Assembly: GCA_963823335.1 (NCBI GenBank)
Contig: CAWGLD010000001.1
Location: 1,376,001-1,440,000, forward strand
Source: an uncultured delta proteobacterium
GTDB taxonomy: Bacteria; Desulfobacterota; Desulfobacteria; Desulfobacterales; B30-G6
DNA: 64,000 bases
Direction of reading: 5' to 3'
Part shown: one piece after another, positions 1-64,000 of the stretch
How the letters are laid out: each line of letters starts with the position of its first letter
How positions within the stretch are numbered: the stretch's first letter is position 1
The notes under the pieces: model-generated
Told to the model about the DNA's origin: nothing
What the model saw: only the letters and a program-made list of their open reading frames with translations
Databases searched by the model: none
Position numbers and translations under genes: made by a program

Positions 1-1209
1 GGGGGTCTGTTCCTGAGCAATATCAACGATCTATTCGTGGACAAAACGTATTCCAATACGATGTCATTATCGAACCCCACCGAAAAAAACACCTCTTTGC
101 CTTGGACCTGCCCCTTTCAGCACCTCCTCTCACCCGTCTCACGGAGGATTTTACATTGATGGCACGCTGGCCCCTGAGAAAAACCCATCGATACCAGGTT
201 CGGTCGTCCCCGGATGCCAGGATACGTGTCATGGGCAGGCAGGGGACAGCTTGCCCGTCAACTTCCAGAAAGTGGAAATCCTGAGGCGAAGCTGCTGGCG
301 GCGACGTGGATGTCGCGTCTGGGTTCGTCGGAAGCTGTTATGAAACAGGCTATTGAGTTTTTCAGGCAGAACGAATTTTCTTATACACTCGAGCCACCTC
401 TGCTGGGTGAGAATCCTGTGGATGACTTCGTTTTCGGTTCAAAAAGCGGGTACTGTGAACATTTTGCATCGGCTTTTGCCTATTTAATGCGTGCTGCGGG
501 TATCCCGGCACGGATTGTGATCGGATTCCTAGGGGGTGAACGCAATCCTTATGGGAACTATCTGATCGTCAAGCAATACCATGCCCATGCCTGGGTCGAG
601 GTTTTTTTGGACAACCAGGGCTGGGTTCGTGTGGATCCGACGGCGATTGTCGCCCCGGAAAGGGTGTCTCTGGGTCTGGCCGAATCCCTGCTGCCAGAAA
701 ACCTGCCGGAATTTCTGGTACAGGCGGGAGTTGGTGGCATGCGTGCTTATTTTAGAAAAATGGCCTATATGTGGGATGCCGTCAATCTGCGATGGAATGC
801 CTGGTTTATGGAGTATTCCCGTCTTGAACAGCTGCGTTTACTGACGGGGGCCATTTCTAATCTTACCTGGTCTGGGGGGATCTGGATGGTTGGGCTGGGA
901 GGGCTTCCGGCGGTCTTGGCTGTGATGGCCTGGATTCAATTTAAAGGTGCTAAAAAGGCCAGGCATAAGGACACTGTCAAAGAAGCCTATGATTTGTTCT
1001 GTACCAAGCTGGAAGGTGTCGGTATTCGTAGGAAACCGAACCAGGGACCGCTTGACTTTGCCGGTATGGCCGGTTTGAAACGCAGTGATTTGAGAGAGCA
1101 GATTAAAGAGATTTCTCAACAATACATAGCCTTGCGCTACATGGGCAGACAAGCCAATGTCTCTCGTCAGTCTCTTCTCAAGAGGATACGCAAGTTCGAT
1201 CCGAAATAA
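1..1209 (+). CDS. TgpA-like membrane transglutaminase-domain protein (DUF3488/transglutaminase), 5'-truncated by window edge, with a frameshift near 234-244
   Basis: Catalytic motifs GYCEHFASA, HAWVEV and W.RVDPT are in ORF 214-1209. The upstream DUF3488-type sequence (YDVIIEP...LFALDLP) is in a different frame (frame 3, 3-284). Confidence 0.8.
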
Positions 1210-1225
1210 CATCGCTGGGCGATGT

Positions 1226-2152
1226 CTATGTCACGACCTTGGACGACAGTCTTTGGGACATGGCAAGGGCTTCTTCAAGTTCAGGCACTGCGCCCCGGCC
1301 GCCATATGCCCGGCAGGAAAGGGATGCCACGGCAACCGAAAACCGGACAGCCTCGTGGATATCAAACCCCCGGCTGATGGCCAGGGCGAATGCGCCGTGA
1401 AAATTGTCTCCGGCTCCGGTTGTGTCAAGCACAGGTACGGCCGGTGCGGGAACATGGTACAGTCGGTCTTTTAGGGGGTAGTAGGCGCCTGCGTCACCGT
1501 GGGTCACGATCAGCTGTCCCTGGACCATCTTTTTGAGTTTGAAAATATTATCGAACAGTTGGCCCGGCTCGAATTTGTCTTTGCTGGAATCGAAAAAGGC
1601 GGATGACGGTATGAAATAGTCTGCTGCATCCATCATCTCTTCCATGCGATTTTTCCAGCGCTCACAGTCGTAGACGAGCTTGGCATCCGGTCTGATGCGC
1701 TGTTTGAGTGTTTTACCGAGTGTCGTTGTTTGTGGATCGAGGGACAGGGTTTTTGCGCTTTGCAACAGGTGATCCAGGTCTTTCGAGATTTCGATATCCG
1801 GTAACCTGCTGGGTTCGTAAATAATGGTGCGTTTGCCATTGAACCGGTTGACAAAAAGATAGGCCACCGGTGTTTTGGTATTTTTCAGCACCTGGATATA
1901 ACGGGTGTCAACGTTGAATTCACGCAAGCGTCCAAGACAGAATTCACCTTCCTTGTCATCTCCGATGTTACCGACCACGGCGGTTGTTCCACCCAGTCGC
2001 GAAACGCAACAGGCAGAGGTTCCACCCTGACCGCCGCCTTCTACGAGCCGGGCATTCAGGTGTACTTTTTCATCTTCCTGGGGGAATCGGTCGACAACCG
2101 CAATATAGTCGATGCAGTTTCGTCCTATAACCAGCACATCCAGATCATGCAT
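1226..2152 (-). CDS. PfkB/ribokinase-family sugar kinase
   Basis: N-terminal GGGQGG..A motif and C-terminal DTTGAGDNFHG PfkB signature; start trimmed to ATG at 2152. Confidence 0.9.
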   Translation of the reverse strand: MHDLDVLVIGRNCIDYIAVVDRFPQEDEKVHLNARLVEGGGQGGTSACCVSRLGGTTAVVGNIGDDKEGEFCLGRLREFNVDTRYIQVLKNTKTPVAYLFVNRFNGKRTIIYEPSRLPDIEISKDLDHLLQSAKTLSLDPQTTTLGKTLKQRIRPDAKLVYDCERWKNRMEEMMDAADYFIPSSAFFDSSKDKFEPGQLFDNIFKLKKMVQGQLIVTHGDAGAYYPLKDRLYHVPAPAVPVLDTTGAGDNFHGAFALAISRGFDIHEAVRFSVAVASLSCRAYGGRGAVPELEEALAMSQRLSSKVVT

Positions 2153-2369
2153 AATCGTCTGCCCATAGCACAATTCCGGACAAATGAAAACGGCACAATG
2201 TTAAAGAGATCTGATTGTCAAGATGCCAGTGAGATGATATTGAAACAAACGTGATGTCACGAACGGAATGAGCACAATTTTCAAACAGGCGGATAAGCCA
2301 TTCGCCATAATAGCGACGAAGTCGCATCAAATAAATTCGTGAAACGAATTTATTTTGGGAGATAAAAAC

Positions 2370-3488
2370 ATGAAAGGAAAACCTGTTGTACCGCCGGTGT
2401 ATCAGACTGCAACCTACTATTTTGACACATCAGACGATATGATCGATGTGGTTCAGAACCGAAGTGGATACATCTATTCCCGTTGGGACAATCCTTCCGT
2501 AAGACAGGTCGAGGATATGCTGGCCGATCTCGAGACCTATGAACATGCCCTGGGTTTCAGCTCCGGTATGGCTGCCATCACAACGGCCATCATGTCACAT
2601 GTGAACATGGGAGACCGCATTGTGTCCATACGGGAATCTTACGGCGGGACCTTTGACTTGCTTAACAGACTGCTGCCGGGTTTTGGTGTTCAAACGGTCT
2701 TTGTCAACTGTTGGGATCTGGAGGGGCTTTTCAGAGAAATCGATCAGGGTTTGTCAATCCTCTATCTGGAAACGCCCACCAACCCGCTGCTGCGTGTGAT
2801 TGATGTAAAATCATTGGCCGAGGCAGCACACGCCAAAGGGGCCCTCGTCCTGCTGGATTCCACCTTTGCAACCCCTGTTAATCAACATCCGGTTGACTGG
2901 GATGTCGATGTCGTCATTCACAGCGCAACCAAGTACCTGGGGGGCCATCATGATATCACCGCCGGCTTTGCATGCTGCAATGAACCCTGTTTTGAAAAAA
3001 TATGGGATTATCGTAAGGTACTGGGTGGTGTCATGGACCCCATGACGGCATTTTTAATCACCAGGGGGCTTCGGACGCTGACACTCCGTGTGCGCCAGCA
3101 CAATGAAAATGCCATGCGGGTTGCCGAATTTCTGGAAAGTGAGGAGAAGGTCCGCCGGGTACACTATCCGGGGTTGCCATCTCATCCCGACCACGATATT
3201 GCCCGAAAGCAGATGCGGGGTTTCGGGGGAATGCTCAGCTTCGAGTTAGATGCAGATTTTGACAAAACCAAGCAATTTATGGATCAGTTGCAGATGATTA
3301 AACTGGCCACCAGTTTGGGTGGTGTCACCAGTCTGGCAAACCAACCAGTCACGAACACCCATGTGGCACTAAATCCAGAGGAGAGAAAAAAGGCGGGTGT
3401 CATCGAGAGCCTTGTCCGGCTTTCCGTCGGGATCGAAGACACCGGGGCGTTGATTGAGGATTTAAGGCAGGCCCTGGCAACGTTATAA
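2370..3488 (+). CDS. PLP-dependent Cys/Met metabolism enzyme (cystathionine gamma-synthase/methionine gamma-lyase family)
   Basis: YSRWDNP, SSGMAAI, ETPTNP, HSATKYLGGHHD (PLP lysine), SLGGV and RLSVGIE motifs. Confidence 0.92.
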   Translation: MKGKPVVPPVYQTATYYFDTSDDMIDVVQNRSGYIYSRWDNPSVRQVEDMLADLETYEHALGFSSGMAAITTAIMSHVNMGDRIVSIRESYGGTFDLLNRLLPGFGVQTVFVNCWDLEGLFREIDQGLSILYLETPTNPLLRVIDVKSLAEAAHAKGALVLLDSTFATPVNQHPVDWDVDVVIHSATKYLGGHHDITAGFACCNEPCFEKIWDYRKVLGGVMDPMTAFLITRGLRTLTLRVRQHNENAMRVAEFLESEEKVRRVHYPGLPSHPDHDIARKQMRGFGGMLSFELDADFDKTKQFMDQLQMIKLATSLGGVTSLANQPVTNTHVALNPEERKKAGVIESLVRLSVGIEDTGALIEDLRQALATL

Positions 3489-3539
3489 GAAGCCATCTCT
3501 ATCTGTCTTTTGGCCCAATATCTAAGTTGATGGCTTCTG
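3489..3539. terminator. Inverted repeat between convergent genes (possible terminator)
   Basis: AGAAGCCATC...GATGGCTTCT 10-bp arms with a long loop. Confidence 0.35.
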
Positions 3540-3562
3540 TAACGCGCCATTAACTTTTCGAT

Positions 3563-4063
3563 CTAAAATGGCCAGAAGCTGTTGTCGTTCCAAAGCGCCT
3601 CGGTCACTTCCTTGTCAATGGCTGCCAGGAATTCAAGGTGTTGGGTTTCCCATTCGGCAAGCCATTTATAGAGTGCTTTCTCCTGGGGATCCGTGGAGGC
3701 CTCCGCCCGTTGCGAGTAGAGTTTGATGGCACGCTCTTCCATGCCCATGGCAGCGGAAATGGCGGCCGATTCAAATCCGGCACCCGCGATACGCTGTTTC
3801 AGCGTATCGGTCAATACAGCGTTGGCGACGCTTTCGTTTGAAGAGGTCCGGTCCATTTCAACAAACGTACCGTCCTTTTTGTAGGACTTGTACTGTTCTG
3901 ATAATATCTGCACATGACTGATTTCGTCCTCAGCCAATTTGACAAAGAATTCCTTTACAGCTTGATCCTTGGCGCTGTCGGCGGCCTTTTCATAAAACGA
4001 CTTTCCACGTAATTCCAATAGCAGAGCACTTTTCAATATCTCGAGAGCTGTGGGTGTTGACAT
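3563..4063 (-). CDS. Ferritin-like/rubrerythrin diiron domain protein
   Basis: Two repeats of E..G/A..FY/LY...LA..E..H; SD GAGGAGG. Confidence 0.88.
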   Translation of the reverse strand: MSTPTALEILKSALLLELRGKSFYEKAADSAKDQAVKEFFVKLAEDEISHVQILSEQYKSYKKDGTFVEMDRTSSNESVANAVLTDTLKQRIAGAGFESAAISAAMGMEERAIKLYSQRAEASTDPQEKALYKWLAEWETQHLEFLAAIDKEVTEALWNDNSFWPF

Positions 4064-4249
4064 GTTACCTCCTCAGGCATCGTATATATAGAAGTTATCT
4101 CAAACCCTTTTTTTGAGATGACTTCTAATGACATTATCCTACAACGGTGTTATAGAATACGCAAGCCTGATTTTGGGACAAGCCTTTGGACAGTTCAGAG
4201 AAAAATCCGGGTTTTTGCCGCCTGCCCAACAGTTTCAGGGAGGGGTGCC

Positions 4250-5863
4250 ATGACACGTGAACCACACCATGACAATACGCATAAGGACAGACATACGTAT
4301 GTTCTGGCCATTGATCTGGGGAGCGGGGGACACAAAATAGCCCTCGTCTCTGACACGGGCCATGTGGTTGCCAGTGCGGACGAGAAGATCGCTACCCTGA
4401 TGCTGCCGGGGGGCGGGGCAGAGCAGGACCCGGACGAATGGTGGCAAAAAACGTTGAGTGGGTCCAAAAAGGTTCTCACGGCGGCCAAGGTACCGGCTGA
4501 GGATATCATCGCCATTGCCTGTGATTCCCAGTGGTCTTTGGCTGTACCAGTGGATGAGAACGGACAGCACTTGATGAATGCGATTCATTGGCTCGATACC
4601 CGGGGGGGACCCTACAATCGAAAAATAGTGAGCGGGTTTCCGAGTATCAAAGGGTATGGTCTCTTAAAACTGATCAAATGGGTCAGGTTGGCCGGGATGG
4701 TTCCCACGCTTTCGGGAATCGATTCTCTCGGTCATGTCTTGTTTATCAAGAACGAACGACCCGGCATCTATGAGAAGACCTTTAAGTTCCTGGAACCCAT
4801 GGACTATCTGACCTCCCGGCTGACCGGAAAGATAACGGCCACCCAGAAAACAATGGCGCCCTTTGCCATTGTAGACAATCGTCGATGGGGTGGGCAGGCA
4901 TACCAGGATACACTTCTTGCCCTTGCAGGTGTCGGAAAAGACAAGTTCCCCGAACTCATTGCCAATGATGGTGTGGTTGGATCACTCAAACCCGATGTGG
5001 CAGAAGAACTGGGATTGGCCCCTGCAACTCCGGTGGTTGCCGGTATCGGAGATTCCAATGCCTCTCTGATTGGGTCAGGTGCCCTGGCGGATTTTGAAAC
5101 CATCATTTATATCGGCACTTCCATGTATATGACCTGCCATATCCCTTTCAAGAAAACGGATGTGAGCCATACCATGACATCTCTTCCAAGTCTTTTTCAA
5201 GATCGATATTACCTGCTGGGCGAACAGGGAGTCGGTGGGAGATGTGTCGAGTATTTCCTGAAAAATGTGGTTTATGCGGCAGACGCCTTCGGCAGCCTTA
5301 AGGTTCCCGCAGATGTCTTTGACCGTTTCGATCACATGGCAGCCCAGTCACCTGCCGGAAGCGAGGGGCTCATTTTTCTGCCATGGCTGAACGGCTCCGT
5401 GGTGCCGGAAGAAAACCCCCATGCACGGGGCGGATTTCTCAACATGTCCCTCAAGACAGACCGAAGCCATATGTCCCGTGCCATTATGGAATCCCTGGCG
5501 TACAATAACCGTTGGACCATGGGGCCGGCTGAAAAATTTATCGGTCGGAAGATAACCCATGTCCGGTTTTCAGGAGGCGGAGCCCTTTCAGATTTGTGGG
5601 CACAGATTCACGCCGATGTCCTGGGGATACCGATTCACCAGGTCGCCGACCCCCTTACCACCACGGTCAAGGGGACTGCCCTGCTGGCATTTTATTCGCT
5701 GGGTTACTTCTCCCTGGAGGATATGGCGAATTGTGTAAGCATTAAAAAGGTATTTGAGCCGGATGCTGCCAACAAACATATCTATGATCGGATGTTTGCT
5801 AACTATCGATCGTTTTATAGGAGAAACAAGACTCTTTTCAGGGCATTGAACTGTGAGCTGTAA
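4250..5863 (+). CDS. FGGY-family carbohydrate kinase (xylulokinase-like)
   Basis: LAIDLGSGG, AEQDPDEWW, IHWLDTRG, GIGD, FLPWLNG and SGGGA motifs; start at ATG 4250 after GGGAGG. Confidence 0.9.
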   Translation: MTREPHHDNTHKDRHTYVLAIDLGSGGHKIALVSDTGHVVASADEKIATLMLPGGGAEQDPDEWWQKTLSGSKKVLTAAKVPAEDIIAIACDSQWSLAVPVDENGQHLMNAIHWLDTRGGPYNRKIVSGFPSIKGYGLLKLIKWVRLAGMVPTLSGIDSLGHVLFIKNERPGIYEKTFKFLEPMDYLTSRLTGKITATQKTMAPFAIVDNRRWGGQAYQDTLLALAGVGKDKFPELIANDGVVGSLKPDVAEELGLAPATPVVAGIGDSNASLIGSGALADFETIIYIGTSMYMTCHIPFKKTDVSHTMTSLPSLFQDRYYLLGEQGVGGRCVEYFLKNVVYAADAFGSLKVPADVFDRFDHMAAQSPAGSEGLIFLPWLNGSVVPEENPHARGGFLNMSLKTDRSHMSRAIMESLAYNNRWTMGPAEKFIGRKITHVRFSGGGALSDLWAQIHADVLGIPIHQVADPLTTTVKGTALLAFYSLGYFSLEDMANCVSIKKVFEPDAANKHIYDRMFANYRSFYRRNKTLFRALNCEL

Positions 5864-5869
5864 GCATTA

Positions 5870-5897
5870 AGCCATAAGCTGCTTACAGCTTATGGCT
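5870..5897. repeat. Palindromic heptamer-based repeat, copy 1
   Basis: AGCCATAAGCTG-ctta-CAGCTTATGGCT, a perfect 12-bp stem related to 8504-8550. Confidence 0.7.
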
Positions 5898-5919
5898 ATT
5901 GCTCATATAAGGAGGCAAC

Positions 5920-7338
5920 ATGTCAGACCAATCAAGTGAAATTCAGCCGGTGGATCCTTTCAAGCCATACACAGGACGCTTTCGGGTTCATGATCAGATA
6001 CCTGAAAAAGGACGCGACAAGGCGGATCTGCTGAAAGAGCTTTCAACCATGGCAATGGAAGAAAATCAGCGCTGGCAGGACGGCCGGGTTTCAGGAACCT
6101 TCTACCATGCCGGTGAAGAGCATCTTGCCTTTCTCAACCAGGTTTTTTCGCGGTTTTCACATATGAACACTATCCAGTTCGACCTGTGCCCCAGCATGTT
6201 CAAGATGGAGAGTGAAATCATCTCTATGACCGCAAAGATGCTGCACGGCGATGCCGTCAGTGCACTCAACCCCCAAGACAGGGTTTGCGGAACCCTCACA
6301 TCCGGTGGAACGGAAAGCATTCTGATGGCCATGAAGGTTTACAGAGACTGGGCAAAAACGGAAAAAGGCATCCGGAATCCGGAAATTATCATGCCGCATA
6401 CAGCCCATCCGGCATTTGATAAGTCCGGGGAGTATTTTGGAATCCGCATGGTTCATGTACCTGTTTCAGAACCCGATTTCAGGGTCGATCCAGGAATGGT
6501 GGCGGAAAGGATCAACGAGAACACGGCCGCCATTGTCGGAAGCGCCGGGAATTACCCCTACGGCCTTATCGATCCCCTGGAGGACCTGGCTGAAATTGCT
6601 CTGCAGCACGATATCGGATTTCATGTGGACGGCTGTCTGGGTGGGTTTTTACTGCCCTGGATTGAGAGGCTGGGATATGCGGTTCCGCTGTTTGATTTTC
6701 GCCTGCCGGGCGTCACCTCCATGTCTGCCGATACTCACAAGTACGGGTTCGCTCTCAAGGGAACGTCTGTTATCCTTTATCGCCGTAACGGGCTGCGTCG
6801 GTATCAGTATTTCAATATTCCGGACTGGCCCGGAGGCCTGTACGCCTCGCCCACGTCTGCGGGGAGTCGTTCCGGAGGTCTGACAGCCGCCACGTGGGCC
6901 TCCATGGTTTACCTGGGCGAAAGCGGGTATCTCGAGGCGGCCAGGGCGATCATGGACGTGGCCGATGAAATGAAAACCGGTATCGAAAACATACCGGAAC
7001 TGATTCTTATCGGTGAACCCACCTTTGTTATCAGCTTTTGTTCCGACGTTGTGGATGTGTATCATGTCAATGATTTCATGAAGACCAGGGGCTGGCGGTT
7101 CAATTGCCTGCAGCTGCCGCCGGCCCTGCATTTTTGCATCACCATGCCCCAGACATCCGTTGCGGGTGTGGCCCGGAAATGGGTTCAGGATCTGCAGGAG
7201 GGTGTGGTGTATGCCAGAGAAAAGGCGGGCACACCCGCCGAGACCGCCGCTGTCTATGGTCTGGCAGGCACAAGGGAAGGCAACCTGCAGGTAACGGAGA
7301 TGGTGATGGGGGTGTTTGACTATCTCTATTCCACATAA
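5920..7338 (+). CDS. Sphingosine-1-phosphate lyase-like PLP-dependent enzyme (group II decarboxylase fold)
   Basis: SGTFYH, TSGGTESILMA, AHPAFDK, HVDGCLGGF, SADTHKYG (PLP Lys) and GSRSG motifs typical of the SPL family. Confidence 0.85.
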   Translation: MSDQSSEIQPVDPFKPYTGRFRVHDQIPEKGRDKADLLKELSTMAMEENQRWQDGRVSGTFYHAGEEHLAFLNQVFSRFSHMNTIQFDLCPSMFKMESEIISMTAKMLHGDAVSALNPQDRVCGTLTSGGTESILMAMKVYRDWAKTEKGIRNPEIIMPHTAHPAFDKSGEYFGIRMVHVPVSEPDFRVDPGMVAERINENTAAIVGSAGNYPYGLIDPLEDLAEIALQHDIGFHVDGCLGGFLLPWIERLGYAVPLFDFRLPGVTSMSADTHKYGFALKGTSVILYRRNGLRRYQYFNIPDWPGGLYASPTSAGSRSGGLTAATWASMVYLGESGYLEAARAIMDVADEMKTGIENIPELILIGEPTFVISFCSDVVDVYHVNDFMKTRGWRFNCLQLPPALHFCITMPQTSVAGVARKWVQDLQEGVVYAREKAGTPAETAAVYGLAGTREGNLQVTEMVMGVFDYLYST

Positions 7339-7476
7339 CCAGGATAGACTTCTCAAAAATAGGATTTTATCTCAAGGTCAAGGCGGACTTGAGTTTTAAT
7401 CCGCAGAAATATTGTAGTATTTTGAGGAGTTAAAACACGAGTTCAAAACAGAGATTGAGTCAAAGGACATTTTTAC

Positions 7477-8496
7477 ATGATGAAAGCAGCGGTGTATAGA
7501 GTAGATAAAGGACTCGTTGTCGAAGAGGTTTCCATACCCCAAATCGATTCGGACCAGGTACTGGTGAAGGTATCCCATACCGGGTTTTGCGGATCGGATC
7601 ATTCCATGATATCCAGCGGTGGACTATCTGACGGTACGATTCTCGGGCATGAGACCTGCGGCGTCGTTGTCCAAAGGGGAAAGCTTTCAATGGGGCTGGC
7701 GGAGGGAACGCGCGTCATTGTTCGCCCCACAGCTTGCGGTGACTGCCCGGAGTGCAGGTCAGACAAACCCTATTTTTGCCAAATCAAGCGTCGGTCCATC
7801 GGTATCGGCGATTTGCCGGGTGCTTTTGCAGAGTATATAGCGGTCTATCCGGAAATGCTCATACCGGTACCGGCAGGGGTCGATTCACAGAATGCAGCTC
7901 TGGCCGAGGCATATGCCGCCTCGTTGCATGCCATTACATGCAGCCACAGACAGACTTGCTCAGCCCTCGTTGTCGGCGGCGGACCCATCGGTCTGGCGCT
8001 GGTGAGACTCTTGAAGATTCTTGAATTTTATCCGATCCTGCTTTCCGAGCCGGTTGCCGAAAAGCGGGAGATTGGGCTGGCCTTTGGTGCCGATTTCGTG
8101 ATCGATCCCCTGACGCAGGATCTGAACCAGAGGATTTTTTTGAGCACGCAAGGCAGGGGCTGTGATGTCGTTTTCGAGTGTTCGGGTGTTCCTTCTATGA
8201 TTCAATCCTGTATGGATTCTGCCGCCCGAGGCGGTACCGTCTGTGTGGTGAGTGTCATGTATTCAACAGCGCAGATTACCCCCATCACTTTGAACTTCAA
8301 GGAAATCTGGCTCACAGGTTCCTACTCGAATACGCATGCAGAGAATATTCAATGCCTGAACTGGATGGCTGAGGGCAAGCTCGATGGCAACCCGCTGATT
8401 AGCGATCTGATTTCTCTGGAGGCACTTCCCGAGGTATATGAGAGACGGATCGATACAGGTCTTGCCGTGAAGGTGATGGTGGATATGCAGCTATGA
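7477..8496 (+). CDS. Zn-dependent medium-chain alcohol dehydrogenase (threonine/sorbitol DH-like)
   Basis: GFCGSD, GHE, CxxCxxC structural Zn and GGGPIG motifs. Confidence 0.92.
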   Translation: MMKAAVYRVDKGLVVEEVSIPQIDSDQVLVKVSHTGFCGSDHSMISSGGLSDGTILGHETCGVVVQRGKLSMGLAEGTRVIVRPTACGDCPECRSDKPYFCQIKRRSIGIGDLPGAFAEYIAVYPEMLIPVPAGVDSQNAALAEAYAASLHAITCSHRQTCSALVVGGGPIGLALVRLLKILEFYPILLSEPVAEKREIGLAFGADFVIDPLTQDLNQRIFLSTQGRGCDVVFECSGVPSMIQSCMDSAARGGTVCVVSVMYSTAQITPITLNFKEIWLTGSYSNTHAENIQCLNWMAEGKLDGNPLISDLISLEALPEVYERRIDTGLAVKVMVDMQL

Positions 8497-8503
8497 GCTG
8501 TCG

Positions 8504-8550
8504 GCGATAAGCCATAAGCCGCTTACAGCTTACGGCTTATGGCTTATCGC
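8504..8550. repeat. Palindromic heptamer-based repeat, copy 2 (probable bidirectional terminator, overlaps the stop of the cytochrome gene)
   Basis: 18-bp perfect stem GCGATAAGCCATAAGCCG / CGGCTTATGGCTTATCGC between convergent genes. Confidence 0.7.
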
Positions 8551-10008
8551 TGACCTGTACCAATCCTCGAGTTCGAATAATCGTTGGGTCATCTGATAGC
8601 GTCCGTCGGCAAAAACACCATAATCGCCACCGCCCCCCATGGCTGAAGCAAACCGGGCGGTATTGGCGTAAAAGAGCCATTGGTCGCACCAGAGCCTTTC
8701 CGGGTATTCATCGAAAGGGTTTTCCGCATTTGCCAGCCCGGCCGCCCAGATATCCGACATAATGTGGGTTGTGGTGAGGGTGGTGGCATTGGTTTCCTGA
8801 ATCGTGTTTTCAAAGCGTTGCCAGAACCCATTGACCCAACTCGACCCGTGGCAGTTAAGACAGATCTGTTTCAACTGTACGGTACGCTCTTTTTGCTCTG
8901 TTTCCGAAATAAGATAATTTTCGGCTGAAGTGCCGTTCATATCGGTCGGCAAGGGCTGTCCGGCCGCGTTCCGGATGATGGAAGTGTCCGGATTCCGGGG
9001 ATAAGGATGGGCGTAGATGAGCCCGAACAGACGCCAGGGAAGCCGGTCATTGAAGCGGTGCGAACGCTGGGAAACGACGTCACCTTCTGTGTTGACCAGC
9101 AGGCTGATATGGCAGCCCGCACAGGTGGGGGCGGTGAAATCTTTACCGATGGTCCAGGGTACCGCTTTGAAATTCCATTCGCCCTGATGGGTTTCGAATA
9201 GATTGCCGTGCTTGCTGGAGGAATAAACCTTATAGACCGGCACGTCCGGTCCCACATGGCACTCCTTGCAGGTATAGGGCTTTCTGGCCATCTCAATGGA
9301 AAACGCGTGGCGGGTGTGGCACGGGGTGCAGGCTCCCAGGCTACCGTCAAGGTTGATGCGGCCCACACCCTGGTTGGGCCAGCCCTTGATGATGGGAAAG
9401 TCCAGTTCACCGGCGGCGTCCGTGTCGCGTGTTTCCGTACCCGTAAGCTCGAGAACGGTGCCGTGACAGTAGTAGCAGCTCTCGGCTTTTGTCATGTCGC
9501 TTTCAGGCTCAACGTGTAACCTGCCGCCCTTGCGGGAGGTCTTTCCTAGGATGCTGCGCTGAAGCTTCTGGTAAAGGGCATTACCGGCCAGGTTCTGGTA
9601 GGCATGCGCCATGAGATTTCCGGAATACTGTTCTGCTTCCACGGCATGACAGGTATTGCAATCTTTGGGGCTCACGACGATATGGATGTCATATCCATTG
9701 TGCTCAAACGTATCGGCATGCTCGGCGGGCCGCAGCATGTGGCATTCGGCACAGCCCACGGCCGTACCTCTTAGATTTTCAGGCACGTCTTTGCTTGAAA
9801 CCTTGAGGGCCAGGGCGTCTGCCTGCATGGCCTGGCCCGGTGTCATCGATGCGTGCCGGCTTTTCTGCCAGTCGGCCACGATACCGGGCTGGAAGGTGGC
9901 GTGGCAGTCGATACACTCGCCGGTCGCCTCACTTATCGGCACTTCCGCAGCAGGTGAGAGACAGGGAATCAGAAAGCAAATCCATAACGCACAGATAATG
10001 GGTTTCAT
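8530..10008 (-). CDS. Periplasmic octaheme cytochrome c, hydroxylamine oxidoreductase family
   Basis: Signal peptide and eight CxxCH motifs (CIDCH, CAECH, CNTCH, CYYCH, CTPCH, CKECH, CAGCH, CLNCH); CHTRHAFS..AR.P..C..CH.GPD HAO-family pattern. Confidence 0.9.
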   Translation of the reverse strand: MKPIICALWICFLIPCLSPAAEVPISEATGECIDCHATFQPGIVADWQKSRHASMTPGQAMQADALALKVSSKDVPENLRGTAVGCAECHMLRPAEHADTFEHNGYDIHIVVSPKDCNTCHAVEAEQYSGNLMAHAYQNLAGNALYQKLQRSILGKTSRKGGRLHVEPESDMTKAESCYYCHGTVLELTGTETRDTDAAGELDFPIIKGWPNQGVGRINLDGSLGACTPCHTRHAFSIEMARKPYTCKECHVGPDVPVYKVYSSSKHGNLFETHQGEWNFKAVPWTIGKDFTAPTCAGCHISLLVNTEGDVVSQRSHRFNDRLPWRLFGLIYAHPYPRNPDTSIIRNAAGQPLPTDMNGTSAENYLISETEQKERTVQLKQICLNCHGSSWVNGFWQRFENTIQETNATTLTTTHIMSDIWAAGLANAENPFDEYPERLWCDQWLFYANTARFASAMGGGGDYGVFADGRYQMTQRLFELEDWYRSAISHKP

Positions 10009-10221
10009 GAGGGCTTCCTCCAAGTTTTTTTATGCTACGGCAGGGATGTTTGCCGGCCGATGATATGGATAAGTTAGACCACTCACCAGGTGGAAGTCAA
10101 GAAATCGATTGACACAAAAAAAGGTTCAGGGCACAAATGTCGTCATTAAAATTAATCAAAGAACGACAACGTCGCGTTTGATAAAATCGGGGACCGATTT
10201 TATGATGAAAGGAGAGAAATC

Positions 10222-10803
10222 ATGAAACAGATTCTGTCGGCTGTTTTGATACTGGCGGTGATGGCGGGGACATGCCTGGGGCAGGAGAATGGGGTTTCCA
10301 GTCCCCAGGTGGTCATGGAAACATCAAAAGGGGAGATCGTTCTGGAGCTTTACCCTGACAAGGCGCCCCTGACCGTGAAAAACTTTTTGGATTATGTTGA
10401 TGCGGGGTACTACAATGGTACTGTTTTTCATCGGGTGATCCCAGGCTTTATGCTTCAGGGAGGAGGGTTTTCGCGGGACATGCAGAAAAAACAGGCCTCG
10501 ACGCCCATAAAGAACGAGGCGTACAATGGTTTGAAAAATGATCGTGGCTCCATTGCCATGGCGCGAACGCAGGATCCGCACAGCGCGTCGTCTCAATTCT
10601 TCATCAACACGGTGGACAATGCCTTTCTGAATTTCAAAAGCCAGACAACGGCCGGCTGGGGGTATGCCGTTTTTGGAAAGGTCATCAAAGGCATGGAGGT
10701 GGTGGACACCATTTCCACGGTACAAACCGGTACTCAGGGAAGATTTCGAGATGTTCCAGAAACGCCCGTAGAGATCATCAAGGTGCTAAAAAAAGCTCCT
10801 TGA
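10222..10803 (+). CDS. ppiA: Periplasmic cyclophilin-type peptidyl-prolyl cis-trans isomerase
   Basis: Signal peptide, FHRVIPGFMLQGGG, AMART.DPHSA.SQFFIN and GYAVFGKV motifs. Confidence 0.93.
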   Translation: MKQILSAVLILAVMAGTCLGQENGVSSPQVVMETSKGEIVLELYPDKAPLTVKNFLDYVDAGYYNGTVFHRVIPGFMLQGGGFSRDMQKKQASTPIKNEAYNGLKNDRGSIAMARTQDPHSASSQFFINTVDNAFLNFKSQTTAGWGYAVFGKVIKGMEVVDTISTVQTGTQGRFRDVPETPVEIIKVLKKAP

Positions 10804-11187
10804 TCACGACCTGCTTCAACGAGTCTTTCGGACGACACCGCCGGTATGGTCTCGGCAAAAAATCAGCAGGCCGATGGGGTCCGACCTGAAAACTGTTAGA
10901 AAACTTTAAAACCGAAAACCGTGCTCTCTTCTTAAAAGAGCCTGAACCGCAACAGCGAGCGCAGTCCCCGTAGGTTCTGCCGTTCGGCAGTGCTTGGCAT
11001 GCTGTGAGGTTCTTCAATATTTTGAAAATCAAGTTGGTTTGCTTTACATAAACCGGAAGCATGATTACTACTGTGTGGTATATATGTCCATCGATATAAT
11101 TATTGACTTTAAAATGAAACCAAAAGTTGAAACTTATCAGGGCCTTAAGCGCTGAGACGCGATTCAATTATAACTGGAGGGAATAAA

Positions 11188-11799
11188 GTGAAAAATATTC
11201 TTAAACTCATTGTTGCGGGTATTTTCCTGTTGGTTGGATGTGCAACTTCCGGTCCACCGCCTGTGATGGATACAGGATCTTCCGAACCTGGTGGGTCCGT
11301 GACTCGCAAAGGGAACCCAACTAATTTGCTTGGCAACGCTATTCAATTAGGAAATCCACTTCCTTCTGTCGAGCTGGTGGACAGCAGCAGCATGAAACCA
11401 GTAGATTTGTCCCTGGAAAAAGGAAAAGTCTTGCTACTGAGTATCGTGCCGTCAATCGACACCAAGGTATGCGAAGAACAGACGCACTACCTGGGAGAAG
11501 AGGGAGACCGTCTATCTTCCAATGTTGAGCGGATCACTATAAGCCGAGACACGCCCTTTGCCCACCGTCGATTTTCGGAAGAAGCGAAACTCACTGATAT
11601 TCGATATCTGTCGGACTACAGGGAGGGGCAATTTGGTCTTGCAACCGGTCTGTTGGCAGAGGATGTAAGACTCTTAGCCAGGTCGATCATTATTGTGGAT
11701 CAAGCGGGCATCGTCCGATATATCCAAGTGGTGCCGGAACAAAGCCACTTGCCGGACATGGAGAAAGCCTTCACATTTGCACAGAGCTTAGCGAAATAA
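11188..11799 (+). CDS. tpx: Thiol peroxidase (Tpx-like peroxiredoxin), lipoprotein
   Basis: PSIDTKVC peroxidatic motif, D.PFA..RF and LLAR motifs; lipobox LLVGC; GTG start after GGAGG. Confidence 0.85.
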   Translation: MKNILKLIVAGIFLLVGCATSGPPPVMDTGSSEPGGSVTRKGNPTNLLGNAIQLGNPLPSVELVDSSSMKPVDLSLEKGKVLLLSIVPSIDTKVCEEQTHYLGEEGDRLSSNVERITISRDTPFAHRRFSEEAKLTDIRYLSDYREGQFGLATGLLAEDVRLLARSIIIVDQAGIVRYIQVVPEQSHLPDMEKAFTFAQSLAK

Positions 11800-11965
11800 A
11801 AATAGGTATTTTCAATGGTTGAAGGGGAGATGGTGGGTCGGTCCGACCTAAAAACCGCTGAAAACGACCATTCCTGCGTGCGCATCGCCTAATGCCCTCG
11901 CGAGCGCTCACCGAACCCTCTGGCCCAGGGATTGGCACTTTTTAACATCAACTAATTGATGTTAT

Positions 11966-12013
11966 TGGTCGGGGCGGTAGGATTTGAACGTACGACTTCC
12001 TGCTCCCAAAGCA
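11966..12013 (-). repeat. att site: duplicated 3' part of tRNA-Pro
   Basis: 48-bp copy of 43261-43308 with a single mismatch (gaacG vs gaacC). Confidence 0.95.
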
Positions 12014-12045
12014 ACTACCCCGCATTTTTTATGTAATATTTCCAA

Positions 12046-12483
12046 TTATTTCAGCGCCACTTTGTCGTTCTTGTTGTGTTTTTTGTTGCGGTTTTCGTCC
12101 GGAACTGCAACACGATCCGCAACAAACTTTCCCTCGATTTTCGTCAATGCTTCCTTCTGCTGGCCATCGATGGAGTGTAGATATATTTCCGTGGTTTTAA
12201 GGTTCTTGTGTCTTAACGTTTTCGATATGGTTTTGAGAGATACTTTTTCTTTATCGGCAAGGTATGACGCCATGAAATGACGAAGCGAATGGAAGTTGAA
12301 AACAGGCCCCTCAAATTCTTTTATCGTTTTCAACTCCGGCGCAAAGGCCCTCTTGCAGATCGACCGCATCATTTTGGGTCGTTTGTGATATCGGGTCTTA
12401 TATTTGGGGTTATAAAATACCCAGGTTTGGCTTTTTCGATTATCCCAAAGCCTCTTTAAGACGTCATATAGATCGTCGTTCAT
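12046..12483 (-). pseudogene. Tyrosine recombinase/integrase C-terminal remnant
   Basis: FHSLRH...LRHKNLKTTEIY (HxxR...H...Y catalytic residues); N-terminal domains missing. Confidence 0.85.
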
Positions 12484-12888
12484 ATATATGCTTGCTGGAA
12501 TATAACACTTTCATCTGCTTAGGGCTTTAGCAGCAGGAACATCCTCTTAATTATATCCAATAATGGCATTTTTTATCGTATTGGGAAACCCCAATATATT
12601 GAGGTCATGTGGTTTGTAGAATATCGGGGTGTCACAAAAGACTGTGTTACAAAGTCTTCAATCGGGATGGCTCGCCGTGTTTGATTAAATCTCAACTATT
12701 CGGTACCAAGCGATAATCAAAGGCTTGATTCGAAAATCTAAATCCAAAACCTTTCAACTTTGAAACTATCATTAGAACATTATCGACTGTATTCTGCTTT
12801 AGCAGGTAGCTGCTACCCAAAATGGCATTTCTGCTTGACCTGCGGAAACTGTTTGGGGTGAATGGTGTCTGCCGATCCGGCGGCGGCT

Positions 12889-14232
12889 TTAAGAATCGAG
12901 GTATTTACGGCCGAGCATGGCGGCCCCGCTCATGGAGGATTGTTCGGTGAAAATGTAGTCGGACCTGTGCATCCATTTCCTCTTGGCCCTGACAATAGCA
13001 TTATTGACCGCACCGCCGGTGAGGTGAATTGTCTTTTCAAGCAAGATTTTTTTTTCGATTTCTTTCAGGTGGGTCTGCTGGTATCTACACAACCCGCGGA
13101 CCATGGCTGCCAGGAGTTCCTCTCGGGTCGTTTCAATTGTCAGTCCCTGAAACTGGGCGGTGAGTGGTTCCTGGGAATAACGGGACCCTAGCAGGTAGGG
13201 AATGTAGGTAACCCCGCTATTCCGCCCGATCCATTTCTCGATTGATTGGGGCACGAATTCGGAGTAGAATGCTGCTTCGGACATTTCAGGTAGAAACAGG
13301 TTCTTAAACCATTCGAAGGCCTTACCGCCGGCATTCATGACATACAGGGTCAGCCAGCGGCCCGGAATGACATGGGCACGAATATTGTAATTAGATGACG
13401 CAAGGCATTCCGGCAGGCAAACCAGGGTGATTTCACAGGTGCCGTTCACGTTGATGATTTCTCCGGTGTTTTCGACGCCCATAGAATATGCCGCTAGAAC
13501 AGCGTCGTTGCCACCGATCACCACTGCCGGCTCTTTTTTGAACCCTAGAGACCGGGCCAGCGATGGCAGCATCCGACCAGGGCTTTTATGGGCTGGCATG
13601 AGCTCGGGTAATCGGGATACGTCAATTCCAAAGGTATCCGCAATTTCGGTGTTCCACGAATACTCGTACTCAGCTGTGTTGTAAAGCCCGGTCAACGATG
13701 CCGATGAGGGATCCATAGCGGCATGGCCGGTGAGCCATCGGGCCATAAACGAGTTGGAGTGACCGAAGATGCGCGCTTTTTCGAACACTGAAGGCATATT
13801 ATCCTTAATCCACAGGATTCCGGCCAGCGAGCAGCCGCCGGCTACCGGAATGTTGCCAGTTTTTTCCAGCAGGACATCCCATCCAACGATTTCGATGATC
13901 CGCCGGGCCTGCTTTCGGGAGCGCTGATCAAGCATCAATATGGCGGAACAAAGTGCGTCACCCGCCGCATCCATGGCAGTCAGACCAGGGGTGGTGCCTG
14001 ACAGGGCGATTGCATCCACATCGGCCAGATGAGGCCCAAGATACCGACATCCGTCCGTGAATGCCTGCTGCCACTTATCCGGTTCGATATCACCGAACAA
14101 ACCCCCGTTGTAAACATTGATCTCATATTCAACTGAGAATGACCGCAGCAGAATGAGTTCACCTTCACGGTCGTAAAACACGCCCATCTTCAGTCCGGTA
14201 GTTCCGATGTCCACCCCGAGTACATGCAACAT
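12889..14232 (-). CDS. FGGY-family carbohydrate kinase
   Basis: LGVDIGTTGLK, DQRS, GGND, GTCE, YIPYLLGSR and TGGA motifs. Confidence 0.88.
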   Translation of the reverse strand: MLHVLGVDIGTTGLKMGVFYDREGELILLRSFSVEYEINVYNGGLFGDIEPDKWQQAFTDGCRYLGPHLADVDAIALSGTTPGLTAMDAAGDALCSAILMLDQRSRKQARRIIEIVGWDVLLEKTGNIPVAGGCSLAGILWIKDNMPSVFEKARIFGHSNSFMARWLTGHAAMDPSSASLTGLYNTAEYEYSWNTEIADTFGIDVSRLPELMPAHKSPGRMLPSLARSLGFKKEPAVVIGGNDAVLAAYSMGVENTGEIINVNGTCEITLVCLPECLASSNYNIRAHVIPGRWLTLYVMNAGGKAFEWFKNLFLPEMSEAAFYSEFVPQSIEKWIGRNSGVTYIPYLLGSRYSQEPLTAQFQGLTIETTREELLAAMVRGLCRYQQTHLKEIEKKILLEKTIHLTGGAVNNAIVRAKRKWMHRSDYIFTEQSSMSGAAMLGRKYLDS

Positions 14233-14681
14233 GTTTTCCTTTCTGGAAATCCCTGTCCGAGTAAATCCTAACTGTATAGCACAGATAATTATGAGGCATC
14301 CGACTTATGTATTCTGCATACCAAATTCTACGCCACCCCTCACATGTCCAGAGAACAACTATTCTCAGGAGACCAGCTTTGGTCTTATTGCCTTGTTCCG
14401 ATAAATGTCTCGTTCCAATTACAAAAGTTGCCTCCATTGTTAGTACCATTGACCTCGTCGCTTCCAGTTAGGCTGCTTAAGGAGGTTAATGAGAAAGATC
14501 CGCTGATATTAACAGTATAGTCATCATTTTCTTCAATCCATGAACCAGAAAAATTATATGCTCCACCGCTTATGGTTCCATTTATAAGTTCATAGACATT
14601 CCCATCTTCATCAACCCAATCCCAGGTTCCAAGTATATCACCTGCTGTGCCACTGTCTCTCGCCCATGTTAAATCGTCGTC

Positions 14682-14980
14682 TAGGCACGCGCTATCATCA
14701 GCGCCTTCATCACCGCCTCAGTGCCGGAGTTAACAAAGCGCACCTGCTCTGCAGAAGGAACCAAATCATGAATTTTTTTTGCAACATCCAAGCTGAGCGC
14801 GGTCTTCATACTTGAGGTTATGCCATGCTTTAAAGACCAGGCAACAGCTTTCTCCACATCCTACAGTCGAGCTACCTGGGCCTTTTCGAAATAAATCGGT
14901 CGGCGAAAATTTGAGTGAACCCCTTCTGGGACAATGCCTTTATACTTTTCAAACAGCTCCTGGGATTTTTTTGTGTCCAT
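14682..14980 (-). pseudogene. Decayed class III aminotransferase (glutamate-1-semialdehyde aminomutase-like)
   Basis: Manual translation: MDTKKSQELFEK / PEGVHSNFRRPIYFEKAQVARL*DV / [34 protein letters not shown]. It shows a frameshift, a stop codon, an internal deletion and 3' truncation; SD GGAGGTG. Confidence 0.8.
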
Positions 14981-15012
14981 GTCTTTTTTTCACCTCCTGT
15001 AGGCAAACGTTT

Positions 15013-15783
15013 TTAAATCATTACCGAAAAACCCCCATCGACAGGTATAGTGGTTCCGGTTACAAAATTCGATGCCATGCCCGATAAAAAAATGGCCAAG
15101 CCGGCAAGGTCTTCGGTCTCTCCCCACCGACCGACGGGTGTTCGTCCAATCACACGTTCATCTAAACCTTCCATATCTGCCTTGGCCTGAATAGTAAGTT
15201 CTGTATTTATCCAACCGGGAAGTATGGCATTCACCTGAATATTGTCAGGTCCCCACGCAACGGCAAGGCTTTTCGTTAATTGAACAATTCCCCCTTTGCT
15301 TGCAGCATAAGGTGCCAGCTTTGCACCACCGAATATGGAAGTCATGGATCCGATATTAATAATTTTGCCACCGCCCGCTTTCTTCATATGTGGATAGACA
15401 CTCTTGGCACACAAAAAAGACCCCCTCAAATTTATATCCAGCATTTGGTCCCATTCATGCAGAGTGTATTCCTCTGGATACTTGCGTATGTTGATGCCTG
15501 CGTTATTCACGAGGATATCTATTTGACCGAATTCTTCGAAAATATGATTTATCCCTTCCGCAATTTGATCTTCCTCGAGTATATCGGCCCTTATTCCACT
15601 CACTGCCGATTCTGACTTTCCACGAATTTCATTTACAGCACAATCGATATCAATCTGATTTCTGGCAATTAAAACCACATTCGCTCCGGCGTTTGCCAAA
15701 CCAGTAGCAATTGCCTTTCCGATGCCCTTGCTGCCGCCCGTTACAATGGCCACTTTATTGTCCAAGCCAAACAGATTTTCCAT
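15013..15783 (-). CDS. SDR-family oxidoreductase (KduD/gluconate 5-dehydrogenase-like)
   Basis: TGGSKGIG, NNAG, YAASK and VDGG motifs. Confidence 0.92.
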   Translation of the reverse strand: MENLFGLDNKVAIVTGGSKGIGKAIATGLANAGANVVLIARNQIDIDCAVNEIRGKSESAVSGIRADILEEDQIAEGINHIFEEFGQIDILVNNAGINIRKYPEEYTLHEWDQMLDINLRGSFLCAKSVYPHMKKAGGGKIINIGSMTSIFGGAKLAPYAASKGGIVQLTKSLAVAWGPDNIQVNAILPGWINTELTIQAKADMEGLDERVIGRTPVGRWGETEDLAGLAIFLSGMASNFVTGTTIPVDGGFSVMI

Positions 15784-16121
15784 CTTTCCAGTACCTCCCC
15801 AAAGTATGCGTTAACGTTTATTCCTCTCATGAAATCCTATTGATATCTGCCCTACCATAAATTCGATTATAAATCCATCAGCCATATGCCAAGTGCATAG
15901 TAGTAAAATAGTAACAGTATCCCATTTCATACCACCCCCTACCTCGCCATCCTATCCATGCCTTCGGTTCTGTATCAGCCACCACCAGTACCCAACACCC
16001 CACTCATGCAAACCACCAGTGCGCTACTCGGAATCAAATCCTGGACATCCTGTTTCTTCAGCATGCTGTTTTGTTTTTGGGTATGCTCTACAATGATAAG
16101 GAACAAGCGCCATTATTTTGA

Positions 16122-17348
16122 TTAATCAACAATCTTTCTGGGTTCTCGGTAAAAGATGGCACATAAGGTAGCAGTTAAGCCACCGATCCCAAGGACCATG
16201 AATGCCCAACTCCAGATTTCAGGTGAGGTGCCAGCTAGGTTTGTCAGATCAAGCATTGCACCGAACATGATTGGAGCAATACCTCCAGCTCCAAAACCAA
16301 GTAGAGCCCGGGCGGCGAGGATGGATCCGAGGTATCCCGGTTCCACAGTCTCGGTCAGTGCGGCAGACAGTACAGGGGAATCGCCAATTGCAAAAAAATA
16401 ATAAACAAACCCAATAAGCACCAAGAGCACAATGGGCCACGCGATTAACCAACCGATCACCAGCGAGATACAGGCACCGATTGCCGCAACCTGGATCAGA
16501 ACGACTCGCCTGCCCCGCCTATCCGCCAAGCGACCCATTGATACCGAGGCCAGTGCTCCAATGAGATGCATGGAAGCCACAAGATACGCACCGAACTGAG
16601 CTGTTTCACCGAAGCCATTTCCGGAAATGGCTATGCTTGCAGCAAAGAAAGCCGGTGTCCACGACCACATGCCCAGCAATTCCCAGCAATGGAAAGAGTA
16701 ACCAGCGATTAGTAGGCCAGCATTACGATTGCGCTGCAAAATTGTGGTTATGCGAAGGCGCTCGTCACGTGGATGGATGTTATTGGGGGTTGTTCTCAAT
16801 GCGCAATACAACAGGATTAGCCCGACTACGGGTAGACATCCGGTCACAATGAAAGCAATGCGATATCCTCCCCAAGTAAGGCACAGCCCTGACACTGCCA
16901 GTGAAAACGCGTATCCAACGGAAGTGCTCGCAATCAGATACCCTACCGCGGTACCACGTCTTGAGGAGTCATAGCGATCCGAGAACAGCATGATCGCTGG
17001 CGTATATAGGCCGCCTTGTGTAGTTGCCGCAAGACCATACAGTAATAGACCTGAGAGATAGGAATGTGCAAAAAAGCCAAACACCAAAGCCGATAATGCG
17101 CTCAGAACTGCAGAGAGAATAAATAATCGCTTCGCCCCAAAATGATCGGAGAGCCACGCAAACACGAACAGGGATGCGGCATATCCAACCATGAAAGCTG
17201 ATGAGATACTACCGGCCTGAGTGGCCGTCATATCCCATTCGTTGAGAAGGATCGGTAAACAGGCAGCGTATACCATGAAGTTCGCGTACATTGCTATGCG
17301 CGCAAAAAAAATCAAAACCAGCCATCTATCGAATCGAGTCGTTGTCAT
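16122..17348 (-). CDS. MFS transporter
   Basis: About 12 hydrophobic segments and motif A (WLSDHFGAK; GRLADRRGRR). Confidence 0.9.
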   Translation of the reverse strand: MTTTRFDRWLVLIFFARIAMYANFMVYAACLPILLNEWDMTATQAGSISSAFMVGYAASLFVFAWLSDHFGAKRLFILSAVLSALSALVFGFFAHSYLSGLLLYGLAATTQGGLYTPAIMLFSDRYDSSRRGTAVGYLIASTSVGYAFSLAVSGLCLTWGGYRIAFIVTGCLPVVGLILLYCALRTTPNNIHPRDERLRITTILQRNRNAGLLIAGYSFHCWELLGMWSWTPAFFAASIAISGNGFGETAQFGAYLVASMHLIGALASVSMGRLADRRGRRVVLIQVAAIGACISLVIGWLIAWPIVLLVLIGFVYYFFAIGDSPVLSAALTETVEPGYLGSILAARALLGFGAGGIAPIMFGAMLDLTNLAGTSPEIWSWAFMVLGIGGLTATLCAIFYREPRKIVD

Positions 17349-17402
17349 TTGGAGGTAAATTGTATCTATTGCTAGATTTTCTGGGAGTGTGGTTTTTATA
17401 TA

Positions 17403-18833
17403 TTATAACCACCCCAACAGGTTCCACCATAAATAATTTAGTGGCAACAACAACAGGGTAGAAATTATGGCTAAATAGAAACACACTTTTAATGCTTCTG
17501 TTAATTTTACCTGTGATATCTGCATACCAATGAGTATTGGAGGGGCTTGGTAAGGGAATATTGGGTTTGAAAACCCAAGTACTTGCGTCATAAAAACCGA
17601 TTCTACTGGAAAACCTGAAGTTTGAGATAACTCATTTGATAGTGGAGTAAGTAAGGCTGGTACGCCCGGCAAGGTGGTGATAACGCCTGTAAGCATTGAA
17701 GATAGACTCAGAGATAGATAGTTTGTAAATGGCGTATCTATATTTAATGGTAAATATGAGATCAGGTATGTTGCTGCTATGCTTCCCAATCCAGAATAAT
17801 TTATCATGCTGCCCAAACCCAATATCCCAGCAATAAAAAATAAGGTCCCATAATTGATTTTTTCAGTAAATTGTTGTTTGCTGACGATTTCTATCTTTGG
17901 AAGCAATAAAAAAACCGCCCCGGCCAATGCAATCCATGCAGGTGAAATATGGTGAATAAAGTCAGTTGCCCATAAAACGATAAGTATTATTAAAACAACG
18001 GACAATACGGTTTCCTTTTCAGACATAACATCTGAGTATTCCAGGGACCGACTTTTATCCATGATCGGCTTATCAGGATACAACCATAATATTAATGCTG
18101 TAATAATTATTGCCTTTAATAATCCGAGAATCGGAAAGTGCAGAAGCAAATATTCACCATACAGAGGAGAGTACTGATACAATGATTCTGCCATGCCAAC
18201 CAATACCATATTTGGAACATTGGCAGGTAGTATCGAAAAAGCCGGAATAAATGAACCCAAAACGATAGCTAAAATTACACCGACAAATCCATTTGAGCCG
18301 TTTTTAAACCCAAAGTGATGTGATATTGAAACGGCGATAGGTACTAACAAGACTACACGCCCCGTCGCGGAGGGCATCAAGAACGCAAATGCTAATCCGA
18401 TAAAGACTAGACCACCAATCAACTTCACGTAACTGCCATTAAGATGCACAGCCACCTTCCTGGCAACCCGTGTTCCAAGTCCTGTTCCATTGATACCAAT
18501 ACCAATAACCAGTCCAGCAAAGACAAGCCAAAAAGCGGGGGAATGAAATCCTGAAAATGCAATTTTTGCGGGTGCTATCGAGAACAGCATGGCTACAACA
18601 AAAAACAGGAGGGCAGTTAGATACTCTGGAATAATGCCCGTCACCCAAAAGGTTATAACGATAACCACCAACGCCGCCACGGTTCTTTCTGAGGAAGAAA
18701 GAATTGTAGATGGTGAAATAATTATAATTGTTCCAATTATAATTGATACCGACGATAGAATTATAAGTGCTTTGGATTTGCCTGGAATCACCCGCCCACC
18801 TCTCTTTAAAGCAATTGGTTCTTCAGATATCAT
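17403..18833 (-). CDS. SLC13/DASS-family anion (di/tricarboxylate or sulfate) permease
   Basis: Multi-TM protein with FSGF.S..FWLVF.G, MPSATGR, PANVPN and PYQAPP motifs; start codon uncertain. Confidence 0.85.
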   Translation of the reverse strand: MISEEPIALKRGGRVIPGKSKALIILSSVSIIIGTIIIISPSTILSSSERTVAALVVIVITFWVTGIIPEYLTALLFFVVAMLFSIAPAKIAFSGFHSPAFWLVFAGLVIGIGINGTGLGTRVARKVAVHLNGSYVKLIGGLVFIGLAFAFLMPSATGRVVLLVPIAVSISHHFGFKNGSNGFVGVILAIVLGSFIPAFSILPANVPNMVLVGMAESLYQYSPLYGEYLLLHFPILGLLKAIIITALILWLYPDKPIMDKSRSLEYSDVMSEKETVLSVVLIILIVLWATDFIHHISPAWIALAGAVFLLLPKIEIVSKQQFTEKINYGTLFFIAGILGLGSMINYSGLGSIAATYLISYLPLNIDTPFTNYLSLSLSSMLTGVITTLPGVPALLTPLSNELSQTSGFPVESVFMTQVLGFSNPIFPYQAPPILIGMQISQVKLTEALKVCFYLAIISTLLLLPLNYLWWNLLGWL

Positions 18834-19497
18834 CTCGCTCAAATTACTCCGTTTTCCGAGTATGTATGCATTAGAAATCTGTCTTATAGCTGATAGAGGT
18901 ATCCCATTTCTCACAAAAATGCAAAAAGAGCAAATCCCAAGGCATTGGAATCGCCTCTTCCAATAAGAAGCCAACGATGAATCATCCTTACCGCGAACTT
19001 ATCACTTTATGCATTATGCCAAGAATCTGTTATCACAATGTATTTAATCCATTATTACAGAACCTTTAATGCGAATAGATCTCCTTGAGAAATCAAGTCA
19101 TTAGATTGTGCCAAGGCTCATATGAGGTAGTTTTCTTTGTTAATCATTCTAAAATATCTTTTCAATTTTGTTTTTCCCGACCATAGCCAAGACCGGTATC
19201 CGCTATTCCTTGATGGACTGGGCTGCCTGAGTGTAAAATTCCGCTGACAATATAAAAAATCCATTCAAATAAAATTTATTGACAGCAAAGAACAAGTTCG
19301 CATATAGAGTTAAGTGGAAATAAACAGCGAACCTGGGTTGCCGGGTCGGCAGCAAGCGTCAATTGATTGACCCACCTTTCGGGCTCACATCATAGCCAGC
19401 ATTAAGAATTGGTATTCGATCATCTCGGTTCTATTATCCTGGAATCACATCCTGTTTTATCAATAAATACAAACCAAACTTATTGGAGGGAATAAAA

Positions 19498-20739
19498 ATG
19501 AAAAATCGTCCTGAAATCGACTCGGCGCATCCCTGGAAAACGGATAACTGGTACGTCAGCCACTGGAACTACCTGGAAGAAGTCACCAAGGATTTTACCC
19601 CGCCCCCCCAGGTGAAAGTGCATGATATTACCTTGCGGGATGGAGAGCAGCAGGCCGGGGTGATCTTTTCCAAAGACGACAAGATACGCATTGCCGAAAA
19701 ACTGGCCGAGGTAGGTATCCACCGGATTGAAGCCGGGATGCCGGCCGTATCCCCCAATGACGAAGCAGCGCTCAGAGAGATCGTGAAACGGAATCTGGGT
19801 TCGGAAATTTTCTGCTTTGCCCGTTGTATGGTGCCGGATGTCGAACTGGCCGCCGATTGTGGGGTGGATGGCATTGTGATCGAAATTCCCTCGAGCAAAC
19901 ACCTCATCGAGAAGGGGTATCGGTGGCCCTTGGAAAAAGCCATCGAACTTTCCATAACAGCCACCTCGGCCGCTAAAAGAGCGGGGCTCAAAACTGTATT
20001 TTTCACCATCGATGCCACGCGGTCCGATATGGACTGGCTGCTGGACCTGGTGGATCGTGTTGCGGTTGAGGGCCATATGGATGCGTTCACCCTTGTGGAC
20101 ACTTTTGGTGTACTGTCTCCCCAGGCGGCGACCTATTTTGCAAAAAAAGTAAAAGAACGCATATCCAAACCCATCGAAGTTCACTTTCACCCTGATTTTG
20201 GTATGGGTGTTGCCAATACGATCAACGCTGTTCTTGCCGGAGCGGAGGTCATTCACACCACGGTCCTCGGCATCGGGGAGCGGGCCGGCAACACACCCAT
20301 GGAAGAAACCGTCCTGGCGCTGCTGACCATGTACGGCATCGACGTGGGTATCGATTTCAGCAAACTCAATGAACTGGCGGCCCTGGTTCAGGAATTGTCC
20401 GGTTTTCAGGTGCCCCCCAACCGGCCTTTTATCGGTAAAAACGCCTATAATATTGAATCCGGAATCGTCACCGGCTGGTACAAGAATGTCTTTGAATTCG
20501 ACCCCACCATCGTGTTTCCCGTACATCCCGACTTTGTGGGGCATGACGCACCCAACATCCTGATGGGAAAAAAGAGCGGGATTGACAATATCGAGCTGTG
20601 GACGAAAAAACTGGGTGTCGAGCTTGCTCGGCATGAGGCCATGGCGGTATTGAAGGTGGTAAAGCAACAATCACACGACCTGAAACGTGTTCTCAGTGAA
20701 GATGAATTTGTCAAGATCATCCGGGACATAAAAGCGTAA
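19498..20739 (+). CDS. DRE-TIM metallolyase (homocitrate/isopropylmalate synthase-like, no regulatory domain)
   Basis: DITLRDGEQ, HFHPDFG and GIGERAGN motifs; SD GGAGG. Confidence 0.87.
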   Translation: MKNRPEIDSAHPWKTDNWYVSHWNYLEEVTKDFTPPPQVKVHDITLRDGEQQAGVIFSKDDKIRIAEKLAEVGIHRIEAGMPAVSPNDEAALREIVKRNLGSEIFCFARCMVPDVELAADCGVDGIVIEIPSSKHLIEKGYRWPLEKAIELSITATSAAKRAGLKTVFFTIDATRSDMDWLLDLVDRVAVEGHMDAFTLVDTFGVLSPQAATYFAKKVKERISKPIEVHFHPDFGMGVANTINAVLAGAEVIHTTVLGIGERAGNTPMEETVLALLTMYGIDVGIDFSKLNELAALVQELSGFQVPPNRPFIGKNAYNIESGIVTGWYKNVFEFDPTIVFPVHPDFVGHDAPNILMGKKSGIDNIELWTKKLGVELARHEAMAVLKVVKQQSHDLKRVLSEDEFVKIIRDIKA

Positions 20740-20923
20740 GGGGCGGGGTTGAAGAACCTCACAGCCCCGGTGAACCGAGATCCTCTGCAAGCCAATGGCT
20801 GGTGTCCGATGCTGCGGTTCAGCCTGAGGCGTTATCGATTGGTGGTTCTGGGCAATTTTGCCCATTGGTACAGAAGAGGAACAGTGCCCATAAAAGCCCA
20901 ACTTAAAAACGAATGGTTTTACA

Positions 20924-22048
20924 TCAACTAAACAGCTCACTTGTCTCTTTTAGCTTTGATATTCCCCATTCAATTTCATTGGGTTGAAACGATGGAAATG
21001 TCAATCTGAAAAACAGGCCTTTTTTTTGCTTTTCTTCCACATAGTTTGGAGCGATGGCATTCCAGGCAGCGGCTATACCCACACCCTTTTTTTTAGCTGA
21101 TTCAATAAAGGCTGCTTCATTATCAATTGAAACACTATCAAGGCTAAGAGAAACGAAAAAGCCACCAGTAATCTCCTCTCGATGGACTCCTGGAAACATT
21201 GTATTGAGGGCACCGTTCAGTGCATTCATTCTTGGCTTATAGAGTTTGCACAAGTATTTAAGGTTGTCATCATACCGTCCCGATTCGATGAAATCTGCTA
21301 TAAAGGCCTGAGTCGGCAGATTGGGGTTTATGCGCGTATTGAGGATAATTCCTGATAGGCGTTTCACATAATGATCTGGCACAATTATATACCCGCATTT
21401 TGACCCAGGAGATATTGTCTTTGTAAATGAACTTGCTATAACCGGCCCCCATTCTGATATTTCTACAGGCTCATTCACTTTGCCATCATATCGAAGCTCT
21501 TGATAACAAATATCCCATACACATAGAATATCATTTTCGCGGCATAGTAATTCAACAGCCTTGCGATTATCTTTTGTGTAATTTATTCCCGTTGGATTCT
21601 GATGAAAAGGTATCCCGTAAAACACTTCAGCCCTTACTTGTTTCAACAGCTCCTTTAATTGGCTCAAATCAATGCCCTCTGACGTCAATCCGACACCGAT
21701 CAGTTTATGGCCATAATTCTTGGCGTCGAGCAGTACGCGATCGTAAGACGCCTCTTCAACAATTATATTGCTTTCTCTGGGCAAAGATTTAAAAAATAAT
21801 GATATTACCTCTAAACCACCGTTACCGACTATGACTCTTTCCGCGTTTACATTATGCAGATTTCCGATGATATCCCGCAGAATTTTGAAGCCTGTAAAAT
21901 GGCCGTATTGAAGCACATCCGTACCGTATCGCTTAATCACTTCTTTGTATCCCTCTGACACCATGGGAATAATGCGTGATAATGCTTCTTCAGAAGGAAC
22001 GCCACGCAGGAAATTTACTGACTGTTTCTCACTCATCTTGTTCACCAT
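20924..22048 (-). CDS. PLP-dependent class I aminotransferase (MocR/ARO8-like catalytic domain)
   Basis: LQYG, HQNPTG, D..Y.EL, SFTKTISPG and GGFF motifs. Confidence 0.85.
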   Translation of the reverse strand: MVNKMSEKQSVNFLRGVPSEEALSRIIPMVSEGYKEVIKRYGTDVLQYGHFTGFKILRDIIGNLHNVNAERVIVGNGGLEVISLFFKSLPRESNIIVEEASYDRVLLDAKNYGHKLIGVGLTSEGIDLSQLKELLKQVRAEVFYGIPFHQNPTGINYTKDNRKAVELLCRENDILCVWDICYQELRYDGKVNEPVEISEWGPVIASSFTKTISPGSKCGYIIVPDHYVKRLSGIILNTRINPNLPTQAFIADFIESGRYDDNLKYLCKLYKPRMNALNGALNTMFPGVHREEITGGFFVSLSLDSVSIDNEAAFIESAKKKGVGIAAAWNAIAPNYVEEKQKKGLFFRLTFPSFQPNEIEWGISKLKETSELFS

Positions 22049-22332
22049 TATATCCTTTCATTTTGATGGAACTCACCGCTTTTCATCCATCCTCAATTAG
22101 AATCCAGATTGTTTTCCAGACCAAGATAACACGGGAAAGCCTATCGATGCAAGATTTGGTCTGTTGAGATTATAATCGGACATCGGTGTATTTTTAGGGA
22201 CTTTATATTTACAAAATTTTTGAAGATGGTGCAAGCCTCCAAAGCCAAGAAAAGGTGATCAAATGTGCAAGACCAGAAGGGTAAAAAGCCCCCAAGGTTT
22301 TTGCGGAGGTGGTCTTTTAACATTCGCGATAC

Positions 22333-22361
22333 TTGACAAAACGCCAACGATACAATATCTT
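22333..22361 (+). promoter_or_regulatory. Candidate sigma70 promoter
   Basis: TTGACA-17 bp-TATCTT upstream of the FAH gene. Confidence 0.45.
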
Positions 22362-22615
22362 GCGTACTCTAAATCGGTACCGGATTACTCTGCACTGGAA
22401 TATCGAGTAGTCAAACAAATAGAATCACTTATTTTACTTCCCGGTCTTTTTTTGATAGAATCCCTGGTTGTGAGTGCAGTATGGATACACGCTGGAAAAG
22501 ATATGAATCAGATATCACCTCCAGCAAGTGTGTCACGTACTAGCAAGATACCCAATGGGTGTAGATTTTGTAGCTAATATTCGAGACAAGGCTGGTACAA
22601 TGAAGGGGTTATCTG

Positions 22616-23420
22616 ATGAAAATTATACGTTTTTTAGATGAACATGATCACCAATGCTATGGTCACGCCTATAGCGATGGCAACGCCATTCTTTTGGAGG
22701 GCAAATTATTGGGAGAGTTCACGGATACCGGACGCCGGGTCAGTGTAAAAAAAATCCTGGCACCGCTGGAACCGGCTGCCATCTTCGGCATCGCCCTTAA
22801 TTACAAGCAACATGCCGACGAAGCCGGTTTTGAAAAACCGAAATACCCGGTCCTTTTTTTTAAAAATCCCGCATCGGTGGCACATCCCGGGAGATCCCAT
22901 CGTCATCCCGAAGTGCTGTGAAGACGTACCCCAAGTTGACTGGGAGGCCGAACTGGCCGTGGTGATCGGCCGTGCCGCCAAGAATGTGCCCGCCTCCGAG
23001 GCACTCCAATATGTATTGGGATACGCGCCGACCAATGACATCTCTGCAAGGCATTGGCAAAAAATCGCCGGGGCCGGTCAGGTTGCCCGAGGTAAGAGCT
23101 TCGATACGTTCTGTCCCCTGGGGCCTGAATTGATAACCCCCGACGAAATTCCTGACCCGCAAGCACTCAAATTGCAGTGTCTTCTCAACGGGGAAATCAT
23201 GCAGGACTCCAATACGTCACAAATGATTTTTAGCGTAGCGGAGATCATTGAATATCTCTCCATGGACACAACGCTGCTGCCGGGATCCGTTATTCTGTCC
23301 GGCACGCCCGGCGGCGTCGGTTTTGTCCGCAAGCCGCCCGTATTCCTCAAATCCGGGGATGTGGTTGAGGTCGCGATTGAAGGCATGCAGACCCTCAGCA
23401 ATCCGGTTGTTTCTGCGTAA
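22616..23420 (+). pseudogene. Fumarylacetoacetate hydrolase-family protein split by a +1 frameshift near 22890
   Basis: The N-terminal half (ALNYKQH, PVLFFK) and C-terminal half (DWEAELAVVIG, NDISAR, GKSFDTF, SGTPGGVG) are in different frames, joined at CATCCCGGGAGAT (one extra G). Confidence 0.85.
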
Positions 23421-23527
23421 CCTGTGCTATAAAAGAAGGGTCCGTTACCAAACACGGCTCTTCCCGGTGACGCCCCTGGAGAAACCCGGGTGTTGTCCCC
23501 ATAGCCCTTTAAATTGGCCAACAAAAA

Positions 23528-23566
23528 AAATCAGGGGGTAGTTATCCAAAACCTACCCCCTGATTT
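23528..23566. terminator. Bidirectional intrinsic terminator-like hairpin
   Basis: AAATCAGGGGGTAG...CTACCCCCTGATTT between convergent genes, with an adjacent A-tract. Confidence 0.7.
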
Positions 23567-23622
23567 ATAAGGTCAGTTTGACAAGGTATTACGAAACAAC
23601 ACCCCGTTCTTTTTTCACACAG

Positions 23623-24486
23623 CTACTCGAGACCCTGGTTACCGACAGTTTCCTTGTGCCAGAAGATCAGTCTCTTTTGCGCCCAGATGACGGCCCAAAA
23701 AGTGGCCAATCCTAAAAAGCTCAGGTAGATAATCAGTGAAAACACACGTGGTGTATTGAGCTGAGACGCGGCCACACGGATCAGTTCTCCGAAGCCCTTG
23801 CCACCGCCCAGGAACTCCCCAACCACCGCCCCCACGACCACGAGCACCGCCGCATTCTTTAAACCGGCAAAGAAGTGCGGCATGCCCAGGGGCAGCTTCA
23901 GCTTGTAAAGCGTCTGCCAGCGGGTAGCACCCATGGTGCGGAAAAGCATGCGCTGACTCTCGCTTGTGGAGTGCAGCCCGGCTGCCGTGCTCACGATGAC
24001 CGGGAAGATGGCAATAAAGGCTGCAAGCGCCACCTTCGAGGAAATGCCAAAACCCAGCCAGGATACGAACAAGGGCGCAAAAGCCACCTTGGGCATGGCA
24101 TTGATGGCAACCAGGTAGGGCATCACCGCCCGTTCTCCGAACTTCGTTTCCCCGACCAGCAGCCCCAGCAAGAATCCGATGCCGATGGCAATCGCAAAAC
24201 CGACCAGCACCTCCTGGGTGGTTATCCACAGGGCGGCCAGCATATACCCGCCGGTTAGTATATTTTTTCCAACGAAGAAGAGATCGTAGATCGTCTCCAT
24301 GGGTGCGGAAAGAATAATGGGCGAGATGAGCCGCAACTTATAGGCAAGCTGCCACAAGAGCAGAAAAATTATCATCAGCAGCGCCATGGCCACAGAGCGG
24401 GGAATCCGGTCGATCCAAGCCTCGCGCTGGATCACGAATGTTTGTGGTACAACCGTTATTTCAGCGGTTTTCTTTGGACCCATCAT
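23623..24486 (-). CDS. ABC transporter permease (NitT/TauT/SsuC type)
   Basis: PKVAFAPLF, EAA-like loop (FRTMGATRWQ) and VVGEF motifs. Confidence 0.9.
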   Translation of the reverse strand: MMGPKKTAEITVVPQTFVIQREAWIDRIPRSVAMALLMIIFLLLWQLAYKLRLISPIILSAPMETIYDLFFVGKNILTGGYMLAALWITTQEVLVGFAIAIGIGFLLGLLVGETKFGERAVMPYLVAINAMPKVAFAPLFVSWLGFGISSKVALAAFIAIFPVIVSTAAGLHSTSESQRMLFRTMGATRWQTLYKLKLPLGMPHFFAGLKNAAVLVVVGAVVGEFLGGGKGFGELIRVAASQLNTPRVFSLIIYLSFLGLATFWAVIWAQKRLIFWHKETVGNQGLE

Positions 24487-25292
24487 AAGAATGCTCCCTT
24501 GTCTAGTAAATCTCGAATCGTTTTGACAGCGTCGCCGAAGCGCGGTTCGGTCATTATTTCCAGGGTCCGGGGGCGGGGCAGATCGATGGGGATCGCCTTG
24601 TTGATACGCCCGGGTCTTGGCGACATGACATACACCACGTCGGAAAGGATGACGGCCTCGGGAATCGAATGAGTGACAAGGAATGTCGTGGCATTGCGCT
24701 CCAGACAGATCCGCTGCAGCTCCATGTTCATGAAATCCCGGGTTAACTCGTCGAGGGCGCTGAACGGTTCATCCAGGACCAGCACGGTAGGTTCCGTGAT
24801 CAGCATCCGGCAGATGGCCGCACGCTGGGCCATCCCTCCCGACAGTTCGCTGGGGAAAACCTTTTCGAACTCCTGCAGTCCGACCAGTTCGAGCAAGGTC
24901 TTGGCGATACCATGCTTGGCCAGGGCCGCGCTCTTTCCTTCACGTATCTCGATGGGAAGGACAACATTTTCGATCGTGTTGCGCCAAGGGAAAAGAGTTG
25001 CCTCCTGAAACATCATACCGATGTCCCGCCGCGGTCCCGCCACCGGCTCGCCGGAAAGAATCACGCTCCCTTCGGAAGGTGACAACAGCCCGGTCATGAT
25101 CTTGAGCAGCGTCGATTTTCCACAGCCGCTCGGGCCGATAATGGCCGAAAAACTCCCCTCTTCCAGGCTTAGGTTAATATTGTCGAGTGCATGTACTTTG
25201 CGCCGGGCGTAGGTCTTGCCGACCCCACGCAATTCGTAAACCGGCCGGCCCGAAAGGCCGGCCGGTGATGACATCGATTCAACAGCTGTCAT
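24483..25292 (-). CDS. ABC transporter ATP-binding protein (NitT/TauT/SsuB type)
   Basis: GPSGCGKST, LSGGMAQR and LDEPFSALD motifs. Confidence 0.95.
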   Translation of the reverse strand: MTAVESMSSPAGLSGRPVYELRGVGKTYARRKVHALDNINLSLEEGSFSAIIGPSGCGKSTLLKIMTGLLSPSEGSVILSGEPVAGPRRDIGMMFQEATLFPWRNTIENVVLPIEIREGKSAALAKHGIAKTLLELVGLQEFEKVFPSELSGGMAQRAAICRMLITEPTVLVLDEPFSALDELTRDFMNMELQRICLERNATTFLVTHSIPEAVILSDVVYVMSPRPGRINKAIPIDLPRPRTLEIMTEPRFGDAVKTIRDLLDKGAFL

Positions 25293-26317
25293 TATTTAGC
25301 ATTCCATTTCTTTATAAAATCATTGGTGTAGGCAGCCTTCAGATCCGGTAGAGGAGCCTTCAGCGCACCCGATTCGACAAGCCCCACATGCCAGAGTTCC
25401 CAGCCTTCAGGAGGCATGTACCCCCAGCCGGGTGACAGATCTAAAGGTGTTATACGCTCGACAACCTGGGCTAACAGGGCTTTGGCCATAGCAGTATCCT
25501 CAGCCTCCTGAGGATTTCCCTCGGCAGCATCCTTGAGCACTTTAGCCTGGTTGGCCGGATCCGAGCAAAATCTGGCTGCGCGAACCAGGGCACGTCCGAA
25601 CCCCTCAACAACCTTCGGGTTTTCTTTCATGAAAGAGCCCAACACGACGAAGCCGTTGCCAAAATAGGCCAGATTCTTTTCAGGCGTGATCTCGCGCAGC
25701 GTCAGTCCCTTGGCTGTCATGATGGCGGAATCAACCGTGGATGATGCGTATGCCTCGATATCGTCTCGTTCAAAGGCTGCTGCCGCCATGCCGCCGTCGC
25801 CAACGGGCAGAAATGTATAGTCCTTGCCTTCGGTCAAACCCGCCTCGTTCAATATTGGACGGACAAAGGCCACTTCGCTGCCGTCTGCAGTACCTACACC
25901 GATTACTTTGCCCTTCAGCTGACTGGCCTCGGTGTAGGATGACCCATCTCTAACCACGAGACCGAACAAGGATTTCGGATACAGATTGTAGATAAAAACG
26001 GCATCCACGCCACGCGCACGTGCGCCCAAAGTTGGGCCGGCACCGGGAATGCCGAACTGGGCTTTGTTGGCCGACATGACCTGGAGTACCTGACCCGAGC
26101 CGTCCACAGCCTCTACGTTGACATCCAGGCCCTCATCTTTGAAATAGCCCTCACCGATGGCAACGTGCAGCGGAATCCAAATGATAGCTGAAGGGTGAGG
26201 CACTGCAACAGTAATTTTTGTTAGGGACGCCGCCTGGATTTTCTCTGCATCCCAGAGTGAACCTGCTATAACGATAGCGATAATGAGAATAATACTGATC
26301 AACATTTTGTTCTTCAT
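25292..26317 (-). CDS. ABC transporter substrate-binding protein (SsuA/NMT1-THI5-like)
   Basis: Signal peptide, GYFKDEGLDV and LKGKVIGV motifs; first gene of the ABC operon; SD GGAGG. Confidence 0.88.
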   Translation of the reverse strand: MKNKMLISIILIIAIVIAGSLWDAEKIQAASLTKITVAVPHPSAIIWIPLHVAIGEGYFKDEGLDVNVEAVDGSGQVLQVMSANKAQFGIPGAGPTLGARARGVDAVFIYNLYPKSLFGLVVRDGSSYTEASQLKGKVIGVGTADGSEVAFVRPILNEAGLTEGKDYTFLPVGDGGMAAAAFERDDIEAYASSTVDSAIMTAKGLTLREITPEKNLAYFGNGFVVLGSFMKENPKVVEGFGRALVRAARFCSDPANQAKVLKDAAEGNPQEAEDTAMAKALLAQVVERITPLDLSPGWGYMPPEGWELWHVGLVESGALKAPLPDLKAAYTNDFIKKWNAK

Positions 26318-26770
26318 AATCTTGTTCCTCCAGATAAAAGTGGTGAATGTAATAGGTCTTTCTATATCCAATTCCTGACTGTCTGATGATCATATTAAAC
26401 AAAAGCTTTCGCATTAAGCAAGATAATAATTCTATGTTGATAAGAAATGTTCGCTGTAATAAAATTTCAAGAGATTTCTGTGAAATACGCACCGCGTTAA
26501 ACTGAGGCACGGGAATCGTTCCATGGTGTCTGAATCACGACAACTTTCGCGATAAACACCCTGTTTAAAAGAATTCATAGTGGTGTATTCCGTCTGAAAT
26601 GAACGTTTATTAAAAAGAAACAGCACGGATATGGGTCAACGATTAATCAAAACACTGTGAGTAAAATAAATCGCCTGTCAGCAGAATTAGCAGCTAATAA
26701 ACTGTCTTTAAAAGCCTAATGGGGTTTGAAGCTATACGTATGACGGCACTGGTTATAAGAGAATGGTCCA

Positions 26771-26798
26771 TTGACAGGTGAAAATTAATTAGTATACT
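26771..26798 (+). promoter_or_regulatory. Candidate sigma70 promoter
   Basis: TTGACA-16 bp-TATACT upstream of the DsrE-like gene. Confidence 0.5.
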
Positions 26799-26974
26799 AC
26801 CTTGAAATGCAAAGAAAGCTTTCTCCAGGTTTTTATAGACAGACGGGTCACGAAACCTTTGAATGTCGTCCAGCGTGATGTCGAAATCAACCAGGAGCAT
26901 CGCAAAGCAAAAATAAGGAAGCGCGTTTACTGCCGCACAAATTGAAATAACAACTTCTTTGAGGGAAGTAGATT

Positions 26975-27326
26975 ATGCCCGATGGGCATACTGATAAGAA
27001 ACTGGTGGTGGTTTGGAGTTCGGCGGACCGTGAAGTGGCCTTGAGCAACGTCTTCATGTACACAAAAAACCCGTATCAGGGATTGGTGGCCCCGCGTGCT
27101 CCTGGTGGTTTGGGGCCCCTCGGCCAAACTTCTCTGCGAGGATGCTGAATTGCAGGAGGAAATGGAGCTTTTGAAGAATGAAGGTGTGGAACTGATAGCC
27201 TGCAAAGCCTGTGCGGATATGTTCGGAAAGAGTGAGCAACTGGAAGCCATGGGGATCAATGTTATCTACATGGGTATGCCGCTCACCGAAATGCTTCAAA
27301 ACGGCTGGACCTGCCTGAATTACTAG
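26975..27326 (+). pseudogene. DsrE-family protein, frameshifted near 27071
   Basis: Frame A reads MPDGHTDKKLVVVWSSADREVALSNVFMYTKN; frame B continues RIRDWWPRVLLVVWGPSAKLL...ACKACAD...YMG.PLT. Confidence 0.75.
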
Positions 27327-27374
27327 CGCAAGAACACGCCGTGTAAATTTTTTTGCAATAAGGAGGAAATTTCT

Positions 27375-27695
27375 ATGACAACCGAGACAACAGACCAAGA
27401 ATTCATGGTGACAGTTATTCTGCATCACGATCAATCCAAAACGTTAGATCAAATAATGGCTCACCTGCGCGAGACGGGTTTTTACCGGGATTTCCCTCCC
27501 GAAGGTTCGGAATTGGTTTCCTGGGTAGTTGCCATGTCCCATGGTTTTATCATAAACTTGCGGCTGAAGCCGGATGGGCTGCGCAACCTGAACAGATTTA
27601 TGGAAGGAAAGGCATGGGGCGCTTTCCGGTATGAAGTTTACCCGTCCTATGATTTTGAACCCATTGCCGCAAACTTGAAAGAAGAGCATCGTTGA
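27375..27695 (+). CDS. Small conserved hypothetical protein (possible dimeric alpha/beta barrel)
   Basis: 106-aa ORF with a strong SD (AAGGAGG); fold guess only. Confidence 0.7.
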   Translation: MTTETTDQEFMVTVILHHDQSKTLDQIMAHLRETGFYRDFPPEGSELVSWVVAMSHGFIINLRLKPDGLRNLNRFMEGKAWGAFRYEVYPSYDFEPIAANLKEEHR

Positions 27696-28086
27696 AAAAC
27701 GGGTTACGAACCTGGACGTCCACGGAATTGATTGCTTGCGAAATACGAATATCAGCATATTCAGTTTCCGTTCCGGGCCCATGTCTTGTATTCTGCTAAA
27801 TTCCTATTGCCGATTTGTTCCAAGCCGCACATTTCAGCCATATGGCGAACATCTACGTTTCCTGCCGAAAATGGTTTCGGCACTGCCTATAACGTATTGA
27901 AGAGCCATGCAATCCCTACAATATGGGATATTAGACAAGCTACGAGAAATGCTTTATCATGCCGCAGTGGTTCGCAGCAATCGCAAGGTAAAAGGAGCTT
28001 GACTGATTCAGGTTCGCCCGCTAGTCCAACCACTGTCGTCGGTGACCATGGCGAGTTTAATTTATAATCACATATCGGAGACAATC

Positions 28087-29250
28087 ATGCATCAAGTATT
28101 TCCATTCACGACTCCGCTTATCCAGTTCGGGATGGATACCATCGATACTCTCGGACAGGAAGCAAAGAAGCTGGGGTCAGGGAAAGTGCTGATAGTAACG
28201 GGTCCGTCCGTCGCCAAACACGGCGCTCTCGATCGGGCCATTACCAGCTTAAAGGCCGTATCCATTGAATACGTCGTTGCTATTGTGGAAAGGGATACAC
28301 CCGAACCCGCCACGAGCATTGCCGAGGAAACTGCCAAAAAAATATTAAGCGAGGATGCCAAGGTAATCGTCGGGATTGGCGGCGGGAGTGTTTTAGATGT
28401 TGCCAAGATGAGTTCCGCCCTGGCCGTCAATCTGGGAAAGGTTCGAGACTATTTTGGTAAAGACAAGGTTCCCGAACGCGGCCGGCCCACGATAATGGTC
28501 CCGACCACCTCTGGGACCGGTGCTGAAGTAACCAAACACGCCATTTTCCTGGACAAGGAAAGCGAAGTAAAAAAAGCAGTTGCCTCAAATGCACTTTTGC
28601 CGAATGTGGCCATTGTAGACCCGCTGCTTACAGTAAGTTGTCCGCCATCTGTGACGGCCGCAGCCGGTATTGACGCCTTTATCCATGCGGCCGAATCATA
28701 TCTTTCCAAACTGGCAAACCCACTTACCGGGGCCATGGCCCTGGAGTCGGTCAAGATTATCTACAATAATTTGGGTCCGGTTTATGCCGATGGGGATAAT
28801 CTGGAGGCCCGTTACTGGATGTCCATGGGCAGCATGATGTCCGGCCTGGTTCTGAACAATTCGGGTACCAGTCTCGTCCATGCACTGGCCTATCCCATTG
28901 GTGGGGAACTTCATACGCCGCACGGTCTCAGTCTGACCGCTATCATTCTTTCTTGTTTCGACTATATCTCAATGGCTAAGCTGGATCATTTCGTTCATTT
29001 GGCCGAAGCCATCGGTGAACCGGTGGAAGGATTGTCCAAGCGGGAGATTGTCGCGGTTTTTCTCAATGCCCTGCGTGAATGGATGGTAGAATTGGGCCTG
29101 CCTGTTTGCCTGAGTGACCTGGATATTACTGACAAGGGTAAGGTAGCCCGTTGGGCGATAGAAGGTCATAACGAACAACGACTGCTTTCCCGCTGCGCAC
29201 GGAATCTGACAGTCAAGGACTGCGAAAACATCTATAACAACGCATTCTGA
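28087..29250 (+). CDS. Iron-containing alcohol dehydrogenase
   Basis: GGGSVLD, PTTSGTGAEVT, DAFIHAAE, HALAY and PHG motifs. Confidence 0.93.
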   Translation: MHQVFPFTTPLIQFGMDTIDTLGQEAKKLGSGKVLIVTGPSVAKHGALDRAITSLKAVSIEYVVAIVERDTPEPATSIAEETAKKILSEDAKVIVGIGGGSVLDVAKMSSALAVNLGKVRDYFGKDKVPERGRPTIMVPTTSGTGAEVTKHAIFLDKESEVKKAVASNALLPNVAIVDPLLTVSCPPSVTAAAGIDAFIHAAESYLSKLANPLTGAMALESVKIIYNNLGPVYADGDNLEARYWMSMGSMMSGLVLNNSGTSLVHALAYPIGGELHTPHGLSLTAIILSCFDYISMAKLDHFVHLAEAIGEPVEGLSKREIVAVFLNALREWMVELGLPVCLSDLDITDKGKVARWAIEGHNEQRLLSRCARNLTVKDCENIYNNAF

Positions 29251-29468
29251 TGTTTGTGGTCGACGGCCACCAAATAATCACAGCGCCTTTATCGACAGAA
29301 GACTTCTTCATGGAGTTTCGAAATTGCTGCCTTCTCAATTTTCTCCGATCCCCAGCTTGTCCGGCATTTATTCCTCACAAAAGATTACAGATGTAAATGG
29401 CAAACAAACAATCAAAGGCAGATGTATAAGTGATTTCATAAAATTTTTCTGCGATACGATAAACTTTT

Positions 29469-30482
29469 CTAATCAGAAACCTGCTCCCAATACTTAGGAT
29501 AGATCAGAATCCCATGGGCCATATTTACATTGAGAGTTCTTATTTCTTTTATGTTTAGCGCCTTCATGAACCCTAACACCAAGGTTAGATTGGATACATC
29601 GGTTGCAGCGTAATCACCGCCGATCTCTTCTTCCGATAGCGCTTGCCGGACTGCCAACGTTCTTTCCACATCAGAAATGGTGTAGGTCTTCCCGTCTTTG
29701 ACACTCTGTTTCCGGACACTGTGGTAATGAACGCCACCGATTCCCAGCACCTTCAGATTTCCGGCCTTTGCTTTGATGACATTCGGAACATGAATTTCAG
29801 CATAATCTCGTGCCAGATTTACGGCTTTGGTGGCTACTGCTTTGCCCATGGGATTGGGAGATTTGACATCCCTTGACGATTTTCCTTGAATGTCGGTGAT
29901 GATCGTATTTTTCATGCTCATGGATGCCAATTCCCCTTCATAGACATCGAATGAATTGTTATCCTTGGCGATGACCATCTGCATGCTGCCGCCACCGATA
30001 TCCCAGACCAAACATTCCTTTTTTTCCAAGTCAGTTTGCGGATATGCTGCCAGAAACCCCAGAATGGCTTCGGTTCTTTGAGATATGATCTGTGTACGGA
30101 TTCCAAGTTCTTTCTCGATTCTTTCCGTAAACATTTTCCCATTGTCCGATGTGCGGAAGGCCGAGGTTGCAACCCCCACGAATTGTTCAGTATTATAATT
30201 TTGAGCGATGTTTTTAAATTGCTGGAGAGCCGTTAGACCTTTTCTTTGAATGTCTTCACTGAATTTGCCCTGCGAAATACCAAGGTCCTCTTTATACGCG
30301 ACGTCTATTTCTTCTTCCGCGAGAATTTGTATCACATGTTGTTGGCATGTATCCACTCTCGCCACTACCATTTTTGTTGTGCTGGAGCCGATGTCGAATG
30401 CAGCCCGATTTACAAGACATTCATCAGCAAATACATTCGTTATCGCCAAAAGCATACAAACGATTATTGTTAGGTATCTCAT
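29469..30482 (-). CDS. Secreted Ppx/GppA-like (ASKHA) phosphatase, catalytic domains only
   Basis: Signal peptide (MRYLTIIVCMLLAITNVFA); AAFDIGSSTTK, VATSAFR, ISQRTEA and WDIGGGSMQ motifs; SD AAGGAGG. Confidence 0.8.
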   Translation of the reverse strand: MRYLTIIVCMLLAITNVFADECLVNRAAFDIGSSTTKMVVARVDTCQQHVIQILAEEEIDVAYKEDLGISQGKFSEDIQRKGLTALQQFKNIAQNYNTEQFVGVATSAFRTSDNGKMFTERIEKELGIRTQIISQRTEAILGFLAAYPQTDLEKKECLVWDIGGGSMQMVIAKDNNSFDVYEGELASMSMKNTIITDIQGKSSRDVKSPNPMGKAVATKAVNLARDYAEIHVPNVIKAKAGNLKVLGIGGVHYHSVRKQSVKDGKTYTISDVERTLAVRQALSEEEIGGDYAATDVSNLTLVLGFMKALNIKEIRTLNVNMAHGILIYPKYWEQVSD

Positions 30483-30544
30483 GATTCCTCCTTTCATTTT
30501 TGACGGTTGCCGAAAATGTCGCCTGACAATTTAGTTCAGTAATA

Positions 30545-30572
30545 GGTATCGAAAGCTATTGGTTATTTTTCG
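30545..30572 (-). promoter_or_regulatory. Island alternative-sigma promoter motif, copy A
   Basis: CGAAAAA-N11-TTTCGATACC on the minus strand, about 60 bp upstream of the Ppx-like gene. Confidence 0.6.
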
Positions 30573-30628
30573 GTTTTATTTCATGAGAAATGAAAGTGGA
30601 ATAAATGGCTTAAAGAGAATGGAAAATG

Positions 30629-32830
30629 TCAAAATTCTGCGAGGATTTCCTGGGCAACAGGAGGGAAAAACATGACATGGTGTTGGTCTCCATCAACAAG
30701 AAATATGTCGACAAATCCCGACCTCTCCAGAGCCCTTATCATACTGACCATAATGCAAGGTTGGGTTTCGTCATTCGGCACAATGCCCACATCATTCAAA
30801 TTGGTTAAAATAACAAAGGGTAATTTAATTGATAGAGAGGGGCTAAAGGCTCCGCTGGGCACATTCCCAAAAGTGACTTTTGCTTTACGGGCGGCCTGCT
30901 GCAAAGCGTTTTCATATAAATTTAAACGGAGCGAATCTGAAAAGCTTTTAGGACGATTGTGGGTCTTGCAGGTTCTTGAAAGAATCGAACTTCTCCACGT
31001 TTCGCGAATATTCTTTGCTGGATGATAGTAAATATTTGAGAAAAGTTTATTTGAAGGCGAGAGTAAAAATAAGAAATTCCGCAGCCATGGCTCTTGACTA
31101 AGGGCTTCAGAGAGTCGATTTTTTAATTCATCGGCCTTTTCATCAAATTTAACTGATGTCAGGTCTGCCTGTGTAATCTCTGATCTGTGTATACCCTTTG
31201 AATCTTCACTTTCTAGGAGATGATACATCAACCATTCATGAATTCGCCATTCAATGAGCCGATCCGTACTCAAATAAATCGGCTCCAAATGATGATATTC
31301 ATAGCTTTCGATATTGGTTTGCGCATAGCCTCTGAACCCTTCTCCACGCCCGGCAGCTATCACTGCAACTTTTGGGTTTTCTTCTTTATACGCGCTGAGC
31401 AACTCAAGAAGTTTTTTTGAAGAAGAAGGTGCAACTTCATCCAAGGAGTCAACAATGATAGCGGTAAAATCCATCTTGCTACTGATTTTTATTCTTTCTC
31501 CTTTGATGTCGTAAAAAAAACCATAGCTTATTAATAATTGGCCGAGGGTCTCGGTAGCGCTTTGCTTGGTTTCAAATAGATCTGAATCCAATCTTGGAAG
31601 GCAGCTGATAGCGACACTATTAATTATGAGATCATCCTCCATGGTTGAATGCGGGGAAGGCGTTGGTTCCTGCCTGCATTCAGGATCATCTTTTCGATTT
31701 TGAGCCCGAAAGGATTTGTCGAGATCAAGCATGGCTAATTTGTTGTTATTTGAAGGGCGCTCAGGATCGATTGCCGGACATGCCAACCATTTTAAAAAAG
31801 TAGATTTCCCCGTACCCGGTCCACCGGCGATCAATACAATTTTGTTGTTGGAATTATAGGGGTAAGTCTTTCCGTTTCTAATAGCCTCCGCAATGGTAGC
31901 AAGTGCCGGCTGATTTTTGGTATAGAGGCGGGCAAAATGTATGGGAACACGAACACCGCTGATAGATTTCACGAAAAGCGGTATATCATCGAAGCGCTGT
32001 TTATCGCCAAGGTATGTTAAATACTCCTGTTGCGCTGCTTGATATTGTTCTTTGTAAAGAAACGCATCTGCTTCACACTTGGGTGGGGGCTTCTTATCAA
32101 AAGATGGCTTTATCAGCAAAAAATAGACACCTGTTGACAGGAGGAGGAGAACGATCGCGGTAAAGAATAATTTTATTCGTCTATCGGAAGATTGTATTCT
32201 TTGATCTCCTGAGACATTCTCTGAAGCTGAATGTGTTTCCCCTCGAGCCGCCGGAGTTTTTACAGGAAGTAATTTGTTTATTGCTTCATCCACCGTTAAA
32301 ACCGATATAAGCTCTATTCCTTTTTGTAAGGTGAGAGCCTTTTTATCCGGTTCAATCTCTTCTTCATTCGCGGCCGGATAGAAAAATTTGTCCCCCTGTT
32401 GCAGGCAATCAATAGCGGCATCAAGCTTTTTGTTGATGCCATTAACCCTTCTGACCTTACACCCTGTTTCATCGATCGTGCCGGTTGCAGCAATCGAGCA
32501 TGTAAGGGATTGCCCCGTTTTGGCTCGATAAATCTCCTGGGCGAATTTCAAAGAAAAACCAAGACCCGCACTCGCCCCCAAAACTTTTGTGTTTACATCT
32601 GTATCGTCAAACCGGCACCGAAGATAATAGTCCTCTCTTTCGCCAATATAGTTCAATCTTCTGAGACTCTGGTAAGCACAATGGATCCCCTCGTCAGCAG
32701 AATTGCGAATTTGGGCATCTGATAGACTGGCGGGGAAGTCGATTTTAATGCGACACCCGGGATCGGAATCGTAGAATGAGTAAACTAACCGATTGGACGT
32801 CCCATCATCAAAGAGTGCATAGATATCCAT
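30629..32830 (-). CDS. Fusion of Lon-type (S16) Ser-Lys protease domain + single TM helix + P-loop (STAND/NACHT-like) NTPase
   Basis: GASAGL/IAATGTID/VNGINKKLDAA/YPAAN align by eye with [30 protein letters not shown] of the Lon in this window. TM segment LFFTAIVLLLLSTGVYFLLI; Walker A GGPGTGKST; Walker B IIVDSLDE. Confidence 0.8.
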   Translation of the reverse strand: MDIYALFDDGTSNRLVYSFYDSDPGCRIKIDFPASLSDAQIRNSADEGIHCAYQSLRRLNYIGEREDYYLRCRFDDTDVNTKVLGASAGLGFSLKFAQEIYRAKTGQSLTCSIAATGTIDETGCKVRRVNGINKKLDAAIDCLQQGDKFFYPAANEEEIEPDKKALTLQKGIELISVLTVDEAINKLLPVKTPAARGETHSASENVSGDQRIQSSDRRIKLFFTAIVLLLLSTGVYFLLIKPSFDKKPPPKCEADAFLYKEQYQAAQQEYLTYLGDKQRFDDIPLFVKSISGVRVPIHFARLYTKNQPALATIAEAIRNGKTYPYNSNNKIVLIAGGPGTGKSTFLKWLACPAIDPERPSNNNKLAMLDLDKSFRAQNRKDDPECRQEPTPSPHSTMEDDLIINSVAISCLPRLDSDLFETKQSATETLGQLLISYGFFYDIKGERIKISSKMDFTAIIVDSLDEVAPSSSKKLLELLSAYKEENPKVAVIAAGRGEGFRGYAQTNIESYEYHHLEPIYLSTDRLIEWRIHEWLMYHLLESEDSKGIHRSEITQADLTSVKFDEKADELKNRLSEALSQEPWLRNFLFLLSPSNKLFSNIYYHPAKNIRETWRSSILSRTCKTHNRPKSFSDSLRLNLYENALQQAARKAKVTFGNVPSGAFSPSLSIKLPFVILTNLNDVGIVPNDETQPCIMVSMIRALERSGFVDIFLVDGDQHHVMFFPPVAQEILAEF

Positions 32831-32835
32831 AGGTT

Positions 32836-33378
32836 CTATCTGTCGCCTGGTCGGACTGTTAAACATTTAAGGTTAACTGCATCCAGATTCTCTATCTCCT
32901 GAGAAGCTTTACCATGGAAGATGATACCTTCAAGACAGATAAGGCCCTGCCCATCCAGTAATTGGACGGACTTTCCTTCCAATGTCTTTTGGTAGCCTTT
33001 TCCCACCTCTAACACCACAAGACCCTTATCTGTTTCATGAATATTCCGTCTTATCGTAACCGAATATTTACCTCCCTCAAGTCGAAACTTCTTTGGCCAC
33101 TCTGTTTCTGAGGTAGCTGCCTTGGGCAGCGCAAAATCCCAGGCTTCGGCGTCTTTCCGGCACTCGATTAAATCTTTGATTTCCTGAAGACATGCGGGAC
33201 ACCTTGTCAGGTGGTTCAAGTGCGAGTCTTCCAATTCGATGCCCTGGGGTTGGATCAGCAGCTCATACAGCTCAGCAGAAGGTATATGTTTACCTGCATC
33301 TCCATTCAAACCATAGGCTTGCCATGTTTCTAAAGCTTCTTTAAGGGTAATTCGTTTATTCATATTTGTGTCTTTCAT
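32836..33378 (-). CDS. Zinc-finger (ZAS-type) anti-sigma-like protein with soluble C-terminal beta-rich domain
   Basis: HIPSAELYEL...HLTRCPACLQEI (H...HxxxCxxC), directly downstream of a sigma factor; no TM helix. Confidence 0.75.
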   Translation of the reverse strand: MKDTNMNKRITLKEALETWQAYGLNGDAGKHIPSAELYELLIQPQGIELEDSHLNHLTRCPACLQEIKDLIECRKDAEAWDFALPKAATSETEWPKKFRLEGGKYSVTIRRNIHETDKGLVVLEVGKGYQKTLEGKSVQLLDGQGLICLEGIIFHGKASQEIENLDAVNLKCLTVRPGDR

Positions 33379-33412
33379 TACAAGTTTAATTACAATGTAC
33401 CATTTAATCTGT

Positions 33413-34177
33413 TTAATCTGAAAAAATTTCTATAATGTCCGTTACACACCATCCTTTGCCTTCAAGGCAGTACTTCATCTTTCCCCTGGCTTTTATTTCG
33501 AGTCTGTGGACCTTATTAATGTCTATGGTAAGAATCTGAGCTGTCTTTTTAAGCGTTAACTCTCCTAAAGATCTTAATGACAAAACGGCTCTTTCATAAT
33601 GCTTAAGGGCATTTTTTAAACATTCATCCACGTCCTTCCAAAGTTCCCTTTTTGCTATTTCCGTTTGGGGGTCAGGGTTTTCAAAAGCGGGAAGCTCCTG
33701 TGTAAAATTCAATGGCCTCTTTTCGCCGGGTGGATATTTTGCCTCGAGGGAAAAACCAATTTTTTTAAGTCCCTGCAGTCTTCGCAATTCATTTTCCGAG
33801 ACATCCAAAGCCTCTGACAATTCAAAAGTCGAAGGTTTCCTATTTAAAGATTGAATTAACAATTTTTCAGCCTGATCTAACGCTTTTACAGCTGCCCTGT
33901 TTTTTTGGGTCAAGGGATCTTGTTTTCGTAGATAATCTTTAATAGCCCCATCAATGTAGAGACTGGAAAAGGTAGAAAAGGAAACACCTCTTCTGGGATC
34001 ATATTTGTTAGCCGCTTTTACCAAACCGATAAACCCTTCTTGAATAAGATCATTCAAATCGATTTTATTCCTGGCCGCTTCTGGAAAGTTATTATATAAT
34101 TTCTTGGCCTTATAGACAGCCAGTCCGTAGTAATCATCCAAATCAATGATTTGTGAAGAGGTCATGTGTCTTTTCAT
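33413..34177 (-). CDS. Sigma70-family alternative sigma factor, FliA/WhiG (group 3)-like
   Basis: Region 2 DLIQEGFIGLVKAANKYDPRRGVSFSTF...IDGAIKDYLR, region 3 LNRKPSTFELSEAL, region 4 HTH LTLKKTAQIL...VHRLE. Confidence 0.9.
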   Translation of the reverse strand: MKRHMTSSQIIDLDDYYGLAVYKAKKLYNNFPEAARNKIDLNDLIQEGFIGLVKAANKYDPRRGVSFSTFSSLYIDGAIKDYLRKQDPLTQKNRAAVKALDQAEKLLIQSLNRKPSTFELSEALDVSENELRRLQGLKKIGFSLEAKYPPGEKRPLNFTQELPAFENPDPQTEIAKRELWKDVDECLKNALKHYERAVLSLRSLGELTLKKTAQILTIDINKVHRLEIKARGKMKYCLEGKGWCVTDIIEIFSD

Positions 34178-34190
34178 CCTACATATTGAT

Positions 34191-34219
34191 GTTATCGAAC
34201 GGATTCAAAAAATTTATCA
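34191..34219 (-). promoter_or_regulatory. Island alternative-sigma promoter motif, copy B (autoregulatory)
   Basis: TGATAAA-N12-GTTCGATAAC on the minus strand, immediately upstream of the sigma gene. Confidence 0.65.
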
Positions 34220-34624
34220 GTTTTCATAAAAAAATACTTGAAAGAGTTTTTTTGATGCCTTCCCATGGATTTTCTTGTTTAAATAAATCGTGTTCTTTTC
34301 AGACTATTGGTATTGGGTCTTTTTGCGCTGCTACATGTCAGCTGAACGGGAATGCCTGGATAAGAAGAAGGTGTATTTCCAATGTTAGGGGAGCAACACA
34401 ATTATTACCTTATCATGCTTTATGCGTGCAACAACAGTCATTAAGGTACAGATAGTGTCTATTGTGTAGTTAAGATGTAACCTATTGTCAATATTAAAAT
34501 AAATTAGAAATGCCGCCAAAGACCCTCGTTATGTTCCCAAGATTCACGTTGTTACCGGCCCCTTAATTCAGATAGCCGCTATTAGGAAATAGTCCCATCT
34601 TATCGTTTATATTTAAGGCGGCAG

Positions 34625-34652
34625 TGAAAAAACAAGAAACTGGTTCGATAAC
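34625..34652 (+). promoter_or_regulatory. Island alternative-sigma promoter motif, copy C
   Basis: TGAAAAA-N11-GTTCGATAAC, about 90 bp upstream of the divergent operon. Confidence 0.7.
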
Positions 34653-34738
34653 CATACCTGAAGAAACGCATTGCCTGAAAGTTCATCCTGACAAATTTTC
34701 TGAAAAATTAAGGCACAGTTGATCGAGGAAAAATTTAG

Positions 34739-35618
34739 ATGAACAGCTTATTAGACGAAACTGCCATCAGAAAGAAGCTGCGATTAGATGCGCTTCAACA
34801 TCCCATGACGATTCTTCCCGCAGCTTTCTGCATTTTGTGGATCATCTATTGGGTGTTGTTAGAAGATATTATTGGCGGAGCTGGATACATCCTCATAATC
34901 ATTTTATCTTCAGCAGTGGTTGCTGCAGGCTCCTTCCTCTGGCTCTACTTTCATTCAATATGAAGATGCATATGCAAAAAGAATTAGCGAAATTGCTTAT
35001 CTCCAGGATCAGATTCAAACAGAGAAAAATGATGCAGATATTAAGCACTTGATCGTGGCTGTTCGTACCGGATTCAAAAATACGAATACAACAGATGGCC
35101 TCAATGCATTGACCGATTTGGTTCACGAATATCAAAAGATTCTCCAGGTTGTCGAATATAAGAAAGAAATCGATCCACTGGCACTCATTCATATTCCAGC
35201 CCTGGTAGAAGAGACATTCTTGCAAGGATTGAGTGTTCTCTCAGACGTCTTAGAGCTATCAAAAATTATACATAAACCTGACATAGATAATCTTGAAAAG
35301 AAATTAAAAGCCACTGAGAACGAAATCAAGTCATCGCGCCAGCATAAAGCTAAATCGGCACTTCTTAGAATTAAAATGGCCAGGGCCGACTCATATAAAG
35401 AAAGGTTGGATATGATAAATCAGCAGGTGTTGCGACATGACACCTTGCTTTACCAATGCACGAGTTGTGAAGCATCACTACATAAAACCCGTGTCGAGTT
35501 GACCGCACTTAAAACAGAGAATTCGGATACGAGCATAAATGAAGTAACCGAAACGCTTCGGCTGACTATCAAACAGGCACAGGAAATTCAGGAAGAGCTC
35601 AAGAGGCTTAGCCTCTGA
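34739..35618 (+). pseudogene. Two-TM + coiled-coil membrane protein (XpaC-like position before vWA/TelA), +1 frameshift near 34949
   Basis: ORFs 34739-34963 (2 TMs) and 34920-35618 (helical) join as LYFIQYE if one T is removed from CTCTACTTTCATTCAA. Confidence 0.7.
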
Positions 35619-35675
35619 CATGAGCCTCGTATTCTTTAAACAGGGGAATATATCAATCATGAAAGGAGGTGTACC

Positions 35676-37517
35676 GTGAAACGACTTACCAGAGCGATCA
35701 TTTTGGTACTTATTTTTGCGACGATTGGAGGGATTCTATTTCGTTTCCTCTGGCCTGGCGGGGAGCGCCTTACTATTGTTCACTGGACTACCGGTCACCT
35801 GATGCGAACCGGTTTGTTGCCGGAAATGGCTGCCGAGTTCAACCGAACTGTCCACAGAACACGTTCCGGTAAACGGATAGAGATCAAGGTTATCTACTAC
35901 GGTTCATCGGAGCAGGCAGAAGACCTGCTCTCTCGGGTAACTCGCGGCGTGCCTGTCGACCGAAACCGTCCAAATCCAACGATCGTCACACCGTCGGCAG
36001 CTCACTGGCTTGTGCCGGTCAATCATGCGGCTGGCCGCACCATCGTAGACCTCAAAACCGCTAAAAGCATCGCGCGGGCATTTATTGGCATCGTAACTTA
36101 TCAGGAAATGGCGGAATGCCTGGGATGGCCAGATAAAAAGATCGGTTATGCTGATATCGTAGCTCTGCGAAACGATCCACTCGGCTGGGCCGGTTATCCC
36201 TGTGCCAAGGCCGAATGGGGGCAACGCCCGCTCGTTGCCTACACCGATCCCATTACTTCAAGCACAGGTCGCAGCGTTTTGTTTACCCTGTACGCCATCG
36301 CCGCTGGAAAAGCTCCAGATCAACTGACCGTTTCCGATGTCAGAGATCCTAAGGTGGTTGACTACGTCAAACAATTCCAGAAACTGGTAGATCACTATAT
36401 GATCGGCACGACAGTATTGAATACAAAGATTCATCAGGGCCCTCGTTTTGGCCACTTCTTTCTCATGCCCGAGGACAACCTTATCCACCTGTATGAGGGG
36501 ACCGAACGCGCCTTCATCAATGGCGTAAAAGTGAGTGCTCCGCCCATCGAACAGCCGATGGTCATGATGTACCCGAAAGAGGGATCTATGGCGCGGAACA
36601 ATTGCGCCGGTATCGTTCAGGCATCCTGGGTGACTGAGGATCACGGGGAAGCAGCACATAAATGGGTTGACTTCCTCCGCGAAGATGACCAGCAGCGTGC
36701 CTTTATGAAGGCAGGTTTTCGGCCAGCGACGAATCTTCCCCTTTCGAGAACCATTAGCGGAAAATATGGATTGGATCCGACCCAACCGACCATTGAGTTC
36801 AATCCTGCGCTGATTGACCCTAAAGTTGCAGCTGCGATTGATGACGCCTGGGAAGACGTAAAAAGGCCTGCCATCGTAACATTCGCCATGGATACATCTG
36901 CTTCCATGCAAGGAGATAAGCTTACGCAAGCAAAAGATGGCATGATCCGGGCCCTGGACAGCATGGCAAAGAATAACCAAATAGGTTTCATTTGCTTCGA
37001 TTCGGAAGTTACCACTCGTATCCCAGTAGGTCAGCTTCAGAGGAACCGTTTCACGATTGCAAATACCTTAAAGGGGTTGCAGGCGCAAGGCGGAACGGCA
37101 CTCTACGACGCGATTAAAACGGCGGTCGAGATAACAGATGGAGCGCCCGGAGATGAAAATGCCATTCGTGCCGTGGTCGTCCTGACGGATGGTCAGGCAA
37201 ATCGAGGTGCGACTGCGTTACACGACCTCATACAGCTGATGTCTAATAGCGAGATCCCTATCCAGGAATTCAGAGGCTTTCAAGAGGATCAAACAGCTAT
37301 AGATGAACAGGGAAGACCCGTTAACAGGAAAAAAATTATCGGTACGACTTTGAGCATGGAAACCAACCACTCGGTCCAGATCTTCTTCATCGGGATCGGT
37401 GAAGATGCAGACATGGAGGTTGGCCGAATGCTGGCTGAGGCAACAGGTGCAGAATTCCAGGGAACGACCCAAAAGGATTTGGCTGGAGTACTCGAAGAAT
37501 TCAGTAAATATTTTTAA
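35676..37517 (+). CDS. Membrane-anchored solute-binding-protein + von Willebrand A domain protein
   Basis: N-terminal TM, SBP-type DPITSSTG/YPKEG/GFRP motifs, and vWA MIDAS DTSASM...GGTALYDA...VLTDG. Confidence 0.88.
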   Translation: MKRLTRAIILVLIFATIGGILFRFLWPGGERLTIVHWTTGHLMRTGLLPEMAAEFNRTVHRTRSGKRIEIKVIYYGSSEQAEDLLSRVTRGVPVDRNRPNPTIVTPSAAHWLVPVNHAAGRTIVDLKTAKSIARAFIGIVTYQEMAECLGWPDKKIGYADIVALRNDPLGWAGYPCAKAEWGQRPLVAYTDPITSSTGRSVLFTLYAIAAGKAPDQLTVSDVRDPKVVDYVKQFQKLVDHYMIGTTVLNTKIHQGPRFGHFFLMPEDNLIHLYEGTERAFINGVKVSAPPIEQPMVMMYPKEGSMARNNCAGIVQASWVTEDHGEAAHKWVDFLREDDQQRAFMKAGFRPATNLPLSRTISGKYGLDPTQPTIEFNPALIDPKVAAAIDDAWEDVKRPAIVTFAMDTSASMQGDKLTQAKDGMIRALDSMAKNNQIGFICFDSEVTTRIPVGQLQRNRFTIANTLKGLQAQGGTALYDAIKTAVEITDGAPGDENAIRAVVVLTDGQANRGATALHDLIQLMSNSEIPIQEFRGFQEDQTAIDEQGRPVNRKKIIGTTLSMETNHSVQIFFIGIGEDADMEVGRMLAEATGAEFQGTTQKDLAGVLEEFSKYF

Positions 37518-37590
37518 GAAAAGTAAGAAAACAGCATTGTTCCAAAAGGAGTTGTCGATAAGAAAATATCATAAATAGGAGGCAAGTAGC

Positions 37591-38760
37591 ATGGTTGCAA
37601 AAAAACAACACAACCGAAAAACATTGGATTCACTTTCTGTTTTGCCGGCTTTTGATGATCTATATGATGCAGATGGAAAGCCTCAGTCGGGATCCCAGAG
37701 ATTTGTCAAGGACATGGTGAAAGAACTCGAAGATGAATCAAAAGTGCTTGTCGCGCAATTGCGAGAAGCGAGCGGCAGCCACGAGCTTAAACTGATCGAC
37801 AGAATTGTTAGTATTGGTCTTAAAGCACAGAGAACTGCCGGGGCTGATTTGGATCTTTTACGGACGCGTATTCGGGATATGCTTACACAGGGGAAAACAT
37901 CCGATAAACTTTCAAACGAGCTTATTGGATTACGTATGGCGCTCAACGCGATAAATCCGCATGAGCTAATTAGAAATAATTTTGCTTCCAAATTGCTGAG
38001 CAAGTTTCCTTTCTTCAAGGTGTTGGATCCCGGTATAAAGGCGCTTAAAAAGATGGCAATCCGGTATGAATCGGTGTCCAATCAGGTTTGGATAATTGAA
38101 AAAAAGCTGCGTGAAGGACGGCTGATGCTTACCAGGGATAATCTTGAATTGAGAAAGCTTTATGAACAGATTGAAGAAAAACAGTCGCCTGTACAGAAAA
38201 ATGCATACCTTGGTGAATGTATTGTACAGCAACTGAGGGATGTTATCGAGCACACACAAGATCCGATGAAAAGGAACAGGCTGCAGAATGCCATGCATGA
38301 CGTGTCCATGAGGGTTCAAGACTTACGCACAATGGAGGAAATTTTTCTCCAATTTTTTGTCAGTATCGATTTGACCCGACAAAACAACTCAAGATTGGGC
38401 CAGGCTGTGGAACGAACACTAACACTTGCTACCAATCTCGTGGCAGTCGGCCTCGCAATCCAAACCGCTCTTTTCCGGCAAAAAAGAGTCATAGATGCCA
38501 CCCAGAAGACGCGGGAGTTTTTAGGAAATTTAATTGTCGCAAATGCCGCAACGATTAAACAGCATACCACCGATATTGGCGATGTTTACAATCAACCGGC
38601 AATAGCAGTTGAAAAAGTTACCAAAGCACATAGCGAAATTGTCGAAGCCCTGGAAATTGCAATTCAGCTTAAGCAGAAAGGCATCGATAATGCCCAAGAA
38701 AACATTGGGAAACTAACAAAAATGTCATCCGAACTTCAGAAGAGGATTGGCGTGCGGTGA
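37591..38760 (+). CDS. telA: Toxic anion resistance protein TelA family
   Basis: All-helical ~390-aa protein with RYESVSNQV..IEKKL..G...L.RDN..L and ALFRQK.V..A...T..F...LI..NA..IK TelA-like pattern. Confidence 0.82.
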   Translation: MVAKKQHNRKTLDSLSVLPAFDDLYDADGKPQSGSQRFVKDMVKELEDESKVLVAQLREASGSHELKLIDRIVSIGLKAQRTAGADLDLLRTRIRDMLTQGKTSDKLSNELIGLRMALNAINPHELIRNNFASKLLSKFPFFKVLDPGIKALKKMAIRYESVSNQVWIIEKKLREGRLMLTRDNLELRKLYEQIEEKQSPVQKNAYLGECIVQQLRDVIEHTQDPMKRNRLQNAMHDVSMRVQDLRTMEEIFLQFFVSIDLTRQNNSRLGQAVERTLTLATNLVAVGLAIQTALFRQKRVIDATQKTREFLGNLIVANAATIKQHTTDIGDVYNQPAIAVEKVTKAHSEIVEALEIAIQLKQKGIDNAQENIGKLTKMSSELQKRIGVR

Positions 38761-38785
38761 AAAAACAGACAAACGGTTCGATAAC
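38758..38785 (+). promoter_or_regulatory. Island alternative-sigma promoter motif, copy D
   Basis: TGAAAAA-N11-GTTCGATAAC whose first three bases are the telA stop codon; about 60 bp upstream of 38846. Confidence 0.7.
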
Positions 38786-38845
38786 AATAAATGAAAAGGA
38801 GAATGGAATAATCATGAGAACAGTATTGCAGGGAAAGGAGAGAAA

Positions 38846-39166
38846 ATGGTCCACAATGTCAACTCTGCCGGTATGATTATGGCCATGCATCTGGTGGCAA
38901 GTTTTCTGCTGCAGGCGTTCGCAGCCCTTTATGGCCTCATTGCAACCAAGGAATTGATGGGAGGTATGGTGGGTTTTTTCGCAGGGGGTTTGATAATGAG
39001 AGGTCTTTTCCGGAATTTGATCCCTACGAAATGTCCAAATCCAGCTTGCGGCGCCTTTACGGCTTACCAAAGCGGCTCCCAGCCGCTCACGTATGTATGC
39101 AGAACGTGCGGTCATGAGCATGTCACCACCATTTCTGAAGGAGGCAGTGAAAATTTTCACTTCTAG
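38846..39166 (+). CDS. Small two-TM protein with C-terminal Zn-ribbon
   Basis: Two hydrophobic segments followed by CPNPAC...CRTC; SD AAGGAG. Confidence 0.65.
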   Translation: MVHNVNSAGMIMAMHLVASFLLQAFAALYGLIATKELMGGMVGFFAGGLIMRGLFRNLIPTKCPNPACGAFTAYQSGSQPLTYVCRTCGHEHVTTISEGGSENFHF

Positions 39167-39575
39167 ATTTGGCTCATCTATATTTGTCGGCGTATTGCTT
39201 ATAACAATTTCAGCCATAGCTCTTTGTTCAGACCTTCCAACCAATCATTAATGGCAGGAATTTCTAATTTAAATATTGCCTGAAAGACTGCCTGCTGCGG
39301 AGGCAGGTGGTCGCTTGGGCATCAAAATAGCAACTATCTGAAATACTGGCCAATATATTATTATGCCAATAAATTCTATCGAAACAGTAAAAATTCATTT
39401 TTAATATTTCCAGTAGGTTAGAGAAGGAGAAAAATTGTCGAAAAGGAGAGAGGGGTACCTATTGGGTGCCCACCGGCATTATGGCATGGAAAATAGCATT
39501 CATCATAAAACTATCTGAAATAAATCCTTTTAGCGTTATTTCCTCAATTTTTTCTGTTAAAAAAATTATTGTCAA

Positions 39576-39638
39576 TGAGTCAATTATAGTCTATTATCGA
39601 CTCAAAATCTGAGCTGATAAAAGGAGCGAAATGACTCA
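39576..39638. promoter_or_regulatory. Tandem 29-bp inverted-repeat operators upstream of the Fic gene
   Basis: TGAGTC-N17-GACTCA (39576-39604) and TGAGCT-N17-GACTCA (39610-39638, covering the SD and ATG). Confidence 0.6.
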
Positions 39639-40776
39639 AACAATACAATACATTTGGCAGCAGCCGTCATGGCCGGAATTTTGTTGGGACAATGCAGCCC
39701 TTCTCAAGCAAATAGGTATTTGTCGATTCCAGCAGGGTTCTTTGTTGACTCAAATGAAGGATTTGGGGTTCGATGTCAGCCAGCAGGCCAGAGCCGAAGT
39801 GTTGATCGAAGAAGCCCTCAAAACGTCCGAAATTGAAGGCGAACACCTGGATCCCAAGGCCGTTCGATCTTCAGTGGCCCAACGTCTTGGTTTGCCGACA
39901 GCCGGTATGGCCTCGATAAAAAATCAGCAGGCCGACGGGGTCGTTCAAATTTTGCTGGATGCTACGCAGGACTTTAAACAGACGCTGACTCCTGAACGGC
40001 TGTTCGGTTGGCATGCAGCTCTATTTCCCACTGGTTATTCAGGAATGCATAAGATTAAAGTTGCATCCTGGCGCGATGATCGCAATGGGCCGATGAAGGT
40101 TGTATCGGGTCCTATTGGACGGGAACAAACCCATTATGAAGCGCCACCTGCAGAGCGTTTAGCAAACGAAATGAACCGCTTTTTCTGCTGGTGGGAGGAA
40201 AGTCGTAAAGAAATGGACGGCCTCCTTCGGGCCGGCATGGCTCATCTGTGGTTTGTGGCGGTGCATCCTTTTGAGGATGGTAACGGACGAGTTGCCCGGG
40301 CGTTGACAGAGATGGCCCTGGCTCAGGATGAAAATCTGTCGACACGATATTATAGCCTCTCTTCACAGGTCATGGCAGAAAGAGAGGACTATTATAAGAT
40401 TCTCGACCGTACCAACAAGGGAGAAGGGGATATAACCGATTGGATGAAATGGTTTCTGGAATGCATGTCCAGAGCTATCCTAAGCTCAAACAGACGCCTG
40501 TCCAATGTGATGTTAAAGGCCAGGTTCTGGAGGTATTACGCGCAGACCAAGCTAAAAGAACGTCAGAGCAAAGTCATCAATCGCTTACTCGATGCTGGCC
40601 CCGGCGGTTTTGAGGGGGGTCTGACAAATCGAAAATATGCCGGCATGACCCATGTCAGCAGGGCAACGGCTCAAAGAGAATTGGCAGACCTTGTTCAAAA
40701 GGGCATTCTTCGTCCCAATCCAGGTGGTGGTAGGAGTACAAGCTATGACCTTTGTTGGGATGAGTTTTCAGATTGA
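39631..40776 (+). CDS. Fic family protein (DUF4172-Fic-HTH)
   Basis: YIWQQPSWP N-terminus, TSEIEGE, intact HPFEDGNGRVAR motif, C-terminal HTH (SRATAQRELADLV, GGGRSTSY). Confidence 0.93.
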   Translation: MTQTIQYIWQQPSWPEFCWDNAALLKQIGICRFQQGSLLTQMKDLGFDVSQQARAEVLIEEALKTSEIEGEHLDPKAVRSSVAQRLGLPTAGMASIKNQQADGVVQILLDATQDFKQTLTPERLFGWHAALFPTGYSGMHKIKVASWRDDRNGPMKVVSGPIGREQTHYEAPPAERLANEMNRFFCWWEESRKEMDGLLRAGMAHLWFVAVHPFEDGNGRVARALTEMALAQDENLSTRYYSLSSQVMAEREDYYKILDRTNKGEGDITDWMKWFLECMSRAILSSNRRLSNVMLKARFWRYYAQTKLKERQSKVINRLLDAGPGGFEGGLTNRKYAGMTHVSRATAQRELADLVQKGILRPNPGGGRSTSYDLCWDEFSD

Positions 40777-40814
40777 GCCGGCACAACAATAGTATCATTT
40801 GAAAATGTTACCTC

Positions 40815-40907
40815 ACATTGCCTTGGACCGTTTAATAGCAATCCGCGCCTTTCTAACATCAGCTGTTTAATGACCGCCTTCTGCCATCTTGGGTAAGGTT
40901 CTATCAT
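40815..40907 (-). pseudogene. N-terminal remnant of a COG1373/DUF4143-type AAA+ ATPase
   Basis: Manual translation MIEPYPRWQKAVIKQLMLERRGLLLNGPRQC, broken inside the Walker A motif. Confidence 0.65.
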
Positions 40908-40924
40908 TTCGGAATTTTCTGTCT

Positions 40925-41000
40925 CCGCGATATGATGATTATTTGTATCGCTATTTTTATATTTTAAATACCGCGATTATACAATTTTTATTGCCGCGAT
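40925..41000. repeat. Four direct repeats with exact 23-bp period (probable operator array)
   Basis: CCGCGAT at 40925, 40971 and 40994, plus degenerate TCGCTAT at 40948. Confidence 0.65.
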
Positions 41001-41140
41001 TTTAGCATTTTTTCTAAGATCAGCCAATAGTGGCATTATATCTTAAAAATTGTTTTAGGGGATCGATAGGGCCGTAGGAAAGATAATATGCAAATGTTAG
41101 GGGAATATTGCCTATAATATCAATAAGAACAAGGAATCTT

Positions 41141-42997
41141 TTATTTCAAATGCTCTTCCGTATATAAGGTTAGCTCGATCATCCGCTCAAGAAGTTCATC
41201 CACCTGCATTCCCGGAAAATTGTGACGAACTAACTCTTTGCAAAATAGGCTGCTAATATAACGGAGCTTTCGTCGTTTCTGCTTTCCAGCATAGACAAAG
41301 TCCCTATGACCGTTATTTACAATAATAACGTTTTTGTCCACATCGAATCGTGAGCGCCACATTTCACCCGCTGCACGACGATAGGTATACCCTGGCAGTC
41401 CTTTATTTTTCTTTCCGGATTTTGATGATTGGTCCAAAAGTGAATCGGTGATGGTTATCAGGGCTTCATCGGTGCACGTGGTATCAGACTGATGAACTGT
41501 GACTTTTAACGTGGTCAGGCAGGGTTCCGCGGGGGCAACAAAGATGACCGATTCATTGCTGTTCTCAATAAGTTGGCCTTCTCCTTCCACTACCTCCCAT
41601 AGATATTTCAGATTTTCCAAAACGATCCTTCGAGACCGGTCTCTGCAAACGACCCTATATTTTTTGCGATTGTCAACCGAAACAACACTTGATTTTGGAG
41701 AAATCAGCGTACTGAACAGAGGACCGGCATATTCAAAAAATTGTTTTTTGGTGCTGTCATTGTCACCCGGTTCAAGTACATCTTCAGAATTTTTATTTCC
41801 ACGGTTGTTATCTTCTCGGGGGTCTCCAGATATTGGCCCACTGGTAAAAAGATTTCCCGGCATTTTTTGAGGCTTTCCCGCATGAATGTCAAACCAGTCG
41901 TATTCCTCTTGTGGCAACCGTAAAAACGCTTCTTTGAGAGCACGCTGTACCCTGCGTAAAATTCGGCGACTTGATCTCTCCTCTTCGGCTTTACGCTGGT
42001 CTTCGATAATCTGCTGCAGATGACTTTCGACGGATTCCATCGCACGGTAAAAAGCATCAAAACGGTCATCGCGTAATACTCCCTGACGTGTCCCCGGAGT
42101 GAGATTTAAAAACGGCGCATCCACAATGCCTTGCAGGTACCCAGCCGTCCAAGGCTCTTTTTGAATGTGTTCGAGTTCAGTAATTGACGGTAGTACCCGC
42201 GTACCGCGACGATACAACCCAATACGGTTTGAGGAGCCCGGATCGCTGAGGTAAAGCTCCAGATAGATATCACCGTACACCGTCTCGGCCGGCTTCAAAT
42301 TATGGAGCAGTCGTCCGCTAAATTGACGTGGGACAACGATAAGTTCCTTTCTACCTGTATGATCAACAATCTTTACCGTCACTTCAGTTGATTTTATGCG
42401 ATCACGAAGTTCGGATGCGAGATACCGCTGAATCTTTTCACCGGTCAAAGACCGCAATCCAGGAAGTAGCGGATAGATCGTCAGGTCTGTTCCCTTAGAG
42501 GGGAGCAATACCCGTTTTTTTGTGACGGTAAAATTAGGTGAGTCTTTAGCCATCATCATTTCGTAGGTTTTTCCATCAGCACCACAACTGGTCATTCTTA
42601 GGTTCTGGCCGACCGTCCAAAAACTTAGAAGACCTATGCCGAATTCTCCCTGAATTCCTGCCGCTCTTTCCGACTTGAACTGTCTCTTGATAGAATCACA
42701 AATATGGGTTGCCACACGCCGGAAATCGGGAAGCCCTTGTGCATTTCTTGGAATTCCCTCCCCATCGTCACTGACCTTGATATAGAATTCACCCTTTTTT
42801 TTCCCTCTTACAATGACGATCTGTTTTGCGCCTGCGTCAATGCTGTTTTCCACAAATTCGGCCACAGCTTTCAGAGGGTTGGCTTGAGATTTGGCGATGA
42901 TGCTGATGGCATTCCAATGATCGGCGATGCGCAACTTTCCAGTACGGATACCTTTTTTTATCTTTTTACGTACGGATTTTGACATTGTTGACTCCAT
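41141..42997 (-). CDS. GHKL (HSP90/MORC-like) ATPase-domain protein
   Basis: EFVENSIDAGA, DDGEGI, GEFGIGL and GT Bergerat-fold motifs; uncharacterised C-terminal region. Confidence 0.82.
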   Translation of the reverse strand: MESTMSKSVRKKIKKGIRTGKLRIADHWNAISIIAKSQANPLKAVAEFVENSIDAGAKQIVIVRGKKKGEFYIKVSDDGEGIPRNAQGLPDFRRVATHICDSIKRQFKSERAAGIQGEFGIGLLSFWTVGQNLRMTSCGADGKTYEMMMAKDSPNFTVTKKRVLLPSKGTDLTIYPLLPGLRSLTGEKIQRYLASELRDRIKSTEVTVKIVDHTGRKELIVVPRQFSGRLLHNLKPAETVYGDIYLELYLSDPGSSNRIGLYRRGTRVLPSITELEHIQKEPWTAGYLQGIVDAPFLNLTPGTRQGVLRDDRFDAFYRAMESVESHLQQIIEDQRKAEEERSSRRILRRVQRALKEAFLRLPQEEYDWFDIHAGKPQKMPGNLFTSGPISGDPREDNNRGNKNSEDVLEPGDNDSTKKQFFEYAGPLFSTLISPKSSVVSVDNRKKYRVVCRDRSRRIVLENLKYLWEVVEGEGQLIENSNESVIFVAPAEPCLTTLKVTVHQSDTTCTDEALITITDSLLDQSSKSGKKNKGLPGYTYRRAAGEMWRSRFDVDKNVIIVNNGHRDFVYAGKQKRRKLRYISSLFCKELVRHNFPGMQVDELLERMIELTLYTEEHLK

Positions 42998-43170
42998 TTA
43001 GCCAATGGTTCGGCTTAAGTTGAAGAAGAAAATCATCAACTGGACAACAAAGAATTCCATCAACCATCAGTTTCTCTGTTCCTCGATATAACAATATCGC
43101 ACTCGCTTCTGGGTAATCGAGCTGAAACGTTTTGAGTGATCTAAGGCTTTTAGCCAAGGCGAAGTTCGAA
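42966..43170 (-). pseudogene. C-terminal remnant of a COG1373/DUF4143-type ATPase
   Basis: LRSLKTFQLDYPEASAILLYRGTEKLMVDGILCCPVDDFL resembles the C-terminus of this family; no upstream domains. Confidence 0.6.
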
Positions 43171-43260
43171 ACATTTGGTTGTATGTCATAATTTAGCCCG
43201 GCTTCGCATGAATGCTTCACCGTGGCAGTCTTCGGTCTTCACTACGTTTCGAACGAAGAC

Positions 43261-43337
43261 TGGTCGGGGCGGTAGGATTTGAACCTACGACTTCCTGCTC
43301 CCAAAGCAGGCGCGCTGCCAGGCTGCGCCACGCCCCG
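43261..43337 (-). tRNA. tRNA-Pro(TGG)
   Basis: CGGGGCG acceptor stem, anticodon arm CCTGC-TT TGG GA-GCAGG, GTTCAAATC T-loop, encoded CCA. Confidence 0.97.
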
Positions 43338-43419
43338 ACGTATTTGTCGAAACCGCTATTTGGTAGGTTGGGCGAAAATAGGGTTTGCTAATTAACACGC
43401 TTTTACCTGCTACGCAAGG

Positions 43420-44211
43420 CTATAAACGGCCTTCGTTTGAAAAAAAGTCGTCAATGGCGTCGCAGATGGCGTGGGCCATCGTCGACAGGCTCGTTTCGGC
43501 GCCAAGTGCCTTTGCATCCAGGGGGTTGGTGATGTAACCGATCTCGATCAGGACAGCAGGCATATCGGCCCCGGACAACACCATCAACGGTGCTCCGCTG
43601 GTGGTCAATTTGAGGTTTTTGTCTGTCCGGGTCAAGCGCTTTCGGATCAGTTCGGTGAGGTATCGGCTTTTTTTTACCAGTTCAGGCCGGTCCTGTTCCC
43701 AGGGTTTAATGGTACGTGACGGTTCCACTGGGATGGAAGCCCGTGGATCGAAAGCCGTAGCCTTGCCGGAGGGACCGCTGTAGTAAAAAAGGGACATTCC
43801 TCTTGGAAAGCTGCGAAGACTACCGCCGGTATGCAGACTGACAAAAAGGTCGGCCTTAAGATGATTGGCCAGGGCCGGTCTTTCGAACAGATCGATCTGG
43901 TAATCATCTTTTCGTGTGAGTACCACCTTATATGTCTTTTTCAGGCGTTCGGTCATCAGACCGGCCAATGCCATGGTGACCTGCTTTTCGGTCATGTTTT
44001 CATAGCCACGGGCTCCCATGTCGTTCCCGCCATGGCCTGGGTCCAGGACAATGATGCCGGCATGGCGGCCCTCTGAGGATGCTTTTTCAGCTTGAACAGG
44101 CGTCACGCTTAGCAGGACACCCAAAAACAGCGACGCAATGATCCGAGACAGGGATGGGTGCAATTGTTCAATGTTTTTGAAATATACTGACATAACAGGT
44201 ATTTTCGCCAA
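43420..44211 (-). CDS. N-acetylmuramoyl-L-alanine amidase (Amidase_3)
   Basis: LDPGHGG.D.GA, EK, LTR, FVSLH and MPAVLIEIGYITN motifs. Confidence 0.92.
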   Translation of the reverse strand: MAKIPVMSVYFKNIEQLHPSLSRIIASLFLGVLLSVTPVQAEKASSEGRHAGIIVLDPGHGGNDMGARGYENMTEKQVTMALAGLMTERLKKTYKVVLTRKDDYQIDLFERPALANHLKADLFVSLHTGGSLRSFPRGMSLFYYSGPSGKATAFDPRASIPVEPSRTIKPWEQDRPELVKKSRYLTELIRKRLTRTDKNLKLTTSGAPLMVLSGADMPAVLIEIGYITNPLDAKALGAETSLSTMAHAICDAIDDFFSNEGRL

Positions 44212-44462
44212 TTTTTCTTGACACTCACAGGGTTTGATATTATTTTGACCGGATGTGTGTCTGCTTCAAATGTAAGTGGTTCCCACTACTTATTGAAGCG
44301 GATATTCCACTCGCGGGGTAGCGCGTGGCGCTTTTGGAGCGATGCTATAACGAGTCATAAAAGCATCTAATGGTTTTATTTTGGCTGTTTTTGATGGGAA
44401 TGTCAAGATGCACCACATGGATGGAAATGATTGGTAATTAGATAGGTTTTCACCTTACGAAT

Positions 44463-44549
44463 GCGAGAGTGGCGGAATTGGTAGACGCACTGGACTTAGG
44501 ATCCAGCTCTGGCGACAGAGTGGGAGTTCAAGTCTCCCCTCTCGCACCA
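44463..44549 (+). tRNA. tRNA-Leu(TAG)
   Basis: Cloverleaf with long variable arm, anticodon arm CTGGA-CT TAG GA-TCCAG, CCA end. Confidence 0.97.
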
Positions 44550-44683
44550 ACCAGCGATTAATTTTAAGTGCCTGGCGATTTATTGCCGTCAGGCACTTAG
44601 TATATTGAGTGCCTGACTCAACGTGGACCAAACGGAAAAGATGAAGATTTTTTTTAGGACTAAATTTATGCGAAAGGAATACC

Positions 44684-46021
44684 ATGAAAGTTAGCGTAGA
44701 AGATATCAGCAGTGTCAAGAAGGTGTTACACATTGAAATTCCACAGAACACAGTTGTTTCAGAGCTCGACAGCGCCTATCGGGACGTAAAAAAGAATGCC
44801 AAGATCAAAGGATTCCGTCAGGGTAAGGCTCCTCGGTCCGTGCTGGAGAGGCTCTATAAAAAGGATGTTCAAGCAGATGTCTCTTCCAAGCTGATTCAGA
44901 CCTCTTTTACGGAAGCGCTCAAGGAAACGGATCTGAAAATAATCAGCAGCCCGAAAATAGAACCTCCTGAACTGGATGCCACCAGTTCTTACGCGTACGA
45001 TGCCACCGTGGACGTCAAGCCTGAGTTGGAAGATCTTGACATCAAGGGTCTGGCGCTGAAGCGGACCAACTACAAGGTTGGAAAAGAAGAACTGGACACC
45101 CAGCTTGGCATGCTGCAGAAAAATATGGCCAAGAAGGTCAAGATCGAAGAGGATCGGCCGGTTCAAGCAAACGATTTTGTGGTCATCGATTACGAGGGAT
45201 TTAAAAATGGCAAGCCATATGACGAGACCAGCAAAACAGAAAACTTTACCTTGAAAATCGGCGATGCTCAGATCGCAAAGGAATTCGATGATGGTCTCAT
45301 AGGTAAAAAAGCCGGTGATACTGTCGACTTTGATGTAACGTTTGCGGAAGATTACCACAATGAGAAGCTAAAAAAGCTCACCATCCAGTTTCATGTGGCA
45401 CTGAAGGAGATCCGCAAGGAAGTCTTGCCGGAACTGGATGATGATTTCGCAAAAAGCCTGGGTCAATTTGAAACTTTAGAAAATTTGAAAAATGTGATAA
45501 AAGAGAACCTGACCCAGGGGTATGAAAAACGCATCGAACAGGAACTCAACGAGCAGATATTCAAGAATATTATCGAAAAAATCGATTTTGAGCTCCCTGA
45601 ATCCATGATCGAGTATGAGCTTGAAAACATCGTCGCCGATACGGAAAGAAGACTTGCCTATCAGAACAGCTCAATGGAAGACGTGGGGTTAAGCAGAGAG
45701 ATGCTTCAGGAGCAATATCGAGAAACTGCCGAACAGCAGGTACGTCGCCAGATTATACTGGGAAAGGTCATCGAGCAGGAAAAGCTTGAACTAAGTGATG
45801 AAGAACTAGCGGCAGGCTACACAGAGATGGCCCAAAACTTTAACCAGCCTGTGGATCAGATAAAGAGCTTCTACGATCAGAACAAAGACCGTCTGGACTT
45901 TTTTAAGCATGCCTTGCTTGAAAAAAAGGCAATTAAGCTTATTATTAATAATGGTGACATCGAAGAAGTGGAACCCGAAAAAATTGTGGCCACCGCAGAT
46001 AAAGATCCGGATCCGCAATAG
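44684..46021 (+). CDS. tig: Trigger factor
   Basis: GFRQGKAP ribosome-binding motif, FKBP-like domain, synteny with clpPX-lon. Confidence 0.97.
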   Translation: MKVSVEDISSVKKVLHIEIPQNTVVSELDSAYRDVKKNAKIKGFRQGKAPRSVLERLYKKDVQADVSSKLIQTSFTEALKETDLKIISSPKIEPPELDATSSYAYDATVDVKPELEDLDIKGLALKRTNYKVGKEELDTQLGMLQKNMAKKVKIEEDRPVQANDFVVIDYEGFKNGKPYDETSKTENFTLKIGDAQIAKEFDDGLIGKKAGDTVDFDVTFAEDYHNEKLKKLTIQFHVALKEIRKEVLPELDDDFAKSLGQFETLENLKNVIKENLTQGYEKRIEQELNEQIFKNIIEKIDFELPESMIEYELENIVADTERRLAYQNSSMEDVGLSREMLQEQYRETAEQQVRRQIILGKVIEQEKLELSDEELAAGYTEMAQNFNQPVDQIKSFYDQNKDRLDFFKHALLEKKAIKLIINNGDIEEVEPEKIVATADKDPDPQ

Positions 46022-46209
46022 CGAGTGCCTTCCCCGTGCCTTGCCGCGGGATTAGCGAGCGAATCTGAATCAGACAGATTTCTTTACGGTCGCTGCAAAG
46101 CATTGCCTCACGGCGGAACATTATTTGCAGCCTGTTGCGAGGTTCTTCAATTCAAAGAACCTGTCAGGGAATGACAGGCTCGCATTTCATAAGATTAAGG
46201 AGATATATT

Positions 46210-46827
46210 GTGCCAGTAATTCCAATGGTTATCGACCAAAGCAGCAGAGGTGAGAGAGCTTATGATATTTACTCCCGGCTGCTTAAAGACAGGATCGTGT
46301 TTCTCGGTACGGGGATGAATGATGAGGTGGCCAACCTCTTGATTGCTCAATTTCTGTTTCTGGAATCCGAAGATCCTGACAAGGATATCAATTTCTACAT
46401 TAATTCACCAGGTGGTATCGTGACGTCTGGTCTGGCTGTCTATGACACCATGCAGTATATCAAGCCTGATGTTACCACGGTCTGCATCGGGCAAGCCGCC
46501 AGCATGGGTGCTCTTTTGCTCACGGCTGGTGCCAAGGGAAAACGCTATTCACTTCCCAACTCGCGGATCATGATTCATCAGCCCATGGGAGGGTTTCAAG
46601 GACAGGCATCGGATATTGAAATTCAGGCCAAGGAGATCCTGCGCATGAAAGAGACCCTCAACGACATCCTGAAGCACCACACGGGGAAAAATTTGAAGCA
46701 GATTCAGAAGGATACAGATCGGGATTATTTTATGAGCGGATCCGAAGCAAAGGCGTACGGCATCATCGACCACGTGATCAGAAACCGGGATGATCTCGAC
46801 AAAATTGTAGAGGTGGAGGCCAAATAA
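46210..46827 (+). CDS. clpP: ATP-dependent Clp protease proteolytic subunit
   Basis: [23 protein letters not shown] and IMIHQP motifs; GTG start after AAGGAG. Confidence 0.98.
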
Positions 46828-48068
46828 TGGCAATCAAAGAAGAAGGTAACGACAACCTGTTCTGTTCTTTTTGCGGGAAGAATCAAAAAGAAGTCACCAA
46901 GCTGATAGCCGGCCCGGCTGTCTATATCTGTGATGAGTGTATCCAACTCTGCAGTGAGATTATCGAGGAGGAGACGAAAAAAGATATCAGCGGTGCGCAG
47001 AATCTCTTGGTGCCGAAAGAGATAAAGGCCATGTTGGATGAGTATGTTATCGAGCAGACTTCAGCCAAAAAGGTCCTTGCGGTAGCTGTTTACAATCATT
47101 ACAAACGCCTGGAGGCGCAGAGTAATGGTGATGTTGAGATCAGCAAGAGCAATATCCTGCTCATCGGCCCCACGGGATGCGGCAAAACCTTGCTTGCACA
47201 GACACTGGCAAGATTTTTAAAGGTGCCGTTCACGATTGCAGACGCCACCAGTCTGACAGAGGCCGGATATGTTGGCGAAGATGTTGAAAACATCATCCTG
47301 TCCCTGCTTCAAAATGCTGATTACGACGTGGAAAAGGCCAAACGGGGTATTGTCTATATCGATGAGATCGACAAGATTGCCAGCAAGTCCGACAATCCGT
47401 CCATCACGCGCGATGTTTCAGGCGAAGGTGTTCAGCAGGCGCTTTTAAAGATTATCGAGGGAACCACTGCGAGTGTTCCACCCAAAGGTGGCCGGAAGCA
47501 TCCCCAGCAGGATTTTGTCAAGGTAGATACCTCGAACATCCTTTTTATCTGCGGTGGCACGTTCACCGGACTCGAGCAGATAGTTCAACGGCGTCAGGGC
47601 AGTAAGTCTCTGGGTTTTGGGGCTAAAATCGTCAAAAAAGAAGATAAAAAGATCGGGGATATCCTGCGCATGGTCCAGCCCGAAGATCTTATTAAATTCG
47701 GTCTTATTCCCGAATTTCTGGGACGCTTGCCGGTGATTGCCACGTTGGACGAACTGAACGAGGACTCACTGATTCGCATATTGACGGAACCAAAGAATGC
47801 ACTGGTCAAACAGTTTCAGCACATGTTTGAGATAGAAGGTGTCAACCTGAGGTTTACAGACAGCGCGCTTTCTGCTGTTGCAACGGAAGCGTTGAAGAGA
47901 AAATCGGGTGCAAGAGGGTTGCGGGCGATCATGGAATCCAGCATGCTTGACATCATGTATACGCTGCCCTCCATCGAAAATGTCAAAGAATGTGTGATCG
48001 GGGAAGATGTCGTTCTGAACAATGAAGATCCCATTCTGCTGTACGAACAGACCAAAAAACAGGCCTAA
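46827..48068 (+). CDS. clpX: ATP-dependent Clp protease ATP-binding subunit
   Basis: CSFCGK zinc domain, [20 protein letters not shown] and LGF loop. Confidence 0.98.
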
Positions 48069-48124
48069 CGTCATAAAATTGTGTAACAATTGTATGACCT
48101 AAATTAAGTCATAGAGAGAGAATC

Positions 48125-50560
48125 ATGGTTAACATGCCCAAAATTTTTAAAAGTGAAGAGAGTGTCTCAGACGGGCATCTGCTTCCATTGCTGCCCCTGA
48201 GGGATATCGTTATTTTTCCCTATATGGTGGCCCCCCTGTTTGTGGGTCGCGAAAAATCCGTCAGCGCCCTTGCCACGGCAATGGGCAGCGACAAGCGGGT
48301 CTTTCTTGCCACCCAAAAAAAAGCAAGTATCGACAGCCCCAGCGAAAAAGATATCGGTAAGATAGGTGTTATCGGCAATGTCATGCAGCTGCTTCGGCTT
48401 CCTGACGGTACGGTCAAGGCTCTGGTGGAGGGAAAACAGCGGGCACGTATCACGCGTTTTATAAAGAACGAAGAATTTTTCCAGGTCGAGGTCGAAGAAC
48501 TCAAAGAACCAGTTGAGTCCAGCACCGAAATCATGGCACTGGAAAGAGCACTACTCGAAAATTTTGAAGAGTATGCCAAGAACAACAAGAGTATTTCAAA
48601 GGAACTGACAAGCAGCATTTCCGCCATCTCGGATCCGTCACAGCTGGCGGATACGATCGCCGCCCACTTTTCTTTTAAAATCGAAGACAAGCAAAAGTTA
48701 TTGAATACCCTGTCCCTGGTGGAAAGACTTTCGCTCATGATGACGCTGACCAAAGTGGAGACAGAGGTCTTAAGAATGGATCAGCGTATCAAGGGCCGCG
48801 TCAAGACTCAGATGGAAAAGACCCAGAAAAACTATTATCTGAACGAGCAGATGCGTGCCATACGAAAAGAGATGGGAGCGGAAGAGGACCCCGGCAATGA
48901 GTTGAAGGATCTTGAGAAGCGGATCAAGAGAACACGAATGTCCAAGGAGGCCACGGGCAAGGTCTGGCAGGAATTTCGAAAACTCAAGATGATGACACCC
49001 ATGTCGGCTGAGGCCACGGTGGTTAGAAACTACATCGATTGGCTCATAAGCCTTCCATGGTTTAGCCGGAGCAGGGTAAACAACGATATTGATCGGGCGG
49101 AAGTCATTCTCAACGAGGATCATTACGGTCTGGGAAAACCCAAAGAACGCATTCTTGAATATCTGGCGGTTCAAAGCCTGATGAAAAAGATCCGCGGGCC
49201 CATCCTTTGCTTTGTGGGTCCGCCGGGTGTCGGCAAGACATCCCTGGCAAAATCGGTTGCAAGGGCAACCGGTCGAAAATTTGTGCGCCTTTCCCTGGGC
49301 GGGGTCCGTGACGAAGCTGAGATTCGAGGACATCGCCGGACCTATATCGGAGCCATGCCGGGGAAAATTATCCAGTCTCTCAAAAAAATTGGTGCCAATA
49401 ATCCGGTTTTCTGCCTGGATGAAGTCGATAAAATGAGTATGGATTTTAGAGGGGACCCCTCGTCTGCCCTGCTGGAGGTGTTGGATCCGGAGCAGAACTT
49501 CAGCTTCAATGATCACTATCTGGATGTCGATTATGATCTCACGGATATTCTTTTTATCACCACGGCCAACACGCTGCCGGATATCCCTCTGCCCCTGCAG
49601 GATCGGATGGAGATAATTCGACTGCCTGGTTATACAGAGTACGAAAAATACCATATCGGCAACGATTTTCTGGTAACGAAGCAGATAAAAATGAACGGTC
49701 TTGAAGGAAAGAAGGTTCAGTTTGCCAAAAACGCTTTGTCGACGATCATACAGCGCTACACACGTGAGGCCGGTGTTCGTAATCTGGAGCGTGAGATTGC
49801 CTCCATCTGCCGGAAGGTTGCCCGGGAGATCCTCAAAAAGAAAACAGACAAGCCCTATCGGATTACCGGTAAGACCGTGCAGAAACTGCTGGGACCGCCT
49901 CCCTTCAAACACAGCCAGATAGAAGAAAAAGATCAGGTCGGTCTTGTAAATGGCCTGGCGTGGACACAGGTCGGAGGCGAGCTGCTGGCAGTGGAGACGC
50001 TGATGATGCCGGGAAAAGGTAAGCAGATCATTACCGGCAAACTTGGGGATGTCATGAAGGAGTCTGCCCAGGCGGCCATCAGCTATGTCCGCTCACGGTC
50101 AAAACAGTTGATGATCGACCAGGAATTCTATAAAAATTTCGATATCCATATCCATATTCCGGAAGGTGCAATTCCCAAGGACGGACCCTCGGCTGGTATT
50201 ACCATGTGTACCGCCATCGTGTCGACCCTGACCAAACGACCGGTTTACAGGGATCTTGCCATGACCGGCGAGATCACCTTGCGCGGACGCGTACTTGCTA
50301 TCGGCGGCTTGAAAGAAAAGATACTGGCGGCTCACCGGGCGGGCATCAAGAAGATCCTGATTCCCATCGAGAATAAAAAGGATCTGAGGGATATCCCCAG
50401 GACCATATCCAAACAGCTCGAGATCGTCCCCGTGGAACACATGGATGAGGTTTTGACCCATGCGTTGATTCTAAAGGAAGGGGAAACCACTTTTCAGCGT
50501 AGCGACATGATGTTCGATCTGTCAGCGCAGGCACCTGAAGAGAGGGCCTCCTTGATTTGA
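48125..50560 (+). CDS. lon: Lon protease (LonA)
   Basis: LPLRD N-domain, [17 protein letters not shown] (Ser) and GLKEK (Lys) motifs. Confidence 0.98.
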
Positions 50561-50700
50561 ACCGAGAGGTTCAATAGTTTAAAATATTAAGTGATACTGT
50601 CAGTTTTTATTAAAAACCCTGTTACGATTTTATTTGACTTTTATTATTTTTGCTGGTAGCAGTACGGTTCTTTAAAGAGCTAACCAGGGTAAAAAACTGT

Positions 50701-50776
50701 GGGCGGGTAGCTCAGTTGGGAGAGCATCGGCCTTACAAGCCGAGGGTCACAGGTTCAAGCCCTGTTCCGCCTACCA
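50701..50776 (+). tRNA. tRNA-Val(TAC)
   Basis: Cloverleaf, anticodon arm TCGGC-CT TAC AA-GCCGA, CCA end. Confidence 0.97.
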
Positions 50777-50800
50777 AGAATGGCTTTTGGCCATTCACAG

Positions 50801-50852
50801 GTAGCTGGTGGCTCGTAGCCGGTAGCAGCTACAGGCTAACTGCTATTAGCTA
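50801..50852. repeat. Inverted heptamer array in the tRNA spacer
   Basis: GTAGCTG GTGGCTC GTAGCCG GTAGCA / GCTACAG GCTAACT GCTATTA GCTA. Confidence 0.55.
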
Positions 50853-50874
50853 AAAGTAAAAACGAAGTTTTTCC

Positions 50875-50952
50875 GGGGGTGTAGTTCAGTTTGGTTAGAA
50901 CGCCGGCCTGTCACGCCGGAGGTCGCGAGTTCGAGTCTCGTCGCTCCCGCCA
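50875..50952 (+). tRNA. tRNA-Asp(GTC)
   Basis: Cloverleaf, anticodon arm CCGGC-CT GTC AC-GCCGG, CCA end. Confidence 0.97.
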
Positions 50953-50955
50953 TAA

Positions 50956-50997
50956 TAAAAACAGGCACTTAGATATAATTCTGAGTGCCTGTTTTAT
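50956..50997 (+). terminator. Hairpin/terminator after tRNA-Asp
   Basis: AAAACAGGCACTTAG...CTGAGTGCCTGTTTT. Confidence 0.7.
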
Positions 50998-51026
50998 TAT
51001 CCACTGAGTGAAAAACTGAGTTAAAT

Positions 51027-51410
51027 TTATAAAAAGTTTTTAAGATTGCTCTCCTCTAATAGCTTCAGAACTTCCTGCGTACTGGTATAATTCCCTTCAA
51101 CATATATTTCAGTTGTAGTTTGTCTTCTATGTCTCAAGACCTGTTGAACTTTCTTAATGGGGATCTTTTGCAGGTCATTTAAATATTTTGCAACGGTATG
51201 TCTAATGTCGTGATATCCAATTGGTTCAACGTCGGCGGTTCGGCACAGCGTCTTTAGAGTTTTTCTGCGTTCAACATACCGCATACCATAATATTTACTT
51301 TTCGGGTTCATGTGGCAAAAAACATAAGGGCTCGATGGATGCCGATTTTTCCATTGCCACATAAGCAGCTTATATAAATCATCGTTCATCCATAAATTTT
51401 CGTAGACCAT
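51027..51410 (-). pseudogene. Tyrosine recombinase/integrase C-terminal remnant next to tRNA-Asp
   Basis: YHDIRH...LRHRRQTTTEIY; shares MNDDLY...W.NR....VF with the 12046-12483 relic. Confidence 0.82.
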
Positions 51411-52522
51411 TTGTGGGTACAACTGCTTCACATATCGCTCGGCGCTACCGAAGACAATCTGACATTCTATCCGGAATGCTGATGGTTGGCATGGGATTGA
51501 TGTTACTGGTAAAAGCCGCTGGAATCTTGACATAGGTTTAGCGATTCGTTTTGATGGAAGATGCTTGAGGGATTCAACACTTAGCCTGCACCACCTGGGC
51601 GAGGTTTTTTCAGAGCGTCTCATCTGCCCAAACCATCATCAGCATCACCACACAGCTTCTCCATTTTGGACTATAATCTTGGCTCTTTCGTAAAGGTCAA
51701 TCGGGCTGGTATCACTTTTTGCGGCAATATCCTTAGAACAGGCACGTATTGATATTGAAGAACCGTTGAGGATTCATGCTTAACAGAATACTGAATTGAA
51801 TCTTATTGATGTTTTTTCATGCAAAGGTTGGAGCTACAGTGCTGATGCGCTCAAAGGGCAGGAAAAAGATATAATACCAAGGTGAGTTCAACTGGGGAAG
51901 CTTCATGTTTAATATTGGCGATTTTTCCAATTATGCTGCTATAGTAAATATCATTTCAAAGCTTTAATGTTTGGACATACCCAAAAACGAAAGATTTCAT
52001 CATTCTCGGCGACCCCTCCTAATTAAAGCTTATGTAACAAAGTATATCTGTCCATGTCATATCAATCAATTGGCAAAATTCAGAGAATCTTCAGTTCGCG
52101 GTAAAAACTACATTTAGATGACTTGATATGTTAAGGGCAATTCTGGCTCAAAGAGATTTGCCCTTTTTGCTTTTGGGTAAGAAAGTTGATGTTTGTATAG
52201 AAGGTCAGTTTTGTGGTATTTATGTATATGTCTGAGTATCGCAAGTTCTTAGAGGCTCAGGAAACCGTGAATATTCTCCATTAAATCATTACGCGACTGG
52301 TTTATCAGATATACTTATAGCCCGGAATGTAATCATCACCCACCCAAGATTTCACGTGGCCACAATATATAGTAGTTCTTCGAATTAGATCTCGATCCGA
52401 ATATTGGTATGCAGAATTATTAAGTGAAGGCATAGTCCCCGGACTGACCTTCAAGTTGCCTCTCTGTCGGATCGGTTGCTTCCACACAGAAATACCAACT
52501 ATCGCTGCCAGCCATAATGTCC

Positions 52523-53971
52523 TCAGACTACTAATTCGACAATTGCCTGTTTGTCTTCGTCGAAATACTCAATCCGGGTTTCATAGCTCACCAAATCGAT
52601 CCGAAGGGTGGCCCGTTGGACACCATGGGCCCAGGTCAGTTTGAGATGGTCGTCGGGGGCATCTTCGATGGTCAACTGGCCCTCAAAAGCCCGACAGGAA
52701 TTTCTGAATTCCATTAGCTTTAGTAAACGTCGTACCACCGGTTTTTGAATTTCGATAGCAATTTCGTCCAGAGCATAGTTGTGGCGGTTGATGTCGCGAC
52801 CGTTTTTGGTCTGTTGAACCAGCTCAATGTCGTTTTCACCGGCCAGCAAGCCCACGTAGTAGACTTGGGGAATACCAGGCGTGAAAAACTGGATGGCCCG
52901 TGCAGCGATATAGGAATCGTTGTTGCACGCCAGCGCCGAATAATAGGTGCAGTTCACTTGGTAAACGTCCAGATTCTGGTATTCAGGACCGGAAAATACC
53001 TTACGGAGATTGGCGCCCTTTTCATCAAGGCCATCCAGAGTCCGCTGGATTTCTTCCTCTGTCATCAGGTCTTTCACATCCACCACACCGATGCCGTCAT
53101 GGGTGTCCAGAGTGGTAATCTGTTTGCGAGGGCAGATTGTCAGCCATTGTTTCAGCACCCTGCTGGTGTGATGGTACAGAGTGTTCAAGACCAGCATGGG
53201 TAACGAGAAATCATACGTCCAATATCCGTTGGCTGAGATCTTCTGATGATAGCTGTAGTGTTCGTGAACCTCTGGCAGAATTTCAACCCCAAAGGGTGAG
53301 ACATAATTCTGAAGCCACTGCAGCAGTTGCCAAACTTCAGGCTCCAGAAAAAAACAATTGGTGCCGATTTTCAGTGTCGAATAGGCAAAGGCATCCATAC
53401 GGATCATTTTGGCCGGGGTCCGCGACAGCTGGATCAGGTAGCGCCGCATCACTTCGTGGGTTTTGGATGAATCCCAGTCCAGATCGATCTGTTCATAGTC
53501 AAACGTGCACCAGACCTTCTCCTTGGAGCCATCGGCGCGCTGGATAATGGTATACGGTGGCCGGGGTTTACGGGTGTATACCTTGGCCAATTCCATTTCA
53601 CTGATTTCACCAGTCGGGCTGAGTTTGTTGAAGCTCAGGAACATGTCGGCAAACTCGGAGTCCGGTCCCTTTTCGAAGTAGTCCTGAAAATAGACGGATT
53701 GTCTGGAAATATGGTTTACCATGAAATCGATGATCAGGTCGAATTCCCTTCCGATCAGGTCGATATCCCTCCAGGTGCCGAATGCCGGGTCCACTTCATC
53801 ATAGGTCAACGGGGCAAATCCGCGGTCCGCGGAAGAGGGGTAGAACGGCAGCAGGTGGACGCCGCCGACGGCCAGACTGAGGTAACGGCGCAGCACGTAA
53901 TGCAGTTCGACGAGGTCGGCCCCCAGGCTGTCCGGATAGACAATCAGCTGCACTTTGTTTTTAAGTGTCAT
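52523..53971 (-). CDS. gtfA: Sucrose phosphorylase (GH13_18)
   Basis: NKVQLI.YPD, DFMVNH, RMDAF, PEVHEH, LDTHDGIG and NLDVYQ (sucrose-phosphorylase-type loop) motifs. Confidence 0.88.
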   Translation of the reverse strand: MTLKNKVQLIVYPDSLGADLVELHYVLRRYLSLAVGGVHLLPFYPSSADRGFAPLTYDEVDPAFGTWRDIDLIGREFDLIIDFMVNHISRQSVYFQDYFEKGPDSEFADMFLSFNKLSPTGEISEMELAKVYTRKPRPPYTIIQRADGSKEKVWCTFDYEQIDLDWDSSKTHEVMRRYLIQLSRTPAKMIRMDAFAYSTLKIGTNCFFLEPEVWQLLQWLQNYVSPFGVEILPEVHEHYSYHQKISANGYWTYDFSLPMLVLNTLYHHTSRVLKQWLTICPRKQITTLDTHDGIGVVDVKDLMTEEEIQRTLDGLDEKGANLRKVFSGPEYQNLDVYQVNCTYYSALACNNDSYIAARAIQFFTPGIPQVYYVGLLAGENDIELVQQTKNGRDINRHNYALDEIAIEIQKPVVRRLLKLMEFRNSCRAFEGQLTIEDAPDDHLKLTWAHGVQRATLRIDLVSYETRIEYFDEDKQAIVELVV

Positions 53972-53974
53972 CCT

Positions 53975-56170
53975 TTAATCTCCACGCGCCTCATCGATGA
54001 AGCGGTAATGGTGCATTCCTTCAATGATTCCACCGGCGCACTCGCTGTCTGCGAAATAGACATTTCGGCTACCTTTTAAATCCGCCAGTTCATGGCTGTA
54101 GTTGGCCACTACCACGGCGCGGGGTTCCCCGCGAAGCATCTCCTCATCGTTTCCAGAATCCCCGCATACCAGAAAATTTTTCAATGGAATTTCCCATTTG
54201 TAGCTCAGGTAGCGAATGGCTTTTCCCTTGGACGCCCGGTAAGGTAGGATATCCAGGTAGCGATCGTGGGAGTAGATCAGGTTGTATCGACACCGGTTAA
54301 GCGTCAGATGGTCGTGGATGGTGGACAGGCGGTCTTTGGCCGGGTCCATGTAATAGCTGATCTTGAAACGACGCTGGGTTTTCTCTTCCTGATATTCCAG
54401 AAAATCGAAATCTTTGAGCAGCTCAACGATTTTATCCCGATTCCATCGGCTGGCAATGTGTCTGGCCCATTCCGGGCTGGGCTTGCTGCTCTTGCCATAA
54501 AAAAGGGCGCTGCCCACCGAGCAAATGATTACATCCGGGTAGGGGATATGGTGTTTTTTCAGGATTGATCTGGCCGAATCGGCAGTTCTTCCGGTGGCCA
54601 CTCCGAATCCCATGTGAGCCCGGTTTTGATTCAGCAGTTGCACCAGCTTTTCAAGCTGCGTGTTGTCGGTGCCGATCAGCGTATTATCGATATCGGTGAT
54701 CATGAAATGGTTGAGATTTATCAGCTGCCGGCCGATGGAATTTGACGACTTGGCGGTGGCGAGATTGGAGCGTTGATTGGCGGCGGTCAGCTTGCGGATA
54801 GCGCTGGTATATTCAAGGGTATGGCTTTGCCAGGTGTAGTGCTTGCGCACATTCATGATCCCGTTTTTCGAATAGCGTTCCCACAAATCCTTATTGGCGA
54901 TAATTTTACGTAGTGCGGATGATATCTGCTTCATACTGGCGACATTCACCAGGATACCGTTTTTGCAGTTGTGGATGATGTCATTGGGGCCACCGTCATC
55001 GGTGACCACGATGGGCAGTCCGGTGGCGGACGCTTCCAGAAGGGTCAGGCCAAACGGCTCCGTCAGGGCCGGGTTAATGAACACCCCTCTTCGCTCAGCG
55101 GCAATCCGATACAGGGCGGGTACTTCATATTCGAAATCGTGTTTTTTAGGAATGGCCATCTTGCCGTAAAGGTCGTATTTGTCCATGGCCAGGAGCATTT
55201 CTGTCAGAACTTCGCGCTCGTTGTCCGCCATGGCATCAATATCCTTGCGTAAACCGGCGAAAACGGCCAGATTGGCCATACTTTGCAATTCGGGATCTTC
55301 ACCATAGGCCCGCACCAGCCCGGAAATATTTTTGCGCTTATCCGGGCGGCTCAGGGCCAAGATCAACGGTTTCTCCGGGTTCATGAAAAAACGGTTTAAT
55401 TCCTTGAGCATGGAGGCCTGGGCATATCGGGCATTTTCGGACCGTTCCGCATCGTCGAGCATATCATGATAAAACGGATAAAACGTGTCGATGTCGATGC
55501 CGGGTGGGACAACTCGATACTCAGGGACATCTTTGTTGTGGTAAAGGCCGTACTGTTCCACGATTTCATGCTGGGTACTGGTAATCACCAAGTTCGCTCG
55601 GGCCATGATCTGCTCTTCAGCATCGATACGATGGTCGATTTTGAATTTCTTGATGATTTCCGCCTCGCTCATCCCCTGTTCTAGGAGTCTGGCCATTTTG
55701 GCACGACCGAGGGAGTGGCCGGTATATACGAAAGGCAGTCCGAACATTTTGGCCAGTTGCATGGCCACATAACCGGCATCGGGATAATGGCCGTGTACAA
55801 TGTCCGGCATGGAATGGTTGCGCTTGATGAACTTGATCGTCTTGTCCACATACTCTTCGAGATGGGGCCAGAGCAGCTCTTTGCGCATATATTTGCGTCC
55901 CCCGCATTGAATGCGGACGATGCGAAACTTGTCGTTGATCACCTCGATGGGTTCGCTGTAATCTGAAGATACGCGCTTGTCGACAATCAGGCGGGTGAAT
56001 AGATCCACGCGACCGATATCCTCCCGGGCACTGAGGCTCGTCCCTAGCTCCATGACATACTTGACCTGTCCTCCGGTGTCCGCATCTCTTCCCATCTCCT
56101 GGTTTTTCGATCGAATCAGTCCGTGAAGACTGAATAGCTGGACATATGGCCACTTAGCGACCATTGGCAT
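53975..56170 (-). CDS. sps: Sucrose-phosphate synthase fused to HAD-IIB phosphatase (SPS-SPP)
   Basis: SLHGLIR..EMGRDADTGGQVKYV, TGHSLG, RPDKRKN and EPFGLTLLEA motifs; HAD motifs TDIDNTL, KGKA and GDSGND intact. Confidence 0.92.
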   Translation of the reverse strand: MPMVAKWPYVQLFSLHGLIRSKNQEMGRDADTGGQVKYVMELGTSLSAREDIGRVDLFTRLIVDKRVSSDYSEPIEVINDKFRIVRIQCGGRKYMRKELLWPHLEEYVDKTIKFIKRNHSMPDIVHGHYPDAGYVAMQLAKMFGLPFVYTGHSLGRAKMARLLEQGMSEAEIIKKFKIDHRIDAEEQIMARANLVITSTQHEIVEQYGLYHNKDVPEYRVVPPGIDIDTFYPFYHDMLDDAERSENARYAQASMLKELNRFFMNPEKPLILALSRPDKRKNISGLVRAYGEDPELQSMANLAVFAGLRKDIDAMADNEREVLTEMLLAMDKYDLYGKMAIPKKHDFEYEVPALYRIAAERRGVFINPALTEPFGLTLLEASATGLPIVVTDDGGPNDIIHNCKNGILVNVASMKQISSALRKIIANKDLWERYSKNGIMNVRKHYTWQSHTLEYTSAIRKLTAANQRSNLATAKSSNSIGRQLINLNHFMITDIDNTLIGTDNTQLEKLVQLLNQNRAHMGFGVATGRTADSARSILKKHHIPYPDVIICSVGSALFYGKSSKPSPEWARHIASRWNRDKIVELLKDFDFLEYQEEKTQRRFKISYYMDPAKDRLSTIHDHLTLNRCRYNLIYSHDRYLDILPYRASKGKAIRYLSYKWEIPLKNFLVCGDSGNDEEMLRGEPRAVVVANYSHELADLKGSRNVYFADSECAGGIIEGMHHYRFIDEARGD

Positions 56171-57059
56171 CTCCTCTCATCAGCAGTTGAAAATCATCGT
56201 AAAAATTTTCGTTATCAGGCACGGCACCGGCAATACCGCATATTCGTGCAGCGAAACGAGATGCCTGACGGATGGTCTCTTTCCAGGGAAGCTTTCGCAA
56301 GCGGCCAGCAGCCAAAATTGCGGCATATCCGTCGCCGGCACCGACCGTATCGACAATAGGTGGTCCTGCAACGGCAGGACTGCTGATTTGGCCATCGCGG
56401 TTGTAAAACGTGCTGCCCCGGCTGCCTCGGGTGAGCGCCACGGCGCTGATCCTGAACGTTTCCATCAGCCAAGGCGTGACGTCACCTTTGTCAGCCGGGC
56501 CATCAAACGCGTGTTGAATAATTGTAAGTTCTGCTTCGTTGACTTTAAGCAGGTCTGCGTGATGAAGTGATCCGGCCACGGCCTTGATGTTGACGTGGGG
56601 CGGCCGCATATTAATGTCACAAAAGCATATGGCGCTGTTGGTGTTACGGGAAAGAAAACGACGCACCTGACTGCAACCGGGATCGGTTCGCTGCAACAGG
56701 GTGCCGAAATAGATCATCTCTGCACCACCCGCATCCAACACGCCAGCATCGTTGAGGTCAAGGTGGTCGTAGGCCACATTCTTGTATATATCAAAATGCG
56801 GAATGCCTTGCTCATCCAGATTCACTTTGACCGTTCCCGTGGGATGTCGGTAGTCAACCTGGACATCGGCTTCGTTAAAGTCGTTTTTTATCAGCAGGTC
56901 AATAATGCGTCTTCCGTGCCGATCATTCCCCACGCGGGTGAAGAACCGCACCGGAAATCCCAGCTTTTTTAGGTGAAATGCAAAATTGAACGGCGCACCG
57001 CCGATCCGTTGGTAATCCTGAAAAATGTCGATGAGAATCTCACCGATAACAACGATCAA
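56154..57059 (-). CDS. PfkB-family kinase, probable fructokinase
   Basis: GEILID, GGAPFN and DTVGAGD motifs; first gene of the sucrose operon; TTG start after AAGGAGG. Confidence 0.88.
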   Translation of the reverse strand: MIVVIGEILIDIFQDYQRIGGAPFNFAFHLKKLGFPVRFFTRVGNDRHGRRIIDLLIKNDFNEADVQVDYRHPTGTVKVNLDEQGIPHFDIYKNVAYDHLDLNDAGVLDAGGAEMIYFGTLLQRTDPGCSQVRRFLSRNTNSAICFCDINMRPPHVNIKAVAGSLHHADLLKVNEAELTIIQHAFDGPADKGDVTPWLMETFRISAVALTRGSRGSTFYNRDGQISSPAVAGPPIVDTVGAGDGYAAILAAGRLRKLPWKETIRQASRFAARICGIAGAVPDNENFYDDFQLLMRGDANGR

Positions 57060-58296
57060 GTGATCCTCCTTGAATTTGATTATATGAGTAACGAAACAGC
57101 CAATGAGCTTCGAAATAGTTGAGAAGATCCCCCGTGGATCAAGCGACAGGTAATCGTGCGAGTCGATCTATAACTTTTTACAATACCTTATTACTCAAAT
57201 TTTTGCAAATTAGGGGATGGGAGGGATATGGGACGATGCGATCAGCGCCCTTGATCGCATGATTACGATCAGGCCGATGGCCTATAGAAAAGATAACGGA
57301 TTCCGGGAGGCATATTTACGCAGTAAACCAGACAATCGGACTAAGATCTGAACGAAAGACGGCCGACTTAATAATAACAGTTTCATGATGATTGGTATCG
57401 GAGCAACTTTGAAACCTCGTTATCGGCAGCAGAATACTGGTAAAAGACGATAACGGGACTCTAATCATAGTGAAAGTAAGGCATCCGATATCAAATATTT
57501 CGAATACTGTATTTTAGTTTTGCTTATCTATATCAAGTCACACGAATTGAAAAACCGATACTTACGGTTATGTACAAAACGCCCAGATAAAAAAAACCGA
57601 CCACAACATCTGGAGGGGCACTTTTGGAAATGAGTTGACTTACAATTTGCAATCACAGGAATTAATCGGGCACAGATTCCTTGGATGTGTCCAAATCATT
57701 ACCAGCCAGCCTCTATTACCGATACCATCATAGTATTGGCAATGACATGATTCATTAATACAGTGGCTTCTTCATGGTAACAATCACCTGCTATTTGAAA
57801 ACAGCTATGTGATAATTACAAAACAAATATCCTAAAATTGGCTGTTGCCAAAAATCGGTGATTACATCACCTCCGAGGTTCCACCTCGATTGAAGTTTTT
57901 GTAACACAGCTCAAATTAGACATGGTATTAGATCGTTGACATAAGCAGGATGAAGTCAGTCCTGCGAGCAAAGGGCCCATTTGTACTGCATTCATTTGTT
58001 AATCAAAATATCAAGGAAAGTAAGGAAAAATATAGATTTAATTGCGACTATGCGGATCATCCCTTGTCCCCAGTTTTTACCTTTTTTAGGGGCATGTATC
58101 TTCATTAAAAAATCAAGTAACCAATTTCAAATTCCCAACTTAAGATTTTGCCAGGCAGCCAGATATTTCCCATTAAACGGACCCAGCACAACAAAAAGTA
58201 AAGATGCTCGGAACCAGCAACACTTTGGTGGTATTCATTTCTTGCCACGCATATTGCCCCCGTATTAAATACCAAAATATATAGGATTGCTATAAA

Positions 58297-58605
58297 GTGT
58301 TCAAGATGCTCAAAAAAGAAGGTAAAATTACCGACATTGTCATCGAAAACATGATGAACTGGCGCCACAGTGGATTCAGGGTGTATTGTGGTGGGGCCAT
58401 CTGGCCGCGTAATGAAGCGGGGCTTGAAAATCTGGCACGCTACATTATTCGTGATTCCTTTTCGCAAGAACGCATGATCTCTGTCGTGCCCAAGGATTCA
58501 CACGATGGCAAAGACAAAGTGACCGATGCGCCGAAGGATGGAAATAGGTCTAAAACGTTTGATGCTCTGGATTGGCTGGCGCAACTGGTCACTCATATCC
58601 CGAAC
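58297..58605 (+). mobile_element. IS91-family (Y2) transposase fragment
   Basis: WRHSGF.V, LENLARYIIR..FSQERM and FDALDWLAQLVTHIP motifs; both ends missing. Confidence 0.75.
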
Positions 58606-58719
58606 CGGCCACCATGTTTCTGTTGGGAGCCGGTCTTGTGGGCCTCGCCGGCATAAGCCCCAAAAAATAATTCATAGAGGGGTTGAACCCTTTAGAAATC
58701 ACTTCCCGATTGGGCCACC

Positions 58720-58782
58720 TTATCCACAAAACCACTCTAAACAAAAAATTCAATACCCATCACCAACCACAATATACAGTAT
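58720..58782 (+). promoter_or_regulatory. DnaA box and NrdR-like box upstream of parE
   Basis: TTATCCACA (58720-58728) and CCACAATATACAGTAT (58767-58782). Confidence 0.45.
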
Positions 58783-58849
58783 TGATTTTTTAACCCATAT
58801 CCATCATAAAGGGATCAACCGAAAAGAACCGTTATCTGGAGGCATTCCA

Positions 58850-60775
58850 ATCAAATCCGATCAACTATTCAACGACAACGGGACCGATAAACGAGACTAC
58901 AACGCCGCGTCCCTGGAAGTGCTCAAAGGCCTGGACCCGGTCAGGCGGCGGCCGGGCATGTACACAGACACCCAGCGGCCCAACCACCTGGCCCAGGAGG
59001 TGATCGACAACGGGGTGGACGAAGCCATCGCAGGCCACGCCACCCGCATTGACGTGATTCTGAATACGGACGGGTCCTTGAGCGCGGCCGACGACGGTCG
59101 CGGTATGCCCACGGACATCCACCCGGAAGAGGGCATCACCGGTGTGGAGGTGATCCTTCTCAAGCTGCACGCCGGTGCCAAATTTTCCAACAAGGACTAC
59201 CAGTTTTCCGGCGGTCTCCATGGTGTGGGTGTGTCTGTGGTCAATGCCCTGTCATCGCGCCTGGAAGTGGAAATCAAGCGCGACGGCAAAAAACATTTTA
59301 TCCGGTTTGCCGACGGGAGGAAACAGCAGGAGTTGGAGGTCACCGGCACTGTCGGCCAGCGCAACACCGGCACCTTCATCCACTTCTGGCCCAATCCTGA
59401 CTATTTCGATACGGTCCGTTTCTCCGCACGGAAACTGCGACACACACTGCGGGCAAAAGCGGTGCTTTGTCCGGGCCTCACTGTCACTTTTTCCGATGAA
59501 AATACCGGCGAGAAAGCACATTGGTATTATGAAGACGGGTTGAAAGAGTATCTTGCCGGTGGTCTTGAAGGCTGTGAGTTGATTCCTGACGAGCCCTTTA
59601 TGGGCCGGCTTGACGGCGACGGCGAAGCCGTTTCATGGGCGGTGGTTTGGCAGCCCGAAGGCGGGGAAGCCATCACCGAAAGCTACGTCAACCTGATCCC
59701 CACACCCCAGGGCGGCACCCATGTCAATGGTTTCCGATCCGGGCTGTTGGCGGCCATTCGTGAATTCTGCGAATTTCGCAAATTGATCCCCAGGGGCATC
59801 AAGCTGGCGCCGGACGATATCTGGGACCGCTGCTCCTATGTTTTGTCGGCCAAGATGACCGATCCCCAGTTCTCCGGCCAGACTAAGGAGCGCCTGGGGT
59901 CACGTCAGTGTGCCTCCTTTGTCAACGGTGTGGTCAAGGATGCATTCAGTCTGTGGCTGAACCACCATACCGAAACCGGTGAACGCCTGGCGGAGATGGC
60001 CATCGAGAGTGCCCGCAACCGCCTCAGAGCCGGCAAAAAAATCATCCGAAAAAAAGTCACTGCAGGACCTGCCCTGCCCGGTAAACTGGCCGACTGTGTC
60101 AGCCAGGATCCGATGCAGAGTGAGCTGTTTCTCGTGGAGGGTGACTCTGCCGGCGGATCGGCCAAGCAGGCCAGGGATCGCCAGATCCAGGCGGTCATGC
60201 CGCTGCGGGGAAAAATCCTCAACACCTGGGAGGTGGATTCGACACAGATATTGGGATCCAAAGAGGTTCACGACATTGCCGTGGCCATCGGTGTGGACCC
60301 GGGGTCGCAGCATCTAAACAGTCTTCGCTACGGGAAGGTCTGCATCCTCGCCGATGCGGATTCCGACGGATTGCACATCGCCACCCTGCTCTGCGCGCTC
60401 TTTCTTCAGCACTTCACACCGCTTGTAAAAGCCGGCCATGTATTTGTGGCCATGCCCCCGCTCTACCGAATCGATATGGCAAAAACAGTTCATTACGCCC
60501 TGGATGAAGCGGAAAAGGGCGCCATCATCCGTCGCATGGAGATCAAAAACCCCAAGGGCAAAATCAACGTCCAGCGATTCAAGGGACTGGGGGAAATGAA
60601 CCCGATGCAGTTGCGGGAGACCACAATGGCCCCGGACACCCGCCGCCTGGTTCAACTGACCGTGGAGGAGGACGAGGCGGCATTTTCCATGCTGGACATG
60701 CTTCTGGCAAAAAAACGGGCATCCGACCGCCGCCAGTGGATCGAGGATAGTGGTGATCAGGCAGAGGTGGATTGA
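58850..60775 (+). CDS. parE: DNA topoisomerase IV subunit B
   Basis: YNAASLEVLKGLDPVRRRPGMY, GGLHGVG, EGDSAGGSAK, PLRGKILN and DADSDGLHI motifs. Start placed at ATC after GGAGG; the ORF-track extension to 58526 is spurious. Confidence 0.93.
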   Translation: MKSDQLFNDNGTDKRDYNAASLEVLKGLDPVRRRPGMYTDTQRPNHLAQEVIDNGVDEAIAGHATRIDVILNTDGSLSAADDGRGMPTDIHPEEGITGVEVILLKLHAGAKFSNKDYQFSGGLHGVGVSVVNALSSRLEVEIKRDGKKHFIRFADGRKQQELEVTGTVGQRNTGTFIHFWPNPDYFDTVRFSARKLRHTLRAKAVLCPGLTVTFSDENTGEKAHWYYEDGLKEYLAGGLEGCELIPDEPFMGRLDGDGEAVSWAVVWQPEGGEAITESYVNLIPTPQGGTHVNGFRSGLLAAIREFCEFRKLIPRGIKLAPDDIWDRCSYVLSAKMTDPQFSGQTKERLGSRQCASFVNGVVKDAFSLWLNHHTETGERLAEMAIESARNRLRAGKKIIRKKVTAGPALPGKLADCVSQDPMQSELFLVEGDSAGGSAKQARDRQIQAVMPLRGKILNTWEVDSTQILGSKEVHDIAVAIGVDPGSQHLNSLRYGKVCILADADSDGLHIATLLCALFLQHFTPLVKAGHVFVAMPPLYRIDMAKTVHYALDEAEKGAIIRRMEIKNPKGKINVQRFKGLGEMNPMQLRETTMAPDTRRLVQLTVEEDEAAFSMLDMLLAKKRASDRRQWIEDSGDQAEVD

Positions 60776-60907
60776 GGAAATTGGGGAGGAATGAAAATGA
60801 ATAGCAATTCAATGTCCTCCTCGTACCCTAACGCCCTTAATGTCCCAATGCCAAATAAAACGTAACTTCTCAATAACTGATGGGAGATGATACTATGGAA
60901 GAGCCAA

Positions 60908-60935
60908 CTGGATTCCCGCCTTCGAGGGAATCCAG
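60908..60935. repeat. REP-like palindrome (ATTCCC-N8-GGGAAT type)
   Basis: CTGGATTCCC-GCCTTCGA-GGGAATCCAG, a perfect 10-bp stem in the parE-parC spacer. Confidence 0.65.
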
Positions 60936-61001
60936 ACCATCATCCTGACTTTTTGAGAAACTACCAATAAAACAACCCAACATTCTGAAAGAACAGTAAA
61001 T

Positions 61002-63296
61002 ATGACCAAATCAACCCCCCTGCGAATAGAGGGAACCGAACGCATGCCCCTGCAGCAGTTTTCCCAGCAGGCCTATCTCGACTATGCCATGTACGTTATC
61101 ATGGACCGCGCCCTTCCCCACATCGGCGACGGGCTCAAGCCGGTCCAGCGGCGCATCGTCTACGCCATGAGCGAGCTGGGCCTCAAAGCGACCTCCAAGC
61201 ACAAAAAGTCGGCCCGCACCATAGGTGATGTGCTCGGTAAGTTCCACCCCCATGGGGACACGGCCTGCTACGAGGCCATGGTGCTCATGGCCCAGCCCTT
61301 CTCTTACCGCTACCCCCTGGTCGACGGCCAGGGAAACTGGGGGGCCCCCGACGACCCCAAGTCCTTTGCCGCCATGCGCTATACCGAAGCGAGGCTCTCC
61401 GCCTATGCAGAGGTGCTGCTCGCCGAAACCGCCTTGGGAACGGTGGAGTGGATACCCAATTTTGACGGCACGCTCAAGGAACCCAGGGTGCTGCCGGCCC
61501 GGCTTCCCAACATCCTGCTCAACGGCACCACCGGCATTGCAGTGGGCATGGCCACGGATATTCCGCCTCACAACATCAATGAGGTGGTCGACGCCTGTAT
61601 TCATCTAATCGACGAACCCGGGGCCGGCATTGAAGCGCTGTGCAACCACATCCAGGGACCGGATTACCCTTCGGGCGCAGAGATCATCACGCCGAAATCG
61701 GAAATTCTGGATCTCTATCGGAGTGGCAAAGGTGGACTCCGCATGCGAGCCACTTTTGAGCTGGAAAACGGCGATATCGTCATCAATGCCCTGCCTCATC
61801 AGGTATCTCCGGCCAAGGTGCTTGAACAGATCGCCGCCCAGATGAACAAGAAAAAACTGCCCATGGTGGCGGACCTCCGGGATGAATCGGACCACGAAGA
61901 CCCCATCCGTCTCGTTATCGTCCCACGCTCCAACCGGGTTGACAAGGATGCTCTGATGGCACACCTGTTCGCCACCACGGAGCTTGAAAAAACCTTTCGG
62001 GTCAACCTGAACGTCATCGGCCTGGATCGAAAGCCCTGTGTGAAAGGGCTGGTTGAAATACTCACCGAGTGGATCACATTCAGAACGATAACAGTCAAAA
62101 ATCGGTTGGAATACAGACTTAAAAAAGTTAAGGATCGCCTCCATATTCTGGACGGCCTGCTGGTGGCCTATCTGAATCTCCACGAGGTTATCCGCATCAT
62201 TCGAACAGAGGACAAACCCAAACCGGTGCTCGTGGAACGCTTTAACCTCTCCGATGTCCAGGCCGAGGCAATTTTGCAGTTACGCCTTAGACACCTGGCA
62301 AAATTGGAGGAGATGAAAATCCGATCCGAGCAGCAGGAATTGGACGAAGAGCGGCAGGCTCTGGAGAAAACGCTGGGTTCGCCCGCCCGACTAAAAACCC
62401 TGATAAAAAAAGAGCTTCGGGCAGATGCCAAGGCCTATGGCGACGACCGCCGCACCGCAATCGTTCAGCGCGAAGAAGCCCAGGCCATCTCCGAAGAGCA
62501 GTTGGCACCGGTTGAACCGGTGACCGTAATCCTGTCGGCAAACGGCTGGGTGCGCGCCGCCAAGGGCCACGAGATCGATCCCAGTGAAGCCAACTATCGG
62601 CCTGGCGACCATTATCTGGATGCCGCTCGAGGCAAAAGCAATCAACCGGTGGTTTTTCTGGACACCACCGGACGGTCGTACAGCCTGTCGGCCCATACGC
62701 TGCCGTCGGCCCGGGGATACGGCGAGCCCCTTACCGGCCGTTTTGTCCTGCCGCCCGGCGCCACCTTCACCACCGTGATCATGGCACCGGCCAATCAAGG
62801 TCTGCTGCTGGCCAGTGATGCCGGATACGGGTTCATCACCCGTTTTGAAGATCTGGTGACACGCAACACCAAGGGAAAAGCCATTCTTTCGCTGCCCAAA
62901 GGGGCCCTGCCGCTGACACCGATCCTGATGGAAAACATCTCGGACCATCTGCTGGCAGCCGTTACCAACGAGGGACGCATGCTGGTCTTTCCCCTGGACA
63001 AGCTTCCGGCCATTGCCAAGGGGAAGGGCAACAAAATCATCCAGATCCCATCCAAGCGGGCCAGGGAACGCACGGAACTAATGGTCCATTTATGCCTGGT
63101 ATCACAAGAAAGCACACTGACCATTTTTGCCGGTAAGCGTTTTTTTAAGCTGACCTACGGCAACCTCACACAATTTATCGGTGAGCGCGGCCGCCGTGGA
63201 AAAAAGCTGCCCCGCGGATTCCAGAATGTGGACCGCCTGGAGAGCGAAGCACCCGTTCAGGCTCCACTGTCGCAGGCGCCCACAGGAGGTGAGTAA
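61002..63296 (+). CDS. parC: DNA topoisomerase IV subunit A
   Basis: [25 protein letters not shown] and AAMRYTE (catalytic Tyr) motifs; short CTD without a GyrA box. Confidence 0.96.
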
Positions 63297-63305
63297 GGAA
63301 CACGA

Positions 63306-63440
63306 ATGGTCTCTTCGAGCGTTTTCTTTCTTTTTGCATTCCTGCCCGTATAGTGCCGTCAGCTTGACCGATTTCTGGCGGCGGTGGCACATCTCCCTGA
63401 GCCGCTGGTTCTGTGACTACCTGTACATCCCGCGGGGTGC
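63306..63440 (+). pseudogene. MBOAT/AlgI-family O-acyltransferase remnant with large internal deletion
   Basis: N-terminal [14 protein letters not shown] is joined directly (frame change) to [29 protein letters not shown]. Confidence 0.78.
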
Positions 63441-63938
63441 AACCGCAGAGGGGATGCGCGCACCTACCTTATTCATCAAACCATAAAAACATTAAGCCGG
63501 GAACACGATGAGTGGCCCTTTGTAAAGTGTCTTTTTGATGGGTTTTTACACAATGGTATAAAAGAGAAGAAAAAATCAGTTTACAATGCTTTCCAGTACA
63601 TGCTCAAATGTAACCCAAACATTGAAGGCATACCGATACAAGCTGATCGACCATTATTGAAAGAGAATCCACAGATCAAATATGGCAGGGGTCTTAAAAA
63701 AGGGACTGTGTATATTGATTAGAAATTTTACGGGATGCTACAACAACACAGGCATCGTTTCTAACTCTCTTGACATCTCCATCAATCACAGTTTTCAAAT
63801 TGTTTCCCCTGATCACAAGATGTAGGGATTGAATAATTTCTAGGTGTGGTAGCCACGAACCATGATACTGTATTTCACCAAACTGGTCATGTTTTCTATG
63901 CATCCATAATTTTGTTTGACTGTTTAAGAGGCTAAAGA

Positions 63939-64000
63939 ATGCAAAAACAGCCACTTTCTGAAGAAATAAAGAGTCTTGGTGAATCATTAGGCATTGACGC
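63939..64000 (+). CDS. Start of a gene running off the window (possibly QueG/reductive Fe-S-like)
   Basis: SD AGAGG followed by MQKQPLSEEIKSLGESLGIDA; only about 20 codons visible. Confidence 0.35.
   Translation, partial: MQKQPLSEEIKSLGESLGID

Follow-up and report, generated by a model that had tools for sequence, protein, structure and literature searches.

Two forms of protease-gated sigma switch are known. In the first, membrane proteases cut a membrane anti-sigma factor; in the second, which is CRISPR-linked and represented by CalpL and Craspase, both parts are soluble. Among ZAS-type anti-sigma factors, ChrR carries an upstream histidine about 25 residues before its HxxxCxxC motif. In the CalpL/CalpT/CalpS system CalpT is a MazF-like protein with DUF2080 and CalpS is ECF-like; CCaCalpL cleaves CalpT within an LAAA sequence, between A204 and A205, and the CalpL protease is activated by sensor-driven oligomerisation (bioRxiv 10.1101/2024.05.08.593097). 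We analysed a locus in a 64,000-nucleotide stretch of DNA (the window, throughout) from an uncultured delta proteobacterium. Judged by its sequence, its three-gene cassette appears to follow the CalpL/T/S logic with an anti-sigma and a sigma factor from other families. What is reported below as computed here comprises the linkage of the genes, the catalytic dyad, the sigma/anti-sigma interface of the model and the common motif.

Locus organisation

Three tightly packed genes (30629-34177, minus strand) encode a FliA-like group-3 sigma factor, a soluble protein carrying H-x24-HxxxCxxC, and a Lon-like protease-TM-NTPase of 745 aa (Table 1); all gene coordinates agree with those of the preliminary description. 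The flanks that it listed, a secreted Ppx-like enzyme and a divergent membrane/SBP-vWA/TelA/Zn-ribbon cluster, are also present, with Pfam backing for Ppx-GppA, SBP_bac_8 with VWA, and TelA. Three starts likely lie inside the frames as tabulated. The sigma factor likely begins at the second ATG (34165), because its relatives begin at the position of M5, and the 745-aa protein likely at M13 (32830, giving 733 aa), because its relatives begin MDIY and this start leaves 5 nt between it and the upstream gene, as in a related locus (L003). The likely start of the Ppx-like protein is 30482, behind GGAGG.

Table 1. Features of the locus, numbered from the first base of the window
Feature	Position	Strand	Basis
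Ppx/GppA-family protein, signal-peptide-like N-terminus	29469..30497	-	Pfam Ppx-GppA 2.6e-27
Motif GAAAAA-N12-TTCGATACC, upstream of Ppx-like gene	30545..30571	-	pattern
Lon-like protease-TM-STAND-like NTPase, 745 aa	30629..32866	-	sequence, domain matches
STAND-like P-loop NTPase (NBD, helical, winged-helix-like), aa 258-745	30632..32095	-	AF2, fold comparison, motifs
Single hydrophobic helix, aa 234-252	32111..32167	-	Kyte-Doolittle scan
ATPase-less Lon (S16)-like protease domain, aa 13-200, dyad S99/K147	32267..32830	-	family profile vs PDB
Soluble ZAS-like anti-sigma candidate, 180 aa	32836..33378	-	invariant residues, AF2 model, complex model
Linker ALPKAATSE, aa 83-91, with invariant Ala-Ala; candidate cleavage site	33106..33132	-	pLDDT, conservation
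Group-3 sigma factor, FliA/WhiG-like	33413..34177	-	Pfam r2/r3/r4, NCBIfam
Motif GATAAA-N13-TTCGATAAC, upstream of sigma gene	34191..34218	-	pattern
Motif GAAAAA-N12-TTCGATAAC, upstream of divergent operon	34626..34652	+	pattern
2-TM and coiled-coil protein, two frames (34739-34963 and 34920-35618)	34739..35618	+	comparison with relatives
Membrane-anchored SBP domain and vWA domain	35676..37517	+	Pfam VWA_2 8.4e-16, SBP_bac_8 2.3e-08
TelA-family protein	37591..38760	+	Pfam TelA 3.3e-40
Motif upstream of TM/Zn-ribbon gene	38759..38785	+	pattern
2-TM protein, C-terminal CxxC...CxxC ribbon	38846..39166	+	sequence; weak zinc-ribbon matches

Against TIGR03706 the Ppx-like protein scores 108.8 bits (cut-off 307). 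The 2-TM/coiled-coil gene is a single 292-aa gene in relatives and is split into two frames in the window; contigs of three other runs lack one base at 34946/34948, within this gene. Between 29000 and 40000 Rfam gave nothing at the gathering score, and no repeats were found in the intergenic region 34150-34760. Scans for sigma-70-type promoters (18 against 19.1 in shuffles) and for terminators (11 against 9.8) did not rise above chance. Contigs from an oligo-dT-primed RNA library (X16), which may hold DNA, overlap parts of the locus and are uninformative on transcription, starts and strand. A Fic gene, a HATPase_c_3 gene and a tRNA-Pro are found near the cassette.

The zinc-motif protein and the Lon-like protease

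The 180-aa protein contains HLTRCPACL and has no hydrophobic segment, as expected of the soluble HxxxCxxC protein first described. In its AF2 model a flexible linker joins a helical N-domain (aa 12-82) to a beta domain at the C-terminus (aa 96-177). H31, H56, C60, C63, A87, A88 and G103 are invariant across 15 sequences drawn from two phyla, and the first four supply the HxxxCxxC motif and further upstream ligand that mark ZAS proteins. Besides the metal ligands and one glycine, the sole invariant residues are the Ala-Ala pair of the linker. Database searches placed the protein in no family: nothing was found at E<=0.1 in Pfam or NCBIfam (zf-HC2 included), nothing below E 1.2 when its profile was run against PDB sequences, and nothing at E<=0.001 with Foldseek. 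Its third Atlas neighbour (score 0.88) has zf-HC2 in 15% of members, which we record as a lead only.

The sigma factor and the 180-aa protein were modelled as a complex from alignments built within this analysis. The ipSAE was 0.70, against 0.26 for the best control, and passes a mark that 58 of 80 solved complexes and 2 of 110 mismatched pairs reach; the runs have at least 38% of contacts in common, with a partner pLDDT of at least 69. Residues 7-81 of the putative anti-sigma face sigma residues 15-25/42-72 (region 2) and 176-248 (region 4), so that the helical domain sits, in the model, between these two regions. The model thus points to the zinc protein as the partner of the sigma factor, as had been supposed; the pass may stem from likeness to solved sigma/anti-sigma complexes. 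The linker (83-91) has pLDDT below 50 and is flanked by two confident parts, and A87/A88 lie outside the modelled sigma interface. Being invariant, in such a linker and clear of the interface, the Ala-Ala pair is a candidate site for cleavage by the protease.

As a single sequence the 745-aa protein had no match in the PDB and gave only weak matches elsewhere, to SepM S16 (6.3e-4, NCBIfam) and to P-loop families. The family profile was more informative. The Lon-like alignment holds 79 sequences (the window's domain and 78 relatives), and the profile matched LonB (1z0b) at 1.9e-11, setting GaSAG over GDSAS and lysine over the catalytic lysine; S99 of GASAG and K147 thereby fall on the catalytic Ser and Lys. 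The serine is invariant in the 79 sequences and the lysine kept in at least 90%, and the domain has, in these motifs, the Ser-Lys dyad of Lon (S16) proteases (SAG...K). Pfam Lon_C matched 7 of the 79, and CalpL did not appear in the PDB matches of the profile at E<=1. LonA and LonB carry an AAA+ unfoldase N-terminal to the protease, whereas here the protease begins at residue 13 and the only P-loop, STAND-like, is C-terminal to the TM helix. This helix is the sole segment above the Kyte-Doolittle threshold. The LonB match, the helix and the Walker A/B motifs together uphold the Lon-type protease-TM-P-loop architecture originally put forward.

Lys and Arg are more numerous on the N-side flank of the helix in 61 of the 73 TM-bearing family members, equal in 8 and fewer in 4; the window protein's own flanks have 4 and 4. 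Because of this family bias the Lon-like domain is predicted to share the cytoplasm with the soluble anti-sigma candidate, and the NTPase to lie on the non-cytoplasmic side.

Conservation was assessed at the 13 loci outside the window that have a Lon-like match and whose upstream DNA is visible. At 11 of these the gene immediately before the Lon-like one encodes a homologue of the 180-aa protein, and at nine (L003, L012, L013, L015, L019, L032-L035) that gene is in turn preceded by a sigma gene in the same order and on the same strand. Contig ends interrupt the trio at L016 and L017; L014 and L018, with weaker Lon-like matches, are without partner genes. The cassette loci span two phyla, so the neighbourhood survey that the preliminary description proposed did find a conserved three-gene cassette. 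The C-terminal domains of the cassette proteases differ, with DUF4384 in L019, L033, L034 and L035 (in L035 at E 0.0019, below the Pfam cut-off), and housekeeping or envelope genes lie on either side of the relatives' loci. A scan with one alignment (A6) gave one locus. The whole 745-aa protein found no relative in the genome contigs, and the metagenome scan yielded just two short contigs, from a close relative. Since the 745-aa gene occurs in 0/40 relatives and TelA in 0/14 genomes of the same family, the locus appears from these searches to be accessory; a TelA homologue in another genome (G033) has a different context. The combination had been taken to be undescribed, and literature searches indeed gave no description of a sigma/zinc-motif/Lon-like cassette; in the main text of Kaur et al. 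2020 (PMC7159879) the terms 'Lon', 'sigma factor', 'DUF4384' and 'anti-sigma' are absent.

The invariant H-x24-HxxxCxxC ligand set could also serve a ZAS-type redox or metal switch, RsrA- or ChrR-like, which would free the sigma factor without proteolysis and leave the protease as a co-expressed output, for example in envelope quality control or peptide processing. It fits this alternative that SepM, a pheromone-processing S16 protease, is the best if weak single-sequence NCBIfam match of the protease domain, and that the protease gene is the last in an operon bearing the motif upstream of the sigma gene (autoregulated). Such a switch would, however, not need an invariant Ala-Ala in a disordered linker, and the strict linkage of the trio across changing C-terminal domains and the charge bias that puts the protease on the side of the soluble anti-sigma also speak against it. 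We consider it unlikely, if worth weighing.

The STAND-like NTPase

The AF2 model of the NTPase region has a pLDDT of 88.5. When compared by fold (VIA-align) it gave Z 12.6 with NLRC4 over 286 aa, 12.1 with 2qen and 11.4 with 2fna, a modest margin for a STAND fold because Cdc6/ORC reaches about 9.8. Its ESM Atlas neighbours are NACHT/nSTAND clusters (0.94-0.97); Foldseek matches were weak (TM <= 0.37) and matches to Pfam STAND models fell below their cut-offs. Walker A (GGPGTGKS), Walker B (IIVDSLDE) and GRGE are conserved, and the NBD, helical and winged-helix core of STAND proteins is present with its Walker motifs. The C-terminal repeat or other sensor of STAND proteins is not, as the protein stops after the WH-like/beta part; and the charge bias, which is that of an N-in TM helix, speaks against their cytoplasmic location. 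The predicted position outside the cytoplasm is at odds with the intact Walker motifs and makes the window variant a puzzle, a STAND-like NTPase with nucleotide motifs on what would be the outer side of the membrane. We note that stand-alone relatives of the NTPase likewise start with a TM helix.

DUF4384 is found in 41 of the 79 Lon-like family sequences and nSTAND1 in nine, the latter often with WD40 and with a TM helix after the NTPase (about aa 655-700). Because the Lon-like domain of relatives is usually followed by a TM helix and DUF4384, the NTPase appears to be a rare stand-in for the sensor module. Among 401 genomes of the phylum, with three candidates scored per genome, only one (G000) was matched by the NTPase module, and the same genome alone was matched by the 2-TM/coiled-coil protein. 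The NTPase that the preliminary description made part of the system is thus present here and is not its constant part.

The predicted topology allows a bolder and, we think, improbable reading, in which the STAND-like module would be an extracytoplasmic STAND-type receptor, the first such. Its ligand would be a nucleotide or something like polyphosphate from outside the cell, perhaps released by damaged neighbours. Ligand-driven oligomerisation, relayed through the TM helix, would make the cytoplasmic Lon-like domains cut the anti-sigma, and the secreted, sigma-controlled Ppx/GppA-like enzyme would then break down the signal and return the switch to rest, the part that ring nucleases play for CalpL. 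The Ppx-like gene is not found downstream of the relative in L002.

The NTPase could alternatively sense an invader, with the protease as a toxic or signalling effector, the arrangement of protease-STAND proteins, and the sigma/anti-sigma pair setting expression only. We judge an anti-phage or conflict system of this kind very improbable. The fold is nearest NLRC4, TIR-NLR and Avs STAND modules, nSTAND1 (often with WD40) recurs in the family, the locus looks accessory, and Fic, HATPase_c_3 and tRNA-Pro are nearby; but there is no C-terminal repeat sensor, DUF4384 takes the place of the NTPase in most cassette relatives, the NTPase follows a TM helix on the predicted non-cytoplasmic side, and the genes led by the motif encode envelope or secreted proteins. 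PADLOC gave no system-level match, returning a P-loop match (mad8, 1.3e-3) and a sigma region-2 match (MzaA) only, and the defence role once suggested for the locus is not borne out.

Promoter-like motif and sigma factor

Four starts at the locus had been said to share one promoter-like motif, and the genome search agrees. The composite pattern GAWAAA-N11-14-TTCGATAMC, which was derived from the very four sites it then counts, has five matches in the 4.37-Mb genome; four are at the locus, where each precedes a start in the proper orientation. Its mean was 0.15 in 20 Markov-simulated genomes, and the reversed pattern had no match. GTTCGATAAC occurs 10 times in the genome, three of them within 4.6 kb at the locus. 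A related strain has two differences in the motif of the divergent operon (34633, 34638), both in the spacer. TTCGATA also precedes the sigma gene in L003, L012, L013 and L015, the last three of which have a second, divergent copy of TTGAAA-N14-TTCGATAA. L019, L032 and L033 instead have GAAAAA-N13-TACAATAA, twice in L033, while in L034 and L035 no shared promoter motif was seen ahead of the sigma gene.

The genes behind the motif in the window encode envelope or secreted proteins, and because of this the output would be envelope-directed. Of the proposed regulon, the motif at four local starts stands; the flanking genes do not accompany the cassette in relatives. In the relatives' loci phmmer found no homologue of the Ppx-like, 2-TM/coiled-coil, SBP-vWA, TelA or Zn-ribbon protein, and the target genes vary between relatives.

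Pfam recognises Sigma70_r2 (5.7e-15), r3 (3.8e-05) and r4 (8e-06) in the sigma factor. FliA_WhiG (TIGR02479) is its best NCBIfam model, at 121.8 bits and under the cut-off of 189.6; the FliA/WhiG-like label first given to it holds as a likeness. Although that model and the -10-like TCGATAA, which resembles the sigma-28 consensus GCCGATAA, would fit a flagellar or developmental sigma-28 (FliA/WhiG) with a FlgM-like inhibitor, this is scarcely credible given the score, a locus without flagellar genes, an inhibitor with a zinc motif and a beta domain, and the absence of the cassette from the close relatives searched.

Proposed mechanism

On balance we favour, as fairly probable, the reading of the cassette as a self-contained, protease-gated sigma switch, which probably cuts an inhibitor and so activates envelope genes nearby. 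We infer the cleavage and its site, activation through oligomerisation, the cue and the reading of the motif by the sigma factor as follows. The 180-aa anti-sigma would keep the sigma factor inactive through its helical domain with the zinc motif, while the ATPase-less Lon-like Ser/Lys protease domain of the membrane-anchored protein would lie in the cytoplasm. On the far side of the TM helix, a module that is DUF4384 in most relatives and the STAND-like NTPase here would take the cue and drive self-association. The protease domains would then cleave the anti-sigma in its flexible linker, at the invariant Ala-Ala, and the inhibitory fragment would be lost or degraded. The freed sigma factor would read promoters of the GAAAAA-N12-TTCGATAAC type: those of its own operon (positive feedback), of the divergent operon (2-TM/coiled-coil, SBP-vWA, TelA), of the TM/Zn-ribbon gene and of the secreted Ppx-like gene. 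The cassette, with its exchangeable sensor modules and its occurrence in at least two phyla, would offer a compact one-receptor route from envelope to transcription, and the scheme makes predictions at the level of the cleavage site, the dyad and the promoter motif.

Comparison with known systems

The cassette shares with the CalpL/T/S system an ATPase-less Lon-type Ser/Lys protease fused to a sensor (a putative one here) and a gene for a soluble anti-sigma (a candidate here) beside the sigma gene. The known cut in CCaCalpT is at an Ala-rich site (LAAA), and an invariant Ala-Ala linker is the candidate site here. The two differ in most of their parts: CalpL has a SAVED domain, whereas our protein has no Pfam SAVED match and carries a C-terminal TM helix and P-loop NTPase, by which it is membrane-anchored; the anti-sigma is ZAS-like rather than MazF-like with DUF2080; and the sigma factor has region 3 and is FliA-like, whereas CalpS is described as ECF-like. 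Nor is the type III CRISPR/cOA association, or a cOA source, seen here. No match to the Cas10 models TIGR02577 and TIGR02578 rose above cut-off in the 93.9%-complete genome, in accord with the CRISPR-independence claimed for the locus. The analogy to CalpL/CalpT/CalpS drawn in the preliminary description is therefore one of logic only and fails for the anti-sigma and sigma families. Craspase (Csx29-Csx30-RpoE, type III-E) likewise has a sigma-binding protein cleaved in a linker by a protease, as we propose here; that protease is caspase-like and RNA-guided, whereas our cassette has no CRISPR context.

STAND proteins with an N-terminal protease (nSTAND1, NACHT, Avs) share the NBD-helical-WH fold, and the nSTAND1 members of the Lon-like family also the N-terminal Lon-like domain. 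They differ from our protein in having a repeat sensor, and in those nSTAND1 members the TM helix follows the NTPase, whereas here it stands between protease and NTPase. With the ZAS pairs ChrR-sigmaE, RsrA-sigmaR and RslA-SigL the 180-aa protein shares HxxxCxxC with a histidine about 25 residues upstream and, as its model predicts, a helical domain that fits between regions 2 and 4 of the sigma factor; with ChrR it shares a separate C-terminal domain. It differs in lacking any zf-HC2 Pfam match or PDB sequence match, in its group-3 rather than ECF sigma partner, and in its constant link to a Lon-like protease, with an invariant Ala-Ala linker. As in DegS/RseP-RseA-sigmaE, RsiW and RsiV, anti-sigma cleavage would turn an envelope signal into transcription. 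Those systems, however, pair a membrane-spanning anti-sigma with site-1 and site-2 proteases; here it is the protease that spans the membrane. The cassette would thus invert the classical layout: the transmembrane receptor is itself the protease, and the anti-sigma is soluble.

Gene layout and genomic context

All ORFs of the locus were found at the positions that the preliminary description gives them (see the table). The best NCBIfam model for the sigma factor is FliA_WhiG, at 121.8 bits and under the 189.6 cut-off. The 180-aa protein had no family hits in Pfam or NCBIfam and contains no hydrophobic segment. Judged from relatives, the 745-aa protein, whose residues are numbered here from M1, likely starts at M13 (32830) and the sigma factor at M5 (34165). 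The gene that opens the divergent operon occupies two frames in the window and encodes one 292-aa protein in relatives. Contigs from three other runs (X2, X5 and X16) are a base shorter at 34946/34948, which would leave the 292-aa frame open; those of run X1 do not span the site. The split thus reflects either an error of assembly or a change specific to the strain. At 39160, contigs of runs X1 and X2 are without 4 bases just ahead of the stop of the TM/Zn-ribbon ORF, whose C-terminus may differ from the window reading.

Features of the locus and of its surroundings in the window
Feature	Position	Strand	Basis or remark
Sigma factor, 254 aa	33413-34177	-	Pfam regions 2, 3, 4
Anti-sigma candidate, 180 aa	32836-33378	-	sequence HLTRCPACL
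Large protein, 745 aa	30629-32866	-	ORF reading
Ppx/GppA-family protein, 342 aa	131 nt past the 745-aa gene	-	Pfam 2.6e-27; signal-peptide-like start
Divergent operon gene 1	34739-34963 and 34920-35618	+	two frames
SBP + vWA protein, membrane-anchored	divergent, after the two-frame gene	+	Pfam
TelA protein	divergent	+	Pfam 3.3e-40
2-TM protein with CxxC...CxxC ribbon	divergent	+	sequence
Composite motif before sigma	34218-34191	-	
Composite motif before divergent operon	34626-34652	+	
Composite motif before Zn-ribbon gene	38759-38785	+	
Composite motif before Ppx-like gene	30571-30545	-	
Fic/DOC	39631-40776		far end of candidate island
HATPase_c_3 protein, 618 aa	41141-42997		far end of candidate island
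tRNA-Pro	43261-43337		far end of candidate island

The locus is accessory. TelA turned up in 4 of 41 relatives at E<=1e-20 and in none of 14 same-family genomes, and the neighbours differ around the closer TelA (genome G033). The 2-TM/coiled-coil protein occurs in one of 401 genomes of the phylum, and the GC content dips to 0.41-0.43 at 30-36 kb of the window. An Fe-ADH gene flanks the locus on one side; the Fic, HATPase_c_3 and tRNA-Pro genes lie on the other. The Ppx-like gene is absent downstream in the close relative's locus L002. The stretch was also present in sediment and salt-marsh metagenomes from several studies. The region ~29300-43340 is a possible genomic island: same-family relatives yielded none of the locus genes, and no integrase was seen within it. 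Cas10 did not score above the cut-off in the genome, and PADLOC returned no system hit at the locus.

A Lon-like protease head

Searched alone, the 745-aa sequence gave only weak matches in Pfam and NCBIfam and none in the PDB. Among 1.84 billion representatives it has 275 homologues at E<=0.001 (87 at 1e-10 and 21 at 1e-30); residues 13-200 are the only part matched by most of the 150 listed of these. An alignment of 79 of these sequences has one Ser (S99) and three further columns invariant, with one Lys (K147) kept in at least 90%. The resulting profile matched Lon protease domains in the PDB, the best being LonB 1z0b (1.9e-11); GaSAG aligns with the catalytic Ser motif and the conserved Lys with its catalytic counterpart. 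Among the 29 PDB sequences that the profile matches at E<=1, CalpL does not appear. Domains recognised in the 79 members are DUF4384 (41), nSTAND1 (9), Lon_C (7), PD40 (6) and WD40 (4). Because the profile finds Lon proteases and the C-terminal domains are so diverse, we take residues 13-200 to be an ATPase-less Lon-like protease, the common head of proteins with varied C-terminal modules.

Conservation of the three-gene cassette

The 745-aa gene itself went undetected in 40 relatives, the window's own genome being the only positive among 41. A search with the profile of the head was positive in 8 of the phylum's 401 genomes, in one genome-contig record of another phylum and in 5 of the 167 genomes from that second phylum; a metagenome contig from a close relative supplied an additional locus. 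Linkage was counted over 13 non-window loci with readable upstream DNA. Eleven of these have a homologue of the 180-aa protein immediately upstream of the Lon-like gene. In nine (L003, L012, L013, L015, L019, L032, L033, L034 and L035) a sigma homologue precedes it in turn, with order and strand kept, so the three genes that the preliminary description read as one system are indeed syntenic elsewhere. Two further loci (L016 and L017) stop at the contig edge. Neither partner accompanies the Lon-like gene in L014 (777 aa, E 3.6e-12) or L018 (an AAA-type Lon, E 6.7e-8). Some of the genomes are kin (four are from one family), so these numbers do not represent independent events. DUF4384 is found on the protease in L019, L033, L034 and L035 (in L035 at E 0.0019, below Pfam's cut-off). 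The three genes thus stay together while the C-terminal domain varies: the conserved unit is the trio, and its sensor module is swappable. The Lon-like gene of L032 (G490:C122, 181-1518) shows as a pair of ORFs because of one in-frame TGA, which reflects either a broken copy or a mistake in sequencing.

The anti-sigma candidate and its predicted complex

The 180-aa protein belongs to a small family, with 19 proteins found by a word-indexed search. H31, H56, C60, C63, A87, A88 and G103 are invariant in 15 sequences from both phyla. The H-x24-HxxxCxxC layout is that of zinc-binding anti-sigma domains, and the spacing of the upstream His is presumably like that of ChrR. Pfam, PDB sequence-profile and fold searches gave no link from the protein to solved anti-sigmas. 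Its AF2 model (pLDDT 76.3) has helices (12-89) and a confident beta domain (96-177); pLDDT falls below 50 at residues 83-91, the conserved ALPKAATSE, for which other subfamilies have LEAAA(T/S) or RKAAA(S/T/G).

Binding of the sigma factor by this protein, as previously proposed, is favoured by the complex model. Its median score over three runs was 0.70, a mark attained by 58 of 80 solved complexes and 2 of 110 mismatched pairs; the highest score among three controls was 0.26. The runs have at least 38% of contacts in common, with partner pLDDT of at least 69. In the model, residues 7-81 of the anti-sigma candidate contact sigma residues 15-25/42-72 and 176-248 (regions 2 and 4), leaving the linker and beta domain free. 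The prediction supports binding but may draw on known sigma/anti-sigma complexes. Sigma C186 and C237, which flank region 4, are invariant in six aligned cassette sigmas; both are within or beside the modelled interface.

A dedicated cleavage site would be expected to look like this linker, which is flexible, lies outside the interface and carries an invariant Ala-Ala. CCaCalpL cleaves CalpT inside LAAA, between A204 and A205 (bioRxiv 10.1101/2024.05.08.593097). We infer that the Ala-Ala linker is a candidate cleavage site.

A local set of promoter-like motifs

Four gene starts at the locus are preceded by a composite motif of the form GAAAAA-N12-TTCGATAAC (with GATAAA and N13 ahead of the sigma gene), with -10-like elements TCGATAAC. 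The 4.37-Mb genome contains 10 copies of GTTCGATAAC and 6 of the reversed control; three of the 10 lie inside a 4.6-kb span of the locus, intergenic and facing gene starts. The composite pattern GA[AT]AAA-N11-14-TTCGATA[AC]C has five genome hits, four of them at the locus, against a mean of 0.15 and a maximum of 1 in 20 first-order Markov genomes and 0 for the reversed pattern. As it was derived from the local sites that it counts, the exact 10-mer, judged by its clustering, gives the cleaner statistic. The fifth hit (C3:83628-83653, plus strand) has its next plus-strand ORF (>=80 aa) ~465 nt downstream, encoding 233 aa with the look of a membrane protein.

The motif in relatives offers independent support for a putative local promoter set. 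TTCGATA stands 20-35 nt ahead of the sigma gene in L003, L012, L013 and L015, and the last three have a second, divergent copy, TTGAAA-N14-TTCGATAA. Behind that copy is an operon for lipoprotein-like and secreted proteins, an SLT transglycosylase and a MotA/ExbB-like protein with a weak match (E 5.8e-4, under the Pfam cut-off). This divergent operon is syntenic in the one relative family (L012 10212-16062; L013 562-6328; L015 4572-7137), with a lipoprotein-like, two secreted and three membrane proteins (the MotA/ExbB-like one among these three), the SLT transglycosylase following in L012. In the other phylum, GAAAAA-N13-TACAATAA lies ahead of the sigma gene in L019, L032 and L033, with an extra copy in L033; the shared motif was not seen ahead of the sigma gene in L034 and L035. 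The TCGATAA element is similar to the -10 consensus of sigma-28, as would suit a FliA-like sigma. A scan for sigma-70-type promoters gave chance level.

The NTPase module and its topology

The C-terminal module of the window protein (aa 258-745) is rare. Among 5.8 billion proteins, 12 match the 745-aa protein as a whole, and with three candidates scored per genome the module is present in one of 401 phylum genomes, that of the window. Its AF2 model has pLDDT 88.5 and pTM 0.89. VIA-align against 48,161 chains placed NLRC4 first (Z 12.6, rmsd 4.1, 286 aligned), followed by the archaeal ATPases 2qen (12.1) and 2fna (11.4) and, at 9-10, by TIR-NLR, Cdc6/ORC, TnsC and Avs5. Foldseek by itself gave weak matches for the NTPase model; ESM Atlas neighbours are NACHT/nSTAND clusters (0.94-0.97). 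The NTPase relatives retain Walker A, Walker B and a GRGE motif. The models thus suggest a STAND-like module, with other AAA+ initiator-type folds scoring modestly lower. Searches also revealed a handful of stand-alone TM + NTPase relatives. Eight such stand-alone relatives, of 450-540 aa, are without the protease (P0014, P0049, P0054, P0064, P0080, P0099, P0116 and P0154); seven start with a hydrophobic helix, mostly after a Lys/Arg-rich N-terminus, and P0064 has no segment above threshold.

The sole hydrophobic helix of the 745-aa protein spans aa 234-252, and 69 of 78 family members have a single TM helix following the Lon-like domain. The N-side flank is richer in Lys/Arg than the C-side in 61 of 73 members with a TM helix (8 equal, 4 fewer). 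This bias would place the protease domain in the cytoplasm, alongside the soluble anti-sigma candidate, and the C-terminal module outside, a position that is unremarkable for DUF4384 and PD40 modules. By the same bias an NTPase with intact nucleotide motifs would sit outside the cytoplasm. Among the fused NTPase forms the N side is richer in four of eight, equal in three (the window protein, 4 and 4, included) and poorer in one; for seven stand-alone relatives the figures are five, one and one. In nSTAND1 family members the TM helix is C-terminal to the NTPase and those NTPases are therefore cytoplasmic. Three readings remain for the window protein: the NTPase module is extracytoplasmic, helix 234-252 is not membrane-spanning, or the charge rule breaks down for this protein.

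Comparison with known systems

What is new in the window is the cassette variant with a STAND-like NTPase, the local set of four promoter-like sites and the puzzle over topology. No account of a cassette of this kind turned up in full-text searches, which reached neither subscription journals nor supplements. The cassette follows the same logic as CalpL/CalpT/CalpS and Craspase-Csx30-RpoE. It does not fit the former system, however, in any of the features compared: the sensor, anti-sigma family, sigma group and CRISPR link. In contrast to classical regulated intramembrane proteolysis, the transmembrane receptor here is itself the protease and the anti-sigma is soluble.

Follow-up and report, generated by a model that had tools for sequence, protein, structure and literature searches.

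Four sites in the island described here are likely promoters for RNA polymerase carrying the FliA-like sigma factor that the island itself encodes, and this sigma would in turn be gated by an anti-sigma factor and a Lon-domain protein. The island covers about 10 kb of the window (the whole stretch of DNA that was analysed, 64,000 nucleotides), and on either side the DNA matches that of the closest relative, as far as position 29447 on the left and from position 41127 on the right. Searches found the sigma in none of 9 same-genus genomes, 14 same-family genomes and 400 further genomes of the phylum. The four sites had been proposed by a first-pass annotation of the window; the anti-sigma and Lon-protease partners, which probably gate the sigma, are newly recognised here.

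Four promoter-like sites and their rarity in the genome

The sequences, coordinates and strands reported for the four sites all match the DNA. Site S2 (34191..34219, minus strand, TGATAAA-N12-GTTCGATAAC) lies 5' of the operon for the sigma, the candidate anti-sigma and the Lon-domain protein, while S3 (34625..34652, plus strand, TGAAAAA-N11-GTTCGATAAC) lies 5' of a divergent operon encoding a membrane protein, a coiled-coil protein, an SBP-vWA protein and TelA. Site S4 (38758..38785, plus strand, TGAAAAA-N11-GTTCGATAAC) precedes the gene of a Zn-ribbon membrane protein and does begin inside the telA stop codon, as had been noticed. Site S1 (30545..30572, minus strand, CGAAAAA-N11-TTTCGATACC) is a weak copy, located 5' of a Ppx/GppA-like gene. 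The consensus consists of TGAWAAA at about -34 to -28, a spacer of 11-12 nt and GTTCGATAAC, within which CGATAA forms the -13 to -8 core. Transcription is predicted to start near 30538 (S1, minus), 34184 (S2, minus), 34659 (S3, plus) and 38792 (S4, plus).

The sites had been placed 13-90 bp upstream of a start codon. The coordinates behind this range hold, but the 13 nt given for S2 is probably 25 nt: the sigma ORF reaches 34177, and its start codon is probably the ATG at 34165, 25 nt below the S2 -10 block, because most sigma homologues begin at its fifth residue. For the Ppx-like gene, the probable start is 30483. Ten RNA-library runs contained 5-14% of the sampled words. Four of the runs yielded assembled contigs of small size and 95-99% likeness, which cover portions of the genes for the Lon-domain protein, the anti-sigma, the sigma, the vWA protein and TelA; such contigs have neither molecule ends nor strand, may stem from DNA carry-over and are uninformative on start sites.

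Within the window, TTCGATAMC occurs five times versus 1.02 expected, a count reached in none of 100 shuffles, and the fifth match (6979) has no upstream half. The full pattern has four matches on both strands of the 4,367,180-base genome, namely the four sites, a count that is circular in that the pattern was written from the same four sites. A non-circular matrix was therefore trained on 10 sites of other (metagenomic) loci, with spacers of 11-12 nt. It placed S2-S4 at ranks 1-3 genome-wide (28.3, 28.3 and 27.8 bits, S2 being third), and the next match in the genome, at 23.0 bits, fell about 4.7 bits below these three. With a second independent matrix (7 training sites, spacers 10-13), S4, S3 and S2 were again within the top 4 of the genome. 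The genome scan that the first-pass annotation had suggested thus finds a motif that is not frequent genome-wide and whose full pattern is confined to the locus.

One off-island high scorer, C3:83627, has a spacer of 10. Six relatives from the genus, all devoid of the sigma, have GTTCGTTAAC at the orthologous position, and Rfam gave no match around the site. This site could be a near-match by chance or have been captured recently. Another high scorer, C5:467860, was judged to be a chance match: it overlaps the RBS and start codon of a Zn-ribbon gene, which is preceded by a strong TTGACA-N17-TATATT promoter.

Of the regulon of four sites originally claimed, S2-S4 are strong candidates, but S1 is much weaker. 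It scored 16.3 bits with the 10-site matrix, versus 27.8-28.3 for the others (rank 58 of the 900 matches above 10 bits), and deviates from the consensus at three conserved positions (position 1, -16 and -8). S1 might hence be a decayed or chance look-alike, only S2-S4 being functional, and the Ppx-like gene of related locus L009 has no site of its own, standing directly behind an SPFH gene. However, a chance match with the correct orientation in a gap of 131 nt is unlikely, because there are only about 58 matches this good in 8.7 million strand positions, and the same gap contains no housekeeping-type promoter. We regard the look-alike reading as rather unlikely and retain S1 as a weak promoter candidate.

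The motif in related loci

A scan of homologous loci, likewise suggested by the first-pass annotation, found the motif before the sigma gene in each close relative for which a check was possible. All seven related loci whose upstream sequence is available (the window, L008, L009 and L010 counted once, L011, L012, L013 and L015) carry it 5' of the sigma gene, with sigma identity down to 39%. The spacer varies between loci, and GTTCGATA is invariant in a five-locus alignment. The distance from the -10 block to the sigma start codon is 24-27 nt in six loci. The divergent-operon site corresponding to S3 is conserved in L008, L009 and L015, and the motif also precedes divergent operons with other cargo, such as SPFH plus Ppx-like genes in L009 and, in L015, a Zn-ribbon membrane gene with its site at 1164-1192 (minus strand). 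A looser form, GAAAA[ACT]-N14/15-CGATAA, was seen three times versus 0.002 expected in two more distant triad loci, from Latescibacterota and Gemmatimonadaceae MAGs, whose sigmas are 34-37% identical. As judged from these alignments, the motif is inherited together with the sigma. In L026 none was seen 5' of the Lon and sigma genes in the available sequence; autoregulation therefore may not be universal.

These comparisons bear on the possibility that the motif is a promoter for a chromosomal sigma of the host, housekeeping or alternative, and that the island sigma has its targets elsewhere. GTGAAA-N17-GATAAC can be read as a 4/6 plus 4/6 match to TTGACA-N17-TATAAT, and housekeeping-type elements do seem to be present in the locus. 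Indeed, a TATTGACAATAGGTTACAT block (34475..34493, minus strand) in the intergenic region between the sigma gene and the divergent operon is nearly invariant, with two variable positions, in five loci; it includes TTGACA and the palindrome TATTG-N-CAATA and is a candidate housekeeping -35 element or operator. Structured RNA in the conserved stretch downstream of this block was considered and rejected, as no stable fold was obtained (z +1.09). However, a consensus scan called no sigma-70-type promoter at any of the sites, nor any housekeeping-type promoter in the three intergenic regions. The invariant positions (TTCGATAAC) exceed the housekeeping hexamer, and the sites do not have the last T of TATAAT. 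Moreover, the motif travels with the island sigma across loci of other organisms, other phyla included. A host sigma would also be expected to have targets elsewhere, but at spacers 11-12 no further good site exists in the genome. A host sigma is thus a very unlikely reader of the motif.

The motif could also be an operator bound by a repressor or activator. It is bipartite with a fixed spacing, and at the divergent-operon sites different loci have similar, A-rich spacers. Against this, the sites are non-palindromic and always aimed at the downstream gene, they keep the fixed 24-27 nt to the sigma start codon, and their 3' block is the same as the -10 core of sigma-28 promoters and is correctly spaced from an A-rich block that resembles a -35 element. 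The conserved triad also encodes no regulator besides the sigma. We give the operator reading hardly any credence, and promoters for the island sigma are the reading followed below.

The sigma factor, its candidate anti-sigma and the Lon-domain protein

The sigma gene (33413..34165, minus strand) encodes a three-domain, FliA/WhiG-like protein of 250 aa from ATG 34165 (250-254 aa depending on the start codon). Pfam recognised region 2 (55.3 bits), region 4 (25.7 bits) and region 3 (24.1 bits, just under the 25.3 cut-off), and the protein fits the three-domain type (regions 2, 3 and 4) that has no region 1.1. The NCBIfam FliA/WhiG family TIGR02479 matched at 121.8 bits, missing its cut-off of 189.6 but still the top of 83 families. 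The best solved relatives are the FliA proteins of E. coli and Aquifex, although among solved chains the sigma is barely nearer to FliA than to cyanobacterial SigA (87.6 versus 86.6 bits). No further relatives were found in genome contigs (searched with the sigma alignment), viral contigs or plasmids, and PADLOC returned no defence-system model for the triad beyond a partial sigma-region match to MzaA.

In the published sigma-28 promoters, -15 to -8 is occupied by GCCGATAA and -36 to -30 by TCTAAAG, in the form TAAA-N15-GCCGATAA. The island sites share the identical core C(-13)G(-12)ATAA(-8) and an A-rich -35 in the same register, with TGAA (N11 sites) in place of TAAA at -34 to -31. The earlier proposal of a sigma28-type promoter variant is thus supported by the comparison, both in the CGATAA core and in the -35/-10 geometry. 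In sigma-28 promoters, the GC of the extended -10 is read by a conserved arginine, R91 in E. coli FliA and R97 in P. aeruginosa. The island sites differ in that this GC at -15/-14 is replaced, by TT in this clade and by TA, AA or CA in distant loci, and the aligned sigma residue 91 is Q (S in L012) instead of arginine. Residues D81, R84 and R94 do not vary; in the alignment they correspond to positions of E. coli FliA that have been implicated in contacts with the -10. A correspondence between residue 91 and the -15/-14 bases was tried and rejected: L012 (S91, TA) hints at it, but L026 and L027 have AA or CA despite retaining Q91.

The motif had also been taken to insulate the regulon from that of a flagellar FliA. 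Searches of the genome, which is 93.9% complete, gave no match to FlhA (FHIPEP) or flagellin and none to FliA that reached the family cut-off, the island sigma being its best FliA-like match. The insulation is therefore unsupported, because these searches found nothing to insulate from.

The gene directly 3' of the sigma gene (32836..33378, minus strand) encodes a 180-aa probable anti-sigma factor with a helical N-terminal part and a C-terminal beta-sandwich, joined by a disordered linker (residues 80-91, pLDDT <50), the one feature that hints at possible cleavage of this protein. H31, H56, C60 and C63 are invariant in a 20-sequence alignment, the last three as H56-x3-C60-x2-C63. Pfam gave no family at E up to 10 for four members, zf-HC2 (PF13490) included, and there was no sequence match to solved anti-sigmas. 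As a lead only, zf-HC2 is annotated on 15% of the members of one look-alike Atlas cluster (score 0.89). The whole model found no Foldseek match at E 1e-3 or better, and VIA returned generic beta-sandwiches (Z <=6.2), these searches bearing mainly on the C-terminal part. A complex model of the sigma with the 180-aa protein scored 0.74 versus 0.01 for the best control. Of 157 solved complexes, 116 reach this mark, as do 2 of the 215 mismatched pairs, although a model can also pass through likeness to solved sigma/anti-sigma pairs. The runs share at least 69% of their contacts, the partner pLDDT is at least 73, and the predicted position of the helical part is between sigma regions 2 and 4. As a prediction, the modelling supports binding of the sigma by the 180-aa protein.

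The third gene of the triad (30629..32830, minus strand) encodes a 733-aa protein with an N-terminal Lon protease domain (Ser87/Lys135), a hydrophobic segment and a P-loop NTPase-like C-terminal part. The predicted structure of the N-terminal domain (pLDDT 91.8) has the Lon fold: Foldseek matched it to the catalytic domain of E. coli Lon (1rr9) at E 3.2e-10 with TM 0.67/0.73, and a profile search matched it to 1z0b at 3.2e-6. In 40 sequences, S87 is invariant and K135 is kept in at least 90%. The lone transmembrane segment before the P-loop domain is topologically odd. The C-terminal parts of 77 scanned relatives include DUF4384 (44), nSTAND1 (8) and PD40 (4). The three genes are syntenic in the five loci L009 to L013 and also occur in L026 and L027. 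A narrow literature search found no description of this triad.

Proposed circuit and comparison with known systems

Taken together, these data lead us to infer that the island sigma reads the motif, initiates at the predicted start sites and is released by proteolysis upon a signal. The 180-aa protein would lie between regions 2 and 4 of the sigma and hold it until the Lon-protease domain, controlled by the variable C-terminal part, cuts or removes the anti-sigma. The freed sigma would then amplify its own operon from S2 (sigma, anti-sigma and Lon-domain genes), a positive autoregulation, and turn on the cargo. A self-dependent sigma promoter requires some basal source.

The cargo would be driven by the other three sites. 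S3 would serve the operon that starts with a 74-aa two-helix membrane ORF and an overlapping 232-aa coiled-coil ORF (34739..35618, plus strand). These two may be a single gene broken by a 1-nt frame difference; one RNA-library contig has one base missing at 34946. They are followed by a 613-aa protein with SBP-like and vWA domains (35676..37517, plus strand) and a 389-aa TelA-family protein (37591..38760, plus strand; PF05816, 3.3e-40). S4 would drive the 106-aa membrane protein with a C-terminal Zn-ribbon (38846..39166, plus strand) and S1, more weakly, the Ppx/GppA-family (ASKHA-fold) protein (29469..30483, minus strand; PF02541, 2.6e-27), which has a homologue of 41% identity in the motif-driven operon of L009.

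The probable promoter makes the target list readable from the DNA, and this list is self-contained, with three to four units in one 10-kb island. Input (Lon-domain sensor), latch (anti-sigma), amplifier (autoregulated sigma) and output (TelA, vWA, Ppx-like and Zn-ribbon membrane proteins) are separately testable in a heterologous host, and the sigma/promoter pair is a candidate orthogonal expression part. FliA/WhiG-family sigmas serve flagellar, chemotaxis or sporulation genes and have a FlgM- or RsiG-type partner, whereas no FlgM-type partner was seen here and the predicted island targets are TelA, vWA and membrane proteins. This would be a non-flagellar use of a FliA-type sigma in an organism that has no match to the flagellar genes searched (FliA above its cut-off, FlhA, flagellin). 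The retained -10 core with an altered reading of the extended -10 bears on the evolution of sigma-28-type specificity.

The zinc motif of ZAS anti-sigmas, the class of RsrA and ChrR, is H-x3-C-x2-C. The 180-aa protein resembles them in this motif, in the additional invariant H31, in its gene position directly 3' of the sigma and, in the model, in its helical part lying between regions 2 and 4. It differs in having no zf-HC2 or other Pfam match and in its partner, a three-domain sigma instead of an ECF sigma. The protease-gated sigma control proposed for the triad also recalls the type III-E Csx29 (TPR-CHAT)/Csx30/RpoE system. DUF4384 is one type of Csx30 C-terminal domain, and a TPR-CHAT gene adjoins the triad in L013; however, the two systems differ in protease family, anti-sigma and sigma class, and there is no CRISPR context.

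The likeness to CalpL-CalpT-CalpS, the Lon protease/anti-sigma/sigma switch of type III CRISPR loci, lies in three linked genes for a protein with an N-terminal Lon and a sensor-type C-terminal part, an anti-sigma and a sigma. Like CalpT, the 180-aa protein is two-part, with a predicted sigma-binding N-terminal part and a small C-terminal beta domain. This domain matched CalpT fragment 8b0u at Foldseek E 1.7e-2 and VIA Z 5.5 (rmsd 3.4, 70 aligned), a weak likeness tied with many unrelated beta-sandwiches. Unlike CalpL, the triad has no SAVED or cas family by Pfam, in the island proteins and 36 other window ORFs, its C-terminal parts are a P-loop NTPase, DUF4384, a PD40 propeller or nSTAND1, and a membrane segment is present. 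Unlike CalpS, the island sigma is three-domain and FliA-like, not ECF-like. It is possible, if somewhat less than probable, that the triad is a CRISPR-independent, membrane-anchored relative of CalpL/T/S, in which a sensor-activated Lon (the candidate sensors being the P-loop NTPase, DUF4384, PD40 propeller and STAND parts) releases a sigma-28-like factor by destroying its zinc-type anti-sigma. The freed sigma would amplify itself and, through a dedicated promoter, activate an exchangeable cargo for membrane stress or defence. The descriptions consulted of CalpLTS-type switches name no target promoters; if the relationship is true, this design could be a widespread form of signalling, because at least 496 sequence clusters make up the Lon-domain family, and its targets would be readable from the promoter motif.

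Promoter-like sites on a strain-specific island

The island carries, on the minus strand, genes for a Ppx/GppA-family protein (29469-30483), a 733-aa Lon-domain protein (30629-32830), a 180-aa protein (32836-33378) and the sigma factor (33413-34165) and, on the plus strand, a 74-aa membrane ORF, a 232-aa coiled-coil ORF and genes for a solute-binding-like + vWA protein, TelA and a Zn-ribbon membrane protein. The four bipartite promoter-like sites described in the first-pass annotation were confirmed in sequence and position. These are S1, CGAAAAA-N11-TTTCGATACC (30545-30572, minus strand); S2, TGATAAA-N12-GTTCGATAAC (34191-34219, minus); S3, TGAAAAA-N11-GTTCGATAAC (34625-34652, plus); and S4, TGAAAAA-N11-GTTCGATAAC (38758-38785, plus), whose start falls in the TelA stop codon. 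Because most sigma homologues begin at residue 5 of the island sigma, its start codon was placed at ATG 34165; the distance from the -10 block, previously annotated as 13 nt, is corrected to 25 nt, and it is 24-27 nt in six loci.

The source genome was searched in full (4,367,180 bases, 11 contigs, the window being C1:1376001-1440000). The full pattern of the four sites matched four times genome-wide on both strands, at S1 to S4, and TTCGATAAC alone matched 55 times in the assembly. Since this pattern had been written from S1 to S4 themselves, weight matrices were trained solely on sites from other loci. With a 7-site matrix and spacers of 10-13 nt, the four best genome matches were S4 and S3 (30.0 bits), C3:83627 (29.6) and S2 (29.6), the fifth reaching 23.7 bits. 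With a 10-site matrix and the observed spacers of 11 and 12 nt, S4 (28.3 bits), S3 (28.3) and S2 (27.8) took ranks 1-3, followed by a match of 23.0 bits at rank 4. Sites S2, S3 and S4 are therefore outstanding in the genome. S1 is a weak copy of the motif (16.3 bits with the 10-site matrix, rank 58 of 900 matches above 10 bits), although its place and orientation within a 131-nt gap are unlikely to have arisen by chance. In the window, TTCGATAMC occurs 5 times vs 1.02 expected, a count of at least 5 being seen in 0 of 100 shuffles; the fifth copy (6979) is without an upstream half.

The off-island match on contig C3 (83627-83653, plus strand; 5628-5654 of the extract L016) reads TGATAAA-N10-GTTCGATAAC and lies between an EF-G gene and azlCD. 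Its score is on a par with that of S2, though its spacer is 10 nt long. At the same place, six sigma-less relatives from the genus have GTTCGTTAAC with a different upstream half. The non-coding sequence immediately downstream is strongly conserved and contains a hairpin with compensated variation in its stem; no Rfam match was found for it.

The flanks of the island are 92-96% identical to the closest genus relative up to window position 29447 and from 41127, and between these points only the SoFic gene finds matches in other genomes of the genus. S1 to S4 therefore sit on a strain-specific island of ~10 kb. The sigma factor was found in 0 of 9 same-genus and 0 of 14 same-family genomes, nor was it found in 400 further genomes of the phylum. 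Directly adjoining the island are a SoFic-type Fic/DOC protein (39631-40776, plus; PADLOC SoFic, 2.3e-43) and a HATPase_c_3 protein (41141-42997, minus), and after them tRNA-Pro (43261-43337), surroundings that look like a defence-island-type neighbourhood. Two short ORFs (12046-12483 and 51027-51623, both minus) hold only the C-terminal part of a phage-integrase domain, the latter adjoining tRNA-Val and tRNA-Asp.

The 74-aa and 232-aa ORFs (34739-35618, plus) overlap by 44 nt in different frames, and TTG is the sole start of the latter. RNA-library runs over the locus gave short contigs only. One of them (depth 2.3) is one base short at 34946, which would yield a single protein of ~290 aa from both ORFs; the overlap could reflect a frameshift, an error in the assembly or two genuinely separate genes. 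Another, X1 (645 nt), aligns with the 3' end of TelA and with S4, but from 38830, which is 16 nt ahead of the Zn-ribbon start, its next 113 letters differ from the window. It may come from a relative with different cargo behind the same promoter.

Co-inheritance of the motif and the sigma gene

A word-based search of 5.8 billion proteins returned 25 sigma relatives (43-96% identity), and eight metagenome contigs encode a sigma relative. The motif is inherited together with the sigma gene: it stands upstream of it in 7 of the 7 loci with upstream sequence (the window, L008, L009, L011, L012, L013 and L015; L010 is the same sequence as L009 and the two were counted once), among which sigma identity falls to 39-40%. 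In these loci the spacers vary, and the -10 block is GTTCGATAAC, GTTCGATAGY or GTACGATAAT. When five intergenic regions were aligned, GTTCGATA was invariant and most other sequence had diverged. L008, L009 and L015 have a second site toward a divergent operon, whose cargo varies: in L009 it encodes an SPFH/Band-7 protein and a Ppx-like protein, whereas the L015 proteins are unknown and a third site in that locus precedes a Zn-ribbon membrane gene. In the metagenome contig L015 (2182-2352) only ~50 residues of the sigma gene remain before unrelated genes on the minus strand take over, yet three motif sites are retained; the locus may have decayed, or the contig may be a chimera.

Searching with the 180-aa protein led to two distant loci, L026 and L027, which belong to MAGs of Latescibacterota and Gemmatimonadaceae (sigma identity 34-37%, G+C 62%). 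They contain three GAAAA[ACT]-N14/15-CGATAA sites, whereas first-order Markov simulations give an expectation of 0.002, and any such site was present in 3 of 1500 simulations. Within the L026 sequence examined, no such site was found upstream of the Lon/sigma genes; the L027 contig does not extend to the corresponding region.

Five loci with diverged flanks also share an intergenic block, TATTGACAATAGGTTACAT (also written TATTGACAAT; 34475-34493, minus), nearly invariant with two variable positions. It contains a perfect TTGACA and the palindrome TATTG-N-CAATA, and lies ~290 nt upstream of the sigma start; the window holds no second copy even when up to 3 mismatches are allowed. The block may be the -35 element of a candidate basal promoter for sigma expression, or an operator. 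A consensus scan found no sigma-70-type promoter in the three intergenic regions.

Sigma type and promoter class

The best NCBIfam model for the island sigma is FliA/WhiG, at 121.8 bits and below the cut-off of 189.6. Among solved relatives, the sigma family profile scores best with E. coli FliA (6pmi, 87.6 bits), then with Aquifex FliA (1rp3, 86.8 bits), and a cyanobacterial SigA is close behind (86.6 bits).

In the numbering of published structures with the sigma-28 fliC promoter, GCCGATAA spans -15 to -8 and TCTAAAG spans -36 to -30, and the GC "extended -10" is read by R97 of P. aeruginosa FliA (PMC12784957). A second source gives C(-13)G(-12)ATAA as the conserved sigma-28 core and lists the E. 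coli sigma-28 contact residues (bioRxiv 10.1101/2020.01.02.893370). On the published numbering, the island motif reads G(-16)TT-CGATAA(-8)-C, and in the N11 sites the TGAAAAA block lies at -34 to -28, with TGAA where FliA promoters have TAAA. The core and geometry are therefore of the sigma-28 type and the extended -10 differs, and the earlier proposal of a variant sigma28-type promoter is supported in its core.

In a HMMER alignment to E. coli FliA, the island sigma family retains D81, R84, R94 and T69 but has Q (S in L012) at R91, the equivalent of P. aeruginosa R97. R91 is reportedly treated by Koo et al. 2009. What can safely be stated from the sequences is that the GC-reading arginine and the GC itself are both absent. 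A correspondence of residue 91 with the bases at -15/-14 was ruled out, as Q91 is kept in L026 and L027 with AA or CA. On the published numbering, transcription is predicted to start near 34184 (minus), 34659 (plus), 38792 (plus) and 30538 (minus).

No FliA above the cut-off, no FHIPEP (FlhA) match and no flagellin match were found in the genome (93.9% complete), and its best FliA-like match is the island sigma. For this reason, insulation from a flagellar FliA regulon has no object in this organism; this clause of the first-pass interpretation was wrong, whereas its core is supported. TAAA-N14-16-GCCGATAW occurs in 10 copies in the genome vs ~3 expected by chance (our own estimate); two of the ten are identical in sequence and a third is one base off.

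Partner genes and comparison with known switches

Two apparent partner genes downstream of the sigma gene, overlooked in the first-pass annotation, are conserved with it. The order of the triad is the same in L009, L010, L011, L012 and L013, and in L026 and L027 all three genes are present but rearranged. In L013, a TPR-CHAT protease gene (3795-6164, plus) directly follows the sigma / anti-sigma / Lon-DUF4384 triad.

The 180-aa protein has no Pfam match and no sequence match to solved anti-sigma factors. Residues H31, H56, C60 and C63 are invariant in 20 sequences, giving H-x3-C-x2-C, which we take to be a zinc anti-sigma motif. In the model, four helices at the N-terminus are followed by a disordered linker (residues 80-91) and then a beta-sandwich. 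In complex with the sigma factor it was predicted at 0.74 (runs 0.74, 0.73, 0.74) vs 0.01 for the best control, with at least 69% contact agreement between runs, a partner pLDDT of at least 73, and residues 8-80 between sigma regions 2 and 4. Among solved complexes 116 of 157 attain this mark, against 2 of 215 among mismatched pairs, and the score may reflect likeness to solved pairs. The modelled complex supports binding of the sigma factor by this probable anti-sigma.

The first ~190 residues of the 733-aa protein are conserved across all loci, the remainder being variable, and they have a Lon fold. Their profile matches the A. fulgidus Lon proteolytic domain (3.2e-6) and their model (pLDDT 91.8) the E. 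coli Lon catalytic domain (E 3.2e-10, TM 0.67/0.73, 197 columns); in 40 sequences, S87 is invariant and K135 is conserved at 90% or more. The family comprises at least 496 clusters at E 1e-3 or better, 58 of them at 1e-30 or better. Among 77 members scanned of 150 listed, 44 had DUF4384, 8 nSTAND1, 4 PD40 repeats and 4 a weak Lon_C match. In the island protein, a lone hydrophobic segment (residues ~217-240) lies between the Lon domain and the C-terminal part, where the Walker A motif (GGPGTGKS) is intact. A P-loop domain behind one membrane segment would be topologically odd: if the segment does span the membrane, the NTPase would be located outside the cell.

A switch of the following kind can be proposed. 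At rest, the sigma factor would be held by the 180-aa protein; the Lon-domain protein would receive a signal through its variable C-terminal part, and the anti-sigma would in consequence be removed, presumably by cleavage. Polymerase carrying the freed sigma would then read S2, amplifying the sigma itself together with its own inhibitor and the protease, and S3, S4 and S1, expressing the cargo. The protein families represented (TelA, SPFH and vWA) hint at a possible role in membrane stress or defence.

A narrow literature search found no description of the triad. Its layout is that of CalpL/CalpT/CalpS, a system that combines a sigma factor, an anti-sigma that can be cleaved, and a sensor protein with a Lon protease at its N-terminus (bioRxiv 10.1101/2024.05.08.593097, PMC11229360, 10.1101/2025.07.01.662501). 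The CalpT fragment in 8b0u is a weak structural match to the beta domain of the 180-aa protein (Foldseek E 1.7e-2; VIA Z 5.5, rmsd 3.4, 70 aligned), tied with many unrelated sandwiches. Unlike CalpL/CalpT/CalpS, the island is without a SAVED domain, no cas gene was found among the ORFs scanned, the sigma factor is three-domain and FliA-like rather than ECF-like, and a membrane segment is present. Csx29/Csx30/RpoE is a second precedent for protease-gated sigma control, and DUF4384 is also found there. The finding is a variant of a sigma-28-type promoter and of a protease-gated sigma switch, both of known kinds.
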